This document shows positions 1 through 64,000 of a stretch of 64,000 nt of DNA, in pieces; positions within the stretch are counted from its first letter, which is position 1; every line of letters begins with the position of its first letter. The notes beneath the pieces were generated by a model. The model ran no database searches. It was not told the DNA's origin and worked only from the letters and a program-made list of their open reading frames with translations. Source of the stretch: an uncultured Candidatus Rokubacteria bacterium. Its GTDB lineage: Bacteria > Methylomirabilota > Methylomirabilia > Rokubacteriales > CSP1-6. The position numbers and the translations under genes were made by a program. The stretch covers positions 704,001 to 768,000 of the forward strand of contig CAVXJS010000011.1 of the NCBI GenBank assembly GCA_963762145.1, in the 5' to 3' direction.

Positions 1-2
1 GG

Positions 3-137
3 GCGCGGTTCGATGGCGTGCTCCGGGCGGCCCGGCCCGCGAGCGACGGCGCCATTCGCGACACCGCGGCATTCTCGATCCTGGAGGCGGAGTGGCCCGC
101 GGTCAGGGCCAATCTCGAAGCGCGACTCGAGCAGTGA
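3..137 (+). CDS. C-terminal fragment of a RimJ/RimL-type GNAT acetyltransferase (5' end outside window)
   Basis: Frame 3 reads [44 protein letters not shown]. The RDT-x-x-FSIL-x-x-EWP tail is typical of this family. Confidence 0.7.
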
Positions 138-166
138 CCCCGAGCACATCACAAGGAGACGAGGAC

Positions 167-1057
167 ATGGAGAACATGGAGAGCGGAACCCCGAGACTGA
201 AGGTGGGCCTGGCCGAGATGCTGAAGGGGGGCGTCATCATGGACGTCACCAACGCCGAGCAGGCCAAGATCGCCGAGGACGCGGGAGCGGTGGCGGTGAT
301 GGCGCTCGAGCGCGTGCCGTCGGACATCCGGAAGGAGGGCGGGGTGGCCCGCATGTCGCCGGTCACCAAGATCAAGGAGATCCAGAAGGCGGTCACGATC
401 CCGGTGATGGCCAAGTGCCGGATCGGCCACTTCGTGGAGGCCCAGATCCTGGAGTCGCTCGGGGTGGACTTCATCGACGAGTCCGAGGTGCTGACCCCCG
501 CCGACGAGCACTTCCACGTGGACAAGTTCGCCTTCAAGGTGCCCTTCGTCTGCGGGTCGCGCGATCTGGGCGAGTGCCTGCGCCGCATCGGCGAGGGCGC
601 CGCGATGATGCGGACCAAGGGCGAGGCCGGCTCCGGTAACATCGTGGAGGCGGTGCGCCACATGCGCGCGGTGACGTCGGGTATCCGCCGGCTCACCCTG
701 CTGGGCCCCGAGGAGCTGATGACCGAGGCCAAGAACCTGGGCGCGCCGTACGACATCTTGCGCTGGGTGGCCAAGAGCGGACACCTGCCGGTGCCGAACT
801 TCTCGGCGGGCGGCATCGCCACCCCGGCCGACGCGGCGCTCATGATGCAGCTCGGCGCCGAGGCGGTGTTCGTGGGCTCCGGCATCTTCAAGTCGTCGGA
901 CCCGGCGGTGCGGGCCAAGGCCATCGTGCAGGCCACCACGCACTTCAAGGATCCCGACGTCCTGGCCAAGGTCTCCGAGGGCCTCGGCGACGCGATGCCC
1001 GGCATCGAGACGTCGAAGCTGAAGGACTCCGAGCTGCTCCAGACCCGGGGCTGGTAG
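167..1057 (+). CDS. pdxS: Pyridoxal 5'-phosphate synthase lyase subunit
   Basis: Motifs [42 protein letters not shown]; GAGG before ATG 167. Confidence 0.97.
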
Positions 1058-1078
1058 CGACCAACGCTAGTCAGCAGC

Positions 1079-1693
1079 ATGGATCCCGTACACGCGCTGC
1101 CACCAGACCTACCCGTCCCGGTAGACGACGGCGCCTGCGACCACCTCCCGGGGTCGCGGGTGCCGTCCATCCGTTTGCCGTCGACGGGGGGCGGGGCGGT
1201 GGACCTGGCCGAGGTCGGGTTACGGCCGGCGGTGCTCTTCTTCTACCCGCGCACCGGCGAGCCCGGAAGGTCGGCCGGTGCGGAGTGGGACGCGATTCCG
1301 GGCGCCCGCGGCTGCACGCCCCAGAGCTGCGGGTTCCGCGATCTCCACCGCGAGTTCACGAAGCTCGGGGTCGCCGTCTTCGGCATCAGCACGCAGGAGA
1401 CGGGCTACCAGCACGAGTTCGTCGTGCGCAATCACGTGCCGTTCGACCTGCTGAGCGATCGTGACCTGCTGCTGACCCGCGCGCTCCGGCTGCCGACCTT
1501 CGAGTACCCGGTGGAGCGGGGCGGGCCGACCACGCTGATCAAGCGGATGGCCTGGTTCGTGGAGCGTGGATCGATCGAGAGGATCTGGTACCCGGTCTTC
1601 CCGCCGGACCGGAATGCGGAGACGGTGCTGGCGTGGCTCCACGAGCGCGGCCGCGTGCTCGAGCCCGGGCGAGGAGAGGTCAAGCTCGCATGA
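1079..1693 (+). CDS. Peroxiredoxin (BCP/AhpC-TSA family)
   Basis: FFYPRTG...PGARGCTPQSCGFRD peroxidatic CxxxxC motif; thioredoxin-fold features. Confidence 0.88.
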   Translation: MDPVHALPPDLPVPVDDGACDHLPGSRVPSIRLPSTGGGAVDLAEVGLRPAVLFFYPRTGEPGRSAGAEWDAIPGARGCTPQSCGFRDLHREFTKLGVAVFGISTQETGYQHEFVVRNHVPFDLLSDRDLLLTRALRLPTFEYPVERGGPTTLIKRMAWFVERGSIERIWYPVFPPDRNAETVLAWLHERGRVLEPGRGEVKLA

Positions 1694-2268
1694 AGATCGG
1701 CGTCCTCGCCCTGCAGGGGGATTTCAGCCTCCACCGGAAGTCGCTCGACCGGATCGGAGTGGAGTCCGTCGAGGTGCGCATGCCCCGCCACCTGGAGGAC
1801 GTGGGTGGCCTGATCATGCCGGGCGGCGAGAGCACCACGCTGCTCAAGCTCATGGACGCCTGGGACTTCGTGCCCGCGCTCGAGAAGTTCCACGCCGCCG
1901 GGCGCCCCATCTTCGGGACCTGCGCCGGCATGATCCTGCTCGCCCGGGAAGTGCAGAGCCCCGCCCAGTTCTCCCTGGGCTTCATCGACCTCACCGTCGA
2001 GCGCAACGCCTACGGCCGCCAGAAGGAATCCTTCGAGTCGGTGGGCTCGAGCGATCTGGGGGCCGGGTCGCGCCCCCTCAAGATGGTCTTCATCCGGGCG
2101 CCCCGGATCCGGCGCCTCGGCCCCGCGGTCACACCGCTGGCCGAGCATCGGGAGGAATGCGTGATGGCCCGGCAGGGGAGCGTGGTCGTGGCCGCCTTCC
2201 ACCCCGAGCTGACCGACGAGCCCACCGTCCACGAGTACTTCGCCGGGATGGTGCGCGCCGCCGGCTAG
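1690..2268 (+). CDS. pdxT: PLP synthase glutaminase subunit
   Basis: MKIGVLALQGDF, PGGESTT, GTCAGMIL, FHPEL; ATGA overlap with the upstream gene. Confidence 0.97.
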   Translation: MKIGVLALQGDFSLHRKSLDRIGVESVEVRMPRHLEDVGGLIMPGGESTTLLKLMDAWDFVPALEKFHAAGRPIFGTCAGMILLAREVQSPAQFSLGFIDLTVERNAYGRQKESFESVGSSDLGAGSRPLKMVFIRAPRIRRLGPAVTPLAEHREECVMARQGSVVVAAFHPELTDEPTVHEYFAGMVRAAG

Positions 2269-2915
2269 GCTTTCCCCGCCTCCAGTAGCTCCACCGGGTC
2301 GCCAACCGCGATCCGGCCCCCGCGGTCCACCCCGCAGTCCAGCGCCATCTGCCCCCCGAACTCGGAAGCGATTCGCCGGAGCACCGACAGGTCCTGCTCC
2401 AGAGTGTCGGGATCGTAGGTGGTCATCACGCACCGCGACCGGAGCTTGGCAACGGATGCGACCGCTTCCCCGATCCGGAGCCGGTGTCCCGGCCAGCCCC
2501 GCTCGGTCAGCCCATCCACCCCGCCGATGACGATGTTTGGCCGGAGCCGGCGGTGGTCCACGCCGAGCTGCTCGAAGGCGCCGTCGGTCCCGATCAGGAG
2601 CGGCAGGACGTCGAACCGTTCCGGGCCGTCGTACCGGACCAGACGGGCCTTCGGACCGGCCGCGGCCCGGACCGCCTCCGCGATGTCGGGATCATCCCAG
2701 GGCTTCTGATCGACCAGCACGAGGCCGTCCGGGGCCAGGCTCGACCTGAGCCCGAGCAGGCGGGGATGGCTCCGCGAGGTGATGATGCGATCGCCGGGTC
2801 CGACGACCAGCACCATCCGGTCTCCGACGATCCCGGCGTCGGTGACCTCCGCGCGCTCGATCCGCTCGCCGGCCATCGACTTCACCGGGTATCGCCACAG
2901 CTCCTGGATCCACAT
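2265..2915 (-). CDS. MOSC domain protein (YcbX/mARC-like)
   Basis: N-terminal LWRYPVKSMAGE, then RRLRPNIVI and RCVMTT with the conserved Cys; GGAGGGAG RBS upstream on the minus strand. Confidence 0.9.
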   Translation of the reverse strand: MWIQELWRYPVKSMAGERIERAEVTDAGIVGDRMVLVVGPGDRIITSRSHPRLLGLRSSLAPDGLVLVDQKPWDDPDIAEAVRAAAGPKARLVRYDGPERFDVLPLLIGTDGAFEQLGVDHRRLRPNIVIGGVDGLTERGWPGHRLRIGEAVASVAKLRSRCVMTTYDPDTLEQDLSVLRRIASEFGGQMALDCGVDRGGRIAVGDPVELLEAGKA

Positions 2916-2936
2916 AGGCGCTCCCTCCTCTCGTGC

Positions 2937-2964
2937 TAACCTCTTTGAGTAGAAAAAGAGGTTA
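2937..2964. promoter_or_regulatory. Perfect 10-bp inverted repeat TAACCTCTTT-N8-AAAGAGGTTA, candidate operator
   Basis: Read directly in the AT-rich intergenic region between the divergent MOSC and CGNR genes. Confidence 0.6.
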
Positions 2965-3015
2965 ATCGATTCAGATCGGATAGTGATATAGATCGTATTG
3001 ATCTGACAGTAACTT

Positions 3016-3633
3016 ATGAGGATAGTCCGAAGGGAAGTTCTGAGGATTGGCGGCGACCTCGCGGTCGAGTTCGCCAACACGGTCTTCTCCCCGACGGATC
3101 CCGGCGGGTCGCTCCATTCGTGGAGTGACCTCATCGACTTCCTCGAGCTGCGGGGAGGCCTGGCGCCCGGCGACGGCGCCATGCTCCGGGCGATGGGGGC
3201 GACGGACGCCCGTCGCTGCGCCGGGGCTTTCGCGCAGGCCCTGGCGCTCCGCGAGACGATCCGCGCCATGCTCGGGGCCATGGCCAGTAGACGACTCCTG
3301 CGTGCCGGGTGGATCGCCGAGGTCAACGAGGCGCTTGCGGCCGGGGTCGGCGCGCCCCGATTGATCCGCCAGGACGGCGGCTGGCGCCTCGGCCTCTCGC
3401 CGGGTCTGGCCGCGCCCCCCCAGGCCCAGGCCCCGATCGCGCGCGCCGTGGCCGACCTGGTCGTGTCGGGCCGCGGGGTCGAGATCGGCAAGTGCGCCAA
3501 CCCACGGTGCGTGCTCTACTTCCGGGACCGGTCCCGGACCCGCCGCCGCCGCTGGTGCTCGATGGCCGTCTGCGGCAATCGGATGAAGGTGGCCGCCCAC
3601 GTGCGCCGCCACGGCCGCCGCCGCTCCGCCTAG
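3016..3633 (+). CDS. CGNR zinc-finger / ABATE domain putative transcription factor
   Basis: LAVEFANT N-terminus; C-terminal CANPRCVLYFRDRS...RRWCSMAVCGNRMKV. Confidence 0.92.
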   Translation: MRIVRREVLRIGGDLAVEFANTVFSPTDPGGSLHSWSDLIDFLELRGGLAPGDGAMLRAMGATDARRCAGAFAQALALRETIRAMLGAMASRRLLRAGWIAEVNEALAAGVGAPRLIRQDGGWRLGLSPGLAAPPQAQAPIARAVADLVVSGRGVEIGKCANPRCVLYFRDRSRTRRRRWCSMAVCGNRMKVAAHVRRHGRRRSA

Positions 3634-3645
3634 CCTGCTTTGCCC

Positions 3646-3686
3646 TTGACAGGTCACCGGGCCGGAGGCAGGCTATGGTCCGACCA
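3646..3686 (+). promoter_or_regulatory. Sigma70-like promoter with FadR/GntR-type operator TGGTC-C-GACCA
   Basis: TTGACA 3646-3651, 17-nt spacer, CAGGCT 3669-3674; palindrome at 3676-3686 over the expected +1. Confidence 0.6.
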
Positions 3687-3728
3687 GCCGACCAGCGGCT
3701 CACCGGACGCGTTTCGAGGAGGTAGGGC

Positions 3729-4934
3729 ATGGCTCACTTCACCTGCGAGGTCGTCTACCGCGGCATCTTCCAGAAGAACCTGGCCGCGCGCATCTGCCGC
3801 GGCATCGTCCTCTCCGCACGGAAAGCCGGGCGGTGGGGGATCGCCTTTGGACGATACGGGGACAGTCCGCAGCGTAACGGCATCCCGGCCAAGGACTTCG
3901 CGATCGTCGCGGACACGCAGGAAGAGCTCGAGCAGAACATGGCGCGCTACGAGCCCAAGGAGGTGGACGTCACGATCTGCGTGGACGACACGCTCTCGAA
4001 GGGCGTGGAGTCCTGGGCCTGGTACGGGCTCCAGCCGATCAACCGGCTCACCATCTCGGGCGGCACGCTCCTGATGACCTCGCTCCAGAGCCCGGCCGCG
4101 CTGCTCAAGGACATCCACAAGAAGGACGCCCCCTACAATCTGGCCCTCATGCGGGCGAAGGCGTCCTTCTCCGGCCTCTGGGTCTACAAGGAGGATCACA
4201 CCGAGGCCCGCATCCTGGGCGCCCTCGCCAAGATCCAGCCCGAGTTCCTGTCGCTTGACGCGGTCTGCGAGGCCATCAAGGAAGCCGAGTGGGGCTCCGA
4301 CCTCAAGGTGGCTTCGGCCCGCAAGGCCCACGAGCGGCTCGAGACCCAGCCGATCAAGATCACCGAGGGCAACTCGGAGATCCCGTACTCCTTCGAGATG
4401 CCCAAGTGGTGGGAGATGCGGGAGGGCGTGACCATCCCGGCCATCCCCATCGGCAAGCCGATGGAGGGAGGCAAGGGGTACGTGCCGGAGCGCAACCCGT
4501 ACTTCAAGAAGTTCACCACCCGCACCATGCGGCCGGTGATCGACTTCGACAAATGCGTGAAGTGCACCCTCTGCTGGATCCAGTGCCCCGACTCCTGCTT
4601 CGACGTGACCCCGGACGGCCTCTACGACGCCAACATGGAGTCCTGCTGCGGCTGCGGTGTCTGCGAGGCGGTGTGCCCGGCCAAGGACTGCGTCACCATG
4701 GTGCGCGAGGACGCCTTCGAGGACAATGCGAGCCAGTGGGAGATGTGGCGGACCGACAAGGCCACCTACAAGACCTGGATGACCGACAAGATCCACAGCA
4801 AGGAGCACATCACCCGGTCCCACGGCTTCCGCTTCCGCGGCCAGTACGAGGAAGAGATCAAGAAGGAGCTGGAGTCGGGCGGCATCGAGATCACCGCGGG
4901 CATTCCCGGCGAGAACGCCGACTCGAAGAAGTAG
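3729..4934 (+). CDS. 2-oxoacid:ferredoxin oxidoreductase fused gamma-delta subunit (oxalate oxidoreductase delta-like)
   Basis: PorC-like N-terminal domain plus two [4Fe-4S] motifs, CVKCTLCWIQCP and CCGCGVCEAVCP. Confidence 0.85.
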   Translation: MAHFTCEVVYRGIFQKNLAARICRGIVLSARKAGRWGIAFGRYGDSPQRNGIPAKDFAIVADTQEELEQNMARYEPKEVDVTICVDDTLSKGVESWAWYGLQPINRLTISGGTLLMTSLQSPAALLKDIHKKDAPYNLALMRAKASFSGLWVYKEDHTEARILGALAKIQPEFLSLDAVCEAIKEAEWGSDLKVASARKAHERLETQPIKITEGNSEIPYSFEMPKWWEMREGVTIPAIPIGKPMEGGKGYVPERNPYFKKFTTRTMRPVIDFDKCVKCTLCWIQCPDSCFDVTPDGLYDANMESCCGCGVCEAVCPAKDCVTMVREDAFEDNASQWEMWRTDKATYKTWMTDKIHSKEHITRSHGFRFRGQYEEEIKKELESGGIEITAGIPGENADSKK

Positions 4935-4949
4935 GGGAGGACTGAGACC

Positions 4950-6178
4950 ATGGCAGTCGAGACCAAGCCCGCAGGAGCGGTCGCCGATCACAAGGAGATG
5001 CTCATCTCCGGCAGCGAGGCGTGCGCCGAGGCGCTGACCCTCGCCGACATCGACGTGGTGACCGCGTACCCGATCCGGCCCTACGACACGGTCATGCAGG
5101 CCATCGCCAAGAAGATCGCCAACGGCCAGCTCGAGGCCGAGTACATCGTCGCCGAGGGCGAGCACAGCCAGTTCGAGATCGTCAAGCACGCCTCCACGGT
5201 CGGCGCGCGCGTGTTCTGCGGCTCGTCCGGCGTCGGCTGGATGTACGCGATGGAGTGCCTGACCGTCACCCCGCCGCTGCGCGTGCCGATGGTGTGCATG
5301 GTGGGCAACCGGGCCCTCGACGACCCGGGCGCCTTCGGCGTCGAGCACAACGACGCGCTGGTCGTCCGTGACCTCGGCTGGATGCTGATCTGGGTCGACA
5401 CGGCCCAGGAGATGCTCGACACGACCCTGCTCGCCTACCGCATCGCCGAGGACCGGCGGGTGTTCCTGCCCATCGCGATCTCGGCGGACGGCGCGTTCCT
5501 GACCCACTCGCAGGCGATCTGCCAGGTGCCGACCCGGGGGCTGGTGGACAAGTTCCTCCCGCGCTACGACCGCGGCGACCTGCAGCTGCACCCGGACAAC
5601 CCGATCACGGTGGCGCCCCAGGCCAACGAGGACTGGGTCATCGAGATCCGGCGGCAGAACGACGAGGCCATGAAGCGGGCCACCAGCGTGATCGAAGAGG
5701 CCTACGCTGATTTCGGAAAGTCATGGGCCGCGGTCCCGAGAACCCGTGGTTCGAGGAGTACATGACCGAGGACGCGGAGATCATCCTGGTCGGCATGGGC
5801 ACGATCTCGCTGCCGATGAAGGTCGGCATCCGCAACATGCGGGCCCAGGGCAAGAAGGTCGGCCTGGTGCGGCCGCGGTGGTTCCGCCCGTTCCCGACCG
5901 ACCGGATGGTGAAGGCGCTCTCGAAGGCCTCGGCGATCGGGGTCATCGACCGCGACTACTCCTTCGGCTCGCCATTCAACTCGGGGGTGGTCGCCAATGA
6001 GATCCGGGCCGCGATGTACAATGCGGACAAGCGCCCGCCGCTCCTGAGCTTCATCTGCGGCCTGGGCGGCCGCGAGGTCACCCTGGAGGATGTCGCGAAG
6101 GCGGCGGACATGTGCTACGCGGCCGCGAAGGCCGGCAAGTCGGATCCCAAGACCCACTGGCTGGGCGTGCGCGAGTAG
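4950..6178 (+). CDS. 2-oxoacid:ferredoxin oxidoreductase alpha subunit (OOR-like); one indel near 5713
   Basis: YPIRP, EGEHSQ and NRALDDPG motifs. ORFs 4950-5765 and 5723-6178 join as ADF(R)KVMGRGPENPW with one extra base; C-terminal RPFP and GLGGRE. Confidence 0.88.
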
Positions 6179-6199
6179 CGCGAGCGAGAGGAGAGCCAC

Positions 6200-7210
6200 A
6201 TGGCCGATACCGCATTCACGAACGCGACGCAGATCCTGGAGCCCTTCAAGGGCGTCAAGAAGGTCACGATCGAGGAGTACTTCACCTCCGGCCACCGCAC
6301 CTGCCAGGGCTGCGAGTCGGCCCTGGTGATGAAGCTCATGGTCAAGGCGGCGGGCCCGCGCACGATCGTGCTCGGCTCGACCGGCTGCATGTACGTGGCC
6401 AACACCACGTACTACACGACCCCGTGGGTGGTGCCGTGGATGCACACCCAGCTCGGCTCCTCGGGCTCCGCCGCCCTCGGCACCGCGGCCGGGCTCAAGG
6501 CGCTGATGAAGAAGGGCAAGATGAAGTCGGAGCCGATCAACGTCATCGCGTTCTGCGGCGACGGCGGCGGCGCCGACATGGGCCTGGGCGCCATCTCCGC
6601 GACGCTGACCCACAGGGAGTACAACTCGCTGATCCTGATGTACGACAACGAGTCGTACGCCAACACCGACATCCAGCTCTCGGGCTCCACGCCGTACGGC
6701 GCGAACACCACGTTCAGCCCGCCGGGCTCGGTCAAGCGCATCATCCACACCCGCTGGAAGAAGAACACCGCGGGCATGCTGGCGGCCGGGCACCCCGAGT
6801 GCCGGTACGTGGCGACCGTCGATGCCTCCTACGCGGTCGAGATGATGAACAAGGTCCGCAAGGCGCTCACCATCGGCGGGCCGACCTTCATCCACTCGCT
6901 CGACCCGTGCCCGAAGGGCTGGGACTACGACCCGATGCTCTCCCACGAGCTGGGCGAGCTGGCTGTCGAGACCGGTATCTTCCCGCTCTACGAGGTGGAG
7001 GACGGCGTGGTGCGGCACTACGGCAAGACGAAGGCGATCGTCGAAGGCCGTCCGCGCAAGCCGGTTCGCGAGTACCTGCTCAAGCAGGGCCGCTTCGCCC
7101 ACTTCACCGAGGAAGACCTCGACTACTTCCAGTCCAAGGTGGACGAGATGTGGGACAAGTGGGAGATCCCGGGCGTGATCCCGTTCTGGAAGGAGCGCCC
7201 CGGCAACTAG
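6200..7210 (+). CDS. 2-oxoacid:ferredoxin oxidoreductase beta (TPP-binding) subunit
   Basis: GHRTCQGC, TGC, GDGG...DNESYANT, PCPKGW motifs. Confidence 0.92.
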   Translation: MADTAFTNATQILEPFKGVKKVTIEEYFTSGHRTCQGCESALVMKLMVKAAGPRTIVLGSTGCMYVANTTYYTTPWVVPWMHTQLGSSGSAALGTAAGLKALMKKGKMKSEPINVIAFCGDGGGADMGLGAISATLTHREYNSLILMYDNESYANTDIQLSGSTPYGANTTFSPPGSVKRIIHTRWKKNTAGMLAAGHPECRYVATVDASYAVEMMNKVRKALTIGGPTFIHSLDPCPKGWDYDPMLSHELGELAVETGIFPLYEVEDGVVRHYGKTKAIVEGRPRKPVREYLLKQGRFAHFTEEDLDYFQSKVDEMWDKWEIPGVIPFWKERPGN

Positions 7211-7260
7211 CGGTCCGCAGCACCAGCAGCGACGCCCAACCCCGACCACAAGGAGGGGAC

Positions 7261-8250
7261 ATGACCCGTCACGGTCGACGCCTCGCGGCGCTGGTCCCGG
7301 CCATCCTGGCCGTCGTATTTCTCTGCTCCCCGGCACAGGCCTGGGAGCCGAGCAAGCCCATCGAGTTCGTGATCCCGGCCGGCACCGGCGGGGGCGCCGA
7401 CCAGATGGCGCGTCTGATTGCGGGCATCGTCGAGAAGCACCGGCTCTCGCCGCGCCCGTTCATCGTGGTCAACAAGTCGGGGGGGGCGGGCGCGGAGGGC
7501 TTCCTCCACGTGAAGGGCAAGAAGGGTGACGCCCACACGATGATCATCACGCTCTCCAACCTCTTCACGACGCCGCTCCACACCGGGGTGCCCTTCGGCT
7601 GGAAGGATCTCACCCCGATCGCGCGCATGGCGCTCGACGAGTTCATCCTGTGGGTGAACGCGGAGACGCCCTACAAGACCGCCAAGGAGTACGTCGCGGC
7701 GGCGAAGGAGCGCTCGGGCGGGGACCGCATGAAGATGGCGGGGACCGGCTCGGCCCAGGAAGACCAGATCCTCACCATCCAGCTCGAGCAGGCCACCGGG
7801 GTGAAGTTCACCTACGTGCCCTTCAAGGGGGGCGGCGAGGTGTGCGTGAACCTCGTCGGCAAGCACGTGGACTCGACGGTCAACAATCCCATCGAGTGCG
7901 CCAGCCACTGGAAGGCGGGGCGGGTGCGCCCGCTGGCCGTCTTCGACACCGCGCGGATCACGGTGCCGGAGTGGAAGGACATCCCGACCGTCAAGGAAGC
8001 GCTCGGCGCGGACATCAGCTATCTGATGCTGCGCGGGATCTTCGGTCCTCCCGACATGCCGAAGGACGCGCTGGAGTGGTACCAGGCCCTGCTGAAGAAG
8101 GTCTACGAGTCCGCCGAGTTCAAGGACTACCTCAACCAGGGGGCCCTCAAGCCTGCCTGGGAGACCGGCCCCGAGTTCGTGCAGTGGCTCGGCCAGGCCG
8201 AGCAGCTTCATCGAGACCTGATGACGAAAGGCGGCCTGCTGAAGAAGTAA
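7261..8250 (+). CDS. tctC: Tripartite tricarboxylate transporter substrate-binding protein (Bug/TctC)
   Basis: Signal peptide ending AQA; KPIEFVIPAGTGGGAD, NKSGGAGAEG, VPFKGGGE. Confidence 0.92.
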   Translation: MTRHGRRLAALVPAILAVVFLCSPAQAWEPSKPIEFVIPAGTGGGADQMARLIAGIVEKHRLSPRPFIVVNKSGGAGAEGFLHVKGKKGDAHTMIITLSNLFTTPLHTGVPFGWKDLTPIARMALDEFILWVNAETPYKTAKEYVAAAKERSGGDRMKMAGTGSAQEDQILTIQLEQATGVKFTYVPFKGGGEVCVNLVGKHVDSTVNNPIECASHWKAGRVRPLAVFDTARITVPEWKDIPTVKEALGADISYLMLRGIFGPPDMPKDALEWYQALLKKVYESAEFKDYLNQGALKPAWETGPEFVQWLGQAEQLHRDLMTKGGLLKK

Positions 8251-8261
8251 CCGTCCCCCGC

Positions 8262-8723
8262 ATGCGGACCGCCGACCTGACGACGGCGCTGATCCTAATG
8301 GCCGGGGGCCTCCTGGTGATCTGGGACGCCCTGCGCCTCGGGATCGGCTGGGGGACCGACGGCCCGCAGAGCGGGTTCTTCCCGTTCTGGCTCGCGGTGC
8401 TGCTCCTCGCATCCTGCGCGGCCATCGCGCTGCAGGCCTGGCGGCGGTCGAGCTCCGCCCCCTTCGTCACCCGGCAACGACTCGCGCCCGTCTTGACCAC
8501 GCTGCTGCCCGCGACCGGCTTCGTGGTGCTGACCCAGTTCATCGGGCTCTACGTGGCCACCTGCGCCTTCATGGCCCTGTACATGCGCTGGATCGGCCGC
8601 TACCCGTGGCTGGCGGTGATCTCGGTGAGCGTGCTCTTTCCGCTGGTGACCTTCGTGGTGTTCGAGAAGTGGTTCCTCGTGCCGATGCCCAAGGGTCCGC
8701 TCGAGGCCTGGCTGGGCTACTGA
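8262..8723 (+). CDS. tctB: Tripartite tricarboxylate transporter small subunit
   Basis: About four TM segments, GPQSGFFPFW and C-terminal VPMPKG; lies between tctC and tctA. Confidence 0.9.
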   Translation: MRTADLTTALILMAGGLLVIWDALRLGIGWGTDGPQSGFFPFWLAVLLLASCAAIALQAWRRSSSAPFVTRQRLAPVLTTLLPATGFVVLTQFIGLYVATCAFMALYMRWIGRYPWLAVISVSVLFPLVTFVVFEKWFLVPMPKGPLEAWLGY

Positions 8724-8726
8724 TTC

Positions 8727-10247
8727 GTGGGATTCGAGAATCTGCTCCTCGGCTTCCAGGTGGCGCTGCAGCCCTACAATCTCGGGCTCGCGGTCCTCGG
8801 CATCACCCTCGGCACCATCATCGGGGTGCTGCCCGGGCTCGGCGGAGCCAACGGCGTCGCGATCCTGCTCCCGCTCACCTTCTCGATGGCCCCGACCTCC
8901 GCCATCATCCTGCTCACGAGCCTCTACTGGGGCGCTCTCTTCGGCGGAGCGATCACCTCGATCCTCTTCAACATCCCGGGGGAGCCGTGGTCGGTGGCCA
9001 CCACCTTCGACGGCTATCCGATGGCGCGGAACGGGCAGGGTGGGGAGGCGCTCACCGCCGCCTTCACGTCGTCGTTCGTCGGCGCGCTCTTCTCGGTCAT
9101 CCTGATCACCCTCTTCGCCCCGATCCTGGCCGAGATCGCGCTGAAGTTCGGGCCCCCCGAGTTCTTCGCGATCCAGCTCCTGACCTTCTCGTCGTTCATC
9201 GGCCTGGGCGGGGGCAACCCGATCAAGTCGCTGGTATCCATCCTGCTGGGCTTCATCCTGGCCTCGGCCGGTCTCGACATCGTGACCGGGCAGCTTCGCC
9301 TGACCTTCGGAATCACCGAGCTGATGAAGGGCTTCGACTTCATCGTGGCCGTCATCGGCCTCTTCGGGGTGGGCGAGATCCTGCTCTCGGTGGAGGAAGG
9401 ACTGTCCTTCCGCGGGGTGAAGGCCGCCATGAACCCGCAGGTGGTCTGGCAGACGTGGAAGAGGCTGCCGCGCTACTACCGCACGTTCATCCGCAGCGCC
9501 TTCATCGGCTTCTGGATGGGCTTCAAGCCGGGTGGGGCCACCCCCGCGTCGTTCATGAGCTACGCCTTCGCCAAGCGCTTCTCCCGGCACCCCGAGCGGT
9601 TCGGCAAGGGCGAGATCGAGGGCGTGGTGGCGCCGGAGACCGCGGCCCACGCGGCGGGAGGCGCGTCCCTGCTGCCCATGATCACCCTGGGCATTCCGGG
9701 CAGCCCCACCGCGGCGGTGATGCTGGGCGGGCTCATCATCTGGGGCCTCCAGCCGGGGCCCATGCTGTTCCGCGAGCGGCCCGACTTCGTCTGGGGCCTC
9801 ATCGCGAGCATGTACACCGGCAACGTGATCGGGGTGCTGATGGTGCTGGCCTTCGTGCCGCTCTTCGCGGCCATCCTCCGGATCCCGTTCCCGATCCTGA
9901 CCCCGCTCATCATCGCGGTCTGCGCGGTGGGCTCCTACGCCGTCCACGACAGCATGGTGGACATCTGGTATATGCTGCTGTTCGGTGTGATTGGCTATGT
10001 GTTCAAGAAGCTCGACTACCCTCTCGCCCCGCTGGTCCTGGCGCTCGTGCTCGGCGATCTGGCCGAGAACGCCCTGCGCCAGAGCCTGATCATGTCGCAG
10101 GGCTCGCTCCTGATCCTGTTCACGCGGCCCATCGCCGGCGCCATCAGCGCGGTGGCCATCTTCTTCTTCGCGCTGCCGCTGCTCGCTCCCTACTGGCGGC
10201 GCCGTCGGGCCCAGGACGAGACGCCCGCGGCGGCGGCGCGGCACTAG
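8727..10247 (+). CDS. tctA: Tripartite tricarboxylate transporter permease
   Basis: GVLPGLG, NIPGEP, TTFDGYPMA, GVVAPETA, LGIPGSPTAA motifs. Confidence 0.95.
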   Translation: MGFENLLLGFQVALQPYNLGLAVLGITLGTIIGVLPGLGGANGVAILLPLTFSMAPTSAIILLTSLYWGALFGGAITSILFNIPGEPWSVATTFDGYPMARNGQGGEALTAAFTSSFVGALFSVILITLFAPILAEIALKFGPPEFFAIQLLTFSSFIGLGGGNPIKSLVSILLGFILASAGLDIVTGQLRLTFGITELMKGFDFIVAVIGLFGVGEILLSVEEGLSFRGVKAAMNPQVVWQTWKRLPRYYRTFIRSAFIGFWMGFKPGGATPASFMSYAFAKRFSRHPERFGKGEIEGVVAPETAAHAAGGASLLPMITLGIPGSPTAAVMLGGLIIWGLQPGPMLFRERPDFVWGLIASMYTGNVIGVLMVLAFVPLFAAILRIPFPILTPLIIAVCAVGSYAVHDSMVDIWYMLLFGVIGYVFKKLDYPLAPLVLALVLGDLAENALRQSLIMSQGSLLILFTRPIAGAISAVAIFFFALPLLAPYWRRRRAQDETPAAAARH

Positions 10248-10268
10248 GCGGCTGACCGGAGACTCCGA

Positions 10269-10963
10269 ATGGATCTGGATTTCCTGATCGGTATCGGCAA
10301 GATCGTGCTCATCGACCTGGCCCTGGCCGGCGACAACGCCCTGGTCATCGCCCTCGCGGTGCGCACGCTGCCCCCCGCCAGCAGCTCCAGGGCCGTATCT
10401 GGGGCACCGTCGGCGCGGTGGGGCTGCGGCTGGCCTTCATCTTCATCGTGACCTACCTCCTCGCCATCCCCCTGCTGCAGGTCGTGGGCGGGCTGCTGCT
10501 CGTCTGGATCGCGCTCAAGCTCGTGCTCCAGACGGATGCGCACGGCGGCGAGAGCGTGAAGCAGGGCACGACGCTGCTCGGGGCCATCTGGGTCATCCTC
10601 GTGGCCGACGTCGTCATGAGCCTCGACAACGTGATCGGGGTCGCCGCCGCCGCCGAGGGCGACATGCGCCTGGTCGTCTTCGGCATCGCGCTGTCCATCC
10701 CGATCGTGGTCTGGGGGTCCGGGGTGCTGGCCCGGCTGATGAACCGGTACCCGTGGATCATCCTGGTGGCGGGCGGCATCCTGGGCGAGGTGGCGGGCAA
10801 GATGATGCTGCACGACCAGTTCATCGTGAGCCGGTTCGGCAACTCGCCCGACGCGGTGGAGTTCGCGCTGCGCATTGGCCTCGCGATCGCCATCATGCTG
10901 GTGGGCTGGCTGGTCACGCGCCGGCGGGCCGCGGTGGCGAACGACGGGGCCGCCGCACGGTGA
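10269..10963 (+). CDS. TerC/YjbE family membrane protein; indel in C-run 10371-10376
   Basis: IDLALAGDNALVIALA in the first ORF and ADVVMSLDNVIGVAAAA in the second; joined by one base. Confidence 0.88.
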
Positions 10964-11724
10964 GCTCGGCCGGCGAGGGGCCGAGTCTCGAGCCGGTCAA
11001 GTCCACCCGGATCTACGAGGAGATCGTCCGCCAGGTCAAGCAGCTCATCGGGGAAGGGCGGCTCAAGTCCGGTGACCGCCTTCCGCCCGAGCGGGACCTG
11101 GCCGAGAAATTCATGGTGAGCCGCACCTCGGTGCGGGAGGCGCTCCGGGCGCTGCAGAGCCGCGGCCTCATCGAGATACGGGCGGGAGAGGGCGCCTTCA
11201 TCCGCGACGTCTCGGTGGAGACGCTGATCGAGCCGCTGGCCCTGGTCATCTTGCCGCATCGCGAGGCGGTCGGCGAGCTCTTCGAAGCCCGCCGGCTGCT
11301 GGAGCCCGCCATCGCGGCCCTCGCCGCGCGGCGGGCGACGCGCGAGGAGATCCAGGAGATGGAGCGCATCCTGGAGGACCAGGCCAAGGAAGTGGCGGCC
11401 GGCCGGACCGGGATGCTCCAGGACGGGGCGCTCCACGCGGCCATCGCCAACAGCGCCCACAATCGCGCCATCACCCGCATCGTGAACGCCCTGATGGATC
11501 TGCTCACCCAGAGCCGCGAGGAGTCGTTGCACACGCCCGGCCGGCCGACGCGGTCTCACGAGGACCATCGCCGCATCCTGGAAGCGGTGCGCCGGCGCGA
11601 CGAGGTGGCGGCTCATCGCTCGATGCTCGACCACCTCATCGCGGTGGAGACCCTGGTGACCGGAGCCCATGCCGACGATCGGAGCGCGACGCCCGTCGCC
11701 CCCAGGAGAAAGCCGCGCCCCTGA
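10960..11724 (+). CDS. FadR/GntR family transcriptional regulator (PdhR/LldR-like, FCD domain)
   Basis: wHTH motif LKSGDRLPPERDLAEKFMVSRTSVREAL; FCD residues D-x-x-x-H and H; GTG overlaps the upstream stop. Confidence 0.93.
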   Translation: MSSAGEGPSLEPVKSTRIYEEIVRQVKQLIGEGRLKSGDRLPPERDLAEKFMVSRTSVREALRALQSRGLIEIRAGEGAFIRDVSVETLIEPLALVILPHREAVGELFEARRLLEPAIAALAARRATREEIQEMERILEDQAKEVAAGRTGMLQDGALHAAIANSAHNRAITRIVNALMDLLTQSREESLHTPGRPTRSHEDHRRILEAVRRRDEVAAHRSMLDHLIAVETLVTGAHADDRSATPVAPRRKPRP

Positions 11725-11759
11725 CCCGTCTGTAAGTGCTTGTCTTGCAACATTAATCG

Positions 11760-11788
11760 TTGACATCTCGGGTCGAGCGCCCTACCAT
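11760..11788 (+). promoter_or_regulatory. Sigma70-like promoter upstream of ppdK
   Basis: TTGACA 11760-11765, 17 nt, TACCAT 11783-11788. Confidence 0.6.
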
Positions 11789-11797
11789 GGCTGATTA

Positions 11798-11832
11798 ACG
11801 CAGGCCCACAGGTGGGCCTGTGTCTTTTTCTC
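11798..11832 (+). terminator. Intrinsic terminator-like hairpin
   Basis: ACGCAGGCCCA-CAGG-TGGGCCTGTGT followed by CTTTTTCTC. Confidence 0.6.
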
Positions 11833-11861
11833 TGCCACCGAATCGCTCAGGGGGTCCTGTG

Positions 11862-14687
11862 ATGGCGCAGGCCGGAAGTCGGAAGAGCGCGCGACAGCGC
11901 GCTGCCCGTCCGTCCAGCGCCACGCCCAAGTACGTGTACTCCTTCTCCGGCGGCAAGGCGGAGGGGTCGAGCGCGATGCGCGACCTGCTCGGCGGCAAGG
12001 GCTGCGAGCTGGCCGAGATGACCAAGATGGGCGTGGCGGTCCCCCCCGGCTTCACGGTCACCACCGAGGCGTGGGCCGCCTACGACGCGGCGGGGAAGAA
12101 GCACCCGACCGGCCTCTGGACCCAGGTGATGGCCCACCTGGCCCGCCTCGAGGCCGCGGCGGGCAGCCGACTGGGCGATCCGGTGCGGCCGCTGCTGGTC
12201 TCGGTCCGGTCCGGGGCGCGCGTCTCGATGCCCGGCATGATGGACACCGTGCTGAACCTGGGGCTCAACGACAAGTCGGTCGAGGGGCTCGCGGCGCGGA
12301 CCCGGAACGAGCGCTTCGCCTGGGACTGCTACCGCCGCTTCATCACGCTCTTCGGGGACGTGGTGCTCTCCATCGATCGGCACACCCTGGACGCGCTTCT
12401 CGAGACCGCGAAGACGCGCGCGGGGGCCAAGACGGATGCCGACCTTCCGCCCGCGGCGCTACGGGAGCTGGTCGCGGAGCTGAAGAAGGTCGTGCAGGCC
12501 AAGACGGGCCGGCCGTTCCCGCAGGATCCGCACGAGCAGCTCCGGCTGGCCATCAACGCGGTCTTCGAGTCCTGGTGGGCCAAGAAGGCGGTGGACTACC
12601 GGCGCATCCATCGCCTGCCCGACAACTGGGGCACCGCGGTGACCGTCATGGCGATGGTCTTCGGCAATCTCGGGTCGACCTCGGGGACCGGGGTGTGCTT
12701 CTCGCGCGATCCGTCGAGCGGCGAGCGGCGCTTCTTCGGCGAGTTCCTCGTCAACGCCCAGGGTGAGGACGTCGTGGCGGGGATCCGCACCCCCGAGCCG
12801 ATCGAGGCCCTCAAGACGCGCATGCCCGCGGTGTACCGCGAGCTCACCGCGATCAAGGATCGGCTCGAGCAGCACTACCGCGACATGCAGGACATCGAGT
12901 TCACGGTGCAGGAGGGAACGCTCTACATCCTGCAGACGCGCTCCGGAAAGCGGACGGCGGCGGCGGCGGTGCGCATCGCGGTGGAGATGTTCGAGAAGGA
13001 GAAGCGCCTCGATCGGGACACCGCGCTCCTGCGGGTCGAGCCGGCCTCGCTCCACCAGCTGCTCGTCAAGACGGTGGACCCGAGCGCCCGCTACACCGCC
13101 ATCGCCACGGGTCTCCCCGCCACCCCGGCCGCGGCGGTGGGGAAGGTGGTGTTCGATCCGGAGAGGGCGGTGGACATGGCCCTCCGGGAAGAGGCGGTCA
13201 TCCTGGTGCGCGCGGAGACCTCGCCGGAGGACGTGGCGGGCATGCACGCCGCGCAGGGCGTGCTCACCTCGCGCGGCGGCCTGACGTCCCACGCGGCGGT
13301 GGTGGCACGCGGCTGGGGCAAGTGCTGTGTGGTCGGCGCGGGCGACGTGGTGGTGGACGAGGAGAACCGTCTGTTCCGGGCCGGGCGCGCGGTCGTGCGC
13401 GAGGGGCAGGTGGTCACGCTCAACGGGGCCACCGGCGAGGTGATCGTGGGCGCCCAGCCGCTCGTGGACCCCAAGCTCTCCGGCGAGTTCCGGAAGCTCC
13501 TCGGCTGGGCCCAGGAGCGCGCGACCACCACGGTTCGCGCCAACGCGGACACGCCCGCGGACGCGGTCAAGGCCCGGGAGTTCGGTGCGGTGGGCATCGG
13601 CCTGGTCCGCACCGAGCACATGTTCTTCGGGGACCAGCGCATCCCGATCGTGCGCGACATGATCATGGCGAGCGACGTCCAGGCCCGGAAGAAGGCGGTC
13701 GACCAGCTGCTGCCGTTCCAGCGCGAGGACTTCATCGGCATCTTCCGGGTCATGGCGCCGTACCCGGTGACGATCCGGCTGCTGGACCCCCCGCTGCACG
13801 AGTTCCTCCCGAAGTACAAGGAGGTGCTCGAGGAGTACACGCGGCTCGACGCCCGCGGCTTCAACCCGGAGCGCCACTCCGAGCTGGGCGCGATCAAGGC
13901 CCGGCTGGAGTCGCTCCTCGAGGCGAACCCGATGCTGGGCCACCGCGGCTGCCGGCTCGGCATCACGTTCCCCGAGATCTACGACATGCAGGTGCGGGCC
14001 ATCATGGAAGCGGCCTGCGCGGTGGCGGCGGAGGGCGTGACGGTGGAGCCCGAGATCATGATCCCGCTCACCGGCACGGTGGCCGAGATGAAGCTGACGC
14101 GCGAGATGACCGACCGCGTGGCCCGGCAGGTGCTCTCGGAGACGGGGCGGAAGGTCGCGTACTCGGTCGGCACCATGATCGAGGTGCCCCGCGCGGCGCT
14201 GATCGCGGACCGCATCGCGCAGTACGCCGAGTTCTTCTCGTTCGGCACCAACGACCTGACCCAGATGACGTTCGGGTACAGCCGGGACGATATCGGCAAG
14301 TTCCTGCCCTACTACCTCGAGAAGAAGCTGCTGCCGAACGATCCCTTCGCGGTGCTCGACCAGGACGGGGTGGGAGAGCTGGTGCGGGTCGGCATCGAGC
14401 GCGGCCGGCAGGCGGTGCCCACGCTGAAGGTGGGCATCTGCGGTGAGCACGGCGGGGAGCCCTCGTCGGTAGAGTTCTGCCATCGCGTCGGGATGACCTA
14501 CGTCTCCTGCTCCCCCTACATGGTGCCGGTGGCGTGGCTCGCGGCGGCCCAGGCCGAGATCAAGGGGCCCCGGCCCGAGCACGCCGAGGCGCGCTCGAAG
14601 GCGAGCCGAGCAAATACAAGAAAAGCAGTCACGGTAGCAGCACGCGGAGCAACACGAACAGGCCGGAAAAGGAGACACACGCGGTGA
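11862..14687 (+). CDS. ppdK: Pyruvate, phosphate dikinase
   Basis: [53 protein letters not shown]. Confidence 0.97.
14585..14626 (+). repeat. REP-like dispersed repeat copy inside the ppdK 3' end
   Basis: CGAGGCGCGCTCGAAGGCGAGCCGAGCAAATACAAGAAAAGC resembles the arms at 37706-37849. Confidence 0.7.
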
Positions 14688-16438
14688 AGCTTTCAGGCGC
14701 CCGGATCGTCCTCGAGTGCATCAAGCGGGAAGGCGTCGATCTCATCTTCGGTCTGCCGGGCGGCGCGGTCCTGCCGATCTACGACGCCCTGTACGACTTC
14801 GAGGGCCTGCGCCACGTCCTGGTACGGCAGGAGGCCGCCGCCGGGCACGCGGCGGAAGGGTACGCGCGGACATCCGGCAAGGTCGGCGTCTGCCTCGTCA
14901 CCTCCGGGCCGGCCGCGACCAACCTGGTCACCGCGCTCCAGGACGCCCTGATGGATTCGATCCCGATCGTGGCCTTCACCGGGCAGGTGCCGACCACCTC
15001 GATCGGCAACGACGCGTTCCAGGAGGCCGACAACGTCGGCATCACCCGCTCGGCCACCAAGCACAACTTCCTGGTGAAGGACGGCAAGGACCTGGCCCCG
15101 ATCATCAAGGAGGCGTTTCACATCGCCTGCACCGGGCGCCCGGGGCCGGTCCACGTGGACCTCCCGAAGGACATCCTGGTCAAGGAGTGGACCTTCGAGT
15201 ACCCCGAGCGCGTGCACCTGCGCTCGTACAACCCGACGTACGAGGGGCACCCCGGGCAGATCAAGAAGGCGGCCCGCTCGATGGTGCGAGCCAAGCGGCC
15301 GGTGCTCTACGTGGGCGGCGGCGCGATCTCCTCGGACGCCTCGCCCGAGCTGCGGGAGCTGGCGGACCTGACCCAGATCCCGCTCACCCAGACCCTCATG
15401 GGCCTGGGCTCGTTCCCGATGGCCGATCCGCTCTCGCTCGACATGCTCGGCATGCACGGCACCTACTACGCCAACATGGCGGTGCACCACTCGGACTGCC
15501 TGGTGGCGGTGGCGGCGCGCTTCGACGACCGGGTGACCGGACGGGTCGACATGTTCTCGCCGAACGCGGAGATCATCCACATCGACATCGATCCCTCGTC
15601 GATCTCGAAGAACATCAAGGTGGACATCCCGATCGTGGGCGACTGCAAGCGCGTGCTGCGCCGGCTGGTGGAGGCGGTCCGCGAGGAGCTGAAGGACGGG
15701 GTCCCGGCCGCGGTGACCGAGGGCCGGCGCCAGTGGGCCGCGCAGATCGCGGACTGGAAGCGCGACTTCCCGCTGCGCTACGACTGGGACGACGACGTGA
15801 TCAAGCCCCAGTACGTCATCCAGGAGCTCTCGAATCTGACCCAGGGCGAGGCCTACGTGGTCACCGGGGTGGGCCAGCACCAGATGTGGGCCGCCCAGTA
15901 CTACCGCTTCAAGCACCCGCGCCGCTGGTGCACGTCGGGCGGCCTCGGCACCATGGGCTACGGGCTGCCCACCGCGATGGGGGTGCAGGCCGCGCATCCG
16001 GGCAAGCTGGTGGTCAACATCGACGGCGACGGCTCCTTCGCCATGAACAGCCAGGAGCTGGCAACCTGCTTCACCGAGAACCTTCCGGTCAAGACCATCA
16101 TCATCAACAACAGCGGGCACGGGATGGTGCGGCAGTGGCAGCGGATCATCTACAAGGAGCGGTTCTTCGCCATCGACCTGCCCGGCATCCCGGACTGGGT
16201 CAAGCTCGCGGAGGCGTACGGCTGTGTGGGCCTGCGCGTCACCAAGCCGAGCGAGGTGGTGCCCGCGCTCGAGAAGATGCTGAGCACGCCGGCCCCGGTG
16301 GTCCTGGACGTCTGCGTGGACAAGGACGAGTGCGTGTTCCCGATGGTGCCGGCGGGCGGAGCCAACAAGGACATGATCTTGTCGCTGCCGACCCGCGAGG
16401 CGGCAGAAAAAGCCGCCAAGACCCAGACCGGGTTCTAG
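14684..16438 (+). CDS. ilvB: Acetolactate synthase large subunit
   Basis: [47 protein letters not shown]. Confidence 0.96.
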
Positions 16439-16447
16439 GAGCGCGCG

Positions 16448-17032
16448 GTGGCCGATACGAGCAAGCATACGATCGCGGTGCTGGTGGAGAACAAGTTCGG
16501 CGTGCTGTCCCGCGTCGCGGGGTTGTTCTCCGCGCGCGGGTACAACATCGAGAGCCTGTCGGTCGGGGAGACCCTCGACCCGTCCGTCTCGCGCATGACC
16601 CTGGTGGTGCGGGGGGACGCCTTCGTCATCGAGCAGGTCATCAAGCAGCTGCACAAGCTGATCGACGTCATCAAGGTCACCGACCTCAGCGAGGAGAACC
16701 ACGTGGAGCGCGAGATGCTCCTGCTGAAGGTCAATGCCGAGCCGGCGAATCGCGCCGAGATCCTCCGCCTGGGCGACATCTTCCGGGCCAAGGTGGTGGA
16801 CGTGACGCCCACCGCCTACACCCTCGAGGTCACGGGAGAGGAGTCCAAGATCGAGGGCATCATCGATCTCCTGCGGCCCTTCGGGATCCAGGAGATCGTC
16901 CGCACCGGCAAGGTGGCCATCGCGCGGGGCCCCAAGACCCGGCTGCGCAAGGTGGAAGAGCGGCTCGGCAAGTCCCGCGAGACGCCCCGTCCGCCGAACG
17001 ACGATCCGAAGGTGGTCGGGTTCGCGGACTGA
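16448..17032 (+). CDS. ilvN: Acetolactate synthase small (regulatory) subunit
   Basis: ACT domain VLVENKFGVLSRVAGLFSARGYNIESL. Confidence 0.96.
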   Translation: MADTSKHTIAVLVENKFGVLSRVAGLFSARGYNIESLSVGETLDPSVSRMTLVVRGDAFVIEQVIKQLHKLIDVIKVTDLSEENHVEREMLLLKVNAEPANRAEILRLGDIFRAKVVDVTPTAYTLEVTGEESKIEGIIDLLRPFGIQEIVRTGKVAIARGPKTRLRKVEERLGKSRETPRPPNDDPKVVGFAD

Positions 17033-17071
17033 TTTCCCACGAAGGAAACCGAGAGAAAGGCACGAGGAACC

Positions 17072-18076
17072 ATGCCGGCCAAGATCTTCTACGACCAGGA
17101 CGCTGACCTGGGCCTGCTGCGCGGCAAGACCGTCGCCATCATCGGCTACGGCAGCCAGGGGCACGCCCACGCCTTGAACCTGAAGGACTCCGGCCAGAAC
17201 GTGGTGGTCGGCCTCTACAAGGGCTCGAAGAGCTGGGCCCGGGCCGAGAAGGACGGGCTCAAGGTCACCACCGTGAACGACGCGGCCGCCGCGGGCGACA
17301 TCGTGATGATCCTGCTGCCCGACCAGACCCAGCGGCAGGTCTTCGAGGAGTCCATCAAGGGTGTCATGACCAAGGGCAAGATGCTGATGTTCGCCCACGG
17401 CTTCAACATCCACTTCAACCAGGTGGTGCCGCCCCCCGATGTGGACGTCTCGATGATCGCGCCCAAGGCGCCCGGCCACGTGATGCGCGACCTCTTCACG
17501 CAGGGGCCGGGCGTGCCGGGCCTGGTCGCGGTCTACCAGGACGTCTCGGGCAAGGCGCGGGATCTGGCGCTGGCCTACGGCAAGGGCGTCGGCTGCACGC
17601 GGGCGGGCGTGATCGAGACCACTTTCAAGGAAGAGACCGAGACCGACCTCTTCGGGGAGCAGACCACGCTCTGCGGCGGCGTCTCCCACCTGATCAAGGC
17701 GGCCTACGAGACGCTCGTCGAGGCGGGGTACCAGCCCGAGGTCGCGTACTTCGAGTGCATGCACGAGATGAAGCTGATCGTAGATCTCTTCTACCAGGGC
17801 GGCCTCGCCTACATGCGCTACTCGGTGTCCGACACCGCGGAGTACGGCGACTACACCCGCGGGCCGCGGATCATCGATGACCGGACCAAGCTGGAGATGA
17901 AGAAGATCCTCTCCGAGATCCAGTCGGGCCAGTTCGCGCGCGAGTGGGTGCTGGAGAACCAGGCCCACCGCGCCGGCTTCCTCGCCATGCGCAAGCGGGA
18001 CGCCGAGCATGGGATCGAGGAAGTGGGTGGCCGGCTGCGCAAGATGATGGCGTGGATCAAGCCTCCGCGGGAGTGA
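17072..18076 (+). CDS. ilvC: Ketol-acid reductoisomerase
   Basis: [31 protein letters not shown]. Confidence 0.97.
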
Positions 18077-18104
18077 TCGAGCCCGCGGAGCCGCGGCGGG
18101 TCGT

Positions 18105-18731
18105 GTGCGCGTTCCGGTAGCCGCGGAGGGCTGGCCGTTCATCCTGCCTCCCGCGGCCGCCGCATGTATCATGGCCGGGATGGGCTGGGTGGGCACCGCG
18201 GCGGTGCTCGCCGTGGTGGCGCTGGCCTTCCTCGGGTTCTTCCGGGATCCGGACCGGACCGCGCCCGATCTGCCCGGGGCGGTGCTGGCTCCCGCCGACG
18301 GGCGCGTGATGGTCATCACCGAGGCGGTGGACCCGTGGGTGGGCCCGGCGGTGCGGATGTCCATCTTCCTGTCGCCGCTGGACGTGCACGTCAACCGCGC
18401 GCCGATCGGGGGCCTGGTCAAGAACGTGGAGTACGTGGCGGGCCGCTTTCTCGCGGCCTACCGGCCGGAGGCGTCGGAGCAGAACGAGCGGTGCGCGGTG
18501 AGCCTCGACGGTGAGCGGGCCCGCGTGATGGTGACGCAGATCTCGGGCGTCCTGGCCCGCCGCATCGTGTGCCGGGTTCGGCCGGGCGACACGCTGCGGG
18601 CCGGGGAGCGCTACGGTCTGATCCGCTTCGGATCGCGGACGGATCTGGTGGTGCCGCGGGGTACCGAGGTGCGGGTGCGGGTGGGGGATCGAGTGCGGGG
18701 CGGGGAATCGGTGATGGGGGTGCTGCGATGA
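18105..18731 (+). CDS. psd: Phosphatidylserine decarboxylase proenzyme
   Basis: [25 protein letters not shown] cleavage motif. Confidence 0.93.
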
Positions 18732-19582
18732 GACGGAGACACGCGAGCGACGCGGGGCGCGGCCCGCGTCGGAGAAAGTGGCAGGAGCTGCGCCAGCAGC
18801 CGCGGCGCGGAATCTACCTGCTCCCGAGCCTCCTGACGACCGGCAACCTGTTCTGCGGGTTCCTGGCCCTGGTGCTGGCCTCGCAGCAGCGCTTCACGGA
18901 GGCGGCGGTCTCCATCTTCGTGGGCATGCTCCTGGACATGCTGGACGGCAAGGTGGCGCGGCTCACCAAGACCACCAGCCAGTTCGGCGTCGAGCTCGAC
19001 TCGCTCGCCGACGTGGTCTCCTTCGGGGTCGCGCCCGCGTTCGTCCTCTACTCGATGGCCCTGGCCCCGCTGGGCCGCGCGGCCTGGCTCGGCGCGTTTC
19101 TCTTCGTGATCTGCGGCGCCCTCCGCCTCGCGCGATTCAACGTGTACGCGGGGGTGACCGACAAGCGCTATTTCGTCGGCCTGCCGATTCCCGCCGCCGC
19201 CGGCGTGGTGGCCTCGACGGTCCTGCTGCTGGGCACCGACGACATCCCGCGCTGGCTGGGCGCCGCGATCGCGGCGGGGACCTACCTGGTCGCGATCCTG
19301 ATGGTCACCACGTTCCGGTACTACAGCTTCAAGGAGATCGATTTCGCCCGTCGCCGGCCCGCCGGGGTGCTGGTGCTGGTCGTCCTCGGCGTCCTGATCG
19401 TCGCCACCCACCCCCAGTGGTTCCTGTTCCTGCTCTTCTTCGCCTATGCCCTGAGCGGCCCGACGCGCCCGTTCTGGGCGCGGCGTCGCGACGCGATCCC
19501 GGCGGTTCCCATCGGCTCACCTCCCGCGCTGCCCGCGGAGCGGGAGCCGAGGGATACCAGCGAGCGGGACCGGAGGATCTGA
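18728..19582 (+). CDS. pssA: CDP-diacylglycerol--serine O-phosphatidyltransferase
   Basis: LPSLLTTGN; CDP-alcohol motif DGKVAR...[18 protein letters not shown]. Confidence 0.93.
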
Positions 19583-19584
19583 CC

Positions 19585-20679
19585 ATGGCGACGTACAAGA
19601 TCGCGGTGCTGCCCGGCGACGGGATCGGGCAGGAGGTGACGCCGCAGGCGCAGCGCGTTCTCCAGTTCGTCGGCCGGGCCGCCGGCATCGGTTTCGAGTT
19701 CGAGAACGGGCTGGTGGGCGGCTCCGCCATCGACGCGGCCGGGACCCCGCTGCCGCCCGCGACGCTGACGCTCTGTCAGCAGGCGCACGCCATCCTCTTC
19801 GGGGCGGTGGGCGGGCCCAAGTGGGACACGCTGCCGCAAGAGCAGCGCCCCGAGCGCGGGTTGCTCGGCATCCGCAAGGAGCTCGACCTCTTCGCCAACC
19901 TGCGGCCGGCGACCTGCTTCCCCATGCTGGTGGACGCCTCGCCGCTCAAGCGCTCGGTGGTCGAGGGCACCGACATCATGGTGATCCGCGAGCTGACCGG
20001 CGGGCTCTACTTCGGCGAGCCGCGCGGGCGCGAGGAGTTCGCCGACGGGGGGGCGCGCGCGGTCAACACGATGGCCTATACCTCGCGCGAGATCGAGCGG
20101 GTGGCCCGCGCCGCCTTCGACGTGGCGATGAAGCGCAAGAAGCGCCTGGCCTCGGTGGACAAGGCCAACGTCCTGGTGGTCTCGCAGCTCTGGCGGGAAG
20201 TGGTCACGCGGGTGGGGAAGGACTATCCCCAGGTGCAGCTCGAGCACGTGCTGGTGGACAACTGCGCGATGGCGCTGGTCCACAAACCCACCCACTTCGA
20301 CACGATCGTGACCGAGAACACCTTCGGCGACATCCTGTCGGACGAGGCGGCCATCCTCGCCGGCTCGATGGGCATGCTGCCGTCGGCCAGCCTGGGCGGC
20401 AAGGGCGGCCGGATGGGGCTGTTCGAGCCGGTCCACGGCACCGCGCCGGACATCGCGGGCCAGGGGGTGGCCAACCCGATCGCGGCGATCCTGTCCGCGT
20501 CCATGCTGCTGCGCTACTCCCTCGAGCGGGGCGCCGACGCCGACCGGGTGGACGCGGCAGTCCTGCGCGTGCTGGAGCGGGGGCATCGGACCCGGGACAT
20601 CCACTCGGCCGGCACCAAGCTGGTGGGGACGGCGGAGATGGGAGACCTCATCATGGCCGAGGTCGAGAAGTCGTATTGA
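19585..20679 (+). CDS. leuB: 3-isopropylmalate dehydrogenase
   Basis: [48 protein letters not shown]. Confidence 0.96.
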
Positions 20680-20709
20680 AATAATCAGATAAATAGGAGA
20701 CTGTGAGCT

Positions 20710-21714
20710 ATGGCTTCAGGTGTCGTGGTGGCGGTGGTCGGGGTGACCGGTGCGGTGGGGCAGACCACGCTGAAGATCCTCGAGGAGCGCAAGTTCCCGG
20801 TGCGGGAGCTGCGGGCCTTTGCGTCCGCACGCTCGGCCGGGAAGACCGTCACCTTCAAGGGCGAGCCGGTGCGGGTCGAGGCCGTCGGTCCCGGCGTCTT
20901 CAAGGGAGTCGACATCGCGCTCTTCTCCGCGGGCTCGGCCCAGTCCAAGGAGTATGCCCCCCAAGCCGTGAGGGCCGGTGCCCTGGTGGTGGACAAGTCG
21001 AGCGCGTTCCGGATGGACCCGCAGGTGCCGCTGGTGGTGCCCGAGATCAATGCGCACGCGGTGCGCGGTCACCACGGCATCGTGGCGTGCCCGAACTGCA
21101 CCACCATCGTCACCGTGATGCCGCTCAAGCCGCTCCACGAGGCGGGTCGGCTCCGCCGGGTCGTCGCGACCAGCTTCCAGGCGGTCTCGGGCGCCGGCGT
21201 CAACGGGGTGGACGAGCTGCGGACCCAGACGCTCGCGTGGGCCCGGGGTGAAGCGATCACGCCGAAGTTCTTCGCGCATCAGATCGCCTTCAACGTCATT
21301 CCCCACATCGACAAGTTCGGGGCCGACGGCTACAGCGGCGAGGAGATCAAGCTGGTCAACGAGGTCCGGAAGATCCTCGAGCTGCCCGACCTGCCGGTCT
21401 CGCCCACCACGGTGCGCGTGCCGGTGTTCACCGCCCACTCGGTGGCCGTGAACGCGGAGACCGAGGTCAAGATCGGCCGCGAGCGGGCGCGCGAGGTCTT
21501 CGCCGGCTTCCCGGGGCTCAAGCTCTGGGACGAGCCCGCCGAGAATCGCTACCCGATGCCCATCGTGGTGGAGGGCCAGGACGATTGCTACGTGGGCCGG
21601 GTGCGCGAGGACCTGACGCTGCCGAACGGCCTCAACTTCTGGGTGGTGGGCGATCAGCTCCGCAAGGGCGCCGCCCTGAACGGCATCCAGATCGCGGAGC
21701 TGTTGATCCGCTGA
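20710..21714 (+). CDS. asd: Aspartate-semialdehyde dehydrogenase
   Basis: VGVTGAVG, PLVVPEIN, PNCTT, QAVSGAG, DQLRKGAALN. Confidence 0.96.
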   Translation: MASGVVVAVVGVTGAVGQTTLKILEERKFPVRELRAFASARSAGKTVTFKGEPVRVEAVGPGVFKGVDIALFSAGSAQSKEYAPQAVRAGALVVDKSSAFRMDPQVPLVVPEINAHAVRGHHGIVACPNCTTIVTVMPLKPLHEAGRLRRVVATSFQAVSGAGVNGVDELRTQTLAWARGEAITPKFFAHQIAFNVIPHIDKFGADGYSGEEIKLVNEVRKILELPDLPVSPTTVRVPVFTAHSVAVNAETEVKIGRERAREVFAGFPGLKLWDEPAENRYPMPIVVEGQDDCYVGRVREDLTLPNGLNFWVVGDQLRKGAALNGIQIAELLIR

Positions 21715-21721
21715 TCCTCTG

Positions 21722-22509
21722 ATGGGCGAGGCTGGGCGCACCGTCCGGCTCGACGCTCGCCTACGAGGGCACGGACCTGCACGGCTGGCAGGTGCAGCCG
21801 GGGCTCGCCACCGTGCAGGGCCTCCTGATGGAGGCGGCCGCGCGGGTGCTGGGCGGGCCCGTGAAGATCACCGGAGCGAGCCGGACCGACGCGGGCGTGC
21901 ACGCGCTTCGACAGGTCGCGAGCCTCTCCATCTCATCCGCGGTCGCCCCGGCGGCGCTGCACCGCGCGCTGAACGCCCTGTTGCCTCCCTCGGTGCGCGT
22001 GCTCGACGTGCGCGAGGCGCCCGCCGGCTTCGACGCGCGCCGCTGGGCGCGCGGGCAAGCGCTACGCCTACCTGATGGATCGCGGCCAGCAGGCCGATCC
22101 GTTCCTGCGGCGCCACGCGTGGCATACGCCGTTCCCGCTCGACGTGGACGCGATGGCGGCGGGGCTCGCGCTCGTGCGCGGCAAGCACGACTTCAGCGCC
22201 TTCTGCGCCGCGGCGGGCCGCGATCGCACGCCCACCTGCACGATCACGTCGGCGCGGGTGGTGGCCCGGCACGAGCGTCTGGCGATCTGCCTCTCCGCCG
22301 ACAGCTTCCTGCACCACATGGTCCGCAACATCGTCGGGAGCCTGGTCGAGGTCGGACGGGGCGCTCGGCCGCCCGGGTGGATCGGCGAAGTCGTGGACGG
22401 GCTGGACCGGAGGCGGGCCGGACCGACCGCGCCGGCCCAGGGGCTCGTGCTGGTCCGGGTCCTGTACGGTCCCGTCACGGGGCCTCGGGCACTGGGAGGC
22501 GCCGGGTGA
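21722..22509 (+). CDS. truA: tRNA pseudouridine(38-40) synthase; indels near 21751 and 22053
   Basis: Across frames: LAYEGTDLHGWQVQP, GASRTDAGVHA, GKHDFSAF, FLHHMVRNIVG, PTAPAQGL. Confidence 0.9.
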
Positions 22510-22856
22510 TGCCGGACGATCTCCCGACAGGCGGCCCGCCCCCGGCTGAGGACGGGGAGGGGTCGCGCCGCGGCAAAGGTTTCAAGGCGCGGAAGCGGGA
22601 GGACCATGCCCTTGTCCTGATCCGGGATCTCCTGGCCAGTCTGGACAATCCCGCCCAGGCCCGGCGTCTCCTCCTGGAGCTGAGCCGCTACTACGATCCC
22701 ATCCTGGGGGGCGGGATCGTGGAGGTCCGCCATCAGCGGGAGATCATGAATGCGATCGAGGCCGGGCGGCTGGAGGAGGCCCGGGCCCTGGTCCAGGCCC
22801 GATACGACCTCTACATCAAGGACCGGGCGCACCTGGGCCGTGGGGAGGAAGGCTGA
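22509..22856 (+). CDS. Hypothetical protein (~115 aa, probably helical)
   Basis: ATG overlaps the truA stop, GGAGG upstream; fills the gap up to the fdh promoter; no family recognised. Confidence 0.6.
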   Translation: MPDDLPTGGPPPAEDGEGSRRGKGFKARKREDHALVLIRDLLASLDNPAQARRLLLELSRYYDPILGGGIVEVRHQREIMNAIEAGRLEEARALVQARYDLYIKDRAHLGRGEEG

Positions 22857-22864
22857 CGATTGCC

Positions 22865-22893
22865 TTGACACTGGTCTGACCAGTGCCTAGAAT
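22865..22893 (+). promoter_or_regulatory. Sigma70 promoter with perfect palindrome CACTGGTC-T-GACCAGTG (FadR/GntR-type operator)
   Basis: TTGACA 22865-22870, 17 nt, TAGAAT 22888-22893; palindrome at 22869-22885. Confidence 0.75.
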
Positions 22894-22944
22894 CCTTTCA
22901 ACTTCACGACCCTAGACGCAGGCGTACCACAGCGAGGTGTCGCC

Positions 22945-25900
22945 ATGAGCCTATCGCGGCGTGATTTCCTGAAATACGCGGGTTCGACCGGCGCCGGTGT
23001 CGCCGTCGGAGCCGCGACCATCGACCTCAAGCCGGTCCAGGCAGCCGCCACGGACCTCAAGATCAAGGAAGCCAAGGTACATCCCGGCGTCTGTCCATAC
23101 TGCGCCGTCGGCTGCATCCAGCTCGTGTACTCGAAGGGCGACAAGATCATCGACATCGAGGGGCATCCGGACACCCCGCATACCCTCGGCCGGCTCTGCC
23201 CCAAGGGCGCGGCGACCATCCAGCTCTCCAATAACCCGCTGCGGCCCACCAAGGCCATGTACCGGGCGCCCGGCTCGGACAAGTGGGAGGAGAAGCCGCT
23301 GGACTGGATGTACGAGCAGATCGCGAAGCGCTACTACGAGGTCCGGGAGAAGCACTTCATCGAGAAGGAGAAGAACAAGGACGGGCAGGAGGTGCTGGTC
23401 AATCGCCTCGACGCCATCGCCTCCCTCGGCTCGGCCTGCATCGACAACGAGGAGTGCTACCTCCTCAGCAAGCTCAACCGCGCCTTCGGCATCGTCTACC
23501 ACGAACATCAGGCTCGAGTCTGACACTCCGCCACGGTCCCAGCTCTGGGGACCACGTTCGGGCGGGGCGCGATGACGACGAACCTGATCGACATCCAGAA
23601 CTCGGATGTCATCATGGCCACCAGCAACTTCGCGGAGAATCACCCGGTCGGCTTCCAGTGGGTGATGAAGGCGAAGGAGCGCGGGGCGAAGTTCATCCAC
23701 GTCGATCCGCGCTTCACCCGCACCAGCGCGGTGGCCGACATCCACGTGCCCCTGCGTTCGGGCACCAACATCGCGTTCTTCGGCGGGCTCATCAGCTACG
23801 CGATCGCCAGCAACCTCTTCTTCAAGGACTACGTCGTCCACTACACGAACGCCTCGTTCCTGATCGATCCCGCCTTCAAGACCGCGACCGACGGCGGCGG
23901 CCTCTTCACCGGCCTCGAGCCGACCGGCAAGGGCGGCGCCGACCCCCACGTGTCGGAGGCCTACAAGCGGGACTCGTGGAAGTACCAGCTCGACGGCGAA
24001 GGCAATCCCAAGCGCGACCTGAGCCTCCGCGATCCGCATAGCGTGTTCCAGCTCATGAAGCGGCACTACAGCCGCTACACCCCCGAGATGGTGGAGCGGG
24101 TGTGCGGGATCCCGAAGGAGAAGTTCGTCCAGGTCGCCAAGCTCTACTGCGAGAACAGCGGGCCCGAGAAGACCGGGACCATCACCTACGCGCTGAACCT
24201 GACCCAGCACACCAACGGGGTCCAGAACATCCGCGCGCTCTGCATGCTCCAGATCCTGCTCGGGAACATCGGGCGGCCGGGCGGCGGGGTGGTGGCCCTG
24301 CGGGGCCACGCCAACGTGCAGGGGGCCACCGACCTCGAGCTGCTCTACCACGAGCTGCCCGGGTACCTGCCGATGCCGCTCCGGGAGCTGCACCCGGATC
24401 TCAAGACGTACCTGGAGAAGGTCACCCCCAAGGGCGGCTTCTGGGTGAACCTGCCCAAGTTCATGGTGAGCCTGCTCAAGGCCTTCTACGGCGACGCGGC
24501 CACCGCCGAGAACGACTACGGCTACCAGTGGCTTCCCAAGCGGGCGTCCGCGGACGCCTACAGCCACCAGCACATGTTCGTGGATATGTACAAGGGCGTC
24601 ATCAAGGGCTTCCTCTCCGACGGGCAGAACCCGGCGGTGGGTGGGCCCAACGCCAAGCTGGCCCGCGCCGCACTCGGCAAGCTCGACTGGCTGGTGGTGA
24701 AGGACATCTTCGTCACCGAGACCGCGGAGTTCTGGAAGGCGCCGGGGGTGACCGCCAAGGACATCAAGACCGAGGTGTTCTTCCTGCCCGCCGCGCCGGC
24801 CGCCGAGAAGGACGGGAGCCTCACCAACACCATGCGGCTGATCCAGTGGCACGAGAAGGCGGTCAACCCGCCCGGCGACGTGACGTCGGACGCCGAGTTC
24901 TTCGTGAGCCTCGCCAAGCGGCTGCAGAAGCTCTACGCGGGGTCCAAGAAGGAGCGGGACAAGGGGTTCCTGGCCGCGAGCTTCGAGTACGGCGACAACC
25001 CCAAAGAGCCGAACATGGAGCTGGTCCTCAAGGAGATCAACGGGTTCGCGACCCAGGAGATCACCGACAAGGACGGCAAGGTGGTCTACAAGAAGGGGCA
25101 GGCGCTCAACACCTTCGCCCACATGACCGACGACGGCAAGACCGCGGGCGGGTGCTGGATCTACACCGGCGTCACGGTGGAGGGCGCCGACGGCAAGCTG
25201 ATCAACAAGGCCAACCTGCGCAAGCCGGCCGACGACAAGGACTACCTGGCCCACGGCTGGGGGTTCGCGTGGCCGGCCAACCGGCGCATTCTCTACAACC
25301 GCGCCTCCGCCGATCTCAACGGCAAGCCCTGGAGCGAGAAGAAGAAGCTGATCTGGTGGGATCCGGAAGCCCCCGGCAACGAGCCGGACAAGAAGGGCAA
25401 GTGGGTGGGCCTCGACGTGCCCGACTTCAACGCGTTCCTGGCTCCGGACGCCAAGAACGGCGACAAGCCGTTCATCATGCGCGCGGACCTGGTCGGCGCC
25501 TTCTTCGGCCCGCTCAACGACGGGCCCTTCCCGGAGCACTACGAGCCGGTGGAGTCGCCCACCAAGAACCTCCTCTCCAAGCAGCAGATGAACCCGGTGG
25601 CCAAGATCTGGAGCGTGCCCGACCAGAAGAACGACCTGGCCCCGGTCGGCTCGCCCGACTATCCCTATGTGGTCACGACCTACCGATTGACCGAGCACCA
25701 CCTCTCGGGCGTCATGTCGCGCTACCTGCCCATGCTCGCCGAGCTGTTCCACTCCCACTTCGCCGAGATCAGCCACGAGCTCGCGGCGGAGCTCGGGATC
25801 GAGAACGGGGAGCGGGTGACCGTGCTCAGCCCGCGAGGCAAGGTCCACGTGACCGCCATGGTCACGCACCGCCTGAAGCCGTTCATGATCGACGGCAAGA

Positions 25901-26055
25901 AGACCCACCAGATCGGCATCCCGTGGCACTGGGGCTACAACGGCATCTCCAAGGGCGACATCACCAACGATCTCTCCGCGACGGTGGGAGACCCGACGGT
26001 CTACATCCAGGAGACCAAGGCCTTCCTCTGCAACGTGAAGAAGGGGGAGGTGTAG
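22945..26055 (+). CDS. fdnG: Formate dehydrogenase-N-type alpha subunit, selenocysteine-containing (UGA at 23521-23523)
   Basis: Tat signal SRRDFLK; FS0 motif CPYCAVGC...CPKG; HQARV-U-HSATV at the Mo/W ligand; ORFs 22945-23523 and 23572-26055 are in frame; ALRGHANVQG. Confidence 0.95.
23535..23553 (+). promoter_or_regulatory. Bacterial SECIS hairpin
   Basis: GGTCCCAGCTCTGGGGACC stem-loop starting 11 nt after the in-frame UGA. Confidence 0.75.
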
Positions 26056-26057
26056 CC

Positions 26058-26837
26058 ATGGCCCGCACGCTCGCGATGTTCACGGACACCTCCCTCTGCA
26101 TCGGCTGCCGGGCCTGCCAGGTAGCCTGCAAGCAGTGGAACGAGCTGCCGATGGAGGAGCCGCAATGGACCGGCTCCTACCAGAACCAGGCCCACTTCAC
26201 CGACAAGACCTACCGGCTCGTGCGCTTCATCGAGAAGCCGCAGGCGAACGGCGAGCTGCAGTGGCTCCTCATGTCGGACGTCTGCAAGCACTGCGCGCAG
26301 GCGGGGTGCCTCGACGCCTGCCCCACCGGCGCGATCTACCGGACCGAGTTCGGGACGGTCAACATCAACCAGGACGTGTGCAACGGCTGCCGGTACTGCG
26401 TCAGCTCGTGCCCGTTCGGGGTGGTCTCGTTCAATCACGACACCGGCCGGGCCAACAAGTGCACGTTCTGCAACGACCGCATCCACAACGGGCTCGGGCC
26501 GGCCTGCGCCAAGACCTGCCCGACCGAGTCCATCCAGTTCGGATTCCGCGACGAGCTCGCCGCGAAGGCCGAGAAGCGCGTGGCCAAGCTCAAGGAGATG
26601 GGGTACTCCGGCGCCCAGCTGTACGGCGTCGACGACAAGGGCCCCCTCGGCGGGCTGAACGCCTTCTTCCTCCTGCTGGACAAGCCGTCGACCTACGACC
26701 TCCCCGAGAAGCCGCTGCTCCCGCAGCGCAATGTCCTGGTGGACTCGGTGCTGGCGGTGGGCTCGGCGCTGCTCGTCGGGGTGGGCGCGATCATGGCCTT
26801 CCGCGAGCGGGGCGGGCAGGGGGACGATCATGCTTAA
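26058..26837 (+). CDS. fdnH: Formate dehydrogenase iron-sulfur (beta) subunit
   Basis: Four [4Fe-4S] motifs (CIGCRAC, CKHC, CNGCRYC, CTFC...CAKTCP) and a C-terminal TM anchor. Confidence 0.92.
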   Translation: MARTLAMFTDTSLCIGCRACQVACKQWNELPMEEPQWTGSYQNQAHFTDKTYRLVRFIEKPQANGELQWLLMSDVCKHCAQAGCLDACPTGAIYRTEFGTVNINQDVCNGCRYCVSSCPFGVVSFNHDTGRANKCTFCNDRIHNGLGPACAKTCPTESIQFGFRDELAAKAEKRVAKLKEMGYSGAQLYGVDDKGPLGGLNAFFLLLDKPSTYDLPEKPLLPQRNVLVDSVLAVGSALLVGVGAIMAFRERGGQGDDHA

Positions 26838-27648
26838 GACCCCCGACTGGCACCTGCTGATCGTCTGGTACTTCTTCCTCGGCGGCATCGCGGGCGGCGC
26901 CTATTTCACCGCGGCGATCGCGGACAACTTCGGGGGCCGGCGCGACCGTAACGTGGTGCGCACCGGCTACATCCTGGCGCTGCTCATGATCGGCGTCTGC
27001 GGCATGCTCCTGATCCTCGATCTCGGCACCCCGAGCCGCTTCCTGAACATGATGAAGGCCTTCAAGTTCTGGGACCCGATGTCGATCGGCGCCTGGATGC
27101 TCGGGGTCTTCGGTCTCTTCGCCTTCGCATCCTCCGCGCTGTCGCTGTCGCCCGACGAGCGGCGGGCCTCCCTCCGGCGGAAGATCAGCCTGGTCGGGAT
27201 CATCTTCGGCTTCTTCCTCGCGAGCTACACCGGCGTGCTCCTGAGCGCCACCGCGCTGCCCCTCTGGAGCGACGCGCGGCTCATGGGGGCCTTGTTCCTC
27301 GCCTCCGGCGCCTCCACCGGGATGGCCGCGATCGTGCTGCTGCTCTACCTGAGCGGCGAGTCGGGAACCGAGAGCTTCGAGAAGGTCAACCGGGCGGATC
27401 GGCTGGCGATCCTGTTCGAGCTGGCGGTCCTCGCGCTCTTCCTCGTGTGGCTCGGCTCCGCGGCCACGCCGCTGACGTCCGGCCCGATGGCGCCGCTCTT
27501 CTGGGGCGGCCTCGTCGTGGCGGGGCTCCTGGTTCCGCTCGGGATCGACTTTTTCGCCACCCGCTGGGTTCCCGCCGCGGTCTCGGCGGTCCTGGTCCTG
27601 GTGGGCGGGTTCATCCTGCGCTACGTCGTGGTGATGACGCACGCCTGA
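26830..27648 (+). CDS. NrfD/PsrC family membrane anchor
   Basis: WHLLIVWYFFLGGIAGG, DLGTPSRF, PMSIGAW, SYTGVLL, GGFILRY. Confidence 0.9.
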   Translation: MLKTPDWHLLIVWYFFLGGIAGGAYFTAAIADNFGGRRDRNVVRTGYILALLMIGVCGMLLILDLGTPSRFLNMMKAFKFWDPMSIGAWMLGVFGLFAFASSALSLSPDERRASLRRKISLVGIIFGFFLASYTGVLLSATALPLWSDARLMGALFLASGASTGMAAIVLLLYLSGESGTESFEKVNRADRLAILFELAVLALFLVWLGSAATPLTSGPMAPLFWGGLVVAGLLVPLGIDFFATRWVPAAVSAVLVLVGGFILRYVVVMTHA

Positions 27649-27673
27649 GCCGGCGTCTGCCGGACCGCCGCAC

Positions 27674-27702
27674 AAGGGGCCCCGAGCGGGGCCCCTTCCT
27701 TT
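27674..27702 (+). terminator. Terminator-like hairpin after the fdh operon
   Basis: AAGGGGCCCC-GAGC-GGGGCCCCTT followed by CCTTT. Confidence 0.6.
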
Positions 27703-27728
27703 ATACTGAGGCCGGCATCCAACCAGGC

Positions 27729-28478
27729 ATGCGGACCTACTTCCACGTCAAGGGCGGCCGGCTCGAAGAGGTCAAGGGCGAGGTCGTCCGGGAGCAGCCG
27801 TTGACGGTCTACGTCAACGGAGAGCGGTTTCTCACCTTGCTCTGCTCCCCCTTCCAGCTCGACGCGCTGGTGGTCGGCTACCTGTGGATGGAGAAGGTGG
27901 TGGAGGATCTCGCCGAGATCACCCGCCTCGAGATCTCCGAGGTGGACGGGCGCGCCGACGTCACGCTCTCGCGTCCGGTGACGCTGCCCACCGAGCGCAT
28001 CCTCACCTCGGGCTGCGGGGGCGGCATCACGTTCCGCATCGACCCGCGCCTCTTCCCGCGGCTGCACTCCTCGTTGCGGGTCACCCCCGGGCAGCTCGCG
28101 GGCCGGATCAAGGAGCTCTACGGCCAGGCCGAGCGCTACCAGGCCTCCCGCGGCATCCACGGCGCGGCGCTGGCCGACGGCGAGCGGCTGCTGGTGATGG
28201 CGGAGGACGTGGGGCGCCACAATGCGGTGGACAAGGTGAAGGGCGAGGCCCTGCTCAAGGGCATCACGACGGTGGACCGCATCCTGCTCTCCACCGGACG
28301 GGTGTCCTCGGAGATGCTCCTCAAGGCCGCCCGCATGGGCGTGCCGGTGGTCGCCTCGCGCACGTCGCCGACCGAGATGGCGGTCGGGCTCGCCGAGCAG
28401 CTCGGGATCACCGTGATCGGCTACCTGCGTCCGGACGCCCTCAATCTCTACGCGGGCGACGCGCTCGAGGTCGACTGA
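27729..28478 (+). CDS. fdhD: Formate dehydrogenase accessory sulfurtransferase
   Basis: TSGCG, GIHGAAL, EDVGRHNAVDK, STGRVSSEM. Confidence 0.94.
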   Translation: MRTYFHVKGGRLEEVKGEVVREQPLTVYVNGERFLTLLCSPFQLDALVVGYLWMEKVVEDLAEITRLEISEVDGRADVTLSRPVTLPTERILTSGCGGGITFRIDPRLFPRLHSSLRVTPGQLAGRIKELYGQAERYQASRGIHGAALADGERLLVMAEDVGRHNAVDKVKGEALLKGITTVDRILLSTGRVSSEMLLKAARMGVPVVASRTSPTEMAVGLAEQLGITVIGYLRPDALNLYAGDALEVD

Positions 28479-28482
28479 CGCC

Positions 28483-29376
28483 ATGCTCGATCATGCCGCG
28501 CTGATGACCGACTGGCGGGCCCTGCTGGCTCGGCGCCCCGCGCTGGCGGAGCCGCTCCGCTTCTGGACCGCGATCATCGAGAACTGGGCGCTCTGGAAGC
28601 CTCCGGCGGTCCTCGTGCCGCTGACGCTGTCGCCCGACGAGTGCCGGCAGCGCTGGCAGGCCGGCCGGACGCTGCTGACCGACGCCGTCCCGGAGCTTCC
28701 CGCCGCCTCGGTGGAGGATCTGCTGGGGCCCGTGATGGAGCGCCTGGCCGCCGACGGTCCCGAATCCGCGGCGGCCCTGGGCCGGTTCGCGGAGGCGTGG
28801 GACGACGGGCGGGTGGACGCTTCGACCCTGCTGCCCCGCCTCGATCGCGACCCGGCGACCGCGCTGCAGGAGCTCTTCGGCCTCGGGTCCCATCTGGGCG
28901 CGTTCCTCCCGGTGGCGGCGCTGCGCCCCGCGCTCGAGACCTACTTCGAGACCGTGCGCGGGCTGCCGGACGGGGTGTGGGAGCGTGGGGGCTGTCCGTG
29001 GTGCGGGGGCGCGCCCTCGTACGGCGATCTCGTGGAGGACGGTCGCCGTCGGCTCTCCTGCCACGTCTGCGGCGGCGCCTGGATCGCGGCCCGGCTGCGC
29101 TGTCCGTTCTGTGAGAGCTGGAACTCGCGAGACCTCGTCCGGCTCGTGGGCGAGGCGCTCGACGAGGGCTACTTCATCGAGGCCTGTCGCGCCTGCCACG
29201 GGTATCTCAAGGGGGTGGATCGTCGTCAGCGGTGGAACGCGGGCGGCCCGCTCGTCGAGGACTGGGGCTCGCCCCATCTCGACCTCTACGCGGCCCGCGA
29301 GGGCTACTGGCGCGCCACGCCGTCCCTCGCCCACCTGCTGCCGCCCGACGGGCCCCCGGGAGAGATCCCGGCGTGA
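28483..29376 (+). CDS. fdhE: Formate dehydrogenase maturation protein FdhE-like
   Basis: Four CxxC motifs (CPWC, CHVC, CPFC, CRAC..YLK); next to fdhD. Confidence 0.85.
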   Translation: MLDHAALMTDWRALLARRPALAEPLRFWTAIIENWALWKPPAVLVPLTLSPDECRQRWQAGRTLLTDAVPELPAASVEDLLGPVMERLAADGPESAAALGRFAEAWDDGRVDASTLLPRLDRDPATALQELFGLGSHLGAFLPVAALRPALETYFETVRGLPDGVWERGGCPWCGGAPSYGDLVEDGRRRLSCHVCGGAWIAARLRCPFCESWNSRDLVRLVGEALDEGYFIEACRACHGYLKGVDRRQRWNAGGPLVEDWGSPHLDLYAAREGYWRATPSLAHLLPPDGPPGEIPA

Positions 29377-30179
29377 ACGCGGTGCTCTACGACGTGGCGC
29401 TCACCGCCTACATCCTGGCCGCGGTGGCCGCGATCGGCTCGCTCTTCGGTCGGCGCGACCAGCTCGCGTGGATCGCCCTGCTGCTGACCCAGGCGGGCTG
29501 GATCTGCCATACCGTGGCGGTGATCGCCCGGGGCATCGAGCTGGGTCGCCTGCCGTTCATGACCATGCCGGAGGTGATCTCGCTCGTGATCTGGGCCGCG
29601 GTCCTGCTCGACTTCTGGATCGAGCGCCGTCACCGCATCCGACCGCTCAGCGCCTTCGTGCTTCCGGTCATCCTGGCCCTCGGGCTGGGACTTCCGACCG
29701 GGCTGCGGTCGATGGCGCTGGAGACGCCGGTGAAGAGCGGCTGGATCGTGGTGCACGTGGCGCTGGTGCTGGTGGGCCTGGCCGCGCTCGTGCTGAACTT
29801 CGGCATCGCGCTGATGTACCTCCTGCGCGAGCGCCAGCTCAAGCACAAGCGCACCGGCGCCTTCTACCGCCGCCTGCCCCCGCTGGAGACGCTCGACCGG
29901 CTCGCGGTGGGCACGCTCACCATCGGCTTCCCCTTCCTCACCGTCGGCCTGGCCCTGGGCGTGCTCTCCGCCCCCGCCGCGTGGGGGAGCCTGCTCACCT
30001 TCGATCCGCTCGCGCTCTTCTCGCTCGTGATGTGGGTGATCTACGCGACCACCCTGCTCGGCCGCGTGATGGGGCAATGGGGCGGCCGCCGCGCCGCCTA
30101 CTACGCCATCGCGGGCTTCTGCGTGCTCCTGGCCACCTTGAGCGCGGGCGTCTTCCTCCACGGCCGGCACGGGTCATGA
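29373..30179 (+). CDS. Cytochrome c assembly family membrane protein (CcsA/HemX-like)
   Basis: Multi-TM; RLPPLETLDRL, GFPFLTVG; directly upstream of hemA. Confidence 0.85.
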   Translation: MNAVLYDVALTAYILAAVAAIGSLFGRRDQLAWIALLLTQAGWICHTVAVIARGIELGRLPFMTMPEVISLVIWAAVLLDFWIERRHRIRPLSAFVLPVILALGLGLPTGLRSMALETPVKSGWIVVHVALVLVGLAALVLNFGIALMYLLRERQLKHKRTGAFYRRLPPLETLDRLAVGTLTIGFPFLTVGLALGVLSAPAAWGSLLTFDPLALFSLVMWVIYATTLLGRVMGQWGGRRAAYYAIAGFCVLLATLSAGVFLHGRHGS

Positions 30180-31468
30180 AGACGCTGTTCGCCGCGGGGC
30201 TGAATCATCGCACTGCGCCGGTGGAGGTGCGCGAGCAGCTCGCGCTCGAGGAGGAGAAGATCCGCGAGATTCTCGCGGATCTCACCGGGCGCGGGCTCCT
30301 CGACGAGGTCATGATCATCTCCACCTGCAACCGGGTCGAGGTCTACGGAGTGGCCGCGGTGCCCGGCGAGGCCCGCACCGCTGCGTTCGGGCGGCTCGGC
30401 AGCCATCGGGGGCTCCAGTGGCGCGATCTCGAGCCCCTGGTCTACACCGTCACCGGCGACGAGGCGGCGCTGCACGCGTTCCGCGTGGCGGCCAGCCTGG
30501 ACTCCATGATCCTCGGCGAGCCCCAGATCCTGGGCCAGGTGAAGGACGCCTTCGCGCTCGCCCAGTCGGCGGGCACCGCGGGGCCGGTGCTCCACGCGCT
30601 CATGAGCCAGGCCTTCGGCGCGGCCAAGCGGGTGCGTACCGAGACCGAGGTGGGCCGGCTGGCGGTCTCGGTTTCCTACGCCGCCGTCGAGCTGGCGCGG
30701 AAGATCTTCGACGGGCTCGAGGGCCGGGCGGTGCTGCTGGTCGGCGCGGGGGAGATGAGCGAGCTGGCCGCCCGGCACCTGGTGGACCACGGGGCGCTTC
30801 CGCTGTACGTGGCCAACCGGACGTGGAGCCGGGCCCAGGAGCTGGCCCGGGGGCTGGGCGGGACCGCGGTCCCGTTCGGGCAGCTCGCGGCCACCCTGGC
30901 CCTGGTGGACATCGTGGTCACGTCGACCGCGGCGCCCGAGCCGATCGTCACCGCGGACCAGGTGCGGGCCGCGCTCGAGAAGCGCCGGACGCGGCCGCTC
31001 TTCTTCGTCGACATCGCGGTCCCGCGCAACGTGGACCCCGCGGTCAACGATGTGGAGAACGCCTTCTGCTACGACATCGACGACCTGCGCTCGGTGGTCG
31101 AGGCGAATCTCAAGGAGCGGCAGCGCGAGGCCCTGCGCGCGCAGGCCCTGCTCGAGGGCGAGGTGGTGAAGTTCGCGGCGCGCCTGCAGCAGCTCGAGGT
31201 GGTGCCCACCATCGTGTCGCTCCGGGAGAAGCTCGAGGCGATCCGTCGCGCCGAGCTGGAGCGGGCGCTCGGGCGCCTGCCCGGCGCGGGCGAGGAGACC
31301 CGGCGGGTGATGGAGGCGCTGAGCCAGGCCATCGTCAACAAGGTGCTGCACGCGCCGATGGTCAAGCTGAAGGACTCGTCACGCGCCGGCCACGCGCGGC
31401 GATGGACCGAGATGATCTCCGAGCTGTTCGGGCTGCGGGGGTCCGCCCGTCCCGACTCGCGCGAATGA
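30176..31468 (+). CDS. hemA: Glutamyl-tRNA reductase
   Basis: GLNHRTAPVEVRE, STCNRVE, LDSMILGEPQILGQ, DIAVPRNV. Confidence 0.97.
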   Translation: MKTLFAAGLNHRTAPVEVREQLALEEEKIREILADLTGRGLLDEVMIISTCNRVEVYGVAAVPGEARTAAFGRLGSHRGLQWRDLEPLVYTVTGDEAALHAFRVAASLDSMILGEPQILGQVKDAFALAQSAGTAGPVLHALMSQAFGAAKRVRTETEVGRLAVSVSYAAVELARKIFDGLEGRAVLLVGAGEMSELAARHLVDHGALPLYVANRTWSRAQELARGLGGTAVPFGQLAATLALVDIVVTSTAAPEPIVTADQVRAALEKRRTRPLFFVDIAVPRNVDPAVNDVENAFCYDIDDLRSVVEANLKERQREALRAQALLEGEVVKFAARLQQLEVVPTIVSLREKLEAIRRAELERALGRLPGAGEETRRVMEALSQAIVNKVLHAPMVKLKDSSRAGHARRWTEMISELFGLRGSARPDSRE

Positions 31469-32376
31469 AGATTCGTCTGGGCACGCGGGGCAGCCGTCTC
31501 GCGCTGGTTCAGAGTGAAGAGGTGGCGGCGGCGCTGCGCGCCCGCGGCGCCCTGGTCGAGCTCGTGGTCATCAGGACCTCCGGAGATCGCCTGGCCCAGG
31601 TCGCGCTCGCCGACTTCGGCGGCAAGGCGCTCTTCGTGAAGGAGATCGAGGAGGCGCTGCTGGCGGGTCGGGTGGACGTCGGCGTGCACAGCCTCAAGGA
31701 CATGCCGTCGGAGCTGCCGGCCGCGCTCACCCTCGGGGCGTTTCCGCTCCGCGAGGATCCGCGCGATGTCCTGCTCGGGCGGCGCGACGGAGGGTGGGAC
31801 GCGCTGCCCGCGGGCGCGGTGGTGGGGACCTCGAGTCCGCGGCGCCGCGCGATGGTCCTCACGCGCCGGCCGGATCTCCGGGCCGAGCCGATCCGCGGCA
31901 ACGTCGACACGCGCCTCGAGAAGCTGCGCGCGGGCGGGTACGACGCGCTCATCATGGCCGCGGCGGGGCTCAAGCGCCTGGGGCTCGATCCGCCGCATGC
32001 CCTAGCTCTCGATCCGGCCGAGTTCGTGCCCGCGGTCGGGCAGGGAGTCCTGGCCGTCGAAGCCCGCCAAGCCGACCGGGAACTGCTTGAACTTCTTCGC
32101 GCCGTGGACGACACTCGGACCAGGTTGGCGGCCCTTGCCGAGCGGGCGTTCCTGGCTCGGCTGGGGGCGGGCTGCCACACGCCGGTGGCGGCCCATGCTC
32201 GCCTGGATGGAACGGCCCTGGTGCTGACCGGGGTGGTGTCGACCCCGGATGGGACGACGACGCTGCGGGCGACCGCGACCGGGCCGGCCGCCGATGGCGA
32301 GCGGCTGGGCGTGACGCTGGCGGATGATCTGCTGGTCAAGGGGGCGAAGGCGGTTCTCGATGCGAGTCGCTGGTAA
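31465..32376 (+). CDS. hemC: Hydroxymethylbilane synthase
   Basis: GTRGSRLALVQ, VHSLKDMP, GTSSPRR, IRGNVDTRL, GAGCHTP. Confidence 0.96.
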   Translation: MKIRLGTRGSRLALVQSEEVAAALRARGALVELVVIRTSGDRLAQVALADFGGKALFVKEIEEALLAGRVDVGVHSLKDMPSELPAALTLGAFPLREDPRDVLLGRRDGGWDALPAGAVVGTSSPRRRAMVLTRRPDLRAEPIRGNVDTRLEKLRAGGYDALIMAAAGLKRLGLDPPHALALDPAEFVPAVGQGVLAVEARQADRELLELLRAVDDTRTRLAALAERAFLARLGAGCHTPVAAHARLDGTALVLTGVVSTPDGTTTLRATATGPAADGERLGVTLADDLLVKGAKAVLDASRW

Positions 32377-32383
32377 TGAAGTG

Positions 32384-33181
32384 ATGACCGAGGTGAGGGG
32401 TGGTAAACCCTTGTCTGGTCGGGTCGTCCTCGTGACCAGAGCACGCGAGCAGGCCGGGGGCTTCGCGGCGCTGCTCGAAGCGGCCGGCGCCCGCGTGATG
32501 CTCGTGCCCACCATCGCCATCGAACCCCCCTCTTCCTGGGCTCCTCTCGATGCCGCGCTCACCCAGGATTACGACTGGGTCGTGTTCACGAGCGTCAACG
32601 GCGTGGCGATGGTCCGCCTCCGGGTCGAGGCCACCGGGCAGGGCCGGGGACTCCTCGAGCGAAGCCGCCGGGCCGCGATCGGCCCCGCGACCGCCGCCGC
32701 GCTCGGCGAGTGGGGGCTGCCCGCGGAGGTCGTGCCCGGGGAGTACGTGGCGGAGGGCCTGCTCGAGCGGCTGCGTCCGCTGGTCGCGCCGGGAGCCCGC
32801 GTCCTGCTCCCGCGCGCGGCGGAGACCCGCGACGTGCTGGTGCGTGAGCTGACCGCGCAGGGGGCCCTCGTCACCGAGGTGGCGGCCTACCGCACGCGCG
32901 CGGCCACGGAGCACGCGGCCGGACTCCGCGAGGCGCTCGCGGAGGGACGGGTGGACGTGGTGACCTTCACCAGCTCCTCCACCGTGCGGAGCTTCTGCGC
33001 GCTCTTCGCTCCGGGGGAATTGCCGCGGCTGCTCCGGGGGGTGACCGTCGCCTGCATCGGTCCGATCACGCGGGCCACGGCGGAGGACCGCGGGCTCGCC
33101 GCCCACATCGTTCCCGAGGACTACACGGTCCCGGCCCTCGCCCGGGCCATCGTGACCCACTTCGAGCCCGCAAGGAGCTAG
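32384..33181 (+). CDS. hemD: Uroporphyrinogen-III synthase
   Basis: VLVTRARE, VFTSVNGV, AIGPAT, FTSSSTV, CIGPIT. Confidence 0.92.
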   Translation: MTEVRGGKPLSGRVVLVTRAREQAGGFAALLEAAGARVMLVPTIAIEPPSSWAPLDAALTQDYDWVVFTSVNGVAMVRLRVEATGQGRGLLERSRRAAIGPATAAALGEWGLPAEVVPGEYVAEGLLERLRPLVAPGARVLLPRAAETRDVLVRELTAQGALVTEVAAYRTRAATEHAAGLREALAEGRVDVVTFTSSSTVRSFCALFAPGELPRLLRGVTVACIGPITRATAEDRGLAAHIVPEDYTVPALARAIVTHFEPARS

Positions 33182-33184
33182 CGC

Positions 33185-34168
33185 ATGCCGTTCCCCGTCT
33201 ACCGTCCCCGCCGGCTTCGGGAGTCGCCCCTGATGCGAGCCATGGTGCGCGAGACCGCGCTGCGCATCGACGACCTCGTCTACCCGCTCTTCGCGGTTCA
33301 CGGGCGCGGGGTCCGGGAGCCGATCGGCTCCATGCCCGGGCAGTACCGTCTCTCCATCGACGAGCTGCTCAAGGAGTGCAAGGACGCCGCCTCCATGGGT
33401 ATCCCCGCGGTGCTGCTGTTCGGGTTGCCGCGCGACAAGGACCCGCGCGGCACCGAGGCGTACGCGGAGGACGGGATCATCCAGCAGGCGGTCCGGGCGG
33501 TGAAGGACACGATCCCGGACCTGCTCGTGATCACCGACGTGTGTCTCTGCGAGTACACGAGCCACGGGCACTGCGGGGTGGTGGAGGACGGCCGGATCAA
33601 GAACGATCCCACCCTCGAGCTGATCGCGCGCACCGCGATCTCTCACGCCGAGGCCGGGGCGGACCTGATCGCGCCGTCCGACATGATGGACGGCCGGGTC
33701 GCCGCGATCCGGGAAGGGCTCGACGAGTCGGGCTTCCCGGAGACGCCGATCATGGCCTACTCGGCCAAGTACGCCTCCGCGTTCTACGGCCCCTTCCGCG
33801 AGGCGGCCGACTCGACCCCGCAGTTCGGCGACCGGCGCTCCTACCAGATGGATCCCGGGAACGCGATGGAGGCGATGCGGGAGGTCGCGCTCGACGTGGA
33901 CGAGGGCGCCGACATCGTGATGGTGAAGCCGGCGCTGCCCTATCTCGACATCATCGCGCGGGTGAAGGGCGAGTTCGGGCTCCCGGTGGCCGCCTACTCG
34001 GTCTCGGGGGAGTACGCGATGCTCAAGGCGGCCGGCCAGCTCGGCTGGCTCGACGAGGACCGCGCGGTGCTGGAGGCGCTGACCGGCATCCGCCGGGCCG
34101 GAGCCGACATCATCATCACCTACTTCGCCAAGGACGCAGCCCGGCTCATCGAGCAGGGCCGCGCGTGA
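33185..34168 (+). CDS. hemB: Porphobilinogen synthase
   Basis: [35 protein letters not shown]. Confidence 0.97.
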
Positions 34169-34602
34169 GGATCTCGGCGAAGGGGGAGTACGCCATCAAG
34201 GCGATGGTGGACCTCGCCCTGCACGACGGGCAGGATCTCCAGCCCATCCAGGACGTCGCGTCGCGCCAGGGCATTCCGCAGCGCTACCTCGAGCAGGTCC
34301 TGCTCCAGCTCAAGCGCTCCGGGTTCCTCTACGCGCGGCGGGGGTCGGCGGGTGGCTACCGGTTGAGCCGGCCCGCGGACCAGGTCACGGTGGGCGCGCT
34401 GCTCCGGGCGGTGGAGGGGCCGTCGGCCGCCCCCGATTCGCCGCGACGGGGCGGCCGCGGGGAAGACGTGGCGGGCCTCGACGAGCTCTGGCAGGAGATC
34501 GAGGAGGCGGTCGCGTCCGTGGTGGATCGCACCACGCTCGACGATCTGCGCCGGCGCGCGCTCGATCGGAGGGGCGCCACGCGCCCGATGTATCACATCT
34601 AG
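34165..34602 (+). CDS. Rrf2 family transcriptional regulator (CymR-like)
   Basis: [32 protein letters not shown]; no Fe-S cysteines; upstream of cysK. Confidence 0.9.
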
Positions 34603-34614
34603 CTGCGGCCGCCT

Positions 34615-34670
34615 GGCGAGCGCAGCCGAGGCAGGGCGAGGCGAGCCGAAGGCGAGTCGAGCGGATCAAA
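34615..34670 (+). repeat. Tandem REP-like repeat copies
   Basis: GGCGAGCGCAGCCGAGGCAG then GGCGAGGCGAGCCGAAGGCGAGTCGAGCGGATCAAA. Confidence 0.7.
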
Positions 34671-34689
34671 TGAAGGATATGAGGGAATC

Positions 34690-35634
34690 ATGACAAGCAA
34701 GCGAGCGACCGCGCCGGCGCGACCGAAGCTGGCGGGCTCGGTGCTGGAGCTGGTGGGCGGCACGCCGCTCGTGCGCCTCAATCGCATCCCGAACGCGGCC
34801 GGCGCCATCGTGCTGGCCAAGGTCGAATCGCTCAATCCGGGCGGGAGCGTCAAGGACCGCATCGCGCTCGCGATGGTCGAGGACGCGGAGCGGCGCGGGC
34901 TGCTCAAGGCGGGGGCGACCCTGGTGGAGCCGACCAGCGGGAATACCGGCATCGGGCTCGCGATGGTGTGCGCGGTACGGGGGTACCGCCTGATCCTCAC
35001 GATGCCCGACGACATGAGCGCGGAGCGGCAGCGCCTGCTCGCGCGCTACGGCGCCGAGATCCACCTGACCCCGGCCATCGAGGGCATGACCGGCGCGGTG
35101 TTCGCGGCCCAGGAGATCTGCCGCGAGCATCCCGGCTACTTCATGCCGATGCAATTCGAGAATCCCGCCAACCCCGAAGCCCATCGCCGCACCACCGCGC
35201 TGGAGATCCTGGACAGCACCGACGAGCGCCTGGACGTCTTCGTCGCGGCGGTCGGCACCGGCGGGACCGTGACCGGGGTGGGCGAGATCCTGAAGGAGCG
35301 GCTCCCCGGCGTGCGCGTGATCGGCGTGGAGCCCGCGCGGTCGCCCGTTCTCTCCGGCGGGCGCTTCCGGCCTCACGGCATTCAGGGAATCGGCGCCTCG
35401 TTCGTGCCGGGGATCCTGAATCGTTCCGTGCTCGACGACATCATACAGGTGCGCGACGAGGACGCGACGACCATGGCCCGCCGGCTGGCCCGCGAGGAGG
35501 GCCTGCTCGTGGGCATCTCGTCCGGGGCCAACGTGTTCGCGGCCTGTCAGGTGGCGGAGACGCTGCCCGCCGGCCAGGTGGTGGTCACGGTGCTGTGCGA
35601 TACTGGCGAGCGTTACCTGAGCGTCACCTTCTAG
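34690..35634 (+). CDS. cysK: Cysteine synthase
   Basis: NPGGSVKDR, EPTSGNTG, QFENPAN, GTGGT, PHGIQGIG, DTGERYLS. Confidence 0.93.
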   Translation: MTSKRATAPARPKLAGSVLELVGGTPLVRLNRIPNAAGAIVLAKVESLNPGGSVKDRIALAMVEDAERRGLLKAGATLVEPTSGNTGIGLAMVCAVRGYRLILTMPDDMSAERQRLLARYGAEIHLTPAIEGMTGAVFAAQEICREHPGYFMPMQFENPANPEAHRRTTALEILDSTDERLDVFVAAVGTGGTVTGVGEILKERLPGVRVIGVEPARSPVLSGGRFRPHGIQGIGASFVPGILNRSVLDDIIQVRDEDATTMARRLAREEGLLVGISSGANVFAACQVAETLPAGQVVVTVLCDTGERYLSVTF

Positions 35635-35644
35635 GAGAGCGGCC

Positions 35645-35947
35645 ATGAGTGTTCAGGTCTACATCCCGACGCCGTTCCGCCGCGCGACCAGGAACGTCGA
35701 CCGGGTCGCCGTCGAGGCGCCCGATGTGAAGGGCATGCTCGACGAGCTGGAAGACCAGTTCGGCGGCCTGAAGGGCCTGGTCCGCAACGACCAGGGCGAG
35801 GTGCACCACCACGTGAACATCTACGTGAACAACGAGGCCATCGAGGCGCTGCAGGGACTCGAGACCACGCTCAAGGACGGCGACGAGGTGTCGATTATTC
35901 CTGCCCTGGCGGGCGGCGGGCCGGCCCTCGCGGGTGGCCGACGGTGA
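35645..35947 (+). CDS. MoaD/ThiS/CysO-like ubiquitin-like sulfur carrier with C-terminal extension
   Basis: VYIPTPFR, VNIYVN, LKDGDEVSIIPALAGG followed by GPALAGGRR. Confidence 0.9.
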   Translation: MSVQVYIPTPFRRATRNVDRVAVEAPDVKGMLDELEDQFGGLKGLVRNDQGEVHHHVNIYVNNEAIEALQGLETTLKDGDEVSIIPALAGGGPALAGGRR

Positions 35948-35957
35948 TCGCGGAAGG

Positions 35958-36419
35958 ATGATCCTGACTCCGGAGGAGCTGTCTCGCGTGCGCGCCCAGG
36001 CCGAGGCCGAGTATCCCGCCGAATGCTGCGGCGTGGTGCTGGCCCGCCCGGCGCCCGCGGCCGACCGGGCGCTCATGCCCTGCCGCAATATCCAGGACGA
36101 GCTCCACGCGCAGGATCCCGTGCGGCACCCGCGGGATTCGCGAACCGCCTACTTCATCGATCCCAAGGACCTGCTCGCCATCGGCCGGCGCGAGTCGCAG
36201 GGCTACCGGGTGGCCACCATCTATCACTCCCACGTGGACACCGGCGCGTACTTCTCGCCGACCGACCGGCAGAACGCCCTCATCAACGGGGAGCCGTCGT
36301 ATCCGGACGCGGTCTACGTGGTGCTCTCGGTGCTCGCGGGGCGCGTCGTCGACGCGGCCGCGTTCGTCTGGGACGCCCAGACTCGCGATTTCGTCGCCAC
36401 CGAACTGCCGAAGGCCTGA
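35958..36419 (+). CDS. JAMM/MPN+ (Mec-like) metalloprotease
   Basis: YPAECCG and YHSHVDTGAYFSPTD (HxH-x7-S-x2-D). Confidence 0.9.
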   Translation: MILTPEELSRVRAQAEAEYPAECCGVVLARPAPAADRALMPCRNIQDELHAQDPVRHPRDSRTAYFIDPKDLLAIGRRESQGYRVATIYHSHVDTGAYFSPTDRQNALINGEPSYPDAVYVVLSVLAGRVVDAAAFVWDAQTRDFVATELPKA

Positions 36420-36428
36420 CCCGAGCCC

Positions 36429-37755
36429 GTGGCCGACTCCGAAGCCCTCTTCAAGGCCGCGCAGCGCCTGATGCCCGGCGGCGTCAACAGCCCGGTGCGG
36501 GCCTTCCGCGGCGTGGGCGGCGCGCCGTTCTTCGTGGCCCGCGCCGAGGGCGCGCGGCTCGAGGACGTGGACGGTCGGTCGTACGTGGACTTCCTGGGCT
36601 CGTGGGGCCCGCTGATCCTCGGGCATGCCGCGGCTCCGGTGGTCGAGGCGATCACCGAAGCGGTCCGGCGCGGGCACCAGCTACGGCGCCCCCACCGGGG
36701 GCGAGGTGGAGATGGCCGAGCTGATCCAGCGTGCGGTGCCCTCCATGGAGATGATGCGGCTCGTCTCCTCGGGGACCGAGGCGGCCATGAGCGCGCTGCG
36801 CGTGGCCCGGGGCGCCACCGGGCGCGACTTCATCCTGAAGTTCGAGGGCTGCTACCACGGCCACGCCGACAGTCTCCTGGTCAAGGCCGGCTCGGGCGGC
36901 GCGACGTTCGGGGTGCCCGACAGCCTGGGCGTGCCCCCTGCGCTCGCGGCGCTGACCCTCACGGTCCCGTTCAACGACCTGGACGCGGTCCGTCGGCAGC
37001 TGGAGGCGCATCCGGACCAGGTCGCGGCGGTGATCGTCGAGCCGGTGGCGGGGAACATGGGCGTGGTCCCTCCCGCGCCGGGCTTCCTCGCCGGGCTGCG
37101 GGAGCTCACCACGCGACACGGAAGCCTCCTGATCTTCGACGAGGTGATCACCGGGTTCCGCGTGGGCTGGGGCGGAGCCCAGGCCCTCTACGGGGTGCGT
37201 CCGGATCTCACGTGCCTCGGCAAGATCATCGGCGGCGGGCTCCCGGTCGGCGCGTACGGGGGCTCGCGCGCGGTGATGGAGCGCGTGTCACCGCTGGGCG
37301 GCGTCTACCAGGCCGGCACGCTCTCCGGCAATCCGCTCGCGGTGGCCGCGGGGCTGGCCACGCTCCGCGCGCTCGAGGGGCCGGGCGTCTACGAGCGGCT
37401 CGAGGCGCTGGGCGCGCGCGTGGAGCGCGACGTGGCGGCGGCCGCGGCCGCCGCGGGAGTCCCGGTGCGGATCAACCGGATCGGGTCGATGCTCACCGTG
37501 TTCTTCACGGACGGCCCGGTGACCGACTACGCCTCCGCGAAGCGGGCGGATACCGCGCGCTACGCGCGGTACTTCCACGCGATGCGGGAGGGGGGTGTCT
37601 TCCTCGCGCCCTCGCAGTTCGAGACCGCGTTCGTGTCGCTGGCGCACGGGGAACAGGACCTCGCGGCGGCCGCGCGGGCTTGCCGGGCGGCGATGGAGAC
37701 GGTAGGGCGGGGCGCAGCCGAAGGCGAGCCGAGCGGATACAAGAAGAGAAGCTAA
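36429..37755 (+). CDS. hemL: Glutamate-1-semialdehyde 2,1-aminomutase; indel near 36673
   Basis: [56 protein letters not shown]. Confidence 0.94.
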
Positions 37756-37849
37756 GGGTCGACCGCCCACGCCGGACGCCCCGTGGTGGGCTTCTCACCC
37801 TTAGCTTCTTTTTTGTATTCGCTCGGCTCGCCTTCGGCTGCGCCTCGCC
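37706..37849. repeat. Long inverted repeat (about 53-bp arms) made of two REP-like copies
   Basis: Arm 37706-37759 is a near-perfect reverse complement of 37797-37849; inner stem GCCCAC/GTGGGC. Confidence 0.85.
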
Positions 37850-37862
37850 AAGCAAGCTGTTA

Positions 37863-37892
37863 TTGACACCCGGAATTTCCACGTGATAGGGT
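37863..37892 (+). promoter_or_regulatory. Sigma70-like promoter for the act operon
   Basis: TTGACA 37863-37868, 18 nt, TG-n-TAGGGT. Confidence 0.45.
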
Positions 37893-38000
37893 TCACAAGG
37901 CTGGAGCCCGGAAACACGTCTTTTGCCCCGGTCTTCATCCTCAGCACGCCTCGTCGAAGGAGTATGTCTACCTGCTGCGCCGAGTAGGGCGGAGGAGTGG

Positions 38001-41000
38001 ATGAGCGGGATGGATCGTCGGTCGTTCTTCAAGATCGTGGCGACCACGGGCGCCGCTGCCGCGGCCGGGGGCTGCGGACAGTCGGCCGAGCAGCTCATCC
38101 CGTACGTCATTCCGCCGGACAACATCGTCCCCGGCATCCCCGCCTACTTCTCGACCGTCTGCCGCGAGTGCCCGTCGGGCTGCGGCCTCATCGCCAAGAA
38201 TCGCGACGGGCGCGTCATCAAGCTCGAGGGCAACCCGGAGCACCCCTCCAATACCGGTGCACTCTGCGTGCTGGGCCACGCGGGTCTGCAGGCCCTCTAC
38301 CACCCGGATCGCTTCCGCGGCCCGCTGAGCGGCGGCAAGCCGGTGGCGTGGGCCGACGCGGAGAAGCAGCTCGCGGACAAGCTGGGCGCGCTCGCGAAGG
38401 GCAAGCAGGGCGGGCGCATCGCGGTGGTGAGCGGCCTCGAGACCGGCAGCCTCGCTCGCCTCATGGACGAGTGGGTGCGACTGCTCGGCGCGCGCACGCG
38501 CATCGCCTACGAGCCGCTCGGCTACGAGTCCCTGCGCGCCTCGAACCGGATCGCCTTCGGCCGCGACGCGATCCCCGACTACGCGATCGGCGAGGCCACC
38601 TACCTGGTCTCCTTCGGCGCGGACTTCCTCGAGACGTGGCTGAACAGCGAGGGGTACACCGTCGACTTCGCTCGGATGCACGCCTTCTTCCAGGGAAGGC
38701 AGGGGACCTTCGTGCACGTCGAGCCGCGCATGTCGCTGACCGCGGCCAACGCGGACGAATGGCTGCGCAATGCGCCCGGCACCGAGGGCGCGCTCGCGCT
38801 GGCGATGCTCAAGGTGATCGTGGACGAGGGCCTGCAGGCGCCAGGGGCCGATCTGACCACCCTCCGCGCCGCAGTCCGCGCCGCCGACGTCGAGGCGGCC
38901 GCCACGGCCTCGGGCGTCCCCGCCGAGACCATCAAGCACGTCGCGCGTGACCTCGCCAAGGCGAAGGCCGGCCTGGTGCTGGGCGGCGGCATGGCCGCGA
39001 CCTCGACGGCGTCCACCGAGGCGCTCGTCGCGGTCAACCTGCTCAACGCGGCGATCGGTGCGCTGGGCACCCGTGTGCGCTTCGGCGCCGCGTCGCCTTT
39101 CAGCCGGGTGAGCCCGTACTCGGACATGGTGGCGCTGACCCAGGCGATGGCCGCCGGGCAGATCGAGGTGCTGGTGCTGGTGGACGTCAACCCGGTCTAC
39201 GCGATGCCGCCCAAGTCGGGTTTCGCCGAGGCCCTGGCCAAGGTCCCGCTCGTGGTGTCACTCGCGAGCCGGCCCAACGAGACCACCGCGCGGGCGCACC
39301 TGGTGCTGCCGACGCTGCACGCGCTCGAGTCCTGGGGCGACTACGCCTCCGAGGAGGGTGTGCTCGGGCTGATGCAGCCCACGATGGGTCCCGTGCAGAT
39401 CGACGGCAAGGCGGTGGACGGCAAGACCGCCGGCGACGTCTTCCTCGGCGTCGGCCGGCAGGCGCTGGGGCTCGAGGCCGGGAAGGGCCCGCTCCGGTGG
39501 GCCTCCTTCCAGGACTTCATCCGGGACGAGTGGCAGAAGACCGCCAAGGAGTACGGCAGCACCGGATCGTTCGCGGATTTCTGGGACGCGGCCCTGCGGC
39601 GCGGCGGCGTGTGGCGCACCGGCGCGGCCCCGGCGGTCTCGCTTCGCCCGGAGGCCGGACGGATCCAGGGCGGCGCGCCGAAGCTCGAGGGCGGGGGCTC
39701 GCACGTGCTGATGATCTATCCCTCGAGCCGCTTCTACGACGGCCGGGGCGGCGACCTGCCGTGGCTGCACGAGGTGCCGGACGGGATCACCCAGGTTGCG
39801 TGGGACTCGTGGCTCGAGATCCCGGCCGAGACCGCCAAGCAGATGGGGATCGCGCGGGGCGATCTGGTGAAGGTGACGTCCCCGCACGGTGCCATCGAGC
39901 TGCCCGCCTACCCGACCGAGCTCGTCCACGCCGGCGCGGTGGCGGTGGCGATGGGGCAGGGGCACAAGTACACGGGCGCCTTCGCGCAGCGGGGCAACTC
40001 CGCGACCGGCACCCAGAGCCAGGTCGACTTCCTGAACGTGGGCGCCAATCCGATCGAGCTCCTGCCCGCCGCGCCGGACCCGTCCTCGGGCGGGCTGCCG
40101 CTGCTCGCGGTGAAGGTCTCGCTCGCCAAGACCGGCGGTCGGCGCCCGCTCGCGATCCCGCAGGCCCAGTTCGACCAGGACGATCGCGAGATCGCCCAGT
40201 GGGTGCAGCTCGGCGCCGCGCGCGAGCTCGAGCTGCGGGGCAAGCCGCCCGAGCACGCCGATCATCCGCGCATGTACCCGCCGGTGAAGTATCCGGAGTA
40301 CCGCTGGGGCATGACGGTGGACGTGGACCGCTGCACGGGCTGCCAGGCCTGCGTGGTCGCCTGCCAGAGCGAGAACAACGTGCCGACGGTCGGGAAGGCC
40401 CAGGTGGCCTACGGGCGCATCCAGCACTGGCTGCGGGTGGAGCGCTGGCAGGAAGGCACGTCCGCCAAGCCGGTCAACATGTTCCTGCCCATGTTCTGCC
40501 AGCACTGCGAGATCGCGCCGTGCGAGCCGGTGTGCCCGGTCTACGCCGCCTATCACACGCGCGAGGGCCTCAACGGACAGGTCTACAACCGCTGCGTGGG
40601 CACGCGCTACTGCGGCAACAACTGCCCCTACCACGTGCGGAAGTTCAACTGGTTCAACTACACGTGGACCGCGCCGCTCGACGTGCAGCTGAACCCGGAC
40701 GTCACGGTGCGGCAGCTCGGCGTGATGGAGAAGTGCACCATGTGCGTCCAGCGGATCGAGTCCGCCAAGGGCGCGGCGCGCGAGGCGGGCCGGCAGGTGC
40801 GCGATGGGGACATGCAGACCGCCTGTCAGCAGACGTGCCCGACCCGGGCCATCACATTCGGGAACCGGAAGGACGGCGAGGCGATGGTCTCCAAGCTGTC
40901 GCACTCGACCCGGAGCTACACCGTGCTCCACGAGCTGGGCACGCTCCCGGGGGTGAACTACCTCAAGAAGGTCGTCCGCGCCGAGCCGGCGGGCGGTCAC

Positions 41001-41018
41001 GGGAAGGCGGGGCACTAG
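38001..41018 (+). CDS. actB: Alternative complex III subunit B (molybdopterin-oxidoreductase-like domain fused to an Fe-S domain)
   Basis: Tat-lipoprotein signal DRRSFFK...AGGC; GRVIKLEGNPEHP; FGADFLETW; ACQSENNVP; YNRCVGTRYCGNNCPY; GVMEKCTMC. Confidence 0.88.
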   Translation: MSGMDRRSFFKIVATTGAAAAAGGCGQSAEQLIPYVIPPDNIVPGIPAYFSTVCRECPSGCGLIAKNRDGRVIKLEGNPEHPSNTGALCVLGHAGLQALYHPDRFRGPLSGGKPVAWADAEKQLADKLGALAKGKQGGRIAVVSGLETGSLARLMDEWVRLLGARTRIAYEPLGYESLRASNRIAFGRDAIPDYAIGEATYLVSFGADFLETWLNSEGYTVDFARMHAFFQGRQGTFVHVEPRMSLTAANADEWLRNAPGTEGALALAMLKVIVDEGLQAPGADLTTLRAAVRAADVEAAATASGVPAETIKHVARDLAKAKAGLVLGGGMAATSTASTEALVAVNLLNAAIGALGTRVRFGAASPFSRVSPYSDMVALTQAMAAGQIEVLVLVDVNPVYAMPPKSGFAEALAKVPLVVSLASRPNETTARAHLVLPTLHALESWGDYASEEGVLGLMQPTMGPVQIDGKAVDGKTAGDVFLGVGRQALGLEAGKGPLRWASFQDFIRDEWQKTAKEYGSTGSFADFWDAALRRGGVWRTGAAPAVSLRPEAGRIQGGAPKLEGGGSHVLMIYPSSRFYDGRGGDLPWLHEVPDGITQVAWDSWLEIPAETAKQMGIARGDLVKVTSPHGAIELPAYPTELVHAGAVAVAMGQGHKYTGAFAQRGNSATGTQSQVDFLNVGANPIELLPAAPDPSSGGLPLLAVKVSLAKTGGRRPLAIPQAQFDQDDREIAQWVQLGAARELELRGKPPEHADHPRMYPPVKYPEYRWGMTVDVDRCTGCQACVVACQSENNVPTVGKAQVAYGRIQHWLRVERWQEGTSAKPVNMFLPMFCQHCEIAPCEPVCPVYAAYHTREGLNGQVYNRCVGTRYCGNNCPYHVRKFNWFNYTWTAPLDVQLNPDVTVRQLGVMEKCTMCVQRIESAKGAAREAGRQVRDGDMQTACQQTCPTRAITFGNRKDGEAMVSKLSHSTRSYTVLHELGTLPGVNYLKKVVRAEPAGGHGKAGH

Positions 41019-41019
41019 C

Positions 41020-42384
41020 ATGAGCGCGCCTCCCGCGCAGAGCGCGCCCGCGCCCGCCCAGGCCACCTGGGCCGACGTCAACCGTGACGTCATCCGGACC
41101 ATCGGGATGCCGAGCGACAAGTACTTCGCCTGGCTGTGCCTGGTGGTCCTGGTCCTCTGCGCGGGCTTCGGCGCGTGGGCCTACCAGATCTGGGTCGGGA
41201 TCGGCGCGGCGGGCAAGCGCACCCCCCAGATGTGGGCGATGTACATCACCACCTTCGTGTTCTGGATCGGTATCGGTCACGCGGGGACCCTGATCTCCGC
41301 GGTCCTCTACCTGTTCCGGGCGAAGTGGCGGACCTCCATCTACCGCGGGGCGGAGGCGATGACCGTGTTCGCGGTCATGACCGCGGGCCTCTTCCCCCTG
41401 ATCCACGCCGGCCGCATGTGGTTCGCGTACTGGCTCATGCCGTACCCCAACCAGCGCTACCTCTGGCCCAACTTCAAGTCGCCGCTGGTGTGGGACGTGT
41501 TCGCGATCTCGACCTACCTGACCATCAGCGTGGTCTTCTTCATCGTGGGCCTGGTGCCGGACATCGCGGCCCTGCGCGACAACGCGACCGGCTACAAGCG
41601 GAAGATCTACGCGGTGCTCTCGCTCGGGTGGGAGGGCTCGGACCACCAGTGGCGCCACTACCGTCGGGGCTACGGGCTCCTCGCGGCCCTGGCCACTCCG
41701 CTGGTGCTCTCGGTGCACAGCGTGGTGTCCTTCGACTTCGCGATGGCCCTGGTACCCGGCTGGCACTCCACGCTGTTCCCCCCGTTCTTCGTGGACGGGG
41801 CCATCTTCTCCGGCTTCGCGATGGTGCTGGTGCTGATCCTGCCCATGCGCTACCTGTTCAACTGGTATCCCTACATCACCGACAAGCACCTGGACGCGAT
41901 GGCCAAGCTGACCCTCGTGACCAGCCTGGTGCTGACCTACTTCTACGTGTGCGAGGTCTTCACCGCGTGGTACTCGGGAGACCACTTCGAGCGGGCCAGC
42001 GTGTTCGCCAAGGCGAGTCAGCAGTACGCGTGGGCCTACTGGGGCATGTACTTCTGCAATTGCCTGGTGCCTCTCGTGCTGTTCATCCGCCGCGCCCGCA
42101 CCCACGTGGTGACCCTGTACGTGGTCTCGATCTTCGTGCTGATCGGCATGTGGCTCGAGCGCTTCAACATCATCGTGCCCGGCCTCGCCCACGACTTCTA
42201 TCCGTATACGTGGGGGACGTACTACCCGACGATCACCGACTCCGCGATCGTCATCGGCTCCTTCGCCTGGTTCTTCCTGCTCTTCCTGGGGTTCATCCGC
42301 GTGATGCCGTCGCTCTCCATCGTGGAGGTCAAGGAAGTGCTGCCGCACCCCCTGAAGCACGCCAGCCACGCGGGGCACCACTGA
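41020..42384 (+). CDS. actC: Alternative complex III subunit C (NrfD family, quinol-binding)
   Basis: FVFWIGIGHAGTLISA, AEAMTVFAV, NFKSPLVWD, ATPLVLSVHSVVSFDFA, GMWLERF. Confidence 0.92.
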   Translation: MSAPPAQSAPAPAQATWADVNRDVIRTIGMPSDKYFAWLCLVVLVLCAGFGAWAYQIWVGIGAAGKRTPQMWAMYITTFVFWIGIGHAGTLISAVLYLFRAKWRTSIYRGAEAMTVFAVMTAGLFPLIHAGRMWFAYWLMPYPNQRYLWPNFKSPLVWDVFAISTYLTISVVFFIVGLVPDIAALRDNATGYKRKIYAVLSLGWEGSDHQWRHYRRGYGLLAALATPLVLSVHSVVSFDFAMALVPGWHSTLFPPFFVDGAIFSGFAMVLVLILPMRYLFNWYPYITDKHLDAMAKLTLVTSLVLTYFYVCEVFTAWYSGDHFERASVFAKASQQYAWAYWGMYFCNCLVPLVLFIRRARTHVVTLYVVSIFVLIGMWLERFNIIVPGLAHDFYPYTWGTYYPTITDSAIVIGSFAWFFLLFLGFIRVMPSLSIVEVKEVLPHPLKHASHAGHH

Positions 42385-42385
42385 G

Positions 42386-42913
42386 ATGGCGACGACCGGC
42401 ATGACGACGGGCACCGCCAACGTGCTGGGCGTCTTCGCTCACGTGGACACCACGCTGCAGGCCATCCGCGATCTGCGGGCCAAGGGTTTCTCGAACCTCA
42501 CCGTCTACACGCCGGTGCCGGTCGAGGAGATCGAGCACGAGATCGACAAGGTGGAGCCGCTGTCGAAGGTGCGCCTCTTCACCGTGATCGGCGCCCTGAC
42601 CGGGACCGCGACCGGTTTCTTCCTCACGATCTGGACGTCGCTCAAGTGGGAGCTGGTGACCGGCGGCAAGGCGCCGGTGTCCATCCCGCCGTTCATCATC
42701 ATCGCCTTCGAGCTCACGATCCTGCTCGGCGGTCTCGCCACCGCGCTCGCGGTGCTGATCCTGGCCCAGCTCCCCAAGCTCAAGCCGTCGCCCACCTACG
42801 ATCCGCGCTTCACGGTGGATCGCTTCGGGGTCGCGGTCGCCTGTGCCCCCGACAAGGTCGACTCGGTGCAGTCGGTACTGTCGGCCGCGGGCGCCGAGGA
42901 GGTGCGGCGATGA
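42386..42913 (+). CDS. actD: Alternative complex III subunit D (DUF3341)
   Basis: YTPVPV, GGKAP, FELTILL, YDPRFTVDRF. Confidence 0.88.
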   Translation: MATTGMTTGTANVLGVFAHVDTTLQAIRDLRAKGFSNLTVYTPVPVEEIEHEIDKVEPLSKVRLFTVIGALTGTATGFFLTIWTSLKWELVTGGKAPVSIPPFIIIAFELTILLGGLATALAVLILAQLPKLKPSPTYDPRFTVDRFGVAVACAPDKVDSVQSVLSAAGAEEVRR

Positions 42914-43416
42914 TGAAGTACGTCTTCCTCCTCACGCTCCTGATGTTCGGGGCGGTGGGCGCTGCGCTCGGCGGGGCGGCCGGCTTCCGGTGGATGAACA
43001 ACATGACCGCAACCCAGCGAGTGATGCCGGGGGAGTACAACTTCTCGATGCCCCCGGGTAGCCTGCCGCGGAGCGGGGGAGAGCTCTATCACTCGCCCGC
43101 GGAGCGGGACGCGGCGGCGACGCGTCGCAACCCGGTCGCGGCCTCGGCGGATTCGCTGCGGAAGGGTGGGGAGCTGTACACGATCTACTGCACGCCCTGC
43201 CACGGGGCGTCCGGCCGGGGCGACGGCCCGGTCTCGACCAAGTTCGTGCCTCCGGCCGACCTGACCAACCCCGAGCTACACAAGGTGCGCACCGACGGCT
43301 ACTGGCAGAGCTATCTCTCGGCGGGCGGCGCGGTGATGCCGTCCTACGCGGAGGCGCTCTCCTCCGAAGAGCGGTGGCACGTGGTCAACTTCCTCCGGAC
43401 CCTGGCCAAGAAATGA
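42910..43416 (+). CDS. actE: Alternative complex III monoheme cytochrome c subunit E
   Basis: Single CTPCHG heme motif, distal MPSY, N-terminal TM segment. Confidence 0.85.
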   Translation: MMKYVFLLTLLMFGAVGAALGGAAGFRWMNNMTATQRVMPGEYNFSMPPGSLPRSGGELYHSPAERDAAATRRNPVAASADSLRKGGELYTIYCTPCHGASGRGDGPVSTKFVPPADLTNPELHKVRTDGYWQSYLSAGGAVMPSYAEALSSEERWHVVNFLRTLAKK

Positions 43417-44558
43417 CCGCGATGAGCGCCTCTCCGGCGGTGCCCTCCCGGACCGCGCACCCGCTCCTGGTGCTGCTGGCCATCCTCGGGATCGTGGCGT
43501 TCCTCTACGGCGTCCTGCAGGGCTCGGCCCCGCGGGTGTGGGGCATCTACCTCGTGAACCTGCTGTTCTGGTCGAGCCTCGCCATCACCGGGCCCGCGCT
43601 CGCCGCGATGATCCAGGTGACGGAGGGCCGGTGGTCGCCGAGCGTCAAGCGGATCGCGCTCACCACCGCGGGCTTCCTGCCCGTCTCCTTCGTGCTCTTC
43701 CTCGTGCTCTTCCTGGGCCGCGCCACGCTCTATCCCTGGGTGAACGAGCCCATCGCGATCAAGGCCGCGTGGCTCAACGTGCCGTTCATGGCGCTGCGTA
43801 CCGGGCTCGGGGTGCTGCTGCTGTACTGGGTCGCGATGCGGCTCGTGAAGGCGGTGCTGGTCGAGGATCAGCCGGGCGAGGACGCCCCCGCGGCGGTGAA
43901 CCGGCGCAACCGGCTCGCGGGCTGGCTGCTCTTCCTCTACGTGGTGGTGCTCTCGCTCTGGGGCTTCGACCTGCTGATGTCGCTCGACCCCCGCTGGTAC
44001 AGCGGCCTCTTCGGCGGCTACTACGTGGTCACCTCGATGTACACCGGGTTCGGGCTCGTCACCTACCTCACGATCCGCTCCAACGAGCGCGGCCTGAGCC
44101 GAGTAGCCCCGCCCGCGATCCAGGACGTCGCCAAGCTGACCTTCGCGCTCTGCGTGTTCTGGATGTACTTCTTCTTTTCGCAGTACCTGGTGATCTGGTT
44201 CGGCCACGTGCCCGCCGAAACCCGCTACGTGATCCGTCGCTTCTTCGTCCAGCCGTGGGGCACCATCGCGTGGGCCATCTTCATCGTCGGCTGGCTGATT
44301 CCGTTCTCGTACTTCCTCAAGCGGCTCACCGGGCGCCCCCCGGATCGGCACCGGGTGTTCAAGGTCGTCCTGTTCCTCGGCTGGATCGGCATCTTCTTCG
44401 AGCGGATGCTGCTCGTGTTCCCCTCGGTACTCCGCGACAACACGGTGCCGCTCGGTCCGGTCGAGATCCTGGTCACGCTCGGCTTCTTCTCGCTCTTCGT
44501 GCTGAGCCGCAACTGGTTCCTCGCCCACTACAAGCCGGTCCTCAGCCTGCCCAAGTAG
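43413..44558 (+). CDS. actF: Alternative complex III subunit F
   Basis: WLNVPF, FDLLMSLDPRWYS, SQYLVIWFGHVPAET. Confidence 0.85.
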   Translation: MTAMSASPAVPSRTAHPLLVLLAILGIVAFLYGVLQGSAPRVWGIYLVNLLFWSSLAITGPALAAMIQVTEGRWSPSVKRIALTTAGFLPVSFVLFLVLFLGRATLYPWVNEPIAIKAAWLNVPFMALRTGLGVLLLYWVAMRLVKAVLVEDQPGEDAPAAVNRRNRLAGWLLFLYVVVLSLWGFDLLMSLDPRWYSGLFGGYYVVTSMYTGFGLVTYLTIRSNERGLSRVAPPAIQDVAKLTFALCVFWMYFFFSQYLVIWFGHVPAETRYVIRRFFVQPWGTIAWAIFIVGWLIPFSYFLKRLTGRPPDRHRVFKVVLFLGWIGIFFERMLLVFPSVLRDNTVPLGPVEILVTLGFFSLFVLSRNWFLAHYKPVLSLPK

Positions 44559-44597
44559 CCGCGTGGTCGGTCACGCCCCCGCGGTAAGATGTCGGGC

Positions 44598-45824
44598 GTG
44601 ATCTCCGTCGAGGAAGCGCTCGAGCGTATCCTGTCGCGCGTGTCCGTGCTGAGCGACGAGCGGCTCCCGCTCACCGAGGGCCTCCACCGTGTGCTCGCGG
44701 AGGACGTGGACAGCCCGCGCGACATGCCGCCGTGGCCGGCCTCCTCGATGGACGGCTATGCCATCCGCAGCGTCGACACGGCCACTGCGGCGGCCGGGGC
44801 CCCCGCGCGGCTCGCCCTGGCGGGTCGGGTGCCCGCCGGCGCGATGGCGGACCGGCCGCTGCGGGCGGGCGAGGCCTTCCGGATCTTCACCGGCGCGCCG
44901 CTGCCCGAGGGTGCGGACGCGGTCATTCCCCAGGAGGACGTGACGGAGGAGGCGGGCGCCCTGGTCGTCCCACGGCGGGTCGGGGACGGCGACTTCGTGC
45001 GGCCCCGCGGCGAGGATCTGAAGCGGGGAGACCGCGTGCTCGAGCGCGGGCGGGTGCTGAGCGCGGCCGACATCGGCATGCTCGCCACGGTGGGCAAGAG
45101 CCCGGTGAGCGTGATCCGGCGGCCCCGCGTCGGCATTCTCTCCACCGGCGACGAGCTGGTGGACCTGGGAGGCCGGATCGGGCCCGGGCAGATCCCGAAC
45201 TCGAACAGCTACTCCCTCATCGCCCAGGTCATCGAGGCCGGCGCCGAGCCGGTCGGCCTCGGGATCGCGCGCGACCGGCTCGAGGACATCGAGGCGCGTC
45301 TGCGCTGGGGGCTCGGGTGTGATCTCGTGATGTCCTCCGCGGGCGTCTCGGTGGGCGAGCACGACTTCGTCAAGGCCGCGCTGGCGCGGCTCGGGGCGGA
45401 GCAGCACCTCTGGCTCGTGGACATGCGCCCCGGCAAGCCGATCGCCTTCTCGACGATCCCGCAAGAGGGCAAGAGCGCTCTCGCCCTCTTCGCGCTGCCC
45501 GGCAATCCGGTCTCCGCCATGGTCACCTTCGAGCTCTTCGTGCGGCCCGCGATCCTCCGTATGGCCGGCCACACCCGCCTCCACCGCCCCACGATCAAGG
45601 CCCGCGCCTTGGCCCCGATCAAGAACGGCGACACGCGCCGCGGCTACCTCCGGGTGACCCTGACGCCCGAAGGCGAAACCTACGGCGCCCGCCTCACGGG
45701 CACGCAGAGCTCGGGCGTCCTCCGCTCGATGGTCACCGCCGACGGCCTCGCCGTCGTCCCCGGCGAAACCACGATCCAACCTGGCGAACAAGTAAAGGTG
45801 ATCGTCCTCCGCCCCGGTCTCTGA
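44598..45824 (+). CDS. moeA: Molybdopterin molybdotransferase
   Basis: SSMDGYA, IFTGAPLPEGADAV, STGDEL, SAGVSVG, PGKP, LPGNPVS; the GTG start gives MISVEEA (ATG 44589 is an alternative). Confidence 0.95.
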   Translation: MISVEEALERILSRVSVLSDERLPLTEGLHRVLAEDVDSPRDMPPWPASSMDGYAIRSVDTATAAAGAPARLALAGRVPAGAMADRPLRAGEAFRIFTGAPLPEGADAVIPQEDVTEEAGALVVPRRVGDGDFVRPRGEDLKRGDRVLERGRVLSAADIGMLATVGKSPVSVIRRPRVGILSTGDELVDLGGRIGPGQIPNSNSYSLIAQVIEAGAEPVGLGIARDRLEDIEARLRWGLGCDLVMSSAGVSVGEHDFVKAALARLGAEQHLWLVDMRPGKPIAFSTIPQEGKSALALFALPGNPVSAMVTFELFVRPAILRMAGHTRLHRPTIKARALAPIKNGDTRRGYLRVTLTPEGETYGARLTGTQSSGVLRSMVTADGLAVVPGETTIQPGEQVKVIVLRPGL

Positions 45825-45849
45825 AGATCAGGAGTCGCAACAAGAGAAA

Positions 45850-46028
45850 GCGAGACCGGGCGGGCAGTGGCGCGGGGGGCGGGGGTGGGGCGGGTGACCC
45901 GTTCCCCGCCAAGGGAAGCCAGGAACCTCCTCATCCCAGATTGGGAACTGCTCGGGCAACGAAACCACAAAGCCGGTCGTGGTCAGAGCCCCACCCCCGC
46001 CCCCCGCGCCGCTGCCCGCCCGCCTCGC
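45850..46028. repeat. G-rich long inverted repeat between convergent moeA and yeeE
   Basis: CGGGCGGGCAGTGGCGCGGGGGGCGGGGGTGGGGC (45857-45891) is a near-perfect reverse complement of 45988-46022. Confidence 0.85.
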
Positions 46029-46037
46029 GCGCGCTCA

Positions 46038-47036
46038 CTAGGACTTGCGGAGAAACAGGAACCAGAGCGTCGCGCAGGCCCCGGCGCACATCGACGCGAA
46101 CGTCAGGAGGCTGCCGAGCGCAAGCGTTGCCGAGTTCGTCAGCCCTTGGTTGATGTTGCAGCCTTCGGCGACGAGAGCCGCCGCGCCCATCAGCAGGCCG
46201 CCGAGGAAGATCTTCGGCAGGCTCGAGGGCGCGGGAAACTTCAAGGCGAACTGAGCGGTGCTCCACGCCGCGACGAAGGCGCCGAGCGGCACACCGAGGG
46301 CCATCAGCATGCTCCACGTGACGCGGTTGGGATAGCCGATCATCGGATAGGTGAGCAGATGGCCGGTATTGGCCGCGAAGGTGATGCCGACCGGCCGGTC
46401 GCCGAAGGTCGAGGTCCACCAGGCCGCCGCGATCACCACGCCGACCGCGGCGCCGCTCGCCGGCCAGGGCCACTTGCCGTGCTCGGGCTCACGCCGGCCG
46501 CGCATCAGCCAGACGCCGACCGCGACCGCGAGCACGGCGATCACGATCCACGGAGAGAGCCCCGCGACATTGGCCAGCGTCGGAGCGGCGCCGTCGCCGA
46601 TCGTGATCGCGGGCTTCTGCAGCGCGGTGCGGACCGGCGCCAGGAGTCCGACGCCGGCGGTGGTGGCGCCGATGGCGAAGCCCACCAGCACCACCCCGGC
46701 GCCGACGGCACCTTCTCCCACCCGGTACCAGGTGCTGCCCGAGCACCCGCCCGAGAGGATCATGCCAACACCGAAGAGCAGCCCGCCCACGATGTTGGAC
46801 ATCCAGCGCAGGGGGCGAAGGGGAATATCCACCAGCCCGAGCGCGTCGATCGCCTGCACGCCGACCATCGCGACCAGCAGGGCGAGGAGGTAGGCGCGCA
46901 GGATGTTGCCGTCCCGCATGAGGACGGCATTCGAGAGAGCGCGGGTGAGACAGAAGCCGCCGCGCTGGATGATGTACCCGAAGACGGAGCCGGTGGCGAG
47001 AGCGGAGACCGCGAGCATCCAGGGCAACTCGTCCAT
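46038..47036 (-). CDS. YeeE/YedE family sulfur-compound transporter
   Basis: QRGGFC, GGLLFGVGMILSGGC, GGLLMG...EGCN repeated motifs with conserved Cys. Confidence 0.9.
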   Translation of the reverse strand: MDELPWMLAVSALATGSVFGYIIQRGGFCLTRALSNAVLMRDGNILRAYLLALLVAMVGVQAIDALGLVDIPLRPLRWMSNIVGGLLFGVGMILSGGCSGSTWYRVGEGAVGAGVVLVGFAIGATTAGVGLLAPVRTALQKPAITIGDGAAPTLANVAGLSPWIVIAVLAVAVGVWLMRGRREPEHGKWPWPASGAAVGVVIAAAWWTSTFGDRPVGITFAANTGHLLTYPMIGYPNRVTWSMLMALGVPLGAFVAAWSTAQFALKFPAPSSLPKIFLGGLLMGAAALVAEGCNINQGLTNSATLALGSLLTFASMCAGACATLWFLFLRKS

Positions 47037-47044
47037 GGCCCGCC

Positions 47045-47073
47045 ATGCTAGCGAAAAGCCCAATGTCAGTCAA
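47045..47073 (-). promoter_or_regulatory. Sigma70 promoter for yeeE (probably near-leaderless)
   Basis: Minus strand TTGACT-17-TAGCAT, ending 8 nt before the ATG. Confidence 0.55.
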
Positions 47074-47123
47074 AGTCTCGTGAAAATTAGCTTTTCGATC
47101 GTACAGGTGCTACGGTCAAGGCC

Positions 47124-47933
47124 ATGGTGACCGGCCTTCGTGAGCAAGTCGTGTGCACGGTGCCCCTGCTGGGCCTCGCCCTGCTCGCGGCCGCCGGGTG
47201 CGGCAGCGCCGAGAAGGCGCGACGCGAGGCGGAGATGGCCGCGCTGGTCAAGCAGGTCGAGGAGCTCCGGAAGGGACAGGAGCAGGTCGGCAAGGACGTG
47301 GGCAAGCTGGCGGGCGAGGTGAAGGCGCTCGACGCGCAGGCCGCGTTCCTGGTCGCCGAGACCAAGACCGCGGCCACCGATCGCGAGCAGCTCAAGGGAG
47401 CCATCCAGGAGCAGGACGCCGCGGTTCGCGCGCTCCGCTCCGCGCTCGACGAGACGAATCAGAAGGTCGCGACGCTCAGCGTGCCGACTCCGGCCCCGGT
47501 GCCGGCGCCGAAGCCGTCCGCGTCGACGCCCGGACGCGACGTGACGGCCGAGAAGCTCTACGCGGCCGCGATGGCCAGCTTCCGCGCCGACGAACACGGC
47601 CAGGCGGTACTGGAGTTCACCGATCTCATCGACAAGTTTCCGAAGCACACCCTGGCCTCGAACGCGCAGTACTGGATCGGCGAGGCGTACTATCGCCAGC
47701 GTGATTTCAACCAGGCGGTGACCGAGTTCCAGAAGGTATCCGATCTCTACCCGCAGAGTGCGCAGGTGCCGGAGTCGCTTCTCAAGCTCGGCATGTGCTA
47801 CCGCGCCCTGCACGACCTGCCGCGCGCCCGCGAGACGTGGGAACAGGTGGTGAAGTCGCATCCGCGGACCGAGGCCGCGACCCAGGCGCGCGCGCTCCTC
47901 GCCTCTCTCGGCGGCGGCCGCCCGCCGCGGTGA
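47124..47933 (+). CDS. cpoB: Tol-Pal associated protein YbgF/CpoB-like (coiled coil plus TPR), lipoprotein
   Basis: Lipobox AAGC, coiled coil, NAQYWIGEAYY and ESLLKLG TPR motifs. Confidence 0.8.
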   Translation: MVTGLREQVVCTVPLLGLALLAAAGCGSAEKARREAEMAALVKQVEELRKGQEQVGKDVGKLAGEVKALDAQAAFLVAETKTAATDREQLKGAIQEQDAAVRALRSALDETNQKVATLSVPTPAPVPAPKPSASTPGRDVTAEKLYAAAMASFRADEHGQAVLEFTDLIDKFPKHTLASNAQYWIGEAYYRQRDFNQAVTEFQKVSDLYPQSAQVPESLLKLGMCYRALHDLPRARETWEQVVKSHPRTEAATQARALLASLGGGRPPR

Positions 47934-48030
47934 TCGCCCCCGCCCGGTTTTGCCGCAATTTGACGCTCCGGTATACTGAACCGCACCGATCGACGTCCAG
48001 ATCGTGATCGGCGAGGGAGTGACCCAGGTG

Positions 48031-48975
48031 ATGCATGAGCGTATCCACGAGGACACGGGATCGATGCCGCGCGCGCTCGGCCGCGCGGACGCCCGGTTTC
48101 CGTCGCGGCTCGCGGAGGTCCCCGGCGCGCCGGCCACGCTCCACGTGCGCGGCGCGCTCGTGGGCGCGGACGCGCTCGCGGTCGCGATCGTGGGCTCGCG
48201 GCGGGCGACGCCCTACGGCCTCGAGGTCGCGGAAACGCTCGCGGCGGATCTCGCCGCGCGCGGGGTCACCATCGTGAGCGGGCTCGCGCGCGGCATCGAC
48301 AGCGCGGCCCATCGCGGCGCGCTGCGCGTGGGCGGCCGCACCCTCGCGGTGCTCGGCTCCGGCGTGGACGTGATCTACCCGCCGGAGAATCGGCGGCTCG
48401 CGGCCGAGATCGCGGAGCGCGGGGCGCTCATCTCCCAGTTCGCGCCGGGGACGCCGCCCCTCCCGCAGAACTTCCCGACCCGCAACGAGGTGATCGCGGG
48501 GCTGTCCCTCGCGGTGGTCGTCGTCGAGGCGGCCGAGAAGAGCGGCTCGCTCATCACCGCGCGCCTCGCCGCGGAGCTGGGCCGCGAAGTGCTCGCGGTG
48601 CCCGGGCGCATCACCGCGCCGGAGAGTCGGGGCGCCAACCGGCTGATCCAGGACGGGGCGCACGTGGCGATGGGCTGGGAGGATGTCGTCGCGGTCCTGC
48701 CCGAGCGCTGGAAGTCGTGTGTCCTTGCGGAACGGGCACTCGCCGGTCACGCTGCAGCGGAAGGCGACGACGGCGCATCTAAGAGGTCGGGCGCGGGCGC
48801 GGCCTCGAGCCAGCTGCTCGCCCTGCTGGGGGAGGACCCGATCGATATCGACCACGTGATCGAGCGAAGCGGCCTCGCGGCCGGGCGCGTCTCGGCCGCG
48901 TTGCTGGAGCTGGAGCTGGAGGGGCGGGTGCGGCAGATCGAGGGCAAACGGTTCGTCCGGGTCGGACGGGGATAG
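48031..48975 (+). CDS. dprA: DNA-processing protein DprA
   Basis: AIVGSRRAT, VSGLARGID, NFPTRN, SGSLITA, C-terminal wHTH; start uncertain. Confidence 0.93.
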   Translation: MHERIHEDTGSMPRALGRADARFPSRLAEVPGAPATLHVRGALVGADALAVAIVGSRRATPYGLEVAETLAADLAARGVTIVSGLARGIDSAAHRGALRVGGRTLAVLGSGVDVIYPPENRRLAAEIAERGALISQFAPGTPPLPQNFPTRNEVIAGLSLAVVVVEAAEKSGSLITARLAAELGREVLAVPGRITAPESRGANRLIQDGAHVAMGWEDVVAVLPERWKSCVLAERALAGHAAAEGDDGASKRSGAGAASSQLLALLGEDPIDIDHVIERSGLAAGRVSAALLELELEGRVRQIEGKRFVRVGRG

Positions 48976-48986
48976 GAGACCAGCGG

Positions 48987-51245
48987 GTGGCGGTGGTGAA
49001 ACGAGCGCTGGTGGTGGTGGAGTCGCCCACCAAGGTCAAGACGATCCAGAAGTATCTGGACTCGAAGTACGTCGTCAAGGCCTCGATGGGACACGTCCGC
49101 GATCTCCCCAAGTCCAAGCTCGGGGTGAACGAGAAGAAGGGCTTCAAGCCGGAGTACAAGGTGCTGCCGGCCAAGAAGAAGGTGCTCGACGAGCTGAAGA
49201 AGGCGGCCGAGAAGGTGGATGCGCTCTACATCGCGACCGACCCGGACCGGGAAGGGGAGGCCATCGGCTGGCATCTCGCCCAGGAGCTCGGCATCAGCAA
49301 GACCAAGACGCACCGGATCATGTTCAACGAGATCACCGAGCGCGCGGTCAAGGCCGCCTTCCTGCACCCGGGCAAGATCGACACCAACAAGGTCAACGCC
49401 CAGCAGGCCCGGCGCGTGCTGGACCGGCTGGTGGGCTACAAGCTCTCGCCGCTCCTGTGGGAGAAGATCCGCCGCGGGCTCTCGGCCGGTCGCGTGCAGT
49501 CGGTGGCAGTGCGCCTGCTCACCGAGCGCGAGCGTGAGATCGCCGCCTTCGTGCCGGTCGAATACTGGTCGCTGCACGCCAAGCTCAAGGGCCAGAATCC
49601 GCCCGACTTCGTCGCGACCCTCAAGGAAGTGCGCGGCGAGAAGGCCGACCTGCCCGACGAGGCCGCCACCACCGCGGTGACGTCCGCGCTCGCGGGCGCC
49701 ACCTGGACCGTGAAGTCGGTCACGCGGGGGGAGCGGCGCCGGAATCCCGCGCCGCCCTTCATCACCTCCACGCTGCAGCAGGACGCGAGCCGCAAGCTCC
49801 ACTTCACGGCCAAGAAGACGATGATGCTGGCTCAGCAGCTCTACGAGGGCGTCGAGCTCGGCGAGGAGGGCGCGGTCGGCCTCATCACCTACATGCGCAC
49901 CGACGCGGTGCGGGTGGCCGCGGAGGCGCAGGAGGAGGCCCGCGAGTGGGTGACCGGGCGTCTGGGGCGGGAGTACCTCCCGGACGCGCCGCCCACCTAC
50001 AAGGCCAAGAAGAGCGCGCAGGAAGCCCACGAGGCGGTGCGCCCGAGCTCGGTGGCGCGTGAGCCCAAGGTGGTGGCGCGCTTCCTGTCCAAGGACCAGC
50101 TCGCGCTCTACCGCCTGATCTGGGAGCGGTTCCTCGCGAGCCAGATGCTGCCCGCGGTCTACGACACGGTGGCCGCCGACATCACCGCCGGGGACGCCCT
50201 CTTCCGGGCCCAGGGCTCGACCCTGAAGTTCCCCGGCTTCACCGCGGTGTACGTCGAGTCCCGCGAGGCCACCGACGAGACGCCGGAGGACGAGGCGGAG
50301 GCGGTGATGCCCCCGCTGACCGTCGGCGAGACGCTCGAGCTCCTCGCGCTCGATCCCAAGCAGCACTTCACCCAGCCCCCGCCGCGCTTCACCGAGGCGT
50401 CGCTGGTCAAGCTGCTGGAGGACCGGGGGATCGGGCGGCCGTCCACCTACGCGCAGATCCTCGGCACCATCCAGGAGCGCGGGTACGCGCGGCGCGAGCG
50501 CGGCACCCTCTTCCCGACCGACCTCGGCATGCAGGTCACCGACATGCTGGTGCCGCACTTCCCCGAGATCATGGACGTCGAGTTCACCGCCGGGCTCGAG
50601 GAATCGCTCGACAAGATCGAGGAAGGCGACGCGGACTGGGTGAAGACGGTCGAGACCTTCTACAAGCAGTTCTCGCGCGACCTGAAGGCGGCGGGCAAGA
50701 AGATGGACAACGTCAAGGTCGGGGTGGACGCCGGGCAGGAGTGCCCCGAGTGCGGCAAGCCGCTGCTCGAGAAGTGGGGGCGCTTCGGCAAGTTCCTGGC
50801 CTGCTCCGCCTACCCGGATTGCAAGTTCACCAAGGACATGAGCGGCGGGCGCGAGCGGCCCGCCGACGAGCCCACCGACGAGATCTGCCCGACGTGCAGC
50901 AAGCCGATGGTCGTCAAGCACGGCCGCTTCGGGAAGTTCATCGCGTGCTCGGGGTACCCGGAGTGCAAGACGACCAAGCCGGTGACGCTCGGGATCACGT
51001 GCCCGCTGCCGGATTGCGGCGGCCAGCTCCTGGAGAAGCGCACCCGCAAGGGCAAGACCTTCTACGCGTGCACGAACTATCCCACGTGCAAGTTCGCGCT
51101 GTGGACGCGTCCGGTGGCGGAGCCGTGCCCGAAGTGCGCGGCGCCGTTCCTGACCGAGCGCTACGCCCGCGGCGGCAAGGTCACGCGGCAGTGCTTCCGT
51201 GAGGAGTGCGGCTACCGGCAGGAACTGGTTCCGACGGTCGCCTGA
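48987..51245 (+). CDS. topA: DNA topoisomerase I
   Basis: VVESPTK, ATDPDREGEAI, SAGRVQS, LITYMRTD, C-terminal zinc ribbons. Confidence 0.97.
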   Translation: MAVVKRALVVVESPTKVKTIQKYLDSKYVVKASMGHVRDLPKSKLGVNEKKGFKPEYKVLPAKKKVLDELKKAAEKVDALYIATDPDREGEAIGWHLAQELGISKTKTHRIMFNEITERAVKAAFLHPGKIDTNKVNAQQARRVLDRLVGYKLSPLLWEKIRRGLSAGRVQSVAVRLLTEREREIAAFVPVEYWSLHAKLKGQNPPDFVATLKEVRGEKADLPDEAATTAVTSALAGATWTVKSVTRGERRRNPAPPFITSTLQQDASRKLHFTAKKTMMLAQQLYEGVELGEEGAVGLITYMRTDAVRVAAEAQEEAREWVTGRLGREYLPDAPPTYKAKKSAQEAHEAVRPSSVAREPKVVARFLSKDQLALYRLIWERFLASQMLPAVYDTVAADITAGDALFRAQGSTLKFPGFTAVYVESREATDETPEDEAEAVMPPLTVGETLELLALDPKQHFTQPPPRFTEASLVKLLEDRGIGRPSTYAQILGTIQERGYARRERGTLFPTDLGMQVTDMLVPHFPEIMDVEFTAGLEESLDKIEEGDADWVKTVETFYKQFSRDLKAAGKKMDNVKVGVDAGQECPECGKPLLEKWGRFGKFLACSAYPDCKFTKDMSGGRERPADEPTDEICPTCSKPMVVKHGRFGKFIACSGYPECKTTKPVTLGITCPLPDCGGQLLEKRTRKGKTFYACTNYPTCKFALWTRPVAEPCPKCAAPFLTERYARGGKVTRQCFREECGYRQELVPTVA

Positions 51246-51267
51246 GGCGCCTCCCGGTTCATCCACG

Positions 51268-52140
51268 ATGGACGCGGCGGTCGGATCCTTCCTCGAGTAT
51301 CAGGCGGTCGAGCGCGGCGCGTCTCCTCACACCCTCCGGAGCTACACCGCCGACCTGACCGAGTTCTCGCGCTTCCTCGCCGCCGAGAAGATCGCGGGCT
51401 GGGAGGCGGCGGACACCCGCGTGGTTCGCGCGTACCTCGCGTGGCTCCACAAGCGGAAGCTGGCCAAGGCCACCATCGCGCGCAAGCTCGCCGTGGTGCG
51501 GAGCTGCTTCCGCTTCCTCGGTCGCCGTGGCGCCATGGAGGTGAATCCCGCCCGTCAGGTGCGCGGTCCGCGCCTGGGCCGGCGCCTGCCGTCGTTCCTG
51601 CCGGTGGACGAGACCGCGGTGCTCCTCCGCCCCGAGCCGGAGTCGTCCGTGGCCGGCGCCCGGGATCGCGCCCTGCTCGAGCTGCTCTACGCGAGCGGGC
51701 TGCGGGTGGCCGAGGGCTGCGGGCTCGACGTCGACGATCTGGACGAGGGTCGACACACCGTGCGCGTCCTCGGCAAGGGCAGCAAGGAGCGCGTGGTGCC
51801 GGTCGGCGAGTCCGCGCTGGAAGCCCTCGCGGCCTACCTGGCCCTCCGCGGGCGGCGGCGCGGGCCGCTCTTCCTCAATCCGCGCGGGGGGCGGCTCAGC
51901 ACCCGGAGCGCCCTGCGCATCGTGCGCGCCCGCGCGCGCCGGGCCGGGATCGCCCAGCGCGTGACGCCGCACACCCTGCGCCACAGCTTCGCGACCCACA
52001 TGCTGGGAGCGGGCGCGGACCTCCGCCTCATCCAGGAGCTGCTGGGCCACAGCCGCCTCTCCACGACCCAGCGCTACACCCACGTGAGCCCGGAGCACCT
52101 GATGCGCGTGTACGACGCCGCGCATCCGCGGGCGACCTGA
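51268..52140 (+). CDS. xerC: Tyrosine recombinase XerC
   Basis: [38 protein letters not shown]; topA-xerC-hslVU context. Confidence 0.92.
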
Positions 52141-52153
52141 GGCCGGACTCCCG

Positions 52154-52702
52154 ATGCCCTCGCCGACCGCCCCCTCGATCCACGCCACCACCGTGGTCTG
52201 CGTCCGACACCGGGGACAGGTGGCGGTGGCGGGCGATGGACAGGTCACGTTCGGCCAGACCATCATGAAGGCGGGCGCGCGCAAGGTGCGCAAGATGCAC
52301 CACGACCGCGTGCTCGCCGGCTTCGCGGGCGCGGCCGCCGACGCGTTCACGCTCTTCGCGCGCTTCGAGGCCAAGCTGGAGGAGCATCGGGGCAATCTTC
52401 CGCGCGCCGCGGTGGAGCTGGCAAAGGAGTGGCGCATGGACCGCGTGCTCCGGCGGCTCGAGGCCCTGCTGGCGGTGGCCGACGCGGAGGCGAGCTTCAT
52501 CGTGTCGGGCACCGGCGATGTGATCGAGCCCGACGACGGCCTGGTCGGGATCGGATCGGGCGGGCCCTATGCCCTCGCCGCGGCCCGGGCGCTGCGGACT
52601 CACTCCACGCTCGAGGCACCGCAGATCGCGGAGGAGTCCCTCCGCATCGCGGCCGGTATCTGCGTCTACACGAACGACCAGATCACGGTGCTGAGCCTAT
52701 GA
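52154..52702 (+). CDS. hslV: ATP-dependent protease peptidase subunit
   Basis: [33 protein letters not shown]. Confidence 0.96.
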
Positions 52703-54090
52703 CCGACCAGCCGGCCCGACAGCTCGGCCAACCGCTCGAGATGACCGGGCTCACGCCGGCCCAGATCACCGCCGAGCTGGACCGCTTCATCGTGGGGCAG
52801 GGTAAGGCCAAGCGCGCGGTGGCCATCGCGCTGCGCAACCGGTGGCGGCGGCAGAACCTGCCCGCGGAGCTGCGGGACGAGGTGGCGCCCAAGAACATCA
52901 TCATGATCGGACCCACCGGGGTCGGGAAGACCGAGATCGCCCGCCGCCTCGCCAAGCTCGCCCAGGCTCCGTTCCTCAAGGTGGAGGCGTCCAAGTACAC
53001 CGAGGTCGGCTACGTGGGCCGCGACGTGGAGTCCATGATCCGCGACCTGACCGAGCTCGGCGTGAGCATGGTCAAGGCGGAGATGGCGGCGGCGGTGCGC
53101 GAGCGGGCCGAGACGCTGGCCGAGGAGCGGCTCCTCGACCTGCTGCTGCCCCGCCGGCCCGGCGAGGCCTTCGTGAGCGGCACCCTCGAGGAGGTGTCGC
53201 CCGACGCCTCCCGCGACGCCACCCGGGACAAGCTGCGAGCCCAGGTGCGCTCGGGCAAGCTCGACGACCGCTCGATCGAGATGGACGTGCAGCAGGCCGG
53301 GCCGATGCTGGAGGTCCTGCCCGGCCAGGGCATGGAGGAGATCGGGATCAACCTGAAGGACATGCTCTCGCACCTCATGCCGGGACGGACGCGGCGGCGG
53401 CGCGTCAAGGTGGGGGAGGCGCGGCGGCTGCTGGCCCAGGAAGAGGCCCAGAAGCTGGTGGACGTGGACGAGGCGGTGGGCCAGGCGGTCCGCCGGGTGG
53501 AGAACTCGGGCATCATCTTCCTGGACGAGCTGGACAAGATCGCGGGCCGGGAAGGCGGCCGGGGGCCCGACGTATCGCGGGAGGGGGTGCAGCGCGACCT
53601 CCTGCCGATCGTGGAGGGCTCGACGGTGACCACGAAGTACGGCATGGTCCGGACGGATCACATCCTGTTCATCGCGGCGGGGGCCTTCCACGTGGCCAAG
53701 CCGGCGGACCTGATCCCGGAGCTGCAGGGGCGCTTTCCGATCCGGGTCGAGCTGGAGCCCTTGACGCGGCCGGATTTTATCCGCATTCTGAGCGAACCTC
53801 AGAACGCCCTGATACGGCAATATGTTGAGCTGCTGAGGACGGAAGGGGTGGCGCTGCACTTCACCGCCGACGCGGTGGAGGCCATCGCCGAGATCGCGTT
53901 CACGGTGAACCAGCGGGCCGAGAACATCGGGGCCCGCCGCCTGTACACGGTGATGGAGCGGCTGCTGGAGGAGATCTCCTTCGACGCCCCGAACCTGGTC
54001 GGGCAGGAGCTCGTGATCGACGCGGAGTACGTGCACGCGCAGCTGGCCGACGTGGTGAAGGACGAGGATCTCTCCCGCTACATCTTATAG
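52699..54090 (+). CDS. hslU: ATP-dependent protease ATPase subunit
   Basis: [23 protein letters not shown]-terminal DLSRYIL. Confidence 0.97.
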
Positions 54091-54091
54091 G

Positions 54092-54979
54092 GTGGACGAG
54101 CGCATGACGCCGATCCCGGAGCTGGTGCAGCGCGCCGAGCTGCTCATCGAGGCGCTGCCCTACATCCGCGCCTTCCAGGGCAAGACCCTCGTGATCAAGT
54201 ACGGGGGCGCCGCGATGGAACAGGCGGACCTCAAGGAGCAGTTCGCCAAGGACGTGCTCCTCCTCCGGCTGGTCGGCATCCGGCCGGTGATCGTCCACGG
54301 CGGGGGACCGCAGATCGGCGCGCTCATGAAGCGGCTCGGCAAGGAGCCGAAGTTCGTGGGCGGCATGCGCGTCACCGACGAGGAGACGGTCGAGATCGTC
54401 GAGATGGTGCTGGTCGGCAAGATCAACAAGGAGATCGTGGGCCTCATCAACCTGCACGGGGGCCGGGCGGTGGGGCTCTCCGGGAAGGACGCGAGTCTGC
54501 TGCGGGCCCGCAAGCGCCTGCACAAGATGCCGGACGGCACGTCGGCCGACATCGGGCTGGTCGGCGAAGTGGAGGCGGTCAATCCCGAGCCGATCCGGCT
54601 GCTCGAGGAGAACGGCTTCATCCCGGTGATCGCCCCGGTCGGGGTGGGGGCGGCGGGCGAGACCTACAACATCAACGCGGACCTGGTGGCGGGCGACGTG
54701 GCCGCCGCGCTGTTCGCGGAGAAGCTGATCCACCTCACCGACGTCACCGGCATCAACGGCGAAGACGGTCATCTGGTCTCGACGCTCACCAAGCGCGACG
54801 CGGAGCGGCTGATCAAGGCGGGCGTGATCGACGGGGGCATGCTGCCCAAGGTGGAGTCCTCCCTGCGGGCCCTGAGCGGGGGCGCGCAGAAGGCGCACAT
54901 CATCGACGGCCGCGTCCCCCACGCGATCCTGCTCGAAGTGCTGACCAAAGAGGGTATCGGCACTGAGATTGTTCTGTGA
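54092..54979 (+). CDS. argB: Acetylglutamate kinase
   Basis: EALPYI, IKYGGAAM, VHGGGPQI, YNINAD, GGMLPK. Confidence 0.96.
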   Translation: MDERMTPIPELVQRAELLIEALPYIRAFQGKTLVIKYGGAAMEQADLKEQFAKDVLLLRLVGIRPVIVHGGGPQIGALMKRLGKEPKFVGGMRVTDEETVEIVEMVLVGKINKEIVGLINLHGGRAVGLSGKDASLLRARKRLHKMPDGTSADIGLVGEVEAVNPEPIRLLEENGFIPVIAPVGVGAAGETYNINADLVAGDVAAALFAEKLIHLTDVTGINGEDGHLVSTLTKRDAERLIKAGVIDGGMLPKVESSLRALSGGAQKAHIIDGRVPHAILLEVLTKEGIGTEIVL

Positions 54980-55015
54980 GCCGAGCCGCAGGCGAGGCGA
55001 ACGCATTTCAAAAAA
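54978..55015 (+). repeat. Degenerate REP-like repeat copy at the argB stop
   Basis: GAGCCGAGCCGCAGGCGAGGCGAACGCATTTCAAAAAA aligns to the repeat consensus. Confidence 0.55.
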
Positions 55016-55060
55016 GGGTGCCAGGGTAAGGACACGAAGGGAAACGAGAGGCCCGAGAAC

Positions 55061-56264
55061 ATGACCGACACGAAGACCCTGATCGATTGGGCGGACAAGC
55101 ACCTGATGACCACCGCCAAGCGCGCCCCGGTGGTGCTGGTGCGCGGCGAGGGCGCCCGGGTGTGGGACAGCGACGGCAAGGAGTATCTCGACTTCACCGG
55201 CGGCATCGCGGTGACCGCGCTCGGGCACTCCCATCCCAAGGTGGTCGGGACGATGCGGGAGCAGGCGGCCACGCTGCTCCACGTGTCGAACCTGCTTCTA
55301 CATCCCGCAGCAGACCCAGCTCGCCAAGCTGCTCTGCGACCACTCGTTCGCCGACCGGGTCTTCTTCTCCAACTCGGGCGCGGAGGCCAACGAGTCCGCG
55401 ATCAAGCTCGCGCGGAAGTGGGCCAAGGAGCACGGGGCCAGCGATCGCGGCGACATCATCACGATGCGGGGCGGCTTCCACGGCCGGACCCTGGCCACCG
55501 TCACCGCCACCGCGCAGGAGAAGTACCACCACGGCTTCGAGCCGCTGCCCGGTGGCTTCAAGTACGTCCCGTTCAACGATCTGCGCGCGGTGGAGCGGGC
55601 CATCGACAGCCACACCGCCGCGGTCATGGTCGAGCCGATCCAGGGCGAAGGCGGCATCAACATCCCGGACGACGGCTACCTGCCCGGGCTCCGCAAGCTG
55701 TGCGACGAGGCGGGCATCCTGCTCGTGCTGGACGAGATCCAGACCGGCATGGGACGCACCGGCCGGCTCTGGGGCTACGAGCACTCCGGCATCGAGCCCG
55801 ACATCATGACCCTGGCCAAGGCGCTCGCCAACGGGGTGCCGATCGGCGCGACCCTGGCCACCGAGAGCGTGGCGGCGGCGTTCACCCCCGGCACCCACGG
55901 CTCCACCTTCGGCGGCAACCCGTTCGTGACCGCGGTGGGCCTGACCGTGTTCACGACGCTGATGGAGGAGCGGCTGCCCGAGCGCGCGGCCGCCACCGGC
56001 CGGGTGCTGCGCGAGCAGCTCGAGGCGGTGCGCGGCCGGCACCCGAAGGCGGCGAGCGCGGTGCGCGGGCGCGGGCTCCTCGTGGGCATGGACCTGGTGC
56101 CCCCGGTGGGCGAGGTCATCGGGGCCTGCCGCGAGCGCGGTCTGCTCGTGCTGAGCGCGGGCGACAATACGTTGCGGCTGGCGCCGCCCTTGATCACCGA
56201 CGAGGCCACCGTGCGGCGTGCGGTCGAGATCATCGATCAGGTCCTGAGCGGCTTCGTGAAGTGA
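55061..56264 (+). CDS. argD: Acetylornithine aminotransferase; indel near 55295
   Basis: DFTGGIAV, NSGAEANE, FHGRT, EPIQGEGG, DEIQTG, HGSTFGGNP. Confidence 0.93.
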
Positions 56265-57175
56265 ACCACTTCCTGTCCATTCGCGACATCGCCCGGGAGG
56301 ATCTCCCGCGCCTGTTCGCCCTCACGGCCGATCTCAAGGCCCGGCAGAAGGCCCGCGATCCCCGGACCCCGCTGCCCCGGCGCACCATGGCCCTGATCTT
56401 CGAGAAGCCCTCGCTGCGCACGCGCGTCACCTTCGAGGTCGGCGATGGTGCAGCTCGGCGGCGCGGCCGTGTACCTGGCCGCCCAGGAGATCGGGATGGG
56501 CAAGCGCGAGTCGGTGCCCGACGTGGGCCGCAACCTCTCGCGGTGGGTGGACGTGGTGGCCGCGCGCGTGTTCTCGCACCGGACGCTCGAGCAGCTCGCG
56601 GCCCACACCACGGTGCCGGTCATCAACGGCCTGTCCGACCTCGAGCATCCCTGCCAGGCGATGGCCGACTTCTTCACGCTCTACGAGCGCGGGCTGGACC
56701 TCGCGAAGCTCCGGCTGGCCTGGATCGGCGACGGCAACAACGTGTGCAACTCGCTGCTGCTGCTGGGCTCCATGCTCGGCACCAGCTCGGTGGTGGCGTG
56801 CCCGCCCGGCTACGAGCCGGACGCGGGCGTGCTGGAGACGTGCCGCGCGATGGGCGGGCGCGTCCAGGTCACCACCGAGGCGCGTGACGCGGTGGAGGAC
56901 GCCGACGTGATCTACACCGACACCTGGATCAGCATGGGCCAGGAGGGCGACCGGGAGCAGCGCCTCGAGGCCTTCCAGCGCTACCAGGTCAACGACCGGC
57001 TGCTGGACCTCGCGCCCGGCGACGCGCTCGTCATGCACTGCCTGCCCGCGCACCGGGGCGAGGAGATCACCGACGCGGTGCTCGACGGGCCCCGCAGCCT
57101 GATCCTGGACCAGGCCGAGAACCGTCTGCACGCGCAGAAGGCCATCATCGTCAATCTGCTGGGTGGGGAGCAGCC

Positions 57176-57179
<4 letters not shown>
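56261..57179 (+). CDS. argF: Ornithine carbamoyltransferase; indel near 56444
   Basis: [38 protein letters not shown]. Confidence 0.93.
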
Positions 57180-58384
<1,205 letters not shown>

Positions 58385-58396
58385 GCGGCCGCCTCC

Positions 58397-59155
58397 ATGC
58401 GGGTCCACGTGGCGCTGACTCCGGCGGAATTCCCCGACGCGCCCCTCACGGGGTGCGTGGCGCTCGCGGTGGACGTGCTGCGGGCCACCACCGCGTCGGT
58501 GGCCGCGTGCGACGCGGGCTGCCGGCGTCTGGTGCCGGTGCCCGACGCGGCGGCCGCCGAGGCGCTGGCCGCGCGTGACGGAGCCGACACCGTGCTGGCC
58601 GGCGAGCGGGGGGGAGAGGCCCTCGTGGGCTTCGACCTCGGCAACTCGCCCGCCGAGTTCACCGCGGACCGGGTGGGCGGCCGCACCGTGGTGCTGACCA
58701 CGACCAACGGGACCGCCGCGATGCTGACCGCCGCGCGGGCGGCGGCGGCGGGGCTCGCCGCGCTCACCAACGTGACCGCGGCCGCGCGCTGGGCCCTCGA
58801 GCAGGGGGGCGACGTGACCATCCTGTGCGCGGGTGACAACGGGGCGTTCTCGCTGGAGGACGCGGTGTGCGCGGGCCTGCTGGTGGCCCGCCTGGCCGAC
58901 GCCTCGCCGGGCGCGGTGCTCTCCGAGGGGGCCCAGGCCGCGCTGGGGCTGGGGCGGCACTACGAAGCGCGCCTCGACCGCCTCGCGGAGGACTCGGGCT
59001 GGGGCCGCAGGCTCAAGCGGCTGGGCCGCGACGCCGATCTCGCCTGGTGCCTCCGGGCGGACGTGAGCCTGGTGGTGCCGGTGTTCCTGGCGGGCGCCTT
59101 CGTTCCTCGGCGCGCCGGGTCGGCCGCGGCGGTGGGCTCGGAGTCGCGCGCGTGA
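58397..59155 (+). CDS. comB: 2-phosphosulfolactate phosphatase family protein
   Basis: [34 protein letters not shown]. Confidence 0.9.
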
Positions 59156-59728
59156 ACCTCCCGATCGCGCTGACCCTGTTCCGCATCGTGCTGGTGCCGC
59201 CCATCATGGTCTTCCTCATCTCGTCGTCGCGGGTCAGCGTGCTCATCGCCGCGGTCATCTTCGTGACCGCGTCGCTCACCGACTGGCTCGACGGGCGGAT
59301 GGCGCGGCGGTGGAACCAGGTCACCAAGCTCGGCACCCTGCTGGACCCGGTCGCCGACAAGCTGCTGGTGGCCGCGGCGCTGATCTCGCTCGTGCACATC
59401 GACATGATCTCCGCCTGGATGGCGGTGGTGATCATCGGGCGCGAGCTGGCGGTGACCGGGCTCCGGGGGGTCGCGCTGTCGATGGGCGTGGTGGTGCCGG
59501 CGTCGTCGCTGGGCAAGGCCAAGACGGTTTCCCAGTACGTGGCCCTGACGCTGCTGATCCTCGAGAAGGGGGTCTCGCAGGACCTGGCGCTCTTCCACCT
59601 CGTCGCGCGCTCGGCCCTCTGGATCGCGCTGGCGTCTCACCGTGGTCTCGGGCGCCGACTACTTCTACCGCTTCTTCCTCCACACCAACCCGAAGGACCT
59701 GGTCCGGGATCGCGAGCGATGGCCCTGA
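59152..59728 (+). CDS. pgsA: CDP-diacylglycerol--glycerol-3-phosphate phosphatidyltransferase; indel near 59635
   Basis: TDWLDGRMAR, LGTLLDPVADK, RELAVTGLR, LGKAKT. Confidence 0.92.
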
Positions 59729-60323
59729 CCGTGCTCGGGCTCCTCGCCGCCTATCTGATCGGAGCGATCCCGATCGGCTTCCTGGTGGCCCGCGCCGCGG
59801 GCGGCACCGACATCCGGCGCGCGGGCAGCGGCAATATCGGCGCGACCAATGTGCTGCGCACCCTCGGCACCGGCCCCGCGGTGCTCACGCTGGTCGGCGA
59901 CATCGTGAAGGGCTACGTGGCGGTGCGTGTCGCCGCGCTCCATCGGGCCCGAGGTCTGGGCCGCGGCAGGCGGGACGGTGGCCGCCATCGCGGGCAACTG
60001 CTGGCCGGTCTTCCTCCGGTTCCGGGGCGGCAAGGGCGTGGCCACGGGACTCGGCGCCTTCCTCGCGCTCATCCCGTGGGCGGTGGCCCCGGCGGCGCTG
60101 CTCTGGATCGCGGTGACCGCGGTGTCCCGCTACGTGTCGATGGCCTCCGTGGTGGCCTGCCTCAGCCTGCCGGTCGCTGCACTGGTGCTCGGGCTACCCG
60201 CGCCACTCGGTCGTCGCGGCGCTGGTGGCGGCGCTGATCATCGTCTGGCGCCACCGCGAGAACGTCGCGCGTCTGGTCAGCGGCACCGAGCGGCGGCTCG
60301 GCGAGCACACCCGGGTCGCGTGA
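59719..60323 (+). CDS. plsY: Glycerol-3-phosphate acyltransferase; indels near 59935 and 60192
   Basis: YLIGAIP, GSGNIGATN, FRGGKGVAT, RHRENVARL across frames. Confidence 0.9.
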
Positions 60324-61364
60324 GCCGTCCGGCCGACGCGGGCGACGCCCGGCGCGCGCCGGTGACCGTGCTCGGCGCCGGGAGCTGGGGCACCGCGCTC
60401 GCGATGCATCTGTCGCGCGTCGGCGTGCCGGTGCGCCTGTGGGCGCGCGATCAGGCCCTGGCCGCCTCCATGCGAGCCCGGCGCGAGAACCCACGCTACC
60501 TCCCGGGCGCCGCTCTGCCGGACGGCGTCACCGTGACCGCGGAGGCGGGCGAGGCCCTGGCGGGGAGCCACACCGTGCTGGTCGCGGTGCCGTCGCACTT
60601 CGTCGACGGCGTGCTCGAGGCGGTGGGCGACCGCGTCGCCCGCGACGCGGTGCTCGTGTCGGCGACGAAGGGCCTCGAGCCCGCAGCACGGCCTCCGCAT
60701 GTCGGAGCTCCTGGCCGAGCGGCTGCCCGGCCGGCCGGTCGCGGTGCTCTCCGGGCCGTCGTTCGCGCGCGAGGTCGCCCAGGGCCGGCCCACCGCGCTG
60801 GTGGTCGCGTCGTCGGACGAGCGGATCGCGGCCGACCTGCAGCGACGCCTGGCGGGTCCCGCGCTCCGGCTGTACACGAACCGCGACGTGGTGGGGGTCG
60901 AGCTCGGCGGGGCCGTCAAGAACGTGATGGCCATCGCGACCGGGCTGGTGGACGGGCTCGAGCTGGGTGAGAACGCGCGGGCGGCCCTGATCACGCGCGG
61001 CCTCGCCGAGATCGTACGGCTCGGCACCGCGGCGGGGGCCCAGCCCGCGACCTTCGCGGGCCTGGCCGGTCTCGGCGACCTCGTGCTGACCTGCACGGGC
61101 TCGCAGAGCCGCAACCGCGCGCTCGGTGGCGCGATCGCGCGGGGGCGGTCGCTCGCCGAGGTGGAGGCGGGGACGCCGATGGTGGCGGAGGGGGTGCGCA
61201 CCGTGTCCTCGGTGCTGCGGATGGCGCGGGACCGCGGCGTGACGATGCCGATCTGCGAGGAGGTCGCGGCCGTGCTGTTCGACGGCAAGCCGGTCGCGGA
61301 GTCGCTGGCCTCCTTGCTCGCGCGCGAGCCCAGACCGGAAGAGGAGGGAGTCTCGCGTGCCTGA
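60320..61364 (+). CDS. gpsA: NAD(P)H-dependent glycerol-3-phosphate dehydrogenase; indel near 60682
   Basis: LGAGSWGTALA, ATKGLE, SGPSFAREV, KNVMAIA, GLGDLVLTC, SRN. Confidence 0.93.
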
Positions 61365-62368
61365 GCTGCGCCGGGATCCGGTGGTGGGTCGGTGGGTGAT
61401 CATCTCCACCGAGCGCGCCCGCCGCCCTTCCGACTTCACGCCGGCCCCGCCGCCAGCGCAAGGGCGGGCCCTGCGTGTTCTGCGGGGGGCGAGGAGCATC
61501 GCACCCCCGAGGAGGTGCTGGGCGCTCCGTCCGGGCCGAGGCGAGCCCAACACCCCGGGCTGGCTCCTGCGCGTGGTGCCCAACAAGTTCCCCGCACTCC
61601 GCATCGAGGGCGAGCTGGAGCCGGCGGCGGAGGGGCTCTACGACCGGATGAACGGAGTCGGCGCGCACGAGGTGGTCATCGAGTCGCCCGATCACGACGC
61701 GGTCATCGAGCGCCTGCCGCCCGCGCATCTGGCCGAGGTGTTTCGCGCCTACCGGGACCGGATCGTGGATCTGGCCAAGGACCCGCGCCTCGAGTACGTG
61801 ATGGTCTTCAAGAACCACGGGGATCCGGCCGGCGCCTCGCTCGAGCACACCCATTCGCAGCTCATCGCCACGCCGGTGGTGCCGCTCATGGTCGAGGAGG
61901 AGCTGGCCGGCGCGCTCCAGCACCTGCGGATCAAGAAGCGCTGCATCTGGTGCGACATCATCCGGCAGGAGCGCCAGGAGGGCGGGCGGGTCATCCTGGA
62001 CCAGGACGGGTTCATGGCGCTCTCCCCGTTCGCGCCGCGGTTTCCGTTCGAGACCTGGATCCTGCCCACCGTGCACCGGTCGCGCTACGAGGACACGCCG
62101 CCGGGCGACTTCGCCCGGCTGGCCGCGGTGGTCCGGCAGGTGCTCGGGCGGATGAGCGCAGTTCCTGGACGATCCCCCGTACAACTTCATGCTCCACAGC
62201 GCGCCCCTGCGGGCCCCGGCCCTCGACCACTTCCACTGGCACCTCGAGATCATCCCCAAGCTGACCCGGGTGGCCGGATTCGAATGGGGAACCGGGTTCT
62301 TCATCAACCCGACCCCACCCGAGGAGGCTGCGAAATACTTGCGCGGGGAGCCCCCGGATCGCCCGTAA
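61357..62368 (+). CDS. galT: Galactose-1-phosphate uridylyltransferase family protein; several indels (about 61465-61525 and 62157)
   Basis: [41 protein letters not shown]; tail HWHLEIIP...AGFEWGTG...PPEEAA in another frame. Confidence 0.85.
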
Positions 62369-62369
62369 A

Positions 62370-62398
62370 TTGACACTATGCAAGGCGTTTGTTACACT
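62370..62398 (+). promoter_or_regulatory. Sigma70 promoter of the tRNA operon
   Basis: TTGACA 62370-62375, 17 nt, TACACT 62393-62398. Confidence 0.7.
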
Positions 62399-62426
62399 TT
62401 CTCGCGGTTCTGTGACAGGATGTTTT

Positions 62427-62501
62427 GCGGGAATAGCTCAGTGGTAGAGCACAACCTTGCCAAGGTTGGGGTCGCGGGTTCGAATCCCGTTTCCCGCTCC
62501 A
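62427..62501 (+). tRNA. tRNA-Gly(GCC)
   Basis: GCGGGAA acceptor stem, anticodon loop TTGCCAA, T-loop GGTTCGAAT, encoded CCA. Confidence 0.97.
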
Positions 62502-62526
62502 ATATAGCGGGGCGGTAAGGTGTAAG

Positions 62527-62602
62527 GGCGGCGTAGCCAAGTGGCTAAGGCGGAGGTCTGCAAAACCTCTATTCAGCGGTTCGAATCCGCTCGCCGCCTC
62601 CA
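62527..62602 (+). tRNA. tRNA-Cys(GCA)
   Basis: GGCGGCG acceptor stem, anticodon loop CTGCAAA, GGTTCGAAT, TCCA end. Confidence 0.96.
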
Positions 62603-62631
62603 TAATTGGGGGCGGTCCAGCGGTGGGTTGG

Positions 62632-62720
62632 GCCGGGGTGGCGGAACTGGGAGACGCAGCGAACTTAAAATTCGCTGGTCCGTAAGGGCCGTGGGGGTTC
62701 GATTCCCTCCCTCGGCACCA
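62632..62720 (+). tRNA. tRNA-Leu(TAA)
   Basis: GCCGGGG acceptor stem, anticodon loop CTTAAAA, long variable arm, ACCA end; classic Gly-Cys-Leu cluster. Confidence 0.96.
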
Positions 62721-62756
62721 GAAGTCGAAGCGCACTCAAGCACGGAGGCAATCAAG

Positions 62757-63212
62757 GTGGAAACCTTGAAGGTAGTCCGGAAGACCTTCACGATGTTGAG
62801 CGAGAAGCGGACCCAGGTCCTGGACATCACCAAGCAGATCCGGGACATCGTGCTGGGCGCCGACATCAAGGAGGGCATCATTCTGGTCAACTCCCTCCAC
62901 ACCACCTGCGCGCTCTTCGTCAACGAGTTCCAGGGCGCGCTCGTCGACGACCTCAAGACCATGATGGAGCGGCTGGTCGCCGACAATGCGGGCTACAAGC
63001 ACGACGATCCGCGCTTCTCCGACTGCGAGCGAGGCAACGCGACCTCGCACCTTCGGGCCGCGCTGCTCGGGCGGAGCGTGGCGGTGGGGATCAGCGGCGG
63101 CGAGCTCTCGCTGGGCCGCTTCCAGTCGATCCTGTTCGCCGAGCTCGATGGCCCGCGGCCGCGGAGCATCGACATCCAGATCATGGGGGTCGGCCCGATA
63201 GCCGGGAACTAG
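62757..63212 (+). CDS. yjbQ: YjbQ/UPF0047 family protein
   Basis: HTTCALFVNE, NATSHL, LGRFQSILFAELDGPRPR; start uncertain. Confidence 0.88.
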   Translation: METLKVVRKTFTMLSEKRTQVLDITKQIRDIVLGADIKEGIILVNSLHTTCALFVNEFQGALVDDLKTMMERLVADNAGYKHDDPRFSDCERGNATSHLRAALLGRSVAVGISGGELSLGRFQSILFAELDGPRPRSIDIQIMGVGPIAGN

Positions 63213-63394
63213 CGCACCCGCCGCGCCGCTGGATGTCCGCGGCCTGGGCGCGAGCGCGCCGGGCCATGGTCTGAGCCCCCGGCTTTACGATGCGAGGGCT
63301 CAGAATGGCCTTCGAGTCCCTAAGCGAAGCGTCGGTTGACCGGACGCACCGCGTTCCTGCTCCGCGAATCCGCCGTGGTAGACTTACCCTCCGT

Positions 63395-64000
63395 ATGTCC
63401 TGGAAACTCAAGAAGAAGGCTCAGGATCTGGTCGCCTCGGAAGAGGGCGTGGTCCGCAAGGATTGGGGCGGCCGCGTCACCATCGCGCTGGTGTACCCGA
63501 ACACGTACGCGGTCGGCATGTCCAACCTGGGCTTCCAGACCATCTACAGCCACCTCAACGCCCTCCCGAACGTGGTCTGCGAGCGCGTCTTCTTCCCGGA
63601 CCCCGAGGACGTCGACGAGTACGGGCGCACCGGGACGGCCCCCTTCTCGCTCGAGTCCCACCGGCCGCTGACCGACTTCAACCTGGTCGGCTTCTCGATG
63701 ACCTACGAGGGCGACTACATCAACGCGGTGCGGATGCTGCGGATGGCGGAGCTTCCGCTGCGGGCCGCGGATCGGGGAGCCCGGGGATCCGGTGGTGATG
63801 ATGGGCGGGCGTGTGCGCCTTCTCCAACCCCGAGCCCATCGCCCCCTTCATGGACTTCGTGGTGGTCGGGGAAGGCGAGGAAGTGGTGGGAGAGATCGTC
63901 ACCGCCTGGCTCGAGAGCGAGCCCGGCGACGACGGCAGCCGCCGCCGCTTCATCGACCGGCTGAAGCCGCTGGCCGGCATCTACGTTCCCGACGCGTACC
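63395..64000 (+). CDS. B12-binding/radical SAM family protein, N-terminal part (truncated by window; indels near 63776 and 63808)
   Basis: ALVYPNTYAVGMSNLGFQ, CERVF, FSLES, NPEPIAPFMD...GEGEE. Confidence 0.8.

Follow-up and report, generated by a model that had tools for sequence, protein, structure and literature searches.

A candidate CoA-independent oxalate:ferredoxin oxidoreductase variant in a Rokubacterium, from a widespread sister clade of the Moorella enzyme

The locus described here lies in a 64,000-nucleotide stretch of DNA from an uncultured Candidatus Rokubacteria bacterium, the whole of which is referred to as the window, and all of its genes are encoded on the plus strand. A gamma-delta fusion subunit (3729..4934; 401 aa), recognised from its open reading frame (ORF), Pfam matches and an AlphaFold/Foldseek search, is followed by an alpha subunit comprising domains I and II (4950..6178; 409 aa with the frame restored) and a beta subunit (6200..7210; 336 aa). 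Fifty bases past the beta stop begins a tripartite tricarboxylate transporter (TTT) system that consists of a TctC-family periplasmic binding protein (7261..8250; Pfam PF03401, 99.7 bits), the small membrane subunit TctB (8262..8723; PF07331, 68.3 bits), and the large membrane subunit TctA (8727..10247; PF01970, 510.4 bits). Beyond it are a TerC-family membrane protein (10418..10963), a neighbour that is conserved across Rokubacteria, and a GntR-family protein with an FCD ligand domain (10960..11724; Pfam GntR and FCD), which is likely the sensor and regulator of the operon. The window also encodes an alternative complex III and a selenocysteine formate dehydrogenase, and these bear out the view, put forward in a preliminary description of the same DNA, that the host respires.

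As it stands in the window, alpha is not a single ORF, which the preliminary description had overlooked. It is split between 4950-5765 (frame 0) and 5711/5723-6178 (frame 2), and one base added in a T-run at 5711..5713, where alignment and contigs indicate that the window is one base short, rejoins the halves. One base more is present at this run in all 11 aligned related loci, and the alpha frames of the relatives are open over about 409-414 aa. Likewise, the extra base occurs in all three sequencing runs (from two studies) that have a short-read contig bridging the site: the X1 and X2 contigs, with just two other mismatches to the window in ~115 letters, insert T behind 5710, the X6 contig inserts G behind 5719, and no examined short-read contig bridging 5711-5713 reproduces the window reading. 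Run X5 lacks coverage of 5688-5711 and so has no bearing on the site. Given the extra base in contigs and relatives, and given that an argD-like gene and argF are also frameshifted in the same window, the split is most likely a sequencing or assembly error. A recent, genuine pseudogene is very unlikely, for although TTT stands at 5711-5713 in the window as well as in the whole-genome copy, leaving a 276-aa open frame, and alpha is split in one other genome (G008), the bridging contigs and related loci speak against it, the broken argD-like and argF genes fit assembly indel errors, and both alpha halves have a GC3 of 0.94, as in intact genes. A programmed -1 frameshift at GGA-AAG was rejected on the ground that the P-site codon is unable to re-pair, and the one extra base in the relatives and the frame-restoring short-read contigs also speak against it.

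The gamma-delta ORF begins MAHFTCEVVYRGIFQKNLAAR. In its product, a linker joins a divergent domain III to a 2x[4Fe-4S] ferredoxin domain, beyond which the C-terminus is extended by ~70 aa. Its only Pfam matches are Fer4 families at residues 264-331, where two CxxCxxCxxxC motifs lie at residues 276 and 306. A motif scan of all 401 aa found no G.GG.G; as a positive control, FHGRGGQG is present in the canonical paralogue of a related genome. The ORF, the cysteine motifs, and the absent G.GG.G therefore uphold the preliminary description of a gamma domain fused to the 2x[4Fe-4S] domain without a glycine-rich loop, and the intact CoA P-loop that it had named as evidence against its own interpretation does not occur in gamma-delta. 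The enzyme thus has a three-subunit layout in which domains III and V are fused and the CoA P-loop is lacking. CoA is described as binding to the domain III P-loop (PMC8091585) and as being required by all 2-oxoacid:ferredoxin oxidoreductases (OFORs) except oxalate oxidoreductase (OOR) (PMC12337175). When the AlphaFold model of gamma-delta, which is of moderate quality (pLDDT 66.5), was searched with Foldseek, the best eight matches were OOR delta chains (5c4i_E, E = 4.7e-17). Residues 144-249 of 5c4i_B, the region of OOR gamma Glu154, were left unaligned both with the single sequence and with a clade profile.

Alpha matches POR_N (PF01855, 183.6 bits) and PFOR_II (PF17147, 104.5 bits), and its residues of interest are YPIRP (R43), E71, R121, and the loop RALDDPGAFG. 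HMMER alignment to 5c4i_A pairs OOR R31 with R43, R109 with R121, D112 with D124, P113 with D125, D116 with A128, and F117 with F129. The YPIRP in place of YPITP reported in the preliminary description is thus real, its Arg being R43, and the OOR loop that was given there as RTLDPPGDFG proves correct against 5c4i; Ala128 fills the Asp116 position, and the aspartate that had been placed two to three residues before it is D125, a new acid three residues ahead. Further changes of charge near the site, from OOR to the window enzyme, are T34 to D46, D108 to N120, and, in beta, G145 to D157. The LDDPGAFG loop, alpha Asp46, and beta Asp157 together form the signature of a group of sequences that we call clade A, while true OOR has LDPPGDFG; beta D157 is specific to the clade, with Gly at this position in OOR and PFOR. 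Ala occupies the Asp116 position in 100% of 65 distinct clade-A sequences and Asp in 100% of 59 from a second group, clade B, which is described below. D125 is likewise found in 100% of the 65, R43 and R121, the counterparts of the oxalate-binding arginines of OOR, are invariant in alignment A1, and the window loop is shared with 12 further rows of a 50%-identity representative table. The loop and the A128/D125 pair, being kept in this way, are not chance features.

Beta (PF02775) has the GDGG...DNE motif for TPP pyrophosphate and the proximal-cluster cysteines C35, C38, C63, and C237, and its N155, within SYANTD, pairs with N143 of 5c4i_C. The features of the OFOR superfamily are all present: TPP-binding domains I and VI, domain II, a proximal cluster, and two ferredoxin-type clusters, as seen from PF01855, PF17147, PF02775, the Fer4 families, and the cysteine motifs. 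OOR R31, R109, and beta N143 are given as substrate or catalytic residues in the cited sections of two papers (PMC5020499, section 7; PMC12654022, section 3.4), and the former section also presents the Thr of YPITP as essential to pyruvate recognition. Asp116 is described as important to the OOR bait-and-switch; the statements on mechanism made here draw on PMC5020499, PMC12654022, PMC12337175, PMC8091585, and PMC13768988, and on PDB titles.

By homology, the enzyme belongs to a clade, widespread but uncharacterised, that is sister to Moorella OOR. Each of the three subunits has its best match in OOR, in PDB and NCBIfam alike, and two comparisons that the preliminary description had proposed agree with this placement: aligned to OOR and PFOR structures, all three subunits are nearest to OOR, and in quick maximum-likelihood trees with SH-aLRT support and 25-44 YPITP representatives, the enzyme groups with OOR, clades A and B (SH-aLRT 92-94 and 99, respectively) being split from the YPITP enzymes at SH-aLRT 100. 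The curated cut-offs of the OOR equivalogs (NF045791/2/0; alpha 500, beta 590, delta 230 bits) are nevertheless missed: the two pieces of alpha score 226.1 + 119.2 bits, and the intact alpha of P0002, a relative with 97% identity, scores 360.6 bits; beta reaches 349.2 and delta 81.8. On the alpha model, a clade-B control (P0146) attains 583.1 bits. Since it fails these cut-offs and lacks Asp116, the enzyme does not belong under OOR in the strict sense. The OOR variant envisaged in the preliminary description accordingly holds for the architecture, both arginines, the missing P-loop, and the tree, and does not hold for the NCBIfam cut-offs and Asp116. Clade A is present in several phyla, with at least 583 matching stretches in species-representative genomes, and no description of it was found in the papers searched on oxalate oxidoreductase in Rokubacteria, Acidobacteria, or Methylomirabilota, or on YPIRP.

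OOR of Moorella thermoacetica (EC 1.2.7.10; PDB 5c4i, 5exd, 5exe; NF045790-NF045792) shares with the window enzyme the three-gene layout with fused gamma-delta, the YPIRP Arg, Arg109, beta Asn143, a degenerate domain III without P-loop, TPP, and three [4Fe-4S] sites. Apart from the missed cut-offs and the substitutions at Asp116, Asp108, Pro113, Thr34, and beta Gly145, the two differ in sequence (~45% alpha identity) and in gamma-delta, which is 86 aa longer in the window and carries a conserved C-terminal extension that is absent from Moorella. They also differ in setting, the one in an acetogen and the other in a respiring soil bacterium with an operon tied to a TTT transporter. Clade B consists of uncharacterised soil operons that have in common with clade A the YPIRP, an OOR-like gamma N-terminus, and, nearby, a GntR/FCD regulator and an oxalate/formate antiporter that fall into the same protein clusters. 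Unlike clade A, they keep Asp116 within LDPPGDFG, encode a separate 216-aa gamma and a delta fused to a GltD-like FAD/NAD(P) module (610 aa), and feature a Cdc48-like AAA ATPase upstream. The four-subunit pyruvate:ferredoxin oxidoreductase PorABCD (for instance that of Methanosarcina acetivorans, PDB 9bt4), the second-best PDB match of alpha, beta, and delta, belongs to the same superfamily with the same cofactors (alpha identity ~33-38%) but has the YPITP Thr, a GRGGQG P-loop on a separate gamma, and CoA dependence.

Neighbours were counted with a home-made, GC3-filtered gene caller that misses some genes (for example, a short opposite-strand ORF displaces beta at several loci), so that all neighbour counts are lower bounds. 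TctC follows beta at all 12 loci of relatives and at 40 of the 80 clade-A loci drawn from named genomes, and TctA occurs at 11 of the 12. Tct genes occur in at least 44 of the 80 loci, an MFS protein in 10, and either of them in 54. A GntR/FCD protein of one and the same protein cluster lies beside the enzyme in at least 47 of the 80, and in 18 of 80 OOR-type (clade-B) loci; outside Rokubacteria, GntR/FCD is directly upstream of gamma-delta. Of the MFS proteins, 11 next to clade A and 17 next to clade B were tested, and all 28 reach 459-531 bits on the oxalate/formate antiporter model TIGR04259 (cut-off 335). Most of them also pass an L-lactate transporter model, with lower scores. Between the two options left by the preliminary description, an OOR variant or a CoA-independent enzyme for another small 2-oxoacid, these antiporter links in other phyla favour the first. 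The transporter of the window's own lineage is the TTT system, which may carry oxalate or another ligand, and this counts against the oxalate reading.

Clades A and B occur together in two of ten genomes tested (G044 and G045), and their operons are adjacent on the metagenome contigs L181 and L183, which argues against simple redundancy. The clade-B enzyme was not found in the other eight of the ten, and clade-B alpha was not found in any of five genomes with an antiporter-linked clade-A operon (best identity 42-47%), or in any of four if the unpublished G048 is excluded. As for other oxalate genes, the genome of the window does not reach the cut-off for oxc (300 vs 739 bits) and falls just under that for frc (483 vs 504 bits). 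These scores and the antiporter-linked genomes without clade B both favour the oxalate reading.

Based on homology and gene context, we propose that the enzyme is a CoA-independent oxalate:ferredoxin oxidoreductase variant, a reading to which we assign a probability of roughly 0.5; its probable role in the Rokubacterium is the CoA-free oxidation to CO2 of oxalate, or of a small acid akin to it, taken up from outside. Against this reading stand the missed OOR cut-offs, the absence of Asp116 together with the other charge changes near the site, the co-occurrence of clades A and B, the L-lactate model scores, and the pyruvate-related neighbours in Rokubacteria noted below. The enzyme would be a (gamma-delta/alpha/beta)2 TPP enzyme whose protomers each hold three [4Fe-4S] clusters. 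Oxalate would be imported by the downstream TctCBA, with an OxlT-type antiporter in that place in other phyla, and the substrate would be sensed by the GntR/FCD regulator. Held between alpha Arg43 and Arg121, two residues whose conservation is observed, oxalate would be attacked by the TPP ylide and lose its first CO2; the resulting carboxy-TPP would then give up two electrons, which may pass from the beta cluster through the two delta clusters to ferredoxin, and the second CO2 would leave after this oxidation. Such a mechanism leaves no acyl group for a carrier to take over, and domain III, as observed, lacks a P-loop, so that CoA would be dispensable. In place of Asp116, the electrostatic 'switch' may be operated by acids at other positions, each invariant within the clade, namely alpha Asp125, alpha Asp46, or beta Asp157.

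It is possible, though we regard it as doubtful, that the enzyme is CoA-independent like OOR and acts on another small acid (oxamate, glyoxylate, or mesoxalate), with the rebuilt acids fitting the pocket to that substrate and the enzyme, where both occur, acting alongside a true OOR without duplicating it. The invariant, clade-specific A128, D125, D46, N120, and beta D157 around the active site lend themselves to this, as does the company that clades A and B keep in two genomes and on two contigs. Both oxalate-binding arginines are retained, however, an equivalog-level oxalate/formate antiporter is directly behind beta in 10 loci, and most of the genomes tested yielded no clade-B enzyme. An FmdA/AmdA-family amidase adjoins five acidobacterial loci and a CN-hydrolase adjoins three, and these could make or use oxalate amides, but the link is confined to few loci and the adjacent amidase scores 61 bits against a formamidase cut-off of 500. 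More speculatively, and in our view unlikely, clade A may not be an oxalate enzyme at all but perform a CoA-free oxidative decarboxylation that is new to the superfamily, such as the conversion of oxamate to carbamate or of glyoxylate to formate. It would then share 'oxalate islands' with true OOR, and alpha D46/D125 and beta D157 would constitute a new means of substrate recognition.

We consider it improbable that the databases are right in their label, that is, that the enzyme oxidises pyruvate or a branched-chain 2-oxoacid in the ordinary CoA-dependent way, with ferredoxin as acceptor and an acyl-CoA as product. Close relatives are named 'pyruvate ferredoxin oxidoreductase alpha subunit' at source, and the intact relative P0002 scores 335 bits on PorA, near its 361 on OOR; yet the PorA, VorA, and PorB cut-offs are all missed (PorA_Arch 335 vs 550 in that relative; PorB 287 vs 405). 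The canonical PFOR/VOR features are also lacking, with no P-loop in domain III and Arg at the YPITP Thr, the pyruvate-recognition residue according to the section cited (PMC5020499, section 7). The pyruvate-related genes ppdK and ilvBNC lie close to the operon in Rokubacteria, but this neighbourhood is lost outside the order, and the trees set the enzyme apart from the YPITP representatives with full support.

Oxalate is a major exudate of plants and fungi, and surveys of how microbes turn it over usually rely on the marker genes frc and oxc. To our knowledge, one oxalate oxidoreductase has been characterised so far, from an acetogen. If the oxalate reading is true, clade A would represent an overlooked, CoA-free and ferredoxin-reducing route of oxalate breakdown in respiring soil phyla, mislabelled as a pyruvate enzyme and adjoining transporters of the carboxylate/oxalate type. 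Lacking the aspartate to which OOR catalysis is ascribed, clade A also offers a naturally occurring test case for the bait-and-switch mechanism.

The genes at 3729-7210, three plus-strand frames with intergenic gaps of 15 and 21 bases, encode a 401-aa gamma-delta fusion from the superfamily comprising 2-oxoacid:ferredoxin oxidoreductases (OFORs) (3729-4934), an alpha subunit (4950-6178; Pfam POR_N and PFOR_II), and a beta subunit (6200-7210; Pfam TPP_enzyme_C). The window (~69% G+C) belongs to a genome of 6.26 Mb in 25 contigs that is 88% complete; the names attached to near-identical proteins and loci point to a soil MAG of Methylomirabilota/Rokubacteria. While the preliminary description placed these genes correctly, it missed a break in alpha: frame 0 starts at 4950 and meets a stop at 5765, and frame 2 is open at 5711-6178. 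The resulting open frame has 276 aa, versus about 400-414 aa or longer in relatives. One more base is present at the break in all 11 related loci aligned, which read D-F-R-K-V/I-M-G-R. Among Logan contigs from four soil sequencing runs placed on 5400-6100, one extra base occurs in every run having a contig across the site: X1 and X2, from one study, insert a T behind 5710 (2 other mismatches per 114-117 letters relative to the window), and X6, from a second study, inserts a G behind 5719; in X5 the site is uncovered. The extra T restores ...ADFRKVMGRG..., identical to the existing frame 2 reading. Elsewhere in the window, an argD-like aminotransferase (about 55060-56264) and the ornithine carbamoyltransferase gene argF (about 56260-57179) are each split over two frames, which fits indel errors of assembly. 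Based on the relatives' extra base, the soil contigs, and these two frameshifted genes, the TTT at 5711-5713 is very probably a homopolymer assembly error, and we conclude that the enzyme is likely intact in nature.

The best PDB match of each subunit is the oxalate oxidoreductase (OOR) of Moorella thermoacetica, 5c4i (HMMER; alpha 8.7e-57, beta 1.1e-88, delta 1.3e-17), followed by Methanosarcina PorABCD, 9bt4. OOR is described as the sole OFOR not needing CoA (PMC12337175), with R31, R109, D116, and the YPIRP motif listed as special features (PMC5020499) and, as the residues of catalysis, alpha R31 and D116, gamma E154, and beta N143 (PMC12654022). In the alignment to 5c4i, OOR alpha R31, R109, D112, and F117 correspond to window R43 (of YPIRP), R121, D124, and F129; P113 and D116 correspond to D125 and A128; and OOR beta N143 corresponds to N155 (HMMER). 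These pairings bear out the YPIRP motif noted earlier and both switch loops, the one given for OOR and the one read from the window. The beta cluster cysteines are present and aligned with those of OOR.

In Pfam, gamma-delta matches ferredoxin-type families alone (residues 264-331), and the delta domain has its two CxxCxxCxxxC motifs. Its N-terminal stretch reads ...VVYRGIFQKNLAAR, and a motif search of the whole protein found no G.GG.G. A canonical OFOR paralogue from a related genome carries ...FHGRGGQG... at the corresponding position; this is absent from the window protein, as the preliminary description held for the glycine-rich loop. The pyruvate enzyme (PFOR) of Moorella is reported to bind CoA through a domain III P-loop (PMC8091585), and domain III is described as CoA-binding (PMC13768988). 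The fusion also ends in an extension of ~70 aa (window 4725-4934, residues 332-401) whose motif, NASQWE..W.... and RSHGF.[YH]RGQY, is kept across phyla in alignment A2. Moorella OOR delta lacks it, the chain stopping right after the ferredoxin domain; the extension might serve cluster shielding or partner docking.

Searching 1.84 billion representatives clustered at 50% identity returned 176 matches at E<=1e-30. In a motif table of the longer ones, Arg at the YPITP position is confined to two groups. Clade A, made up of the window and 12 rows, has GNRALDDPGAFG together with YPIRPYD; clade B (12 rows) has ADR[TA]LDPPGDFG and YPIRPYT, and the PDB OOR falls into it by motif. Database protein P0143 is a single intermediate (LDDPGNFA), and every other intact row covering the motif is YPITP-like (Thr or Ser in place of the Arg). 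Two quick maximum-likelihood alpha trees (53 and 58 sequences; LG+C20), in which the motifs defining the groups are also contained in the alignment, both split clades A and B from the YPITP enzymes with SH-aLRT 100; support is 99 for clade B, 92-94 for clade A, and 98-100 for core clade A without P0143. This separation places the window enzyme, on these trees, outside all characterised CoA-dependent clades sampled and as sister to OOR rather than within it, in keeping with the earlier proposal of an OOR-like enzyme. The top NCBIfam model for all three subunits is likewise the OOR equivalog, at scores far under the curated cut-offs (alpha 226+119 versus 500, beta 349 versus 590, delta 82 versus 230 bits). 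An intact alpha 97% identical to the window's (P0002) scores 361 bits on the OOR model and 335 on PorA, a small gap; three clade-A alphas (361, 399, and 385 bits) fall under the OOR cut-off, which the full-length clade-B protein P0146 passes (583 bits).

Of 41 genomes sharing the genus, family, or order, 32 have an orthologue with >=80% identity. Species-representative genomes yielded at least 599 pattern-matched stretches, at least 583 of them shown by tblastn to be related to the query. The best 80 of these share 64-97% identity with P0002 and bear the labels Rokubacteria/Methylomirabilota, Acidobacteriota (Terriglobales and others), Armatimonadota, Dehalococcoidia, Acetothermia, Ca. Fervidifonticultor, Nitrospinota, NC10, an Anaeromyxobacteraceae MAG, and a gammaproteobacterial MAG. 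Binning errors probably account for some labels (Nitrosocosmicus, Verrucomicrobiia, Thermodesulfobacteriota) on contigs sharing 82-95% identity with Rokubacterial ones. Where the source supplies a name, it is 'pyruvate ferredoxin oxidoreductase alpha subunit'. In the literature searched, PMC5020499 alone mentions YPIRP in an OFOR context; among the matches listed (15 of 741) for OOR in combination with Rokubacteria, Acidobacteria, or Methylomirabilota, no paper contains the enzyme term, and a 2026 review of PFOR diversity mentions none of the three.

Comparing 65 distinct clade-A alphas with 59 from clade B, the latter a narrow set of one soil lineage at >=86% identity, reveals invariant differences near active-site motifs (window numbering; clade A then clade B): D/T at 46, Q/M at 50, N/D at 120, D/P at 125, and A/D at 128. 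At 46, 120, 125, and 128, the same clade-B state is shown by a broader range of clade-B representatives as well as by the PDB sequence. In beta, D157, two residues past the catalytic Asn, is found in 100% of 50 clade-A sequences and is Gly in clade B, OOR, and PorB. Since clade A has lost two OOR aspartates (108, 116) but gained three others, the exchange looks like a rebuilt electrostatic arrangement, not decay.

Downstream of beta lie TctC (7261-8250), TctB (8262-8723), TctA (8727-10247), TerC (10418-10963), and a GntR/FCD regulator (10960-11724). Of 12 loci representing two of the order's families, all 12 have TctC behind gamma-delta/alpha/beta; TctA comes next in 11, then TerC, and 10 have a GntR regulator. 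Among the best 80 named clade-A loci, where counts are lower bounds because genes were called with our own ORF caller, at least 44 have Tct genes, at least 10 an MFS protein (in 9 cases immediately after beta and on its strand), at least 54 one or the other, and at least 47 the GntR/FCD cluster, which outside Rokubacteria lies directly upstream of gamma-delta. With TIGR04259, 'oxalate/formate MFS antiporter' (cut-off 335), all 28 proteins tested from the MFS protein cluster reach 459-531 bits, and most also just pass an L-lactate transporter model (about 320-347 bits). Eleven adjoin clade A, spread over 10 loci (8 Acidobacteriota, 1 Anaeromyxobacteraceae, 1 NC10), and 17 adjoin clade B. In some Acidobacteriota (L072, L073, L075, L083, L084, L096), the operon is flanked by an FmdA/AmdA-family amidase, which scores well under the cut-off for formamidase, and by a CN-hydrolase; these may tie it to oxalate's amide relatives, e.g., oxamate. 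Three Dehalococcoidia loci (L097, L099, L102) have a family III CoA-transferase, nearest to formyl-CoA transferase and succinate-glutarate CoA-transferase models but under their cut-offs, and a PrpD-family protein upstream, with a threonine-dehydratase-like PLP enzyme downstream.

Within the window's own genome, neither oxc nor OxlT was found above cut-off, and frc is a near miss (483 versus 504 bits). An oxc-like TPP enzyme adjoins an frc-like CoA-transferase at G000:C8:67735-70583, both under NCBIfam cut-offs and apparently split. About 14 kb past the window end (G000:C11:781883-783426) is another OFOR with a 635-aa open frame, which appears to belong to the long-alpha two-subunit type. Inside the window, 22945-27648 encodes a periplasmic formate-dehydrogenase-N-like module: a catalytic subunit that has a TAT signal plus an in-frame TGA (23521-23523; RV-U-HS, U193), then a 4Fe-4S subunit at 26055-26730 and, at 26731-27648, an NrfD-type membrane subunit. 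Alternative complex III genes (37923-42913; ActB-like molybdopterin/Fer4 protein, NrfD-type ActC, and ActD), with genes for cytochrome c assembly and for haem synthesis nearby, indicate that the host respires, as previously proposed.

Clade B, unlike clade A, has a different operon in the 80 soil metagenome loci surveyed (L106-L185, e.g., L113:3484-7203): a Cdc48-like AAA ATPase at the front, a stand-alone gamma of 216 aa whose N-terminus is OOR-like, a delta domain joined to a GltD-like FAD/NAD(P) module in a 610-aa protein, alpha, beta, and three small genes, one receiver-like. This arrangement suggests a putative NAD(P)-linked oxalate oxidoreductase; its loci often share clade A's antiporter and GntR clusters. 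The two operons adjoin on single metagenome contigs (L181, 219-6682; L183, 1598-10692), and of 10 genomes tested, 2 (G044, G045) have both clades. The other 8 gave clade-A-level matches only, but because these are MAGs, a clade-B gene not found there may have been missed rather than be absent; they include all 5 genomes with an antiporter-carrying clade-A operon, one of which (G048) is flagged unpublished.

The rebuilt active site, together with the joint presence of clades A and B in some genomes, would also suit a clade-A enzyme acting on another small acid, a less likely but real possibility. An ordinary CoA-dependent PFOR is improbable. We propose instead, with a probability of roughly one half, that the window enzyme is a CoA-independent oxalate:ferredoxin oxidoreductase. 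Favouring this reading are the retention of the arginines and the asparagine, an OOR-like gamma-delta fusion that lacks a P-loop, the placement as sister to OOR, the recurrent coupling with oxalate- or tricarboxylate-type uptake and an organic-acid regulator, and the antiporter-linked clade-A operons in genomes where the clade-B enzyme was not found. In clade A, acids other than Asp116 would then take over its role.
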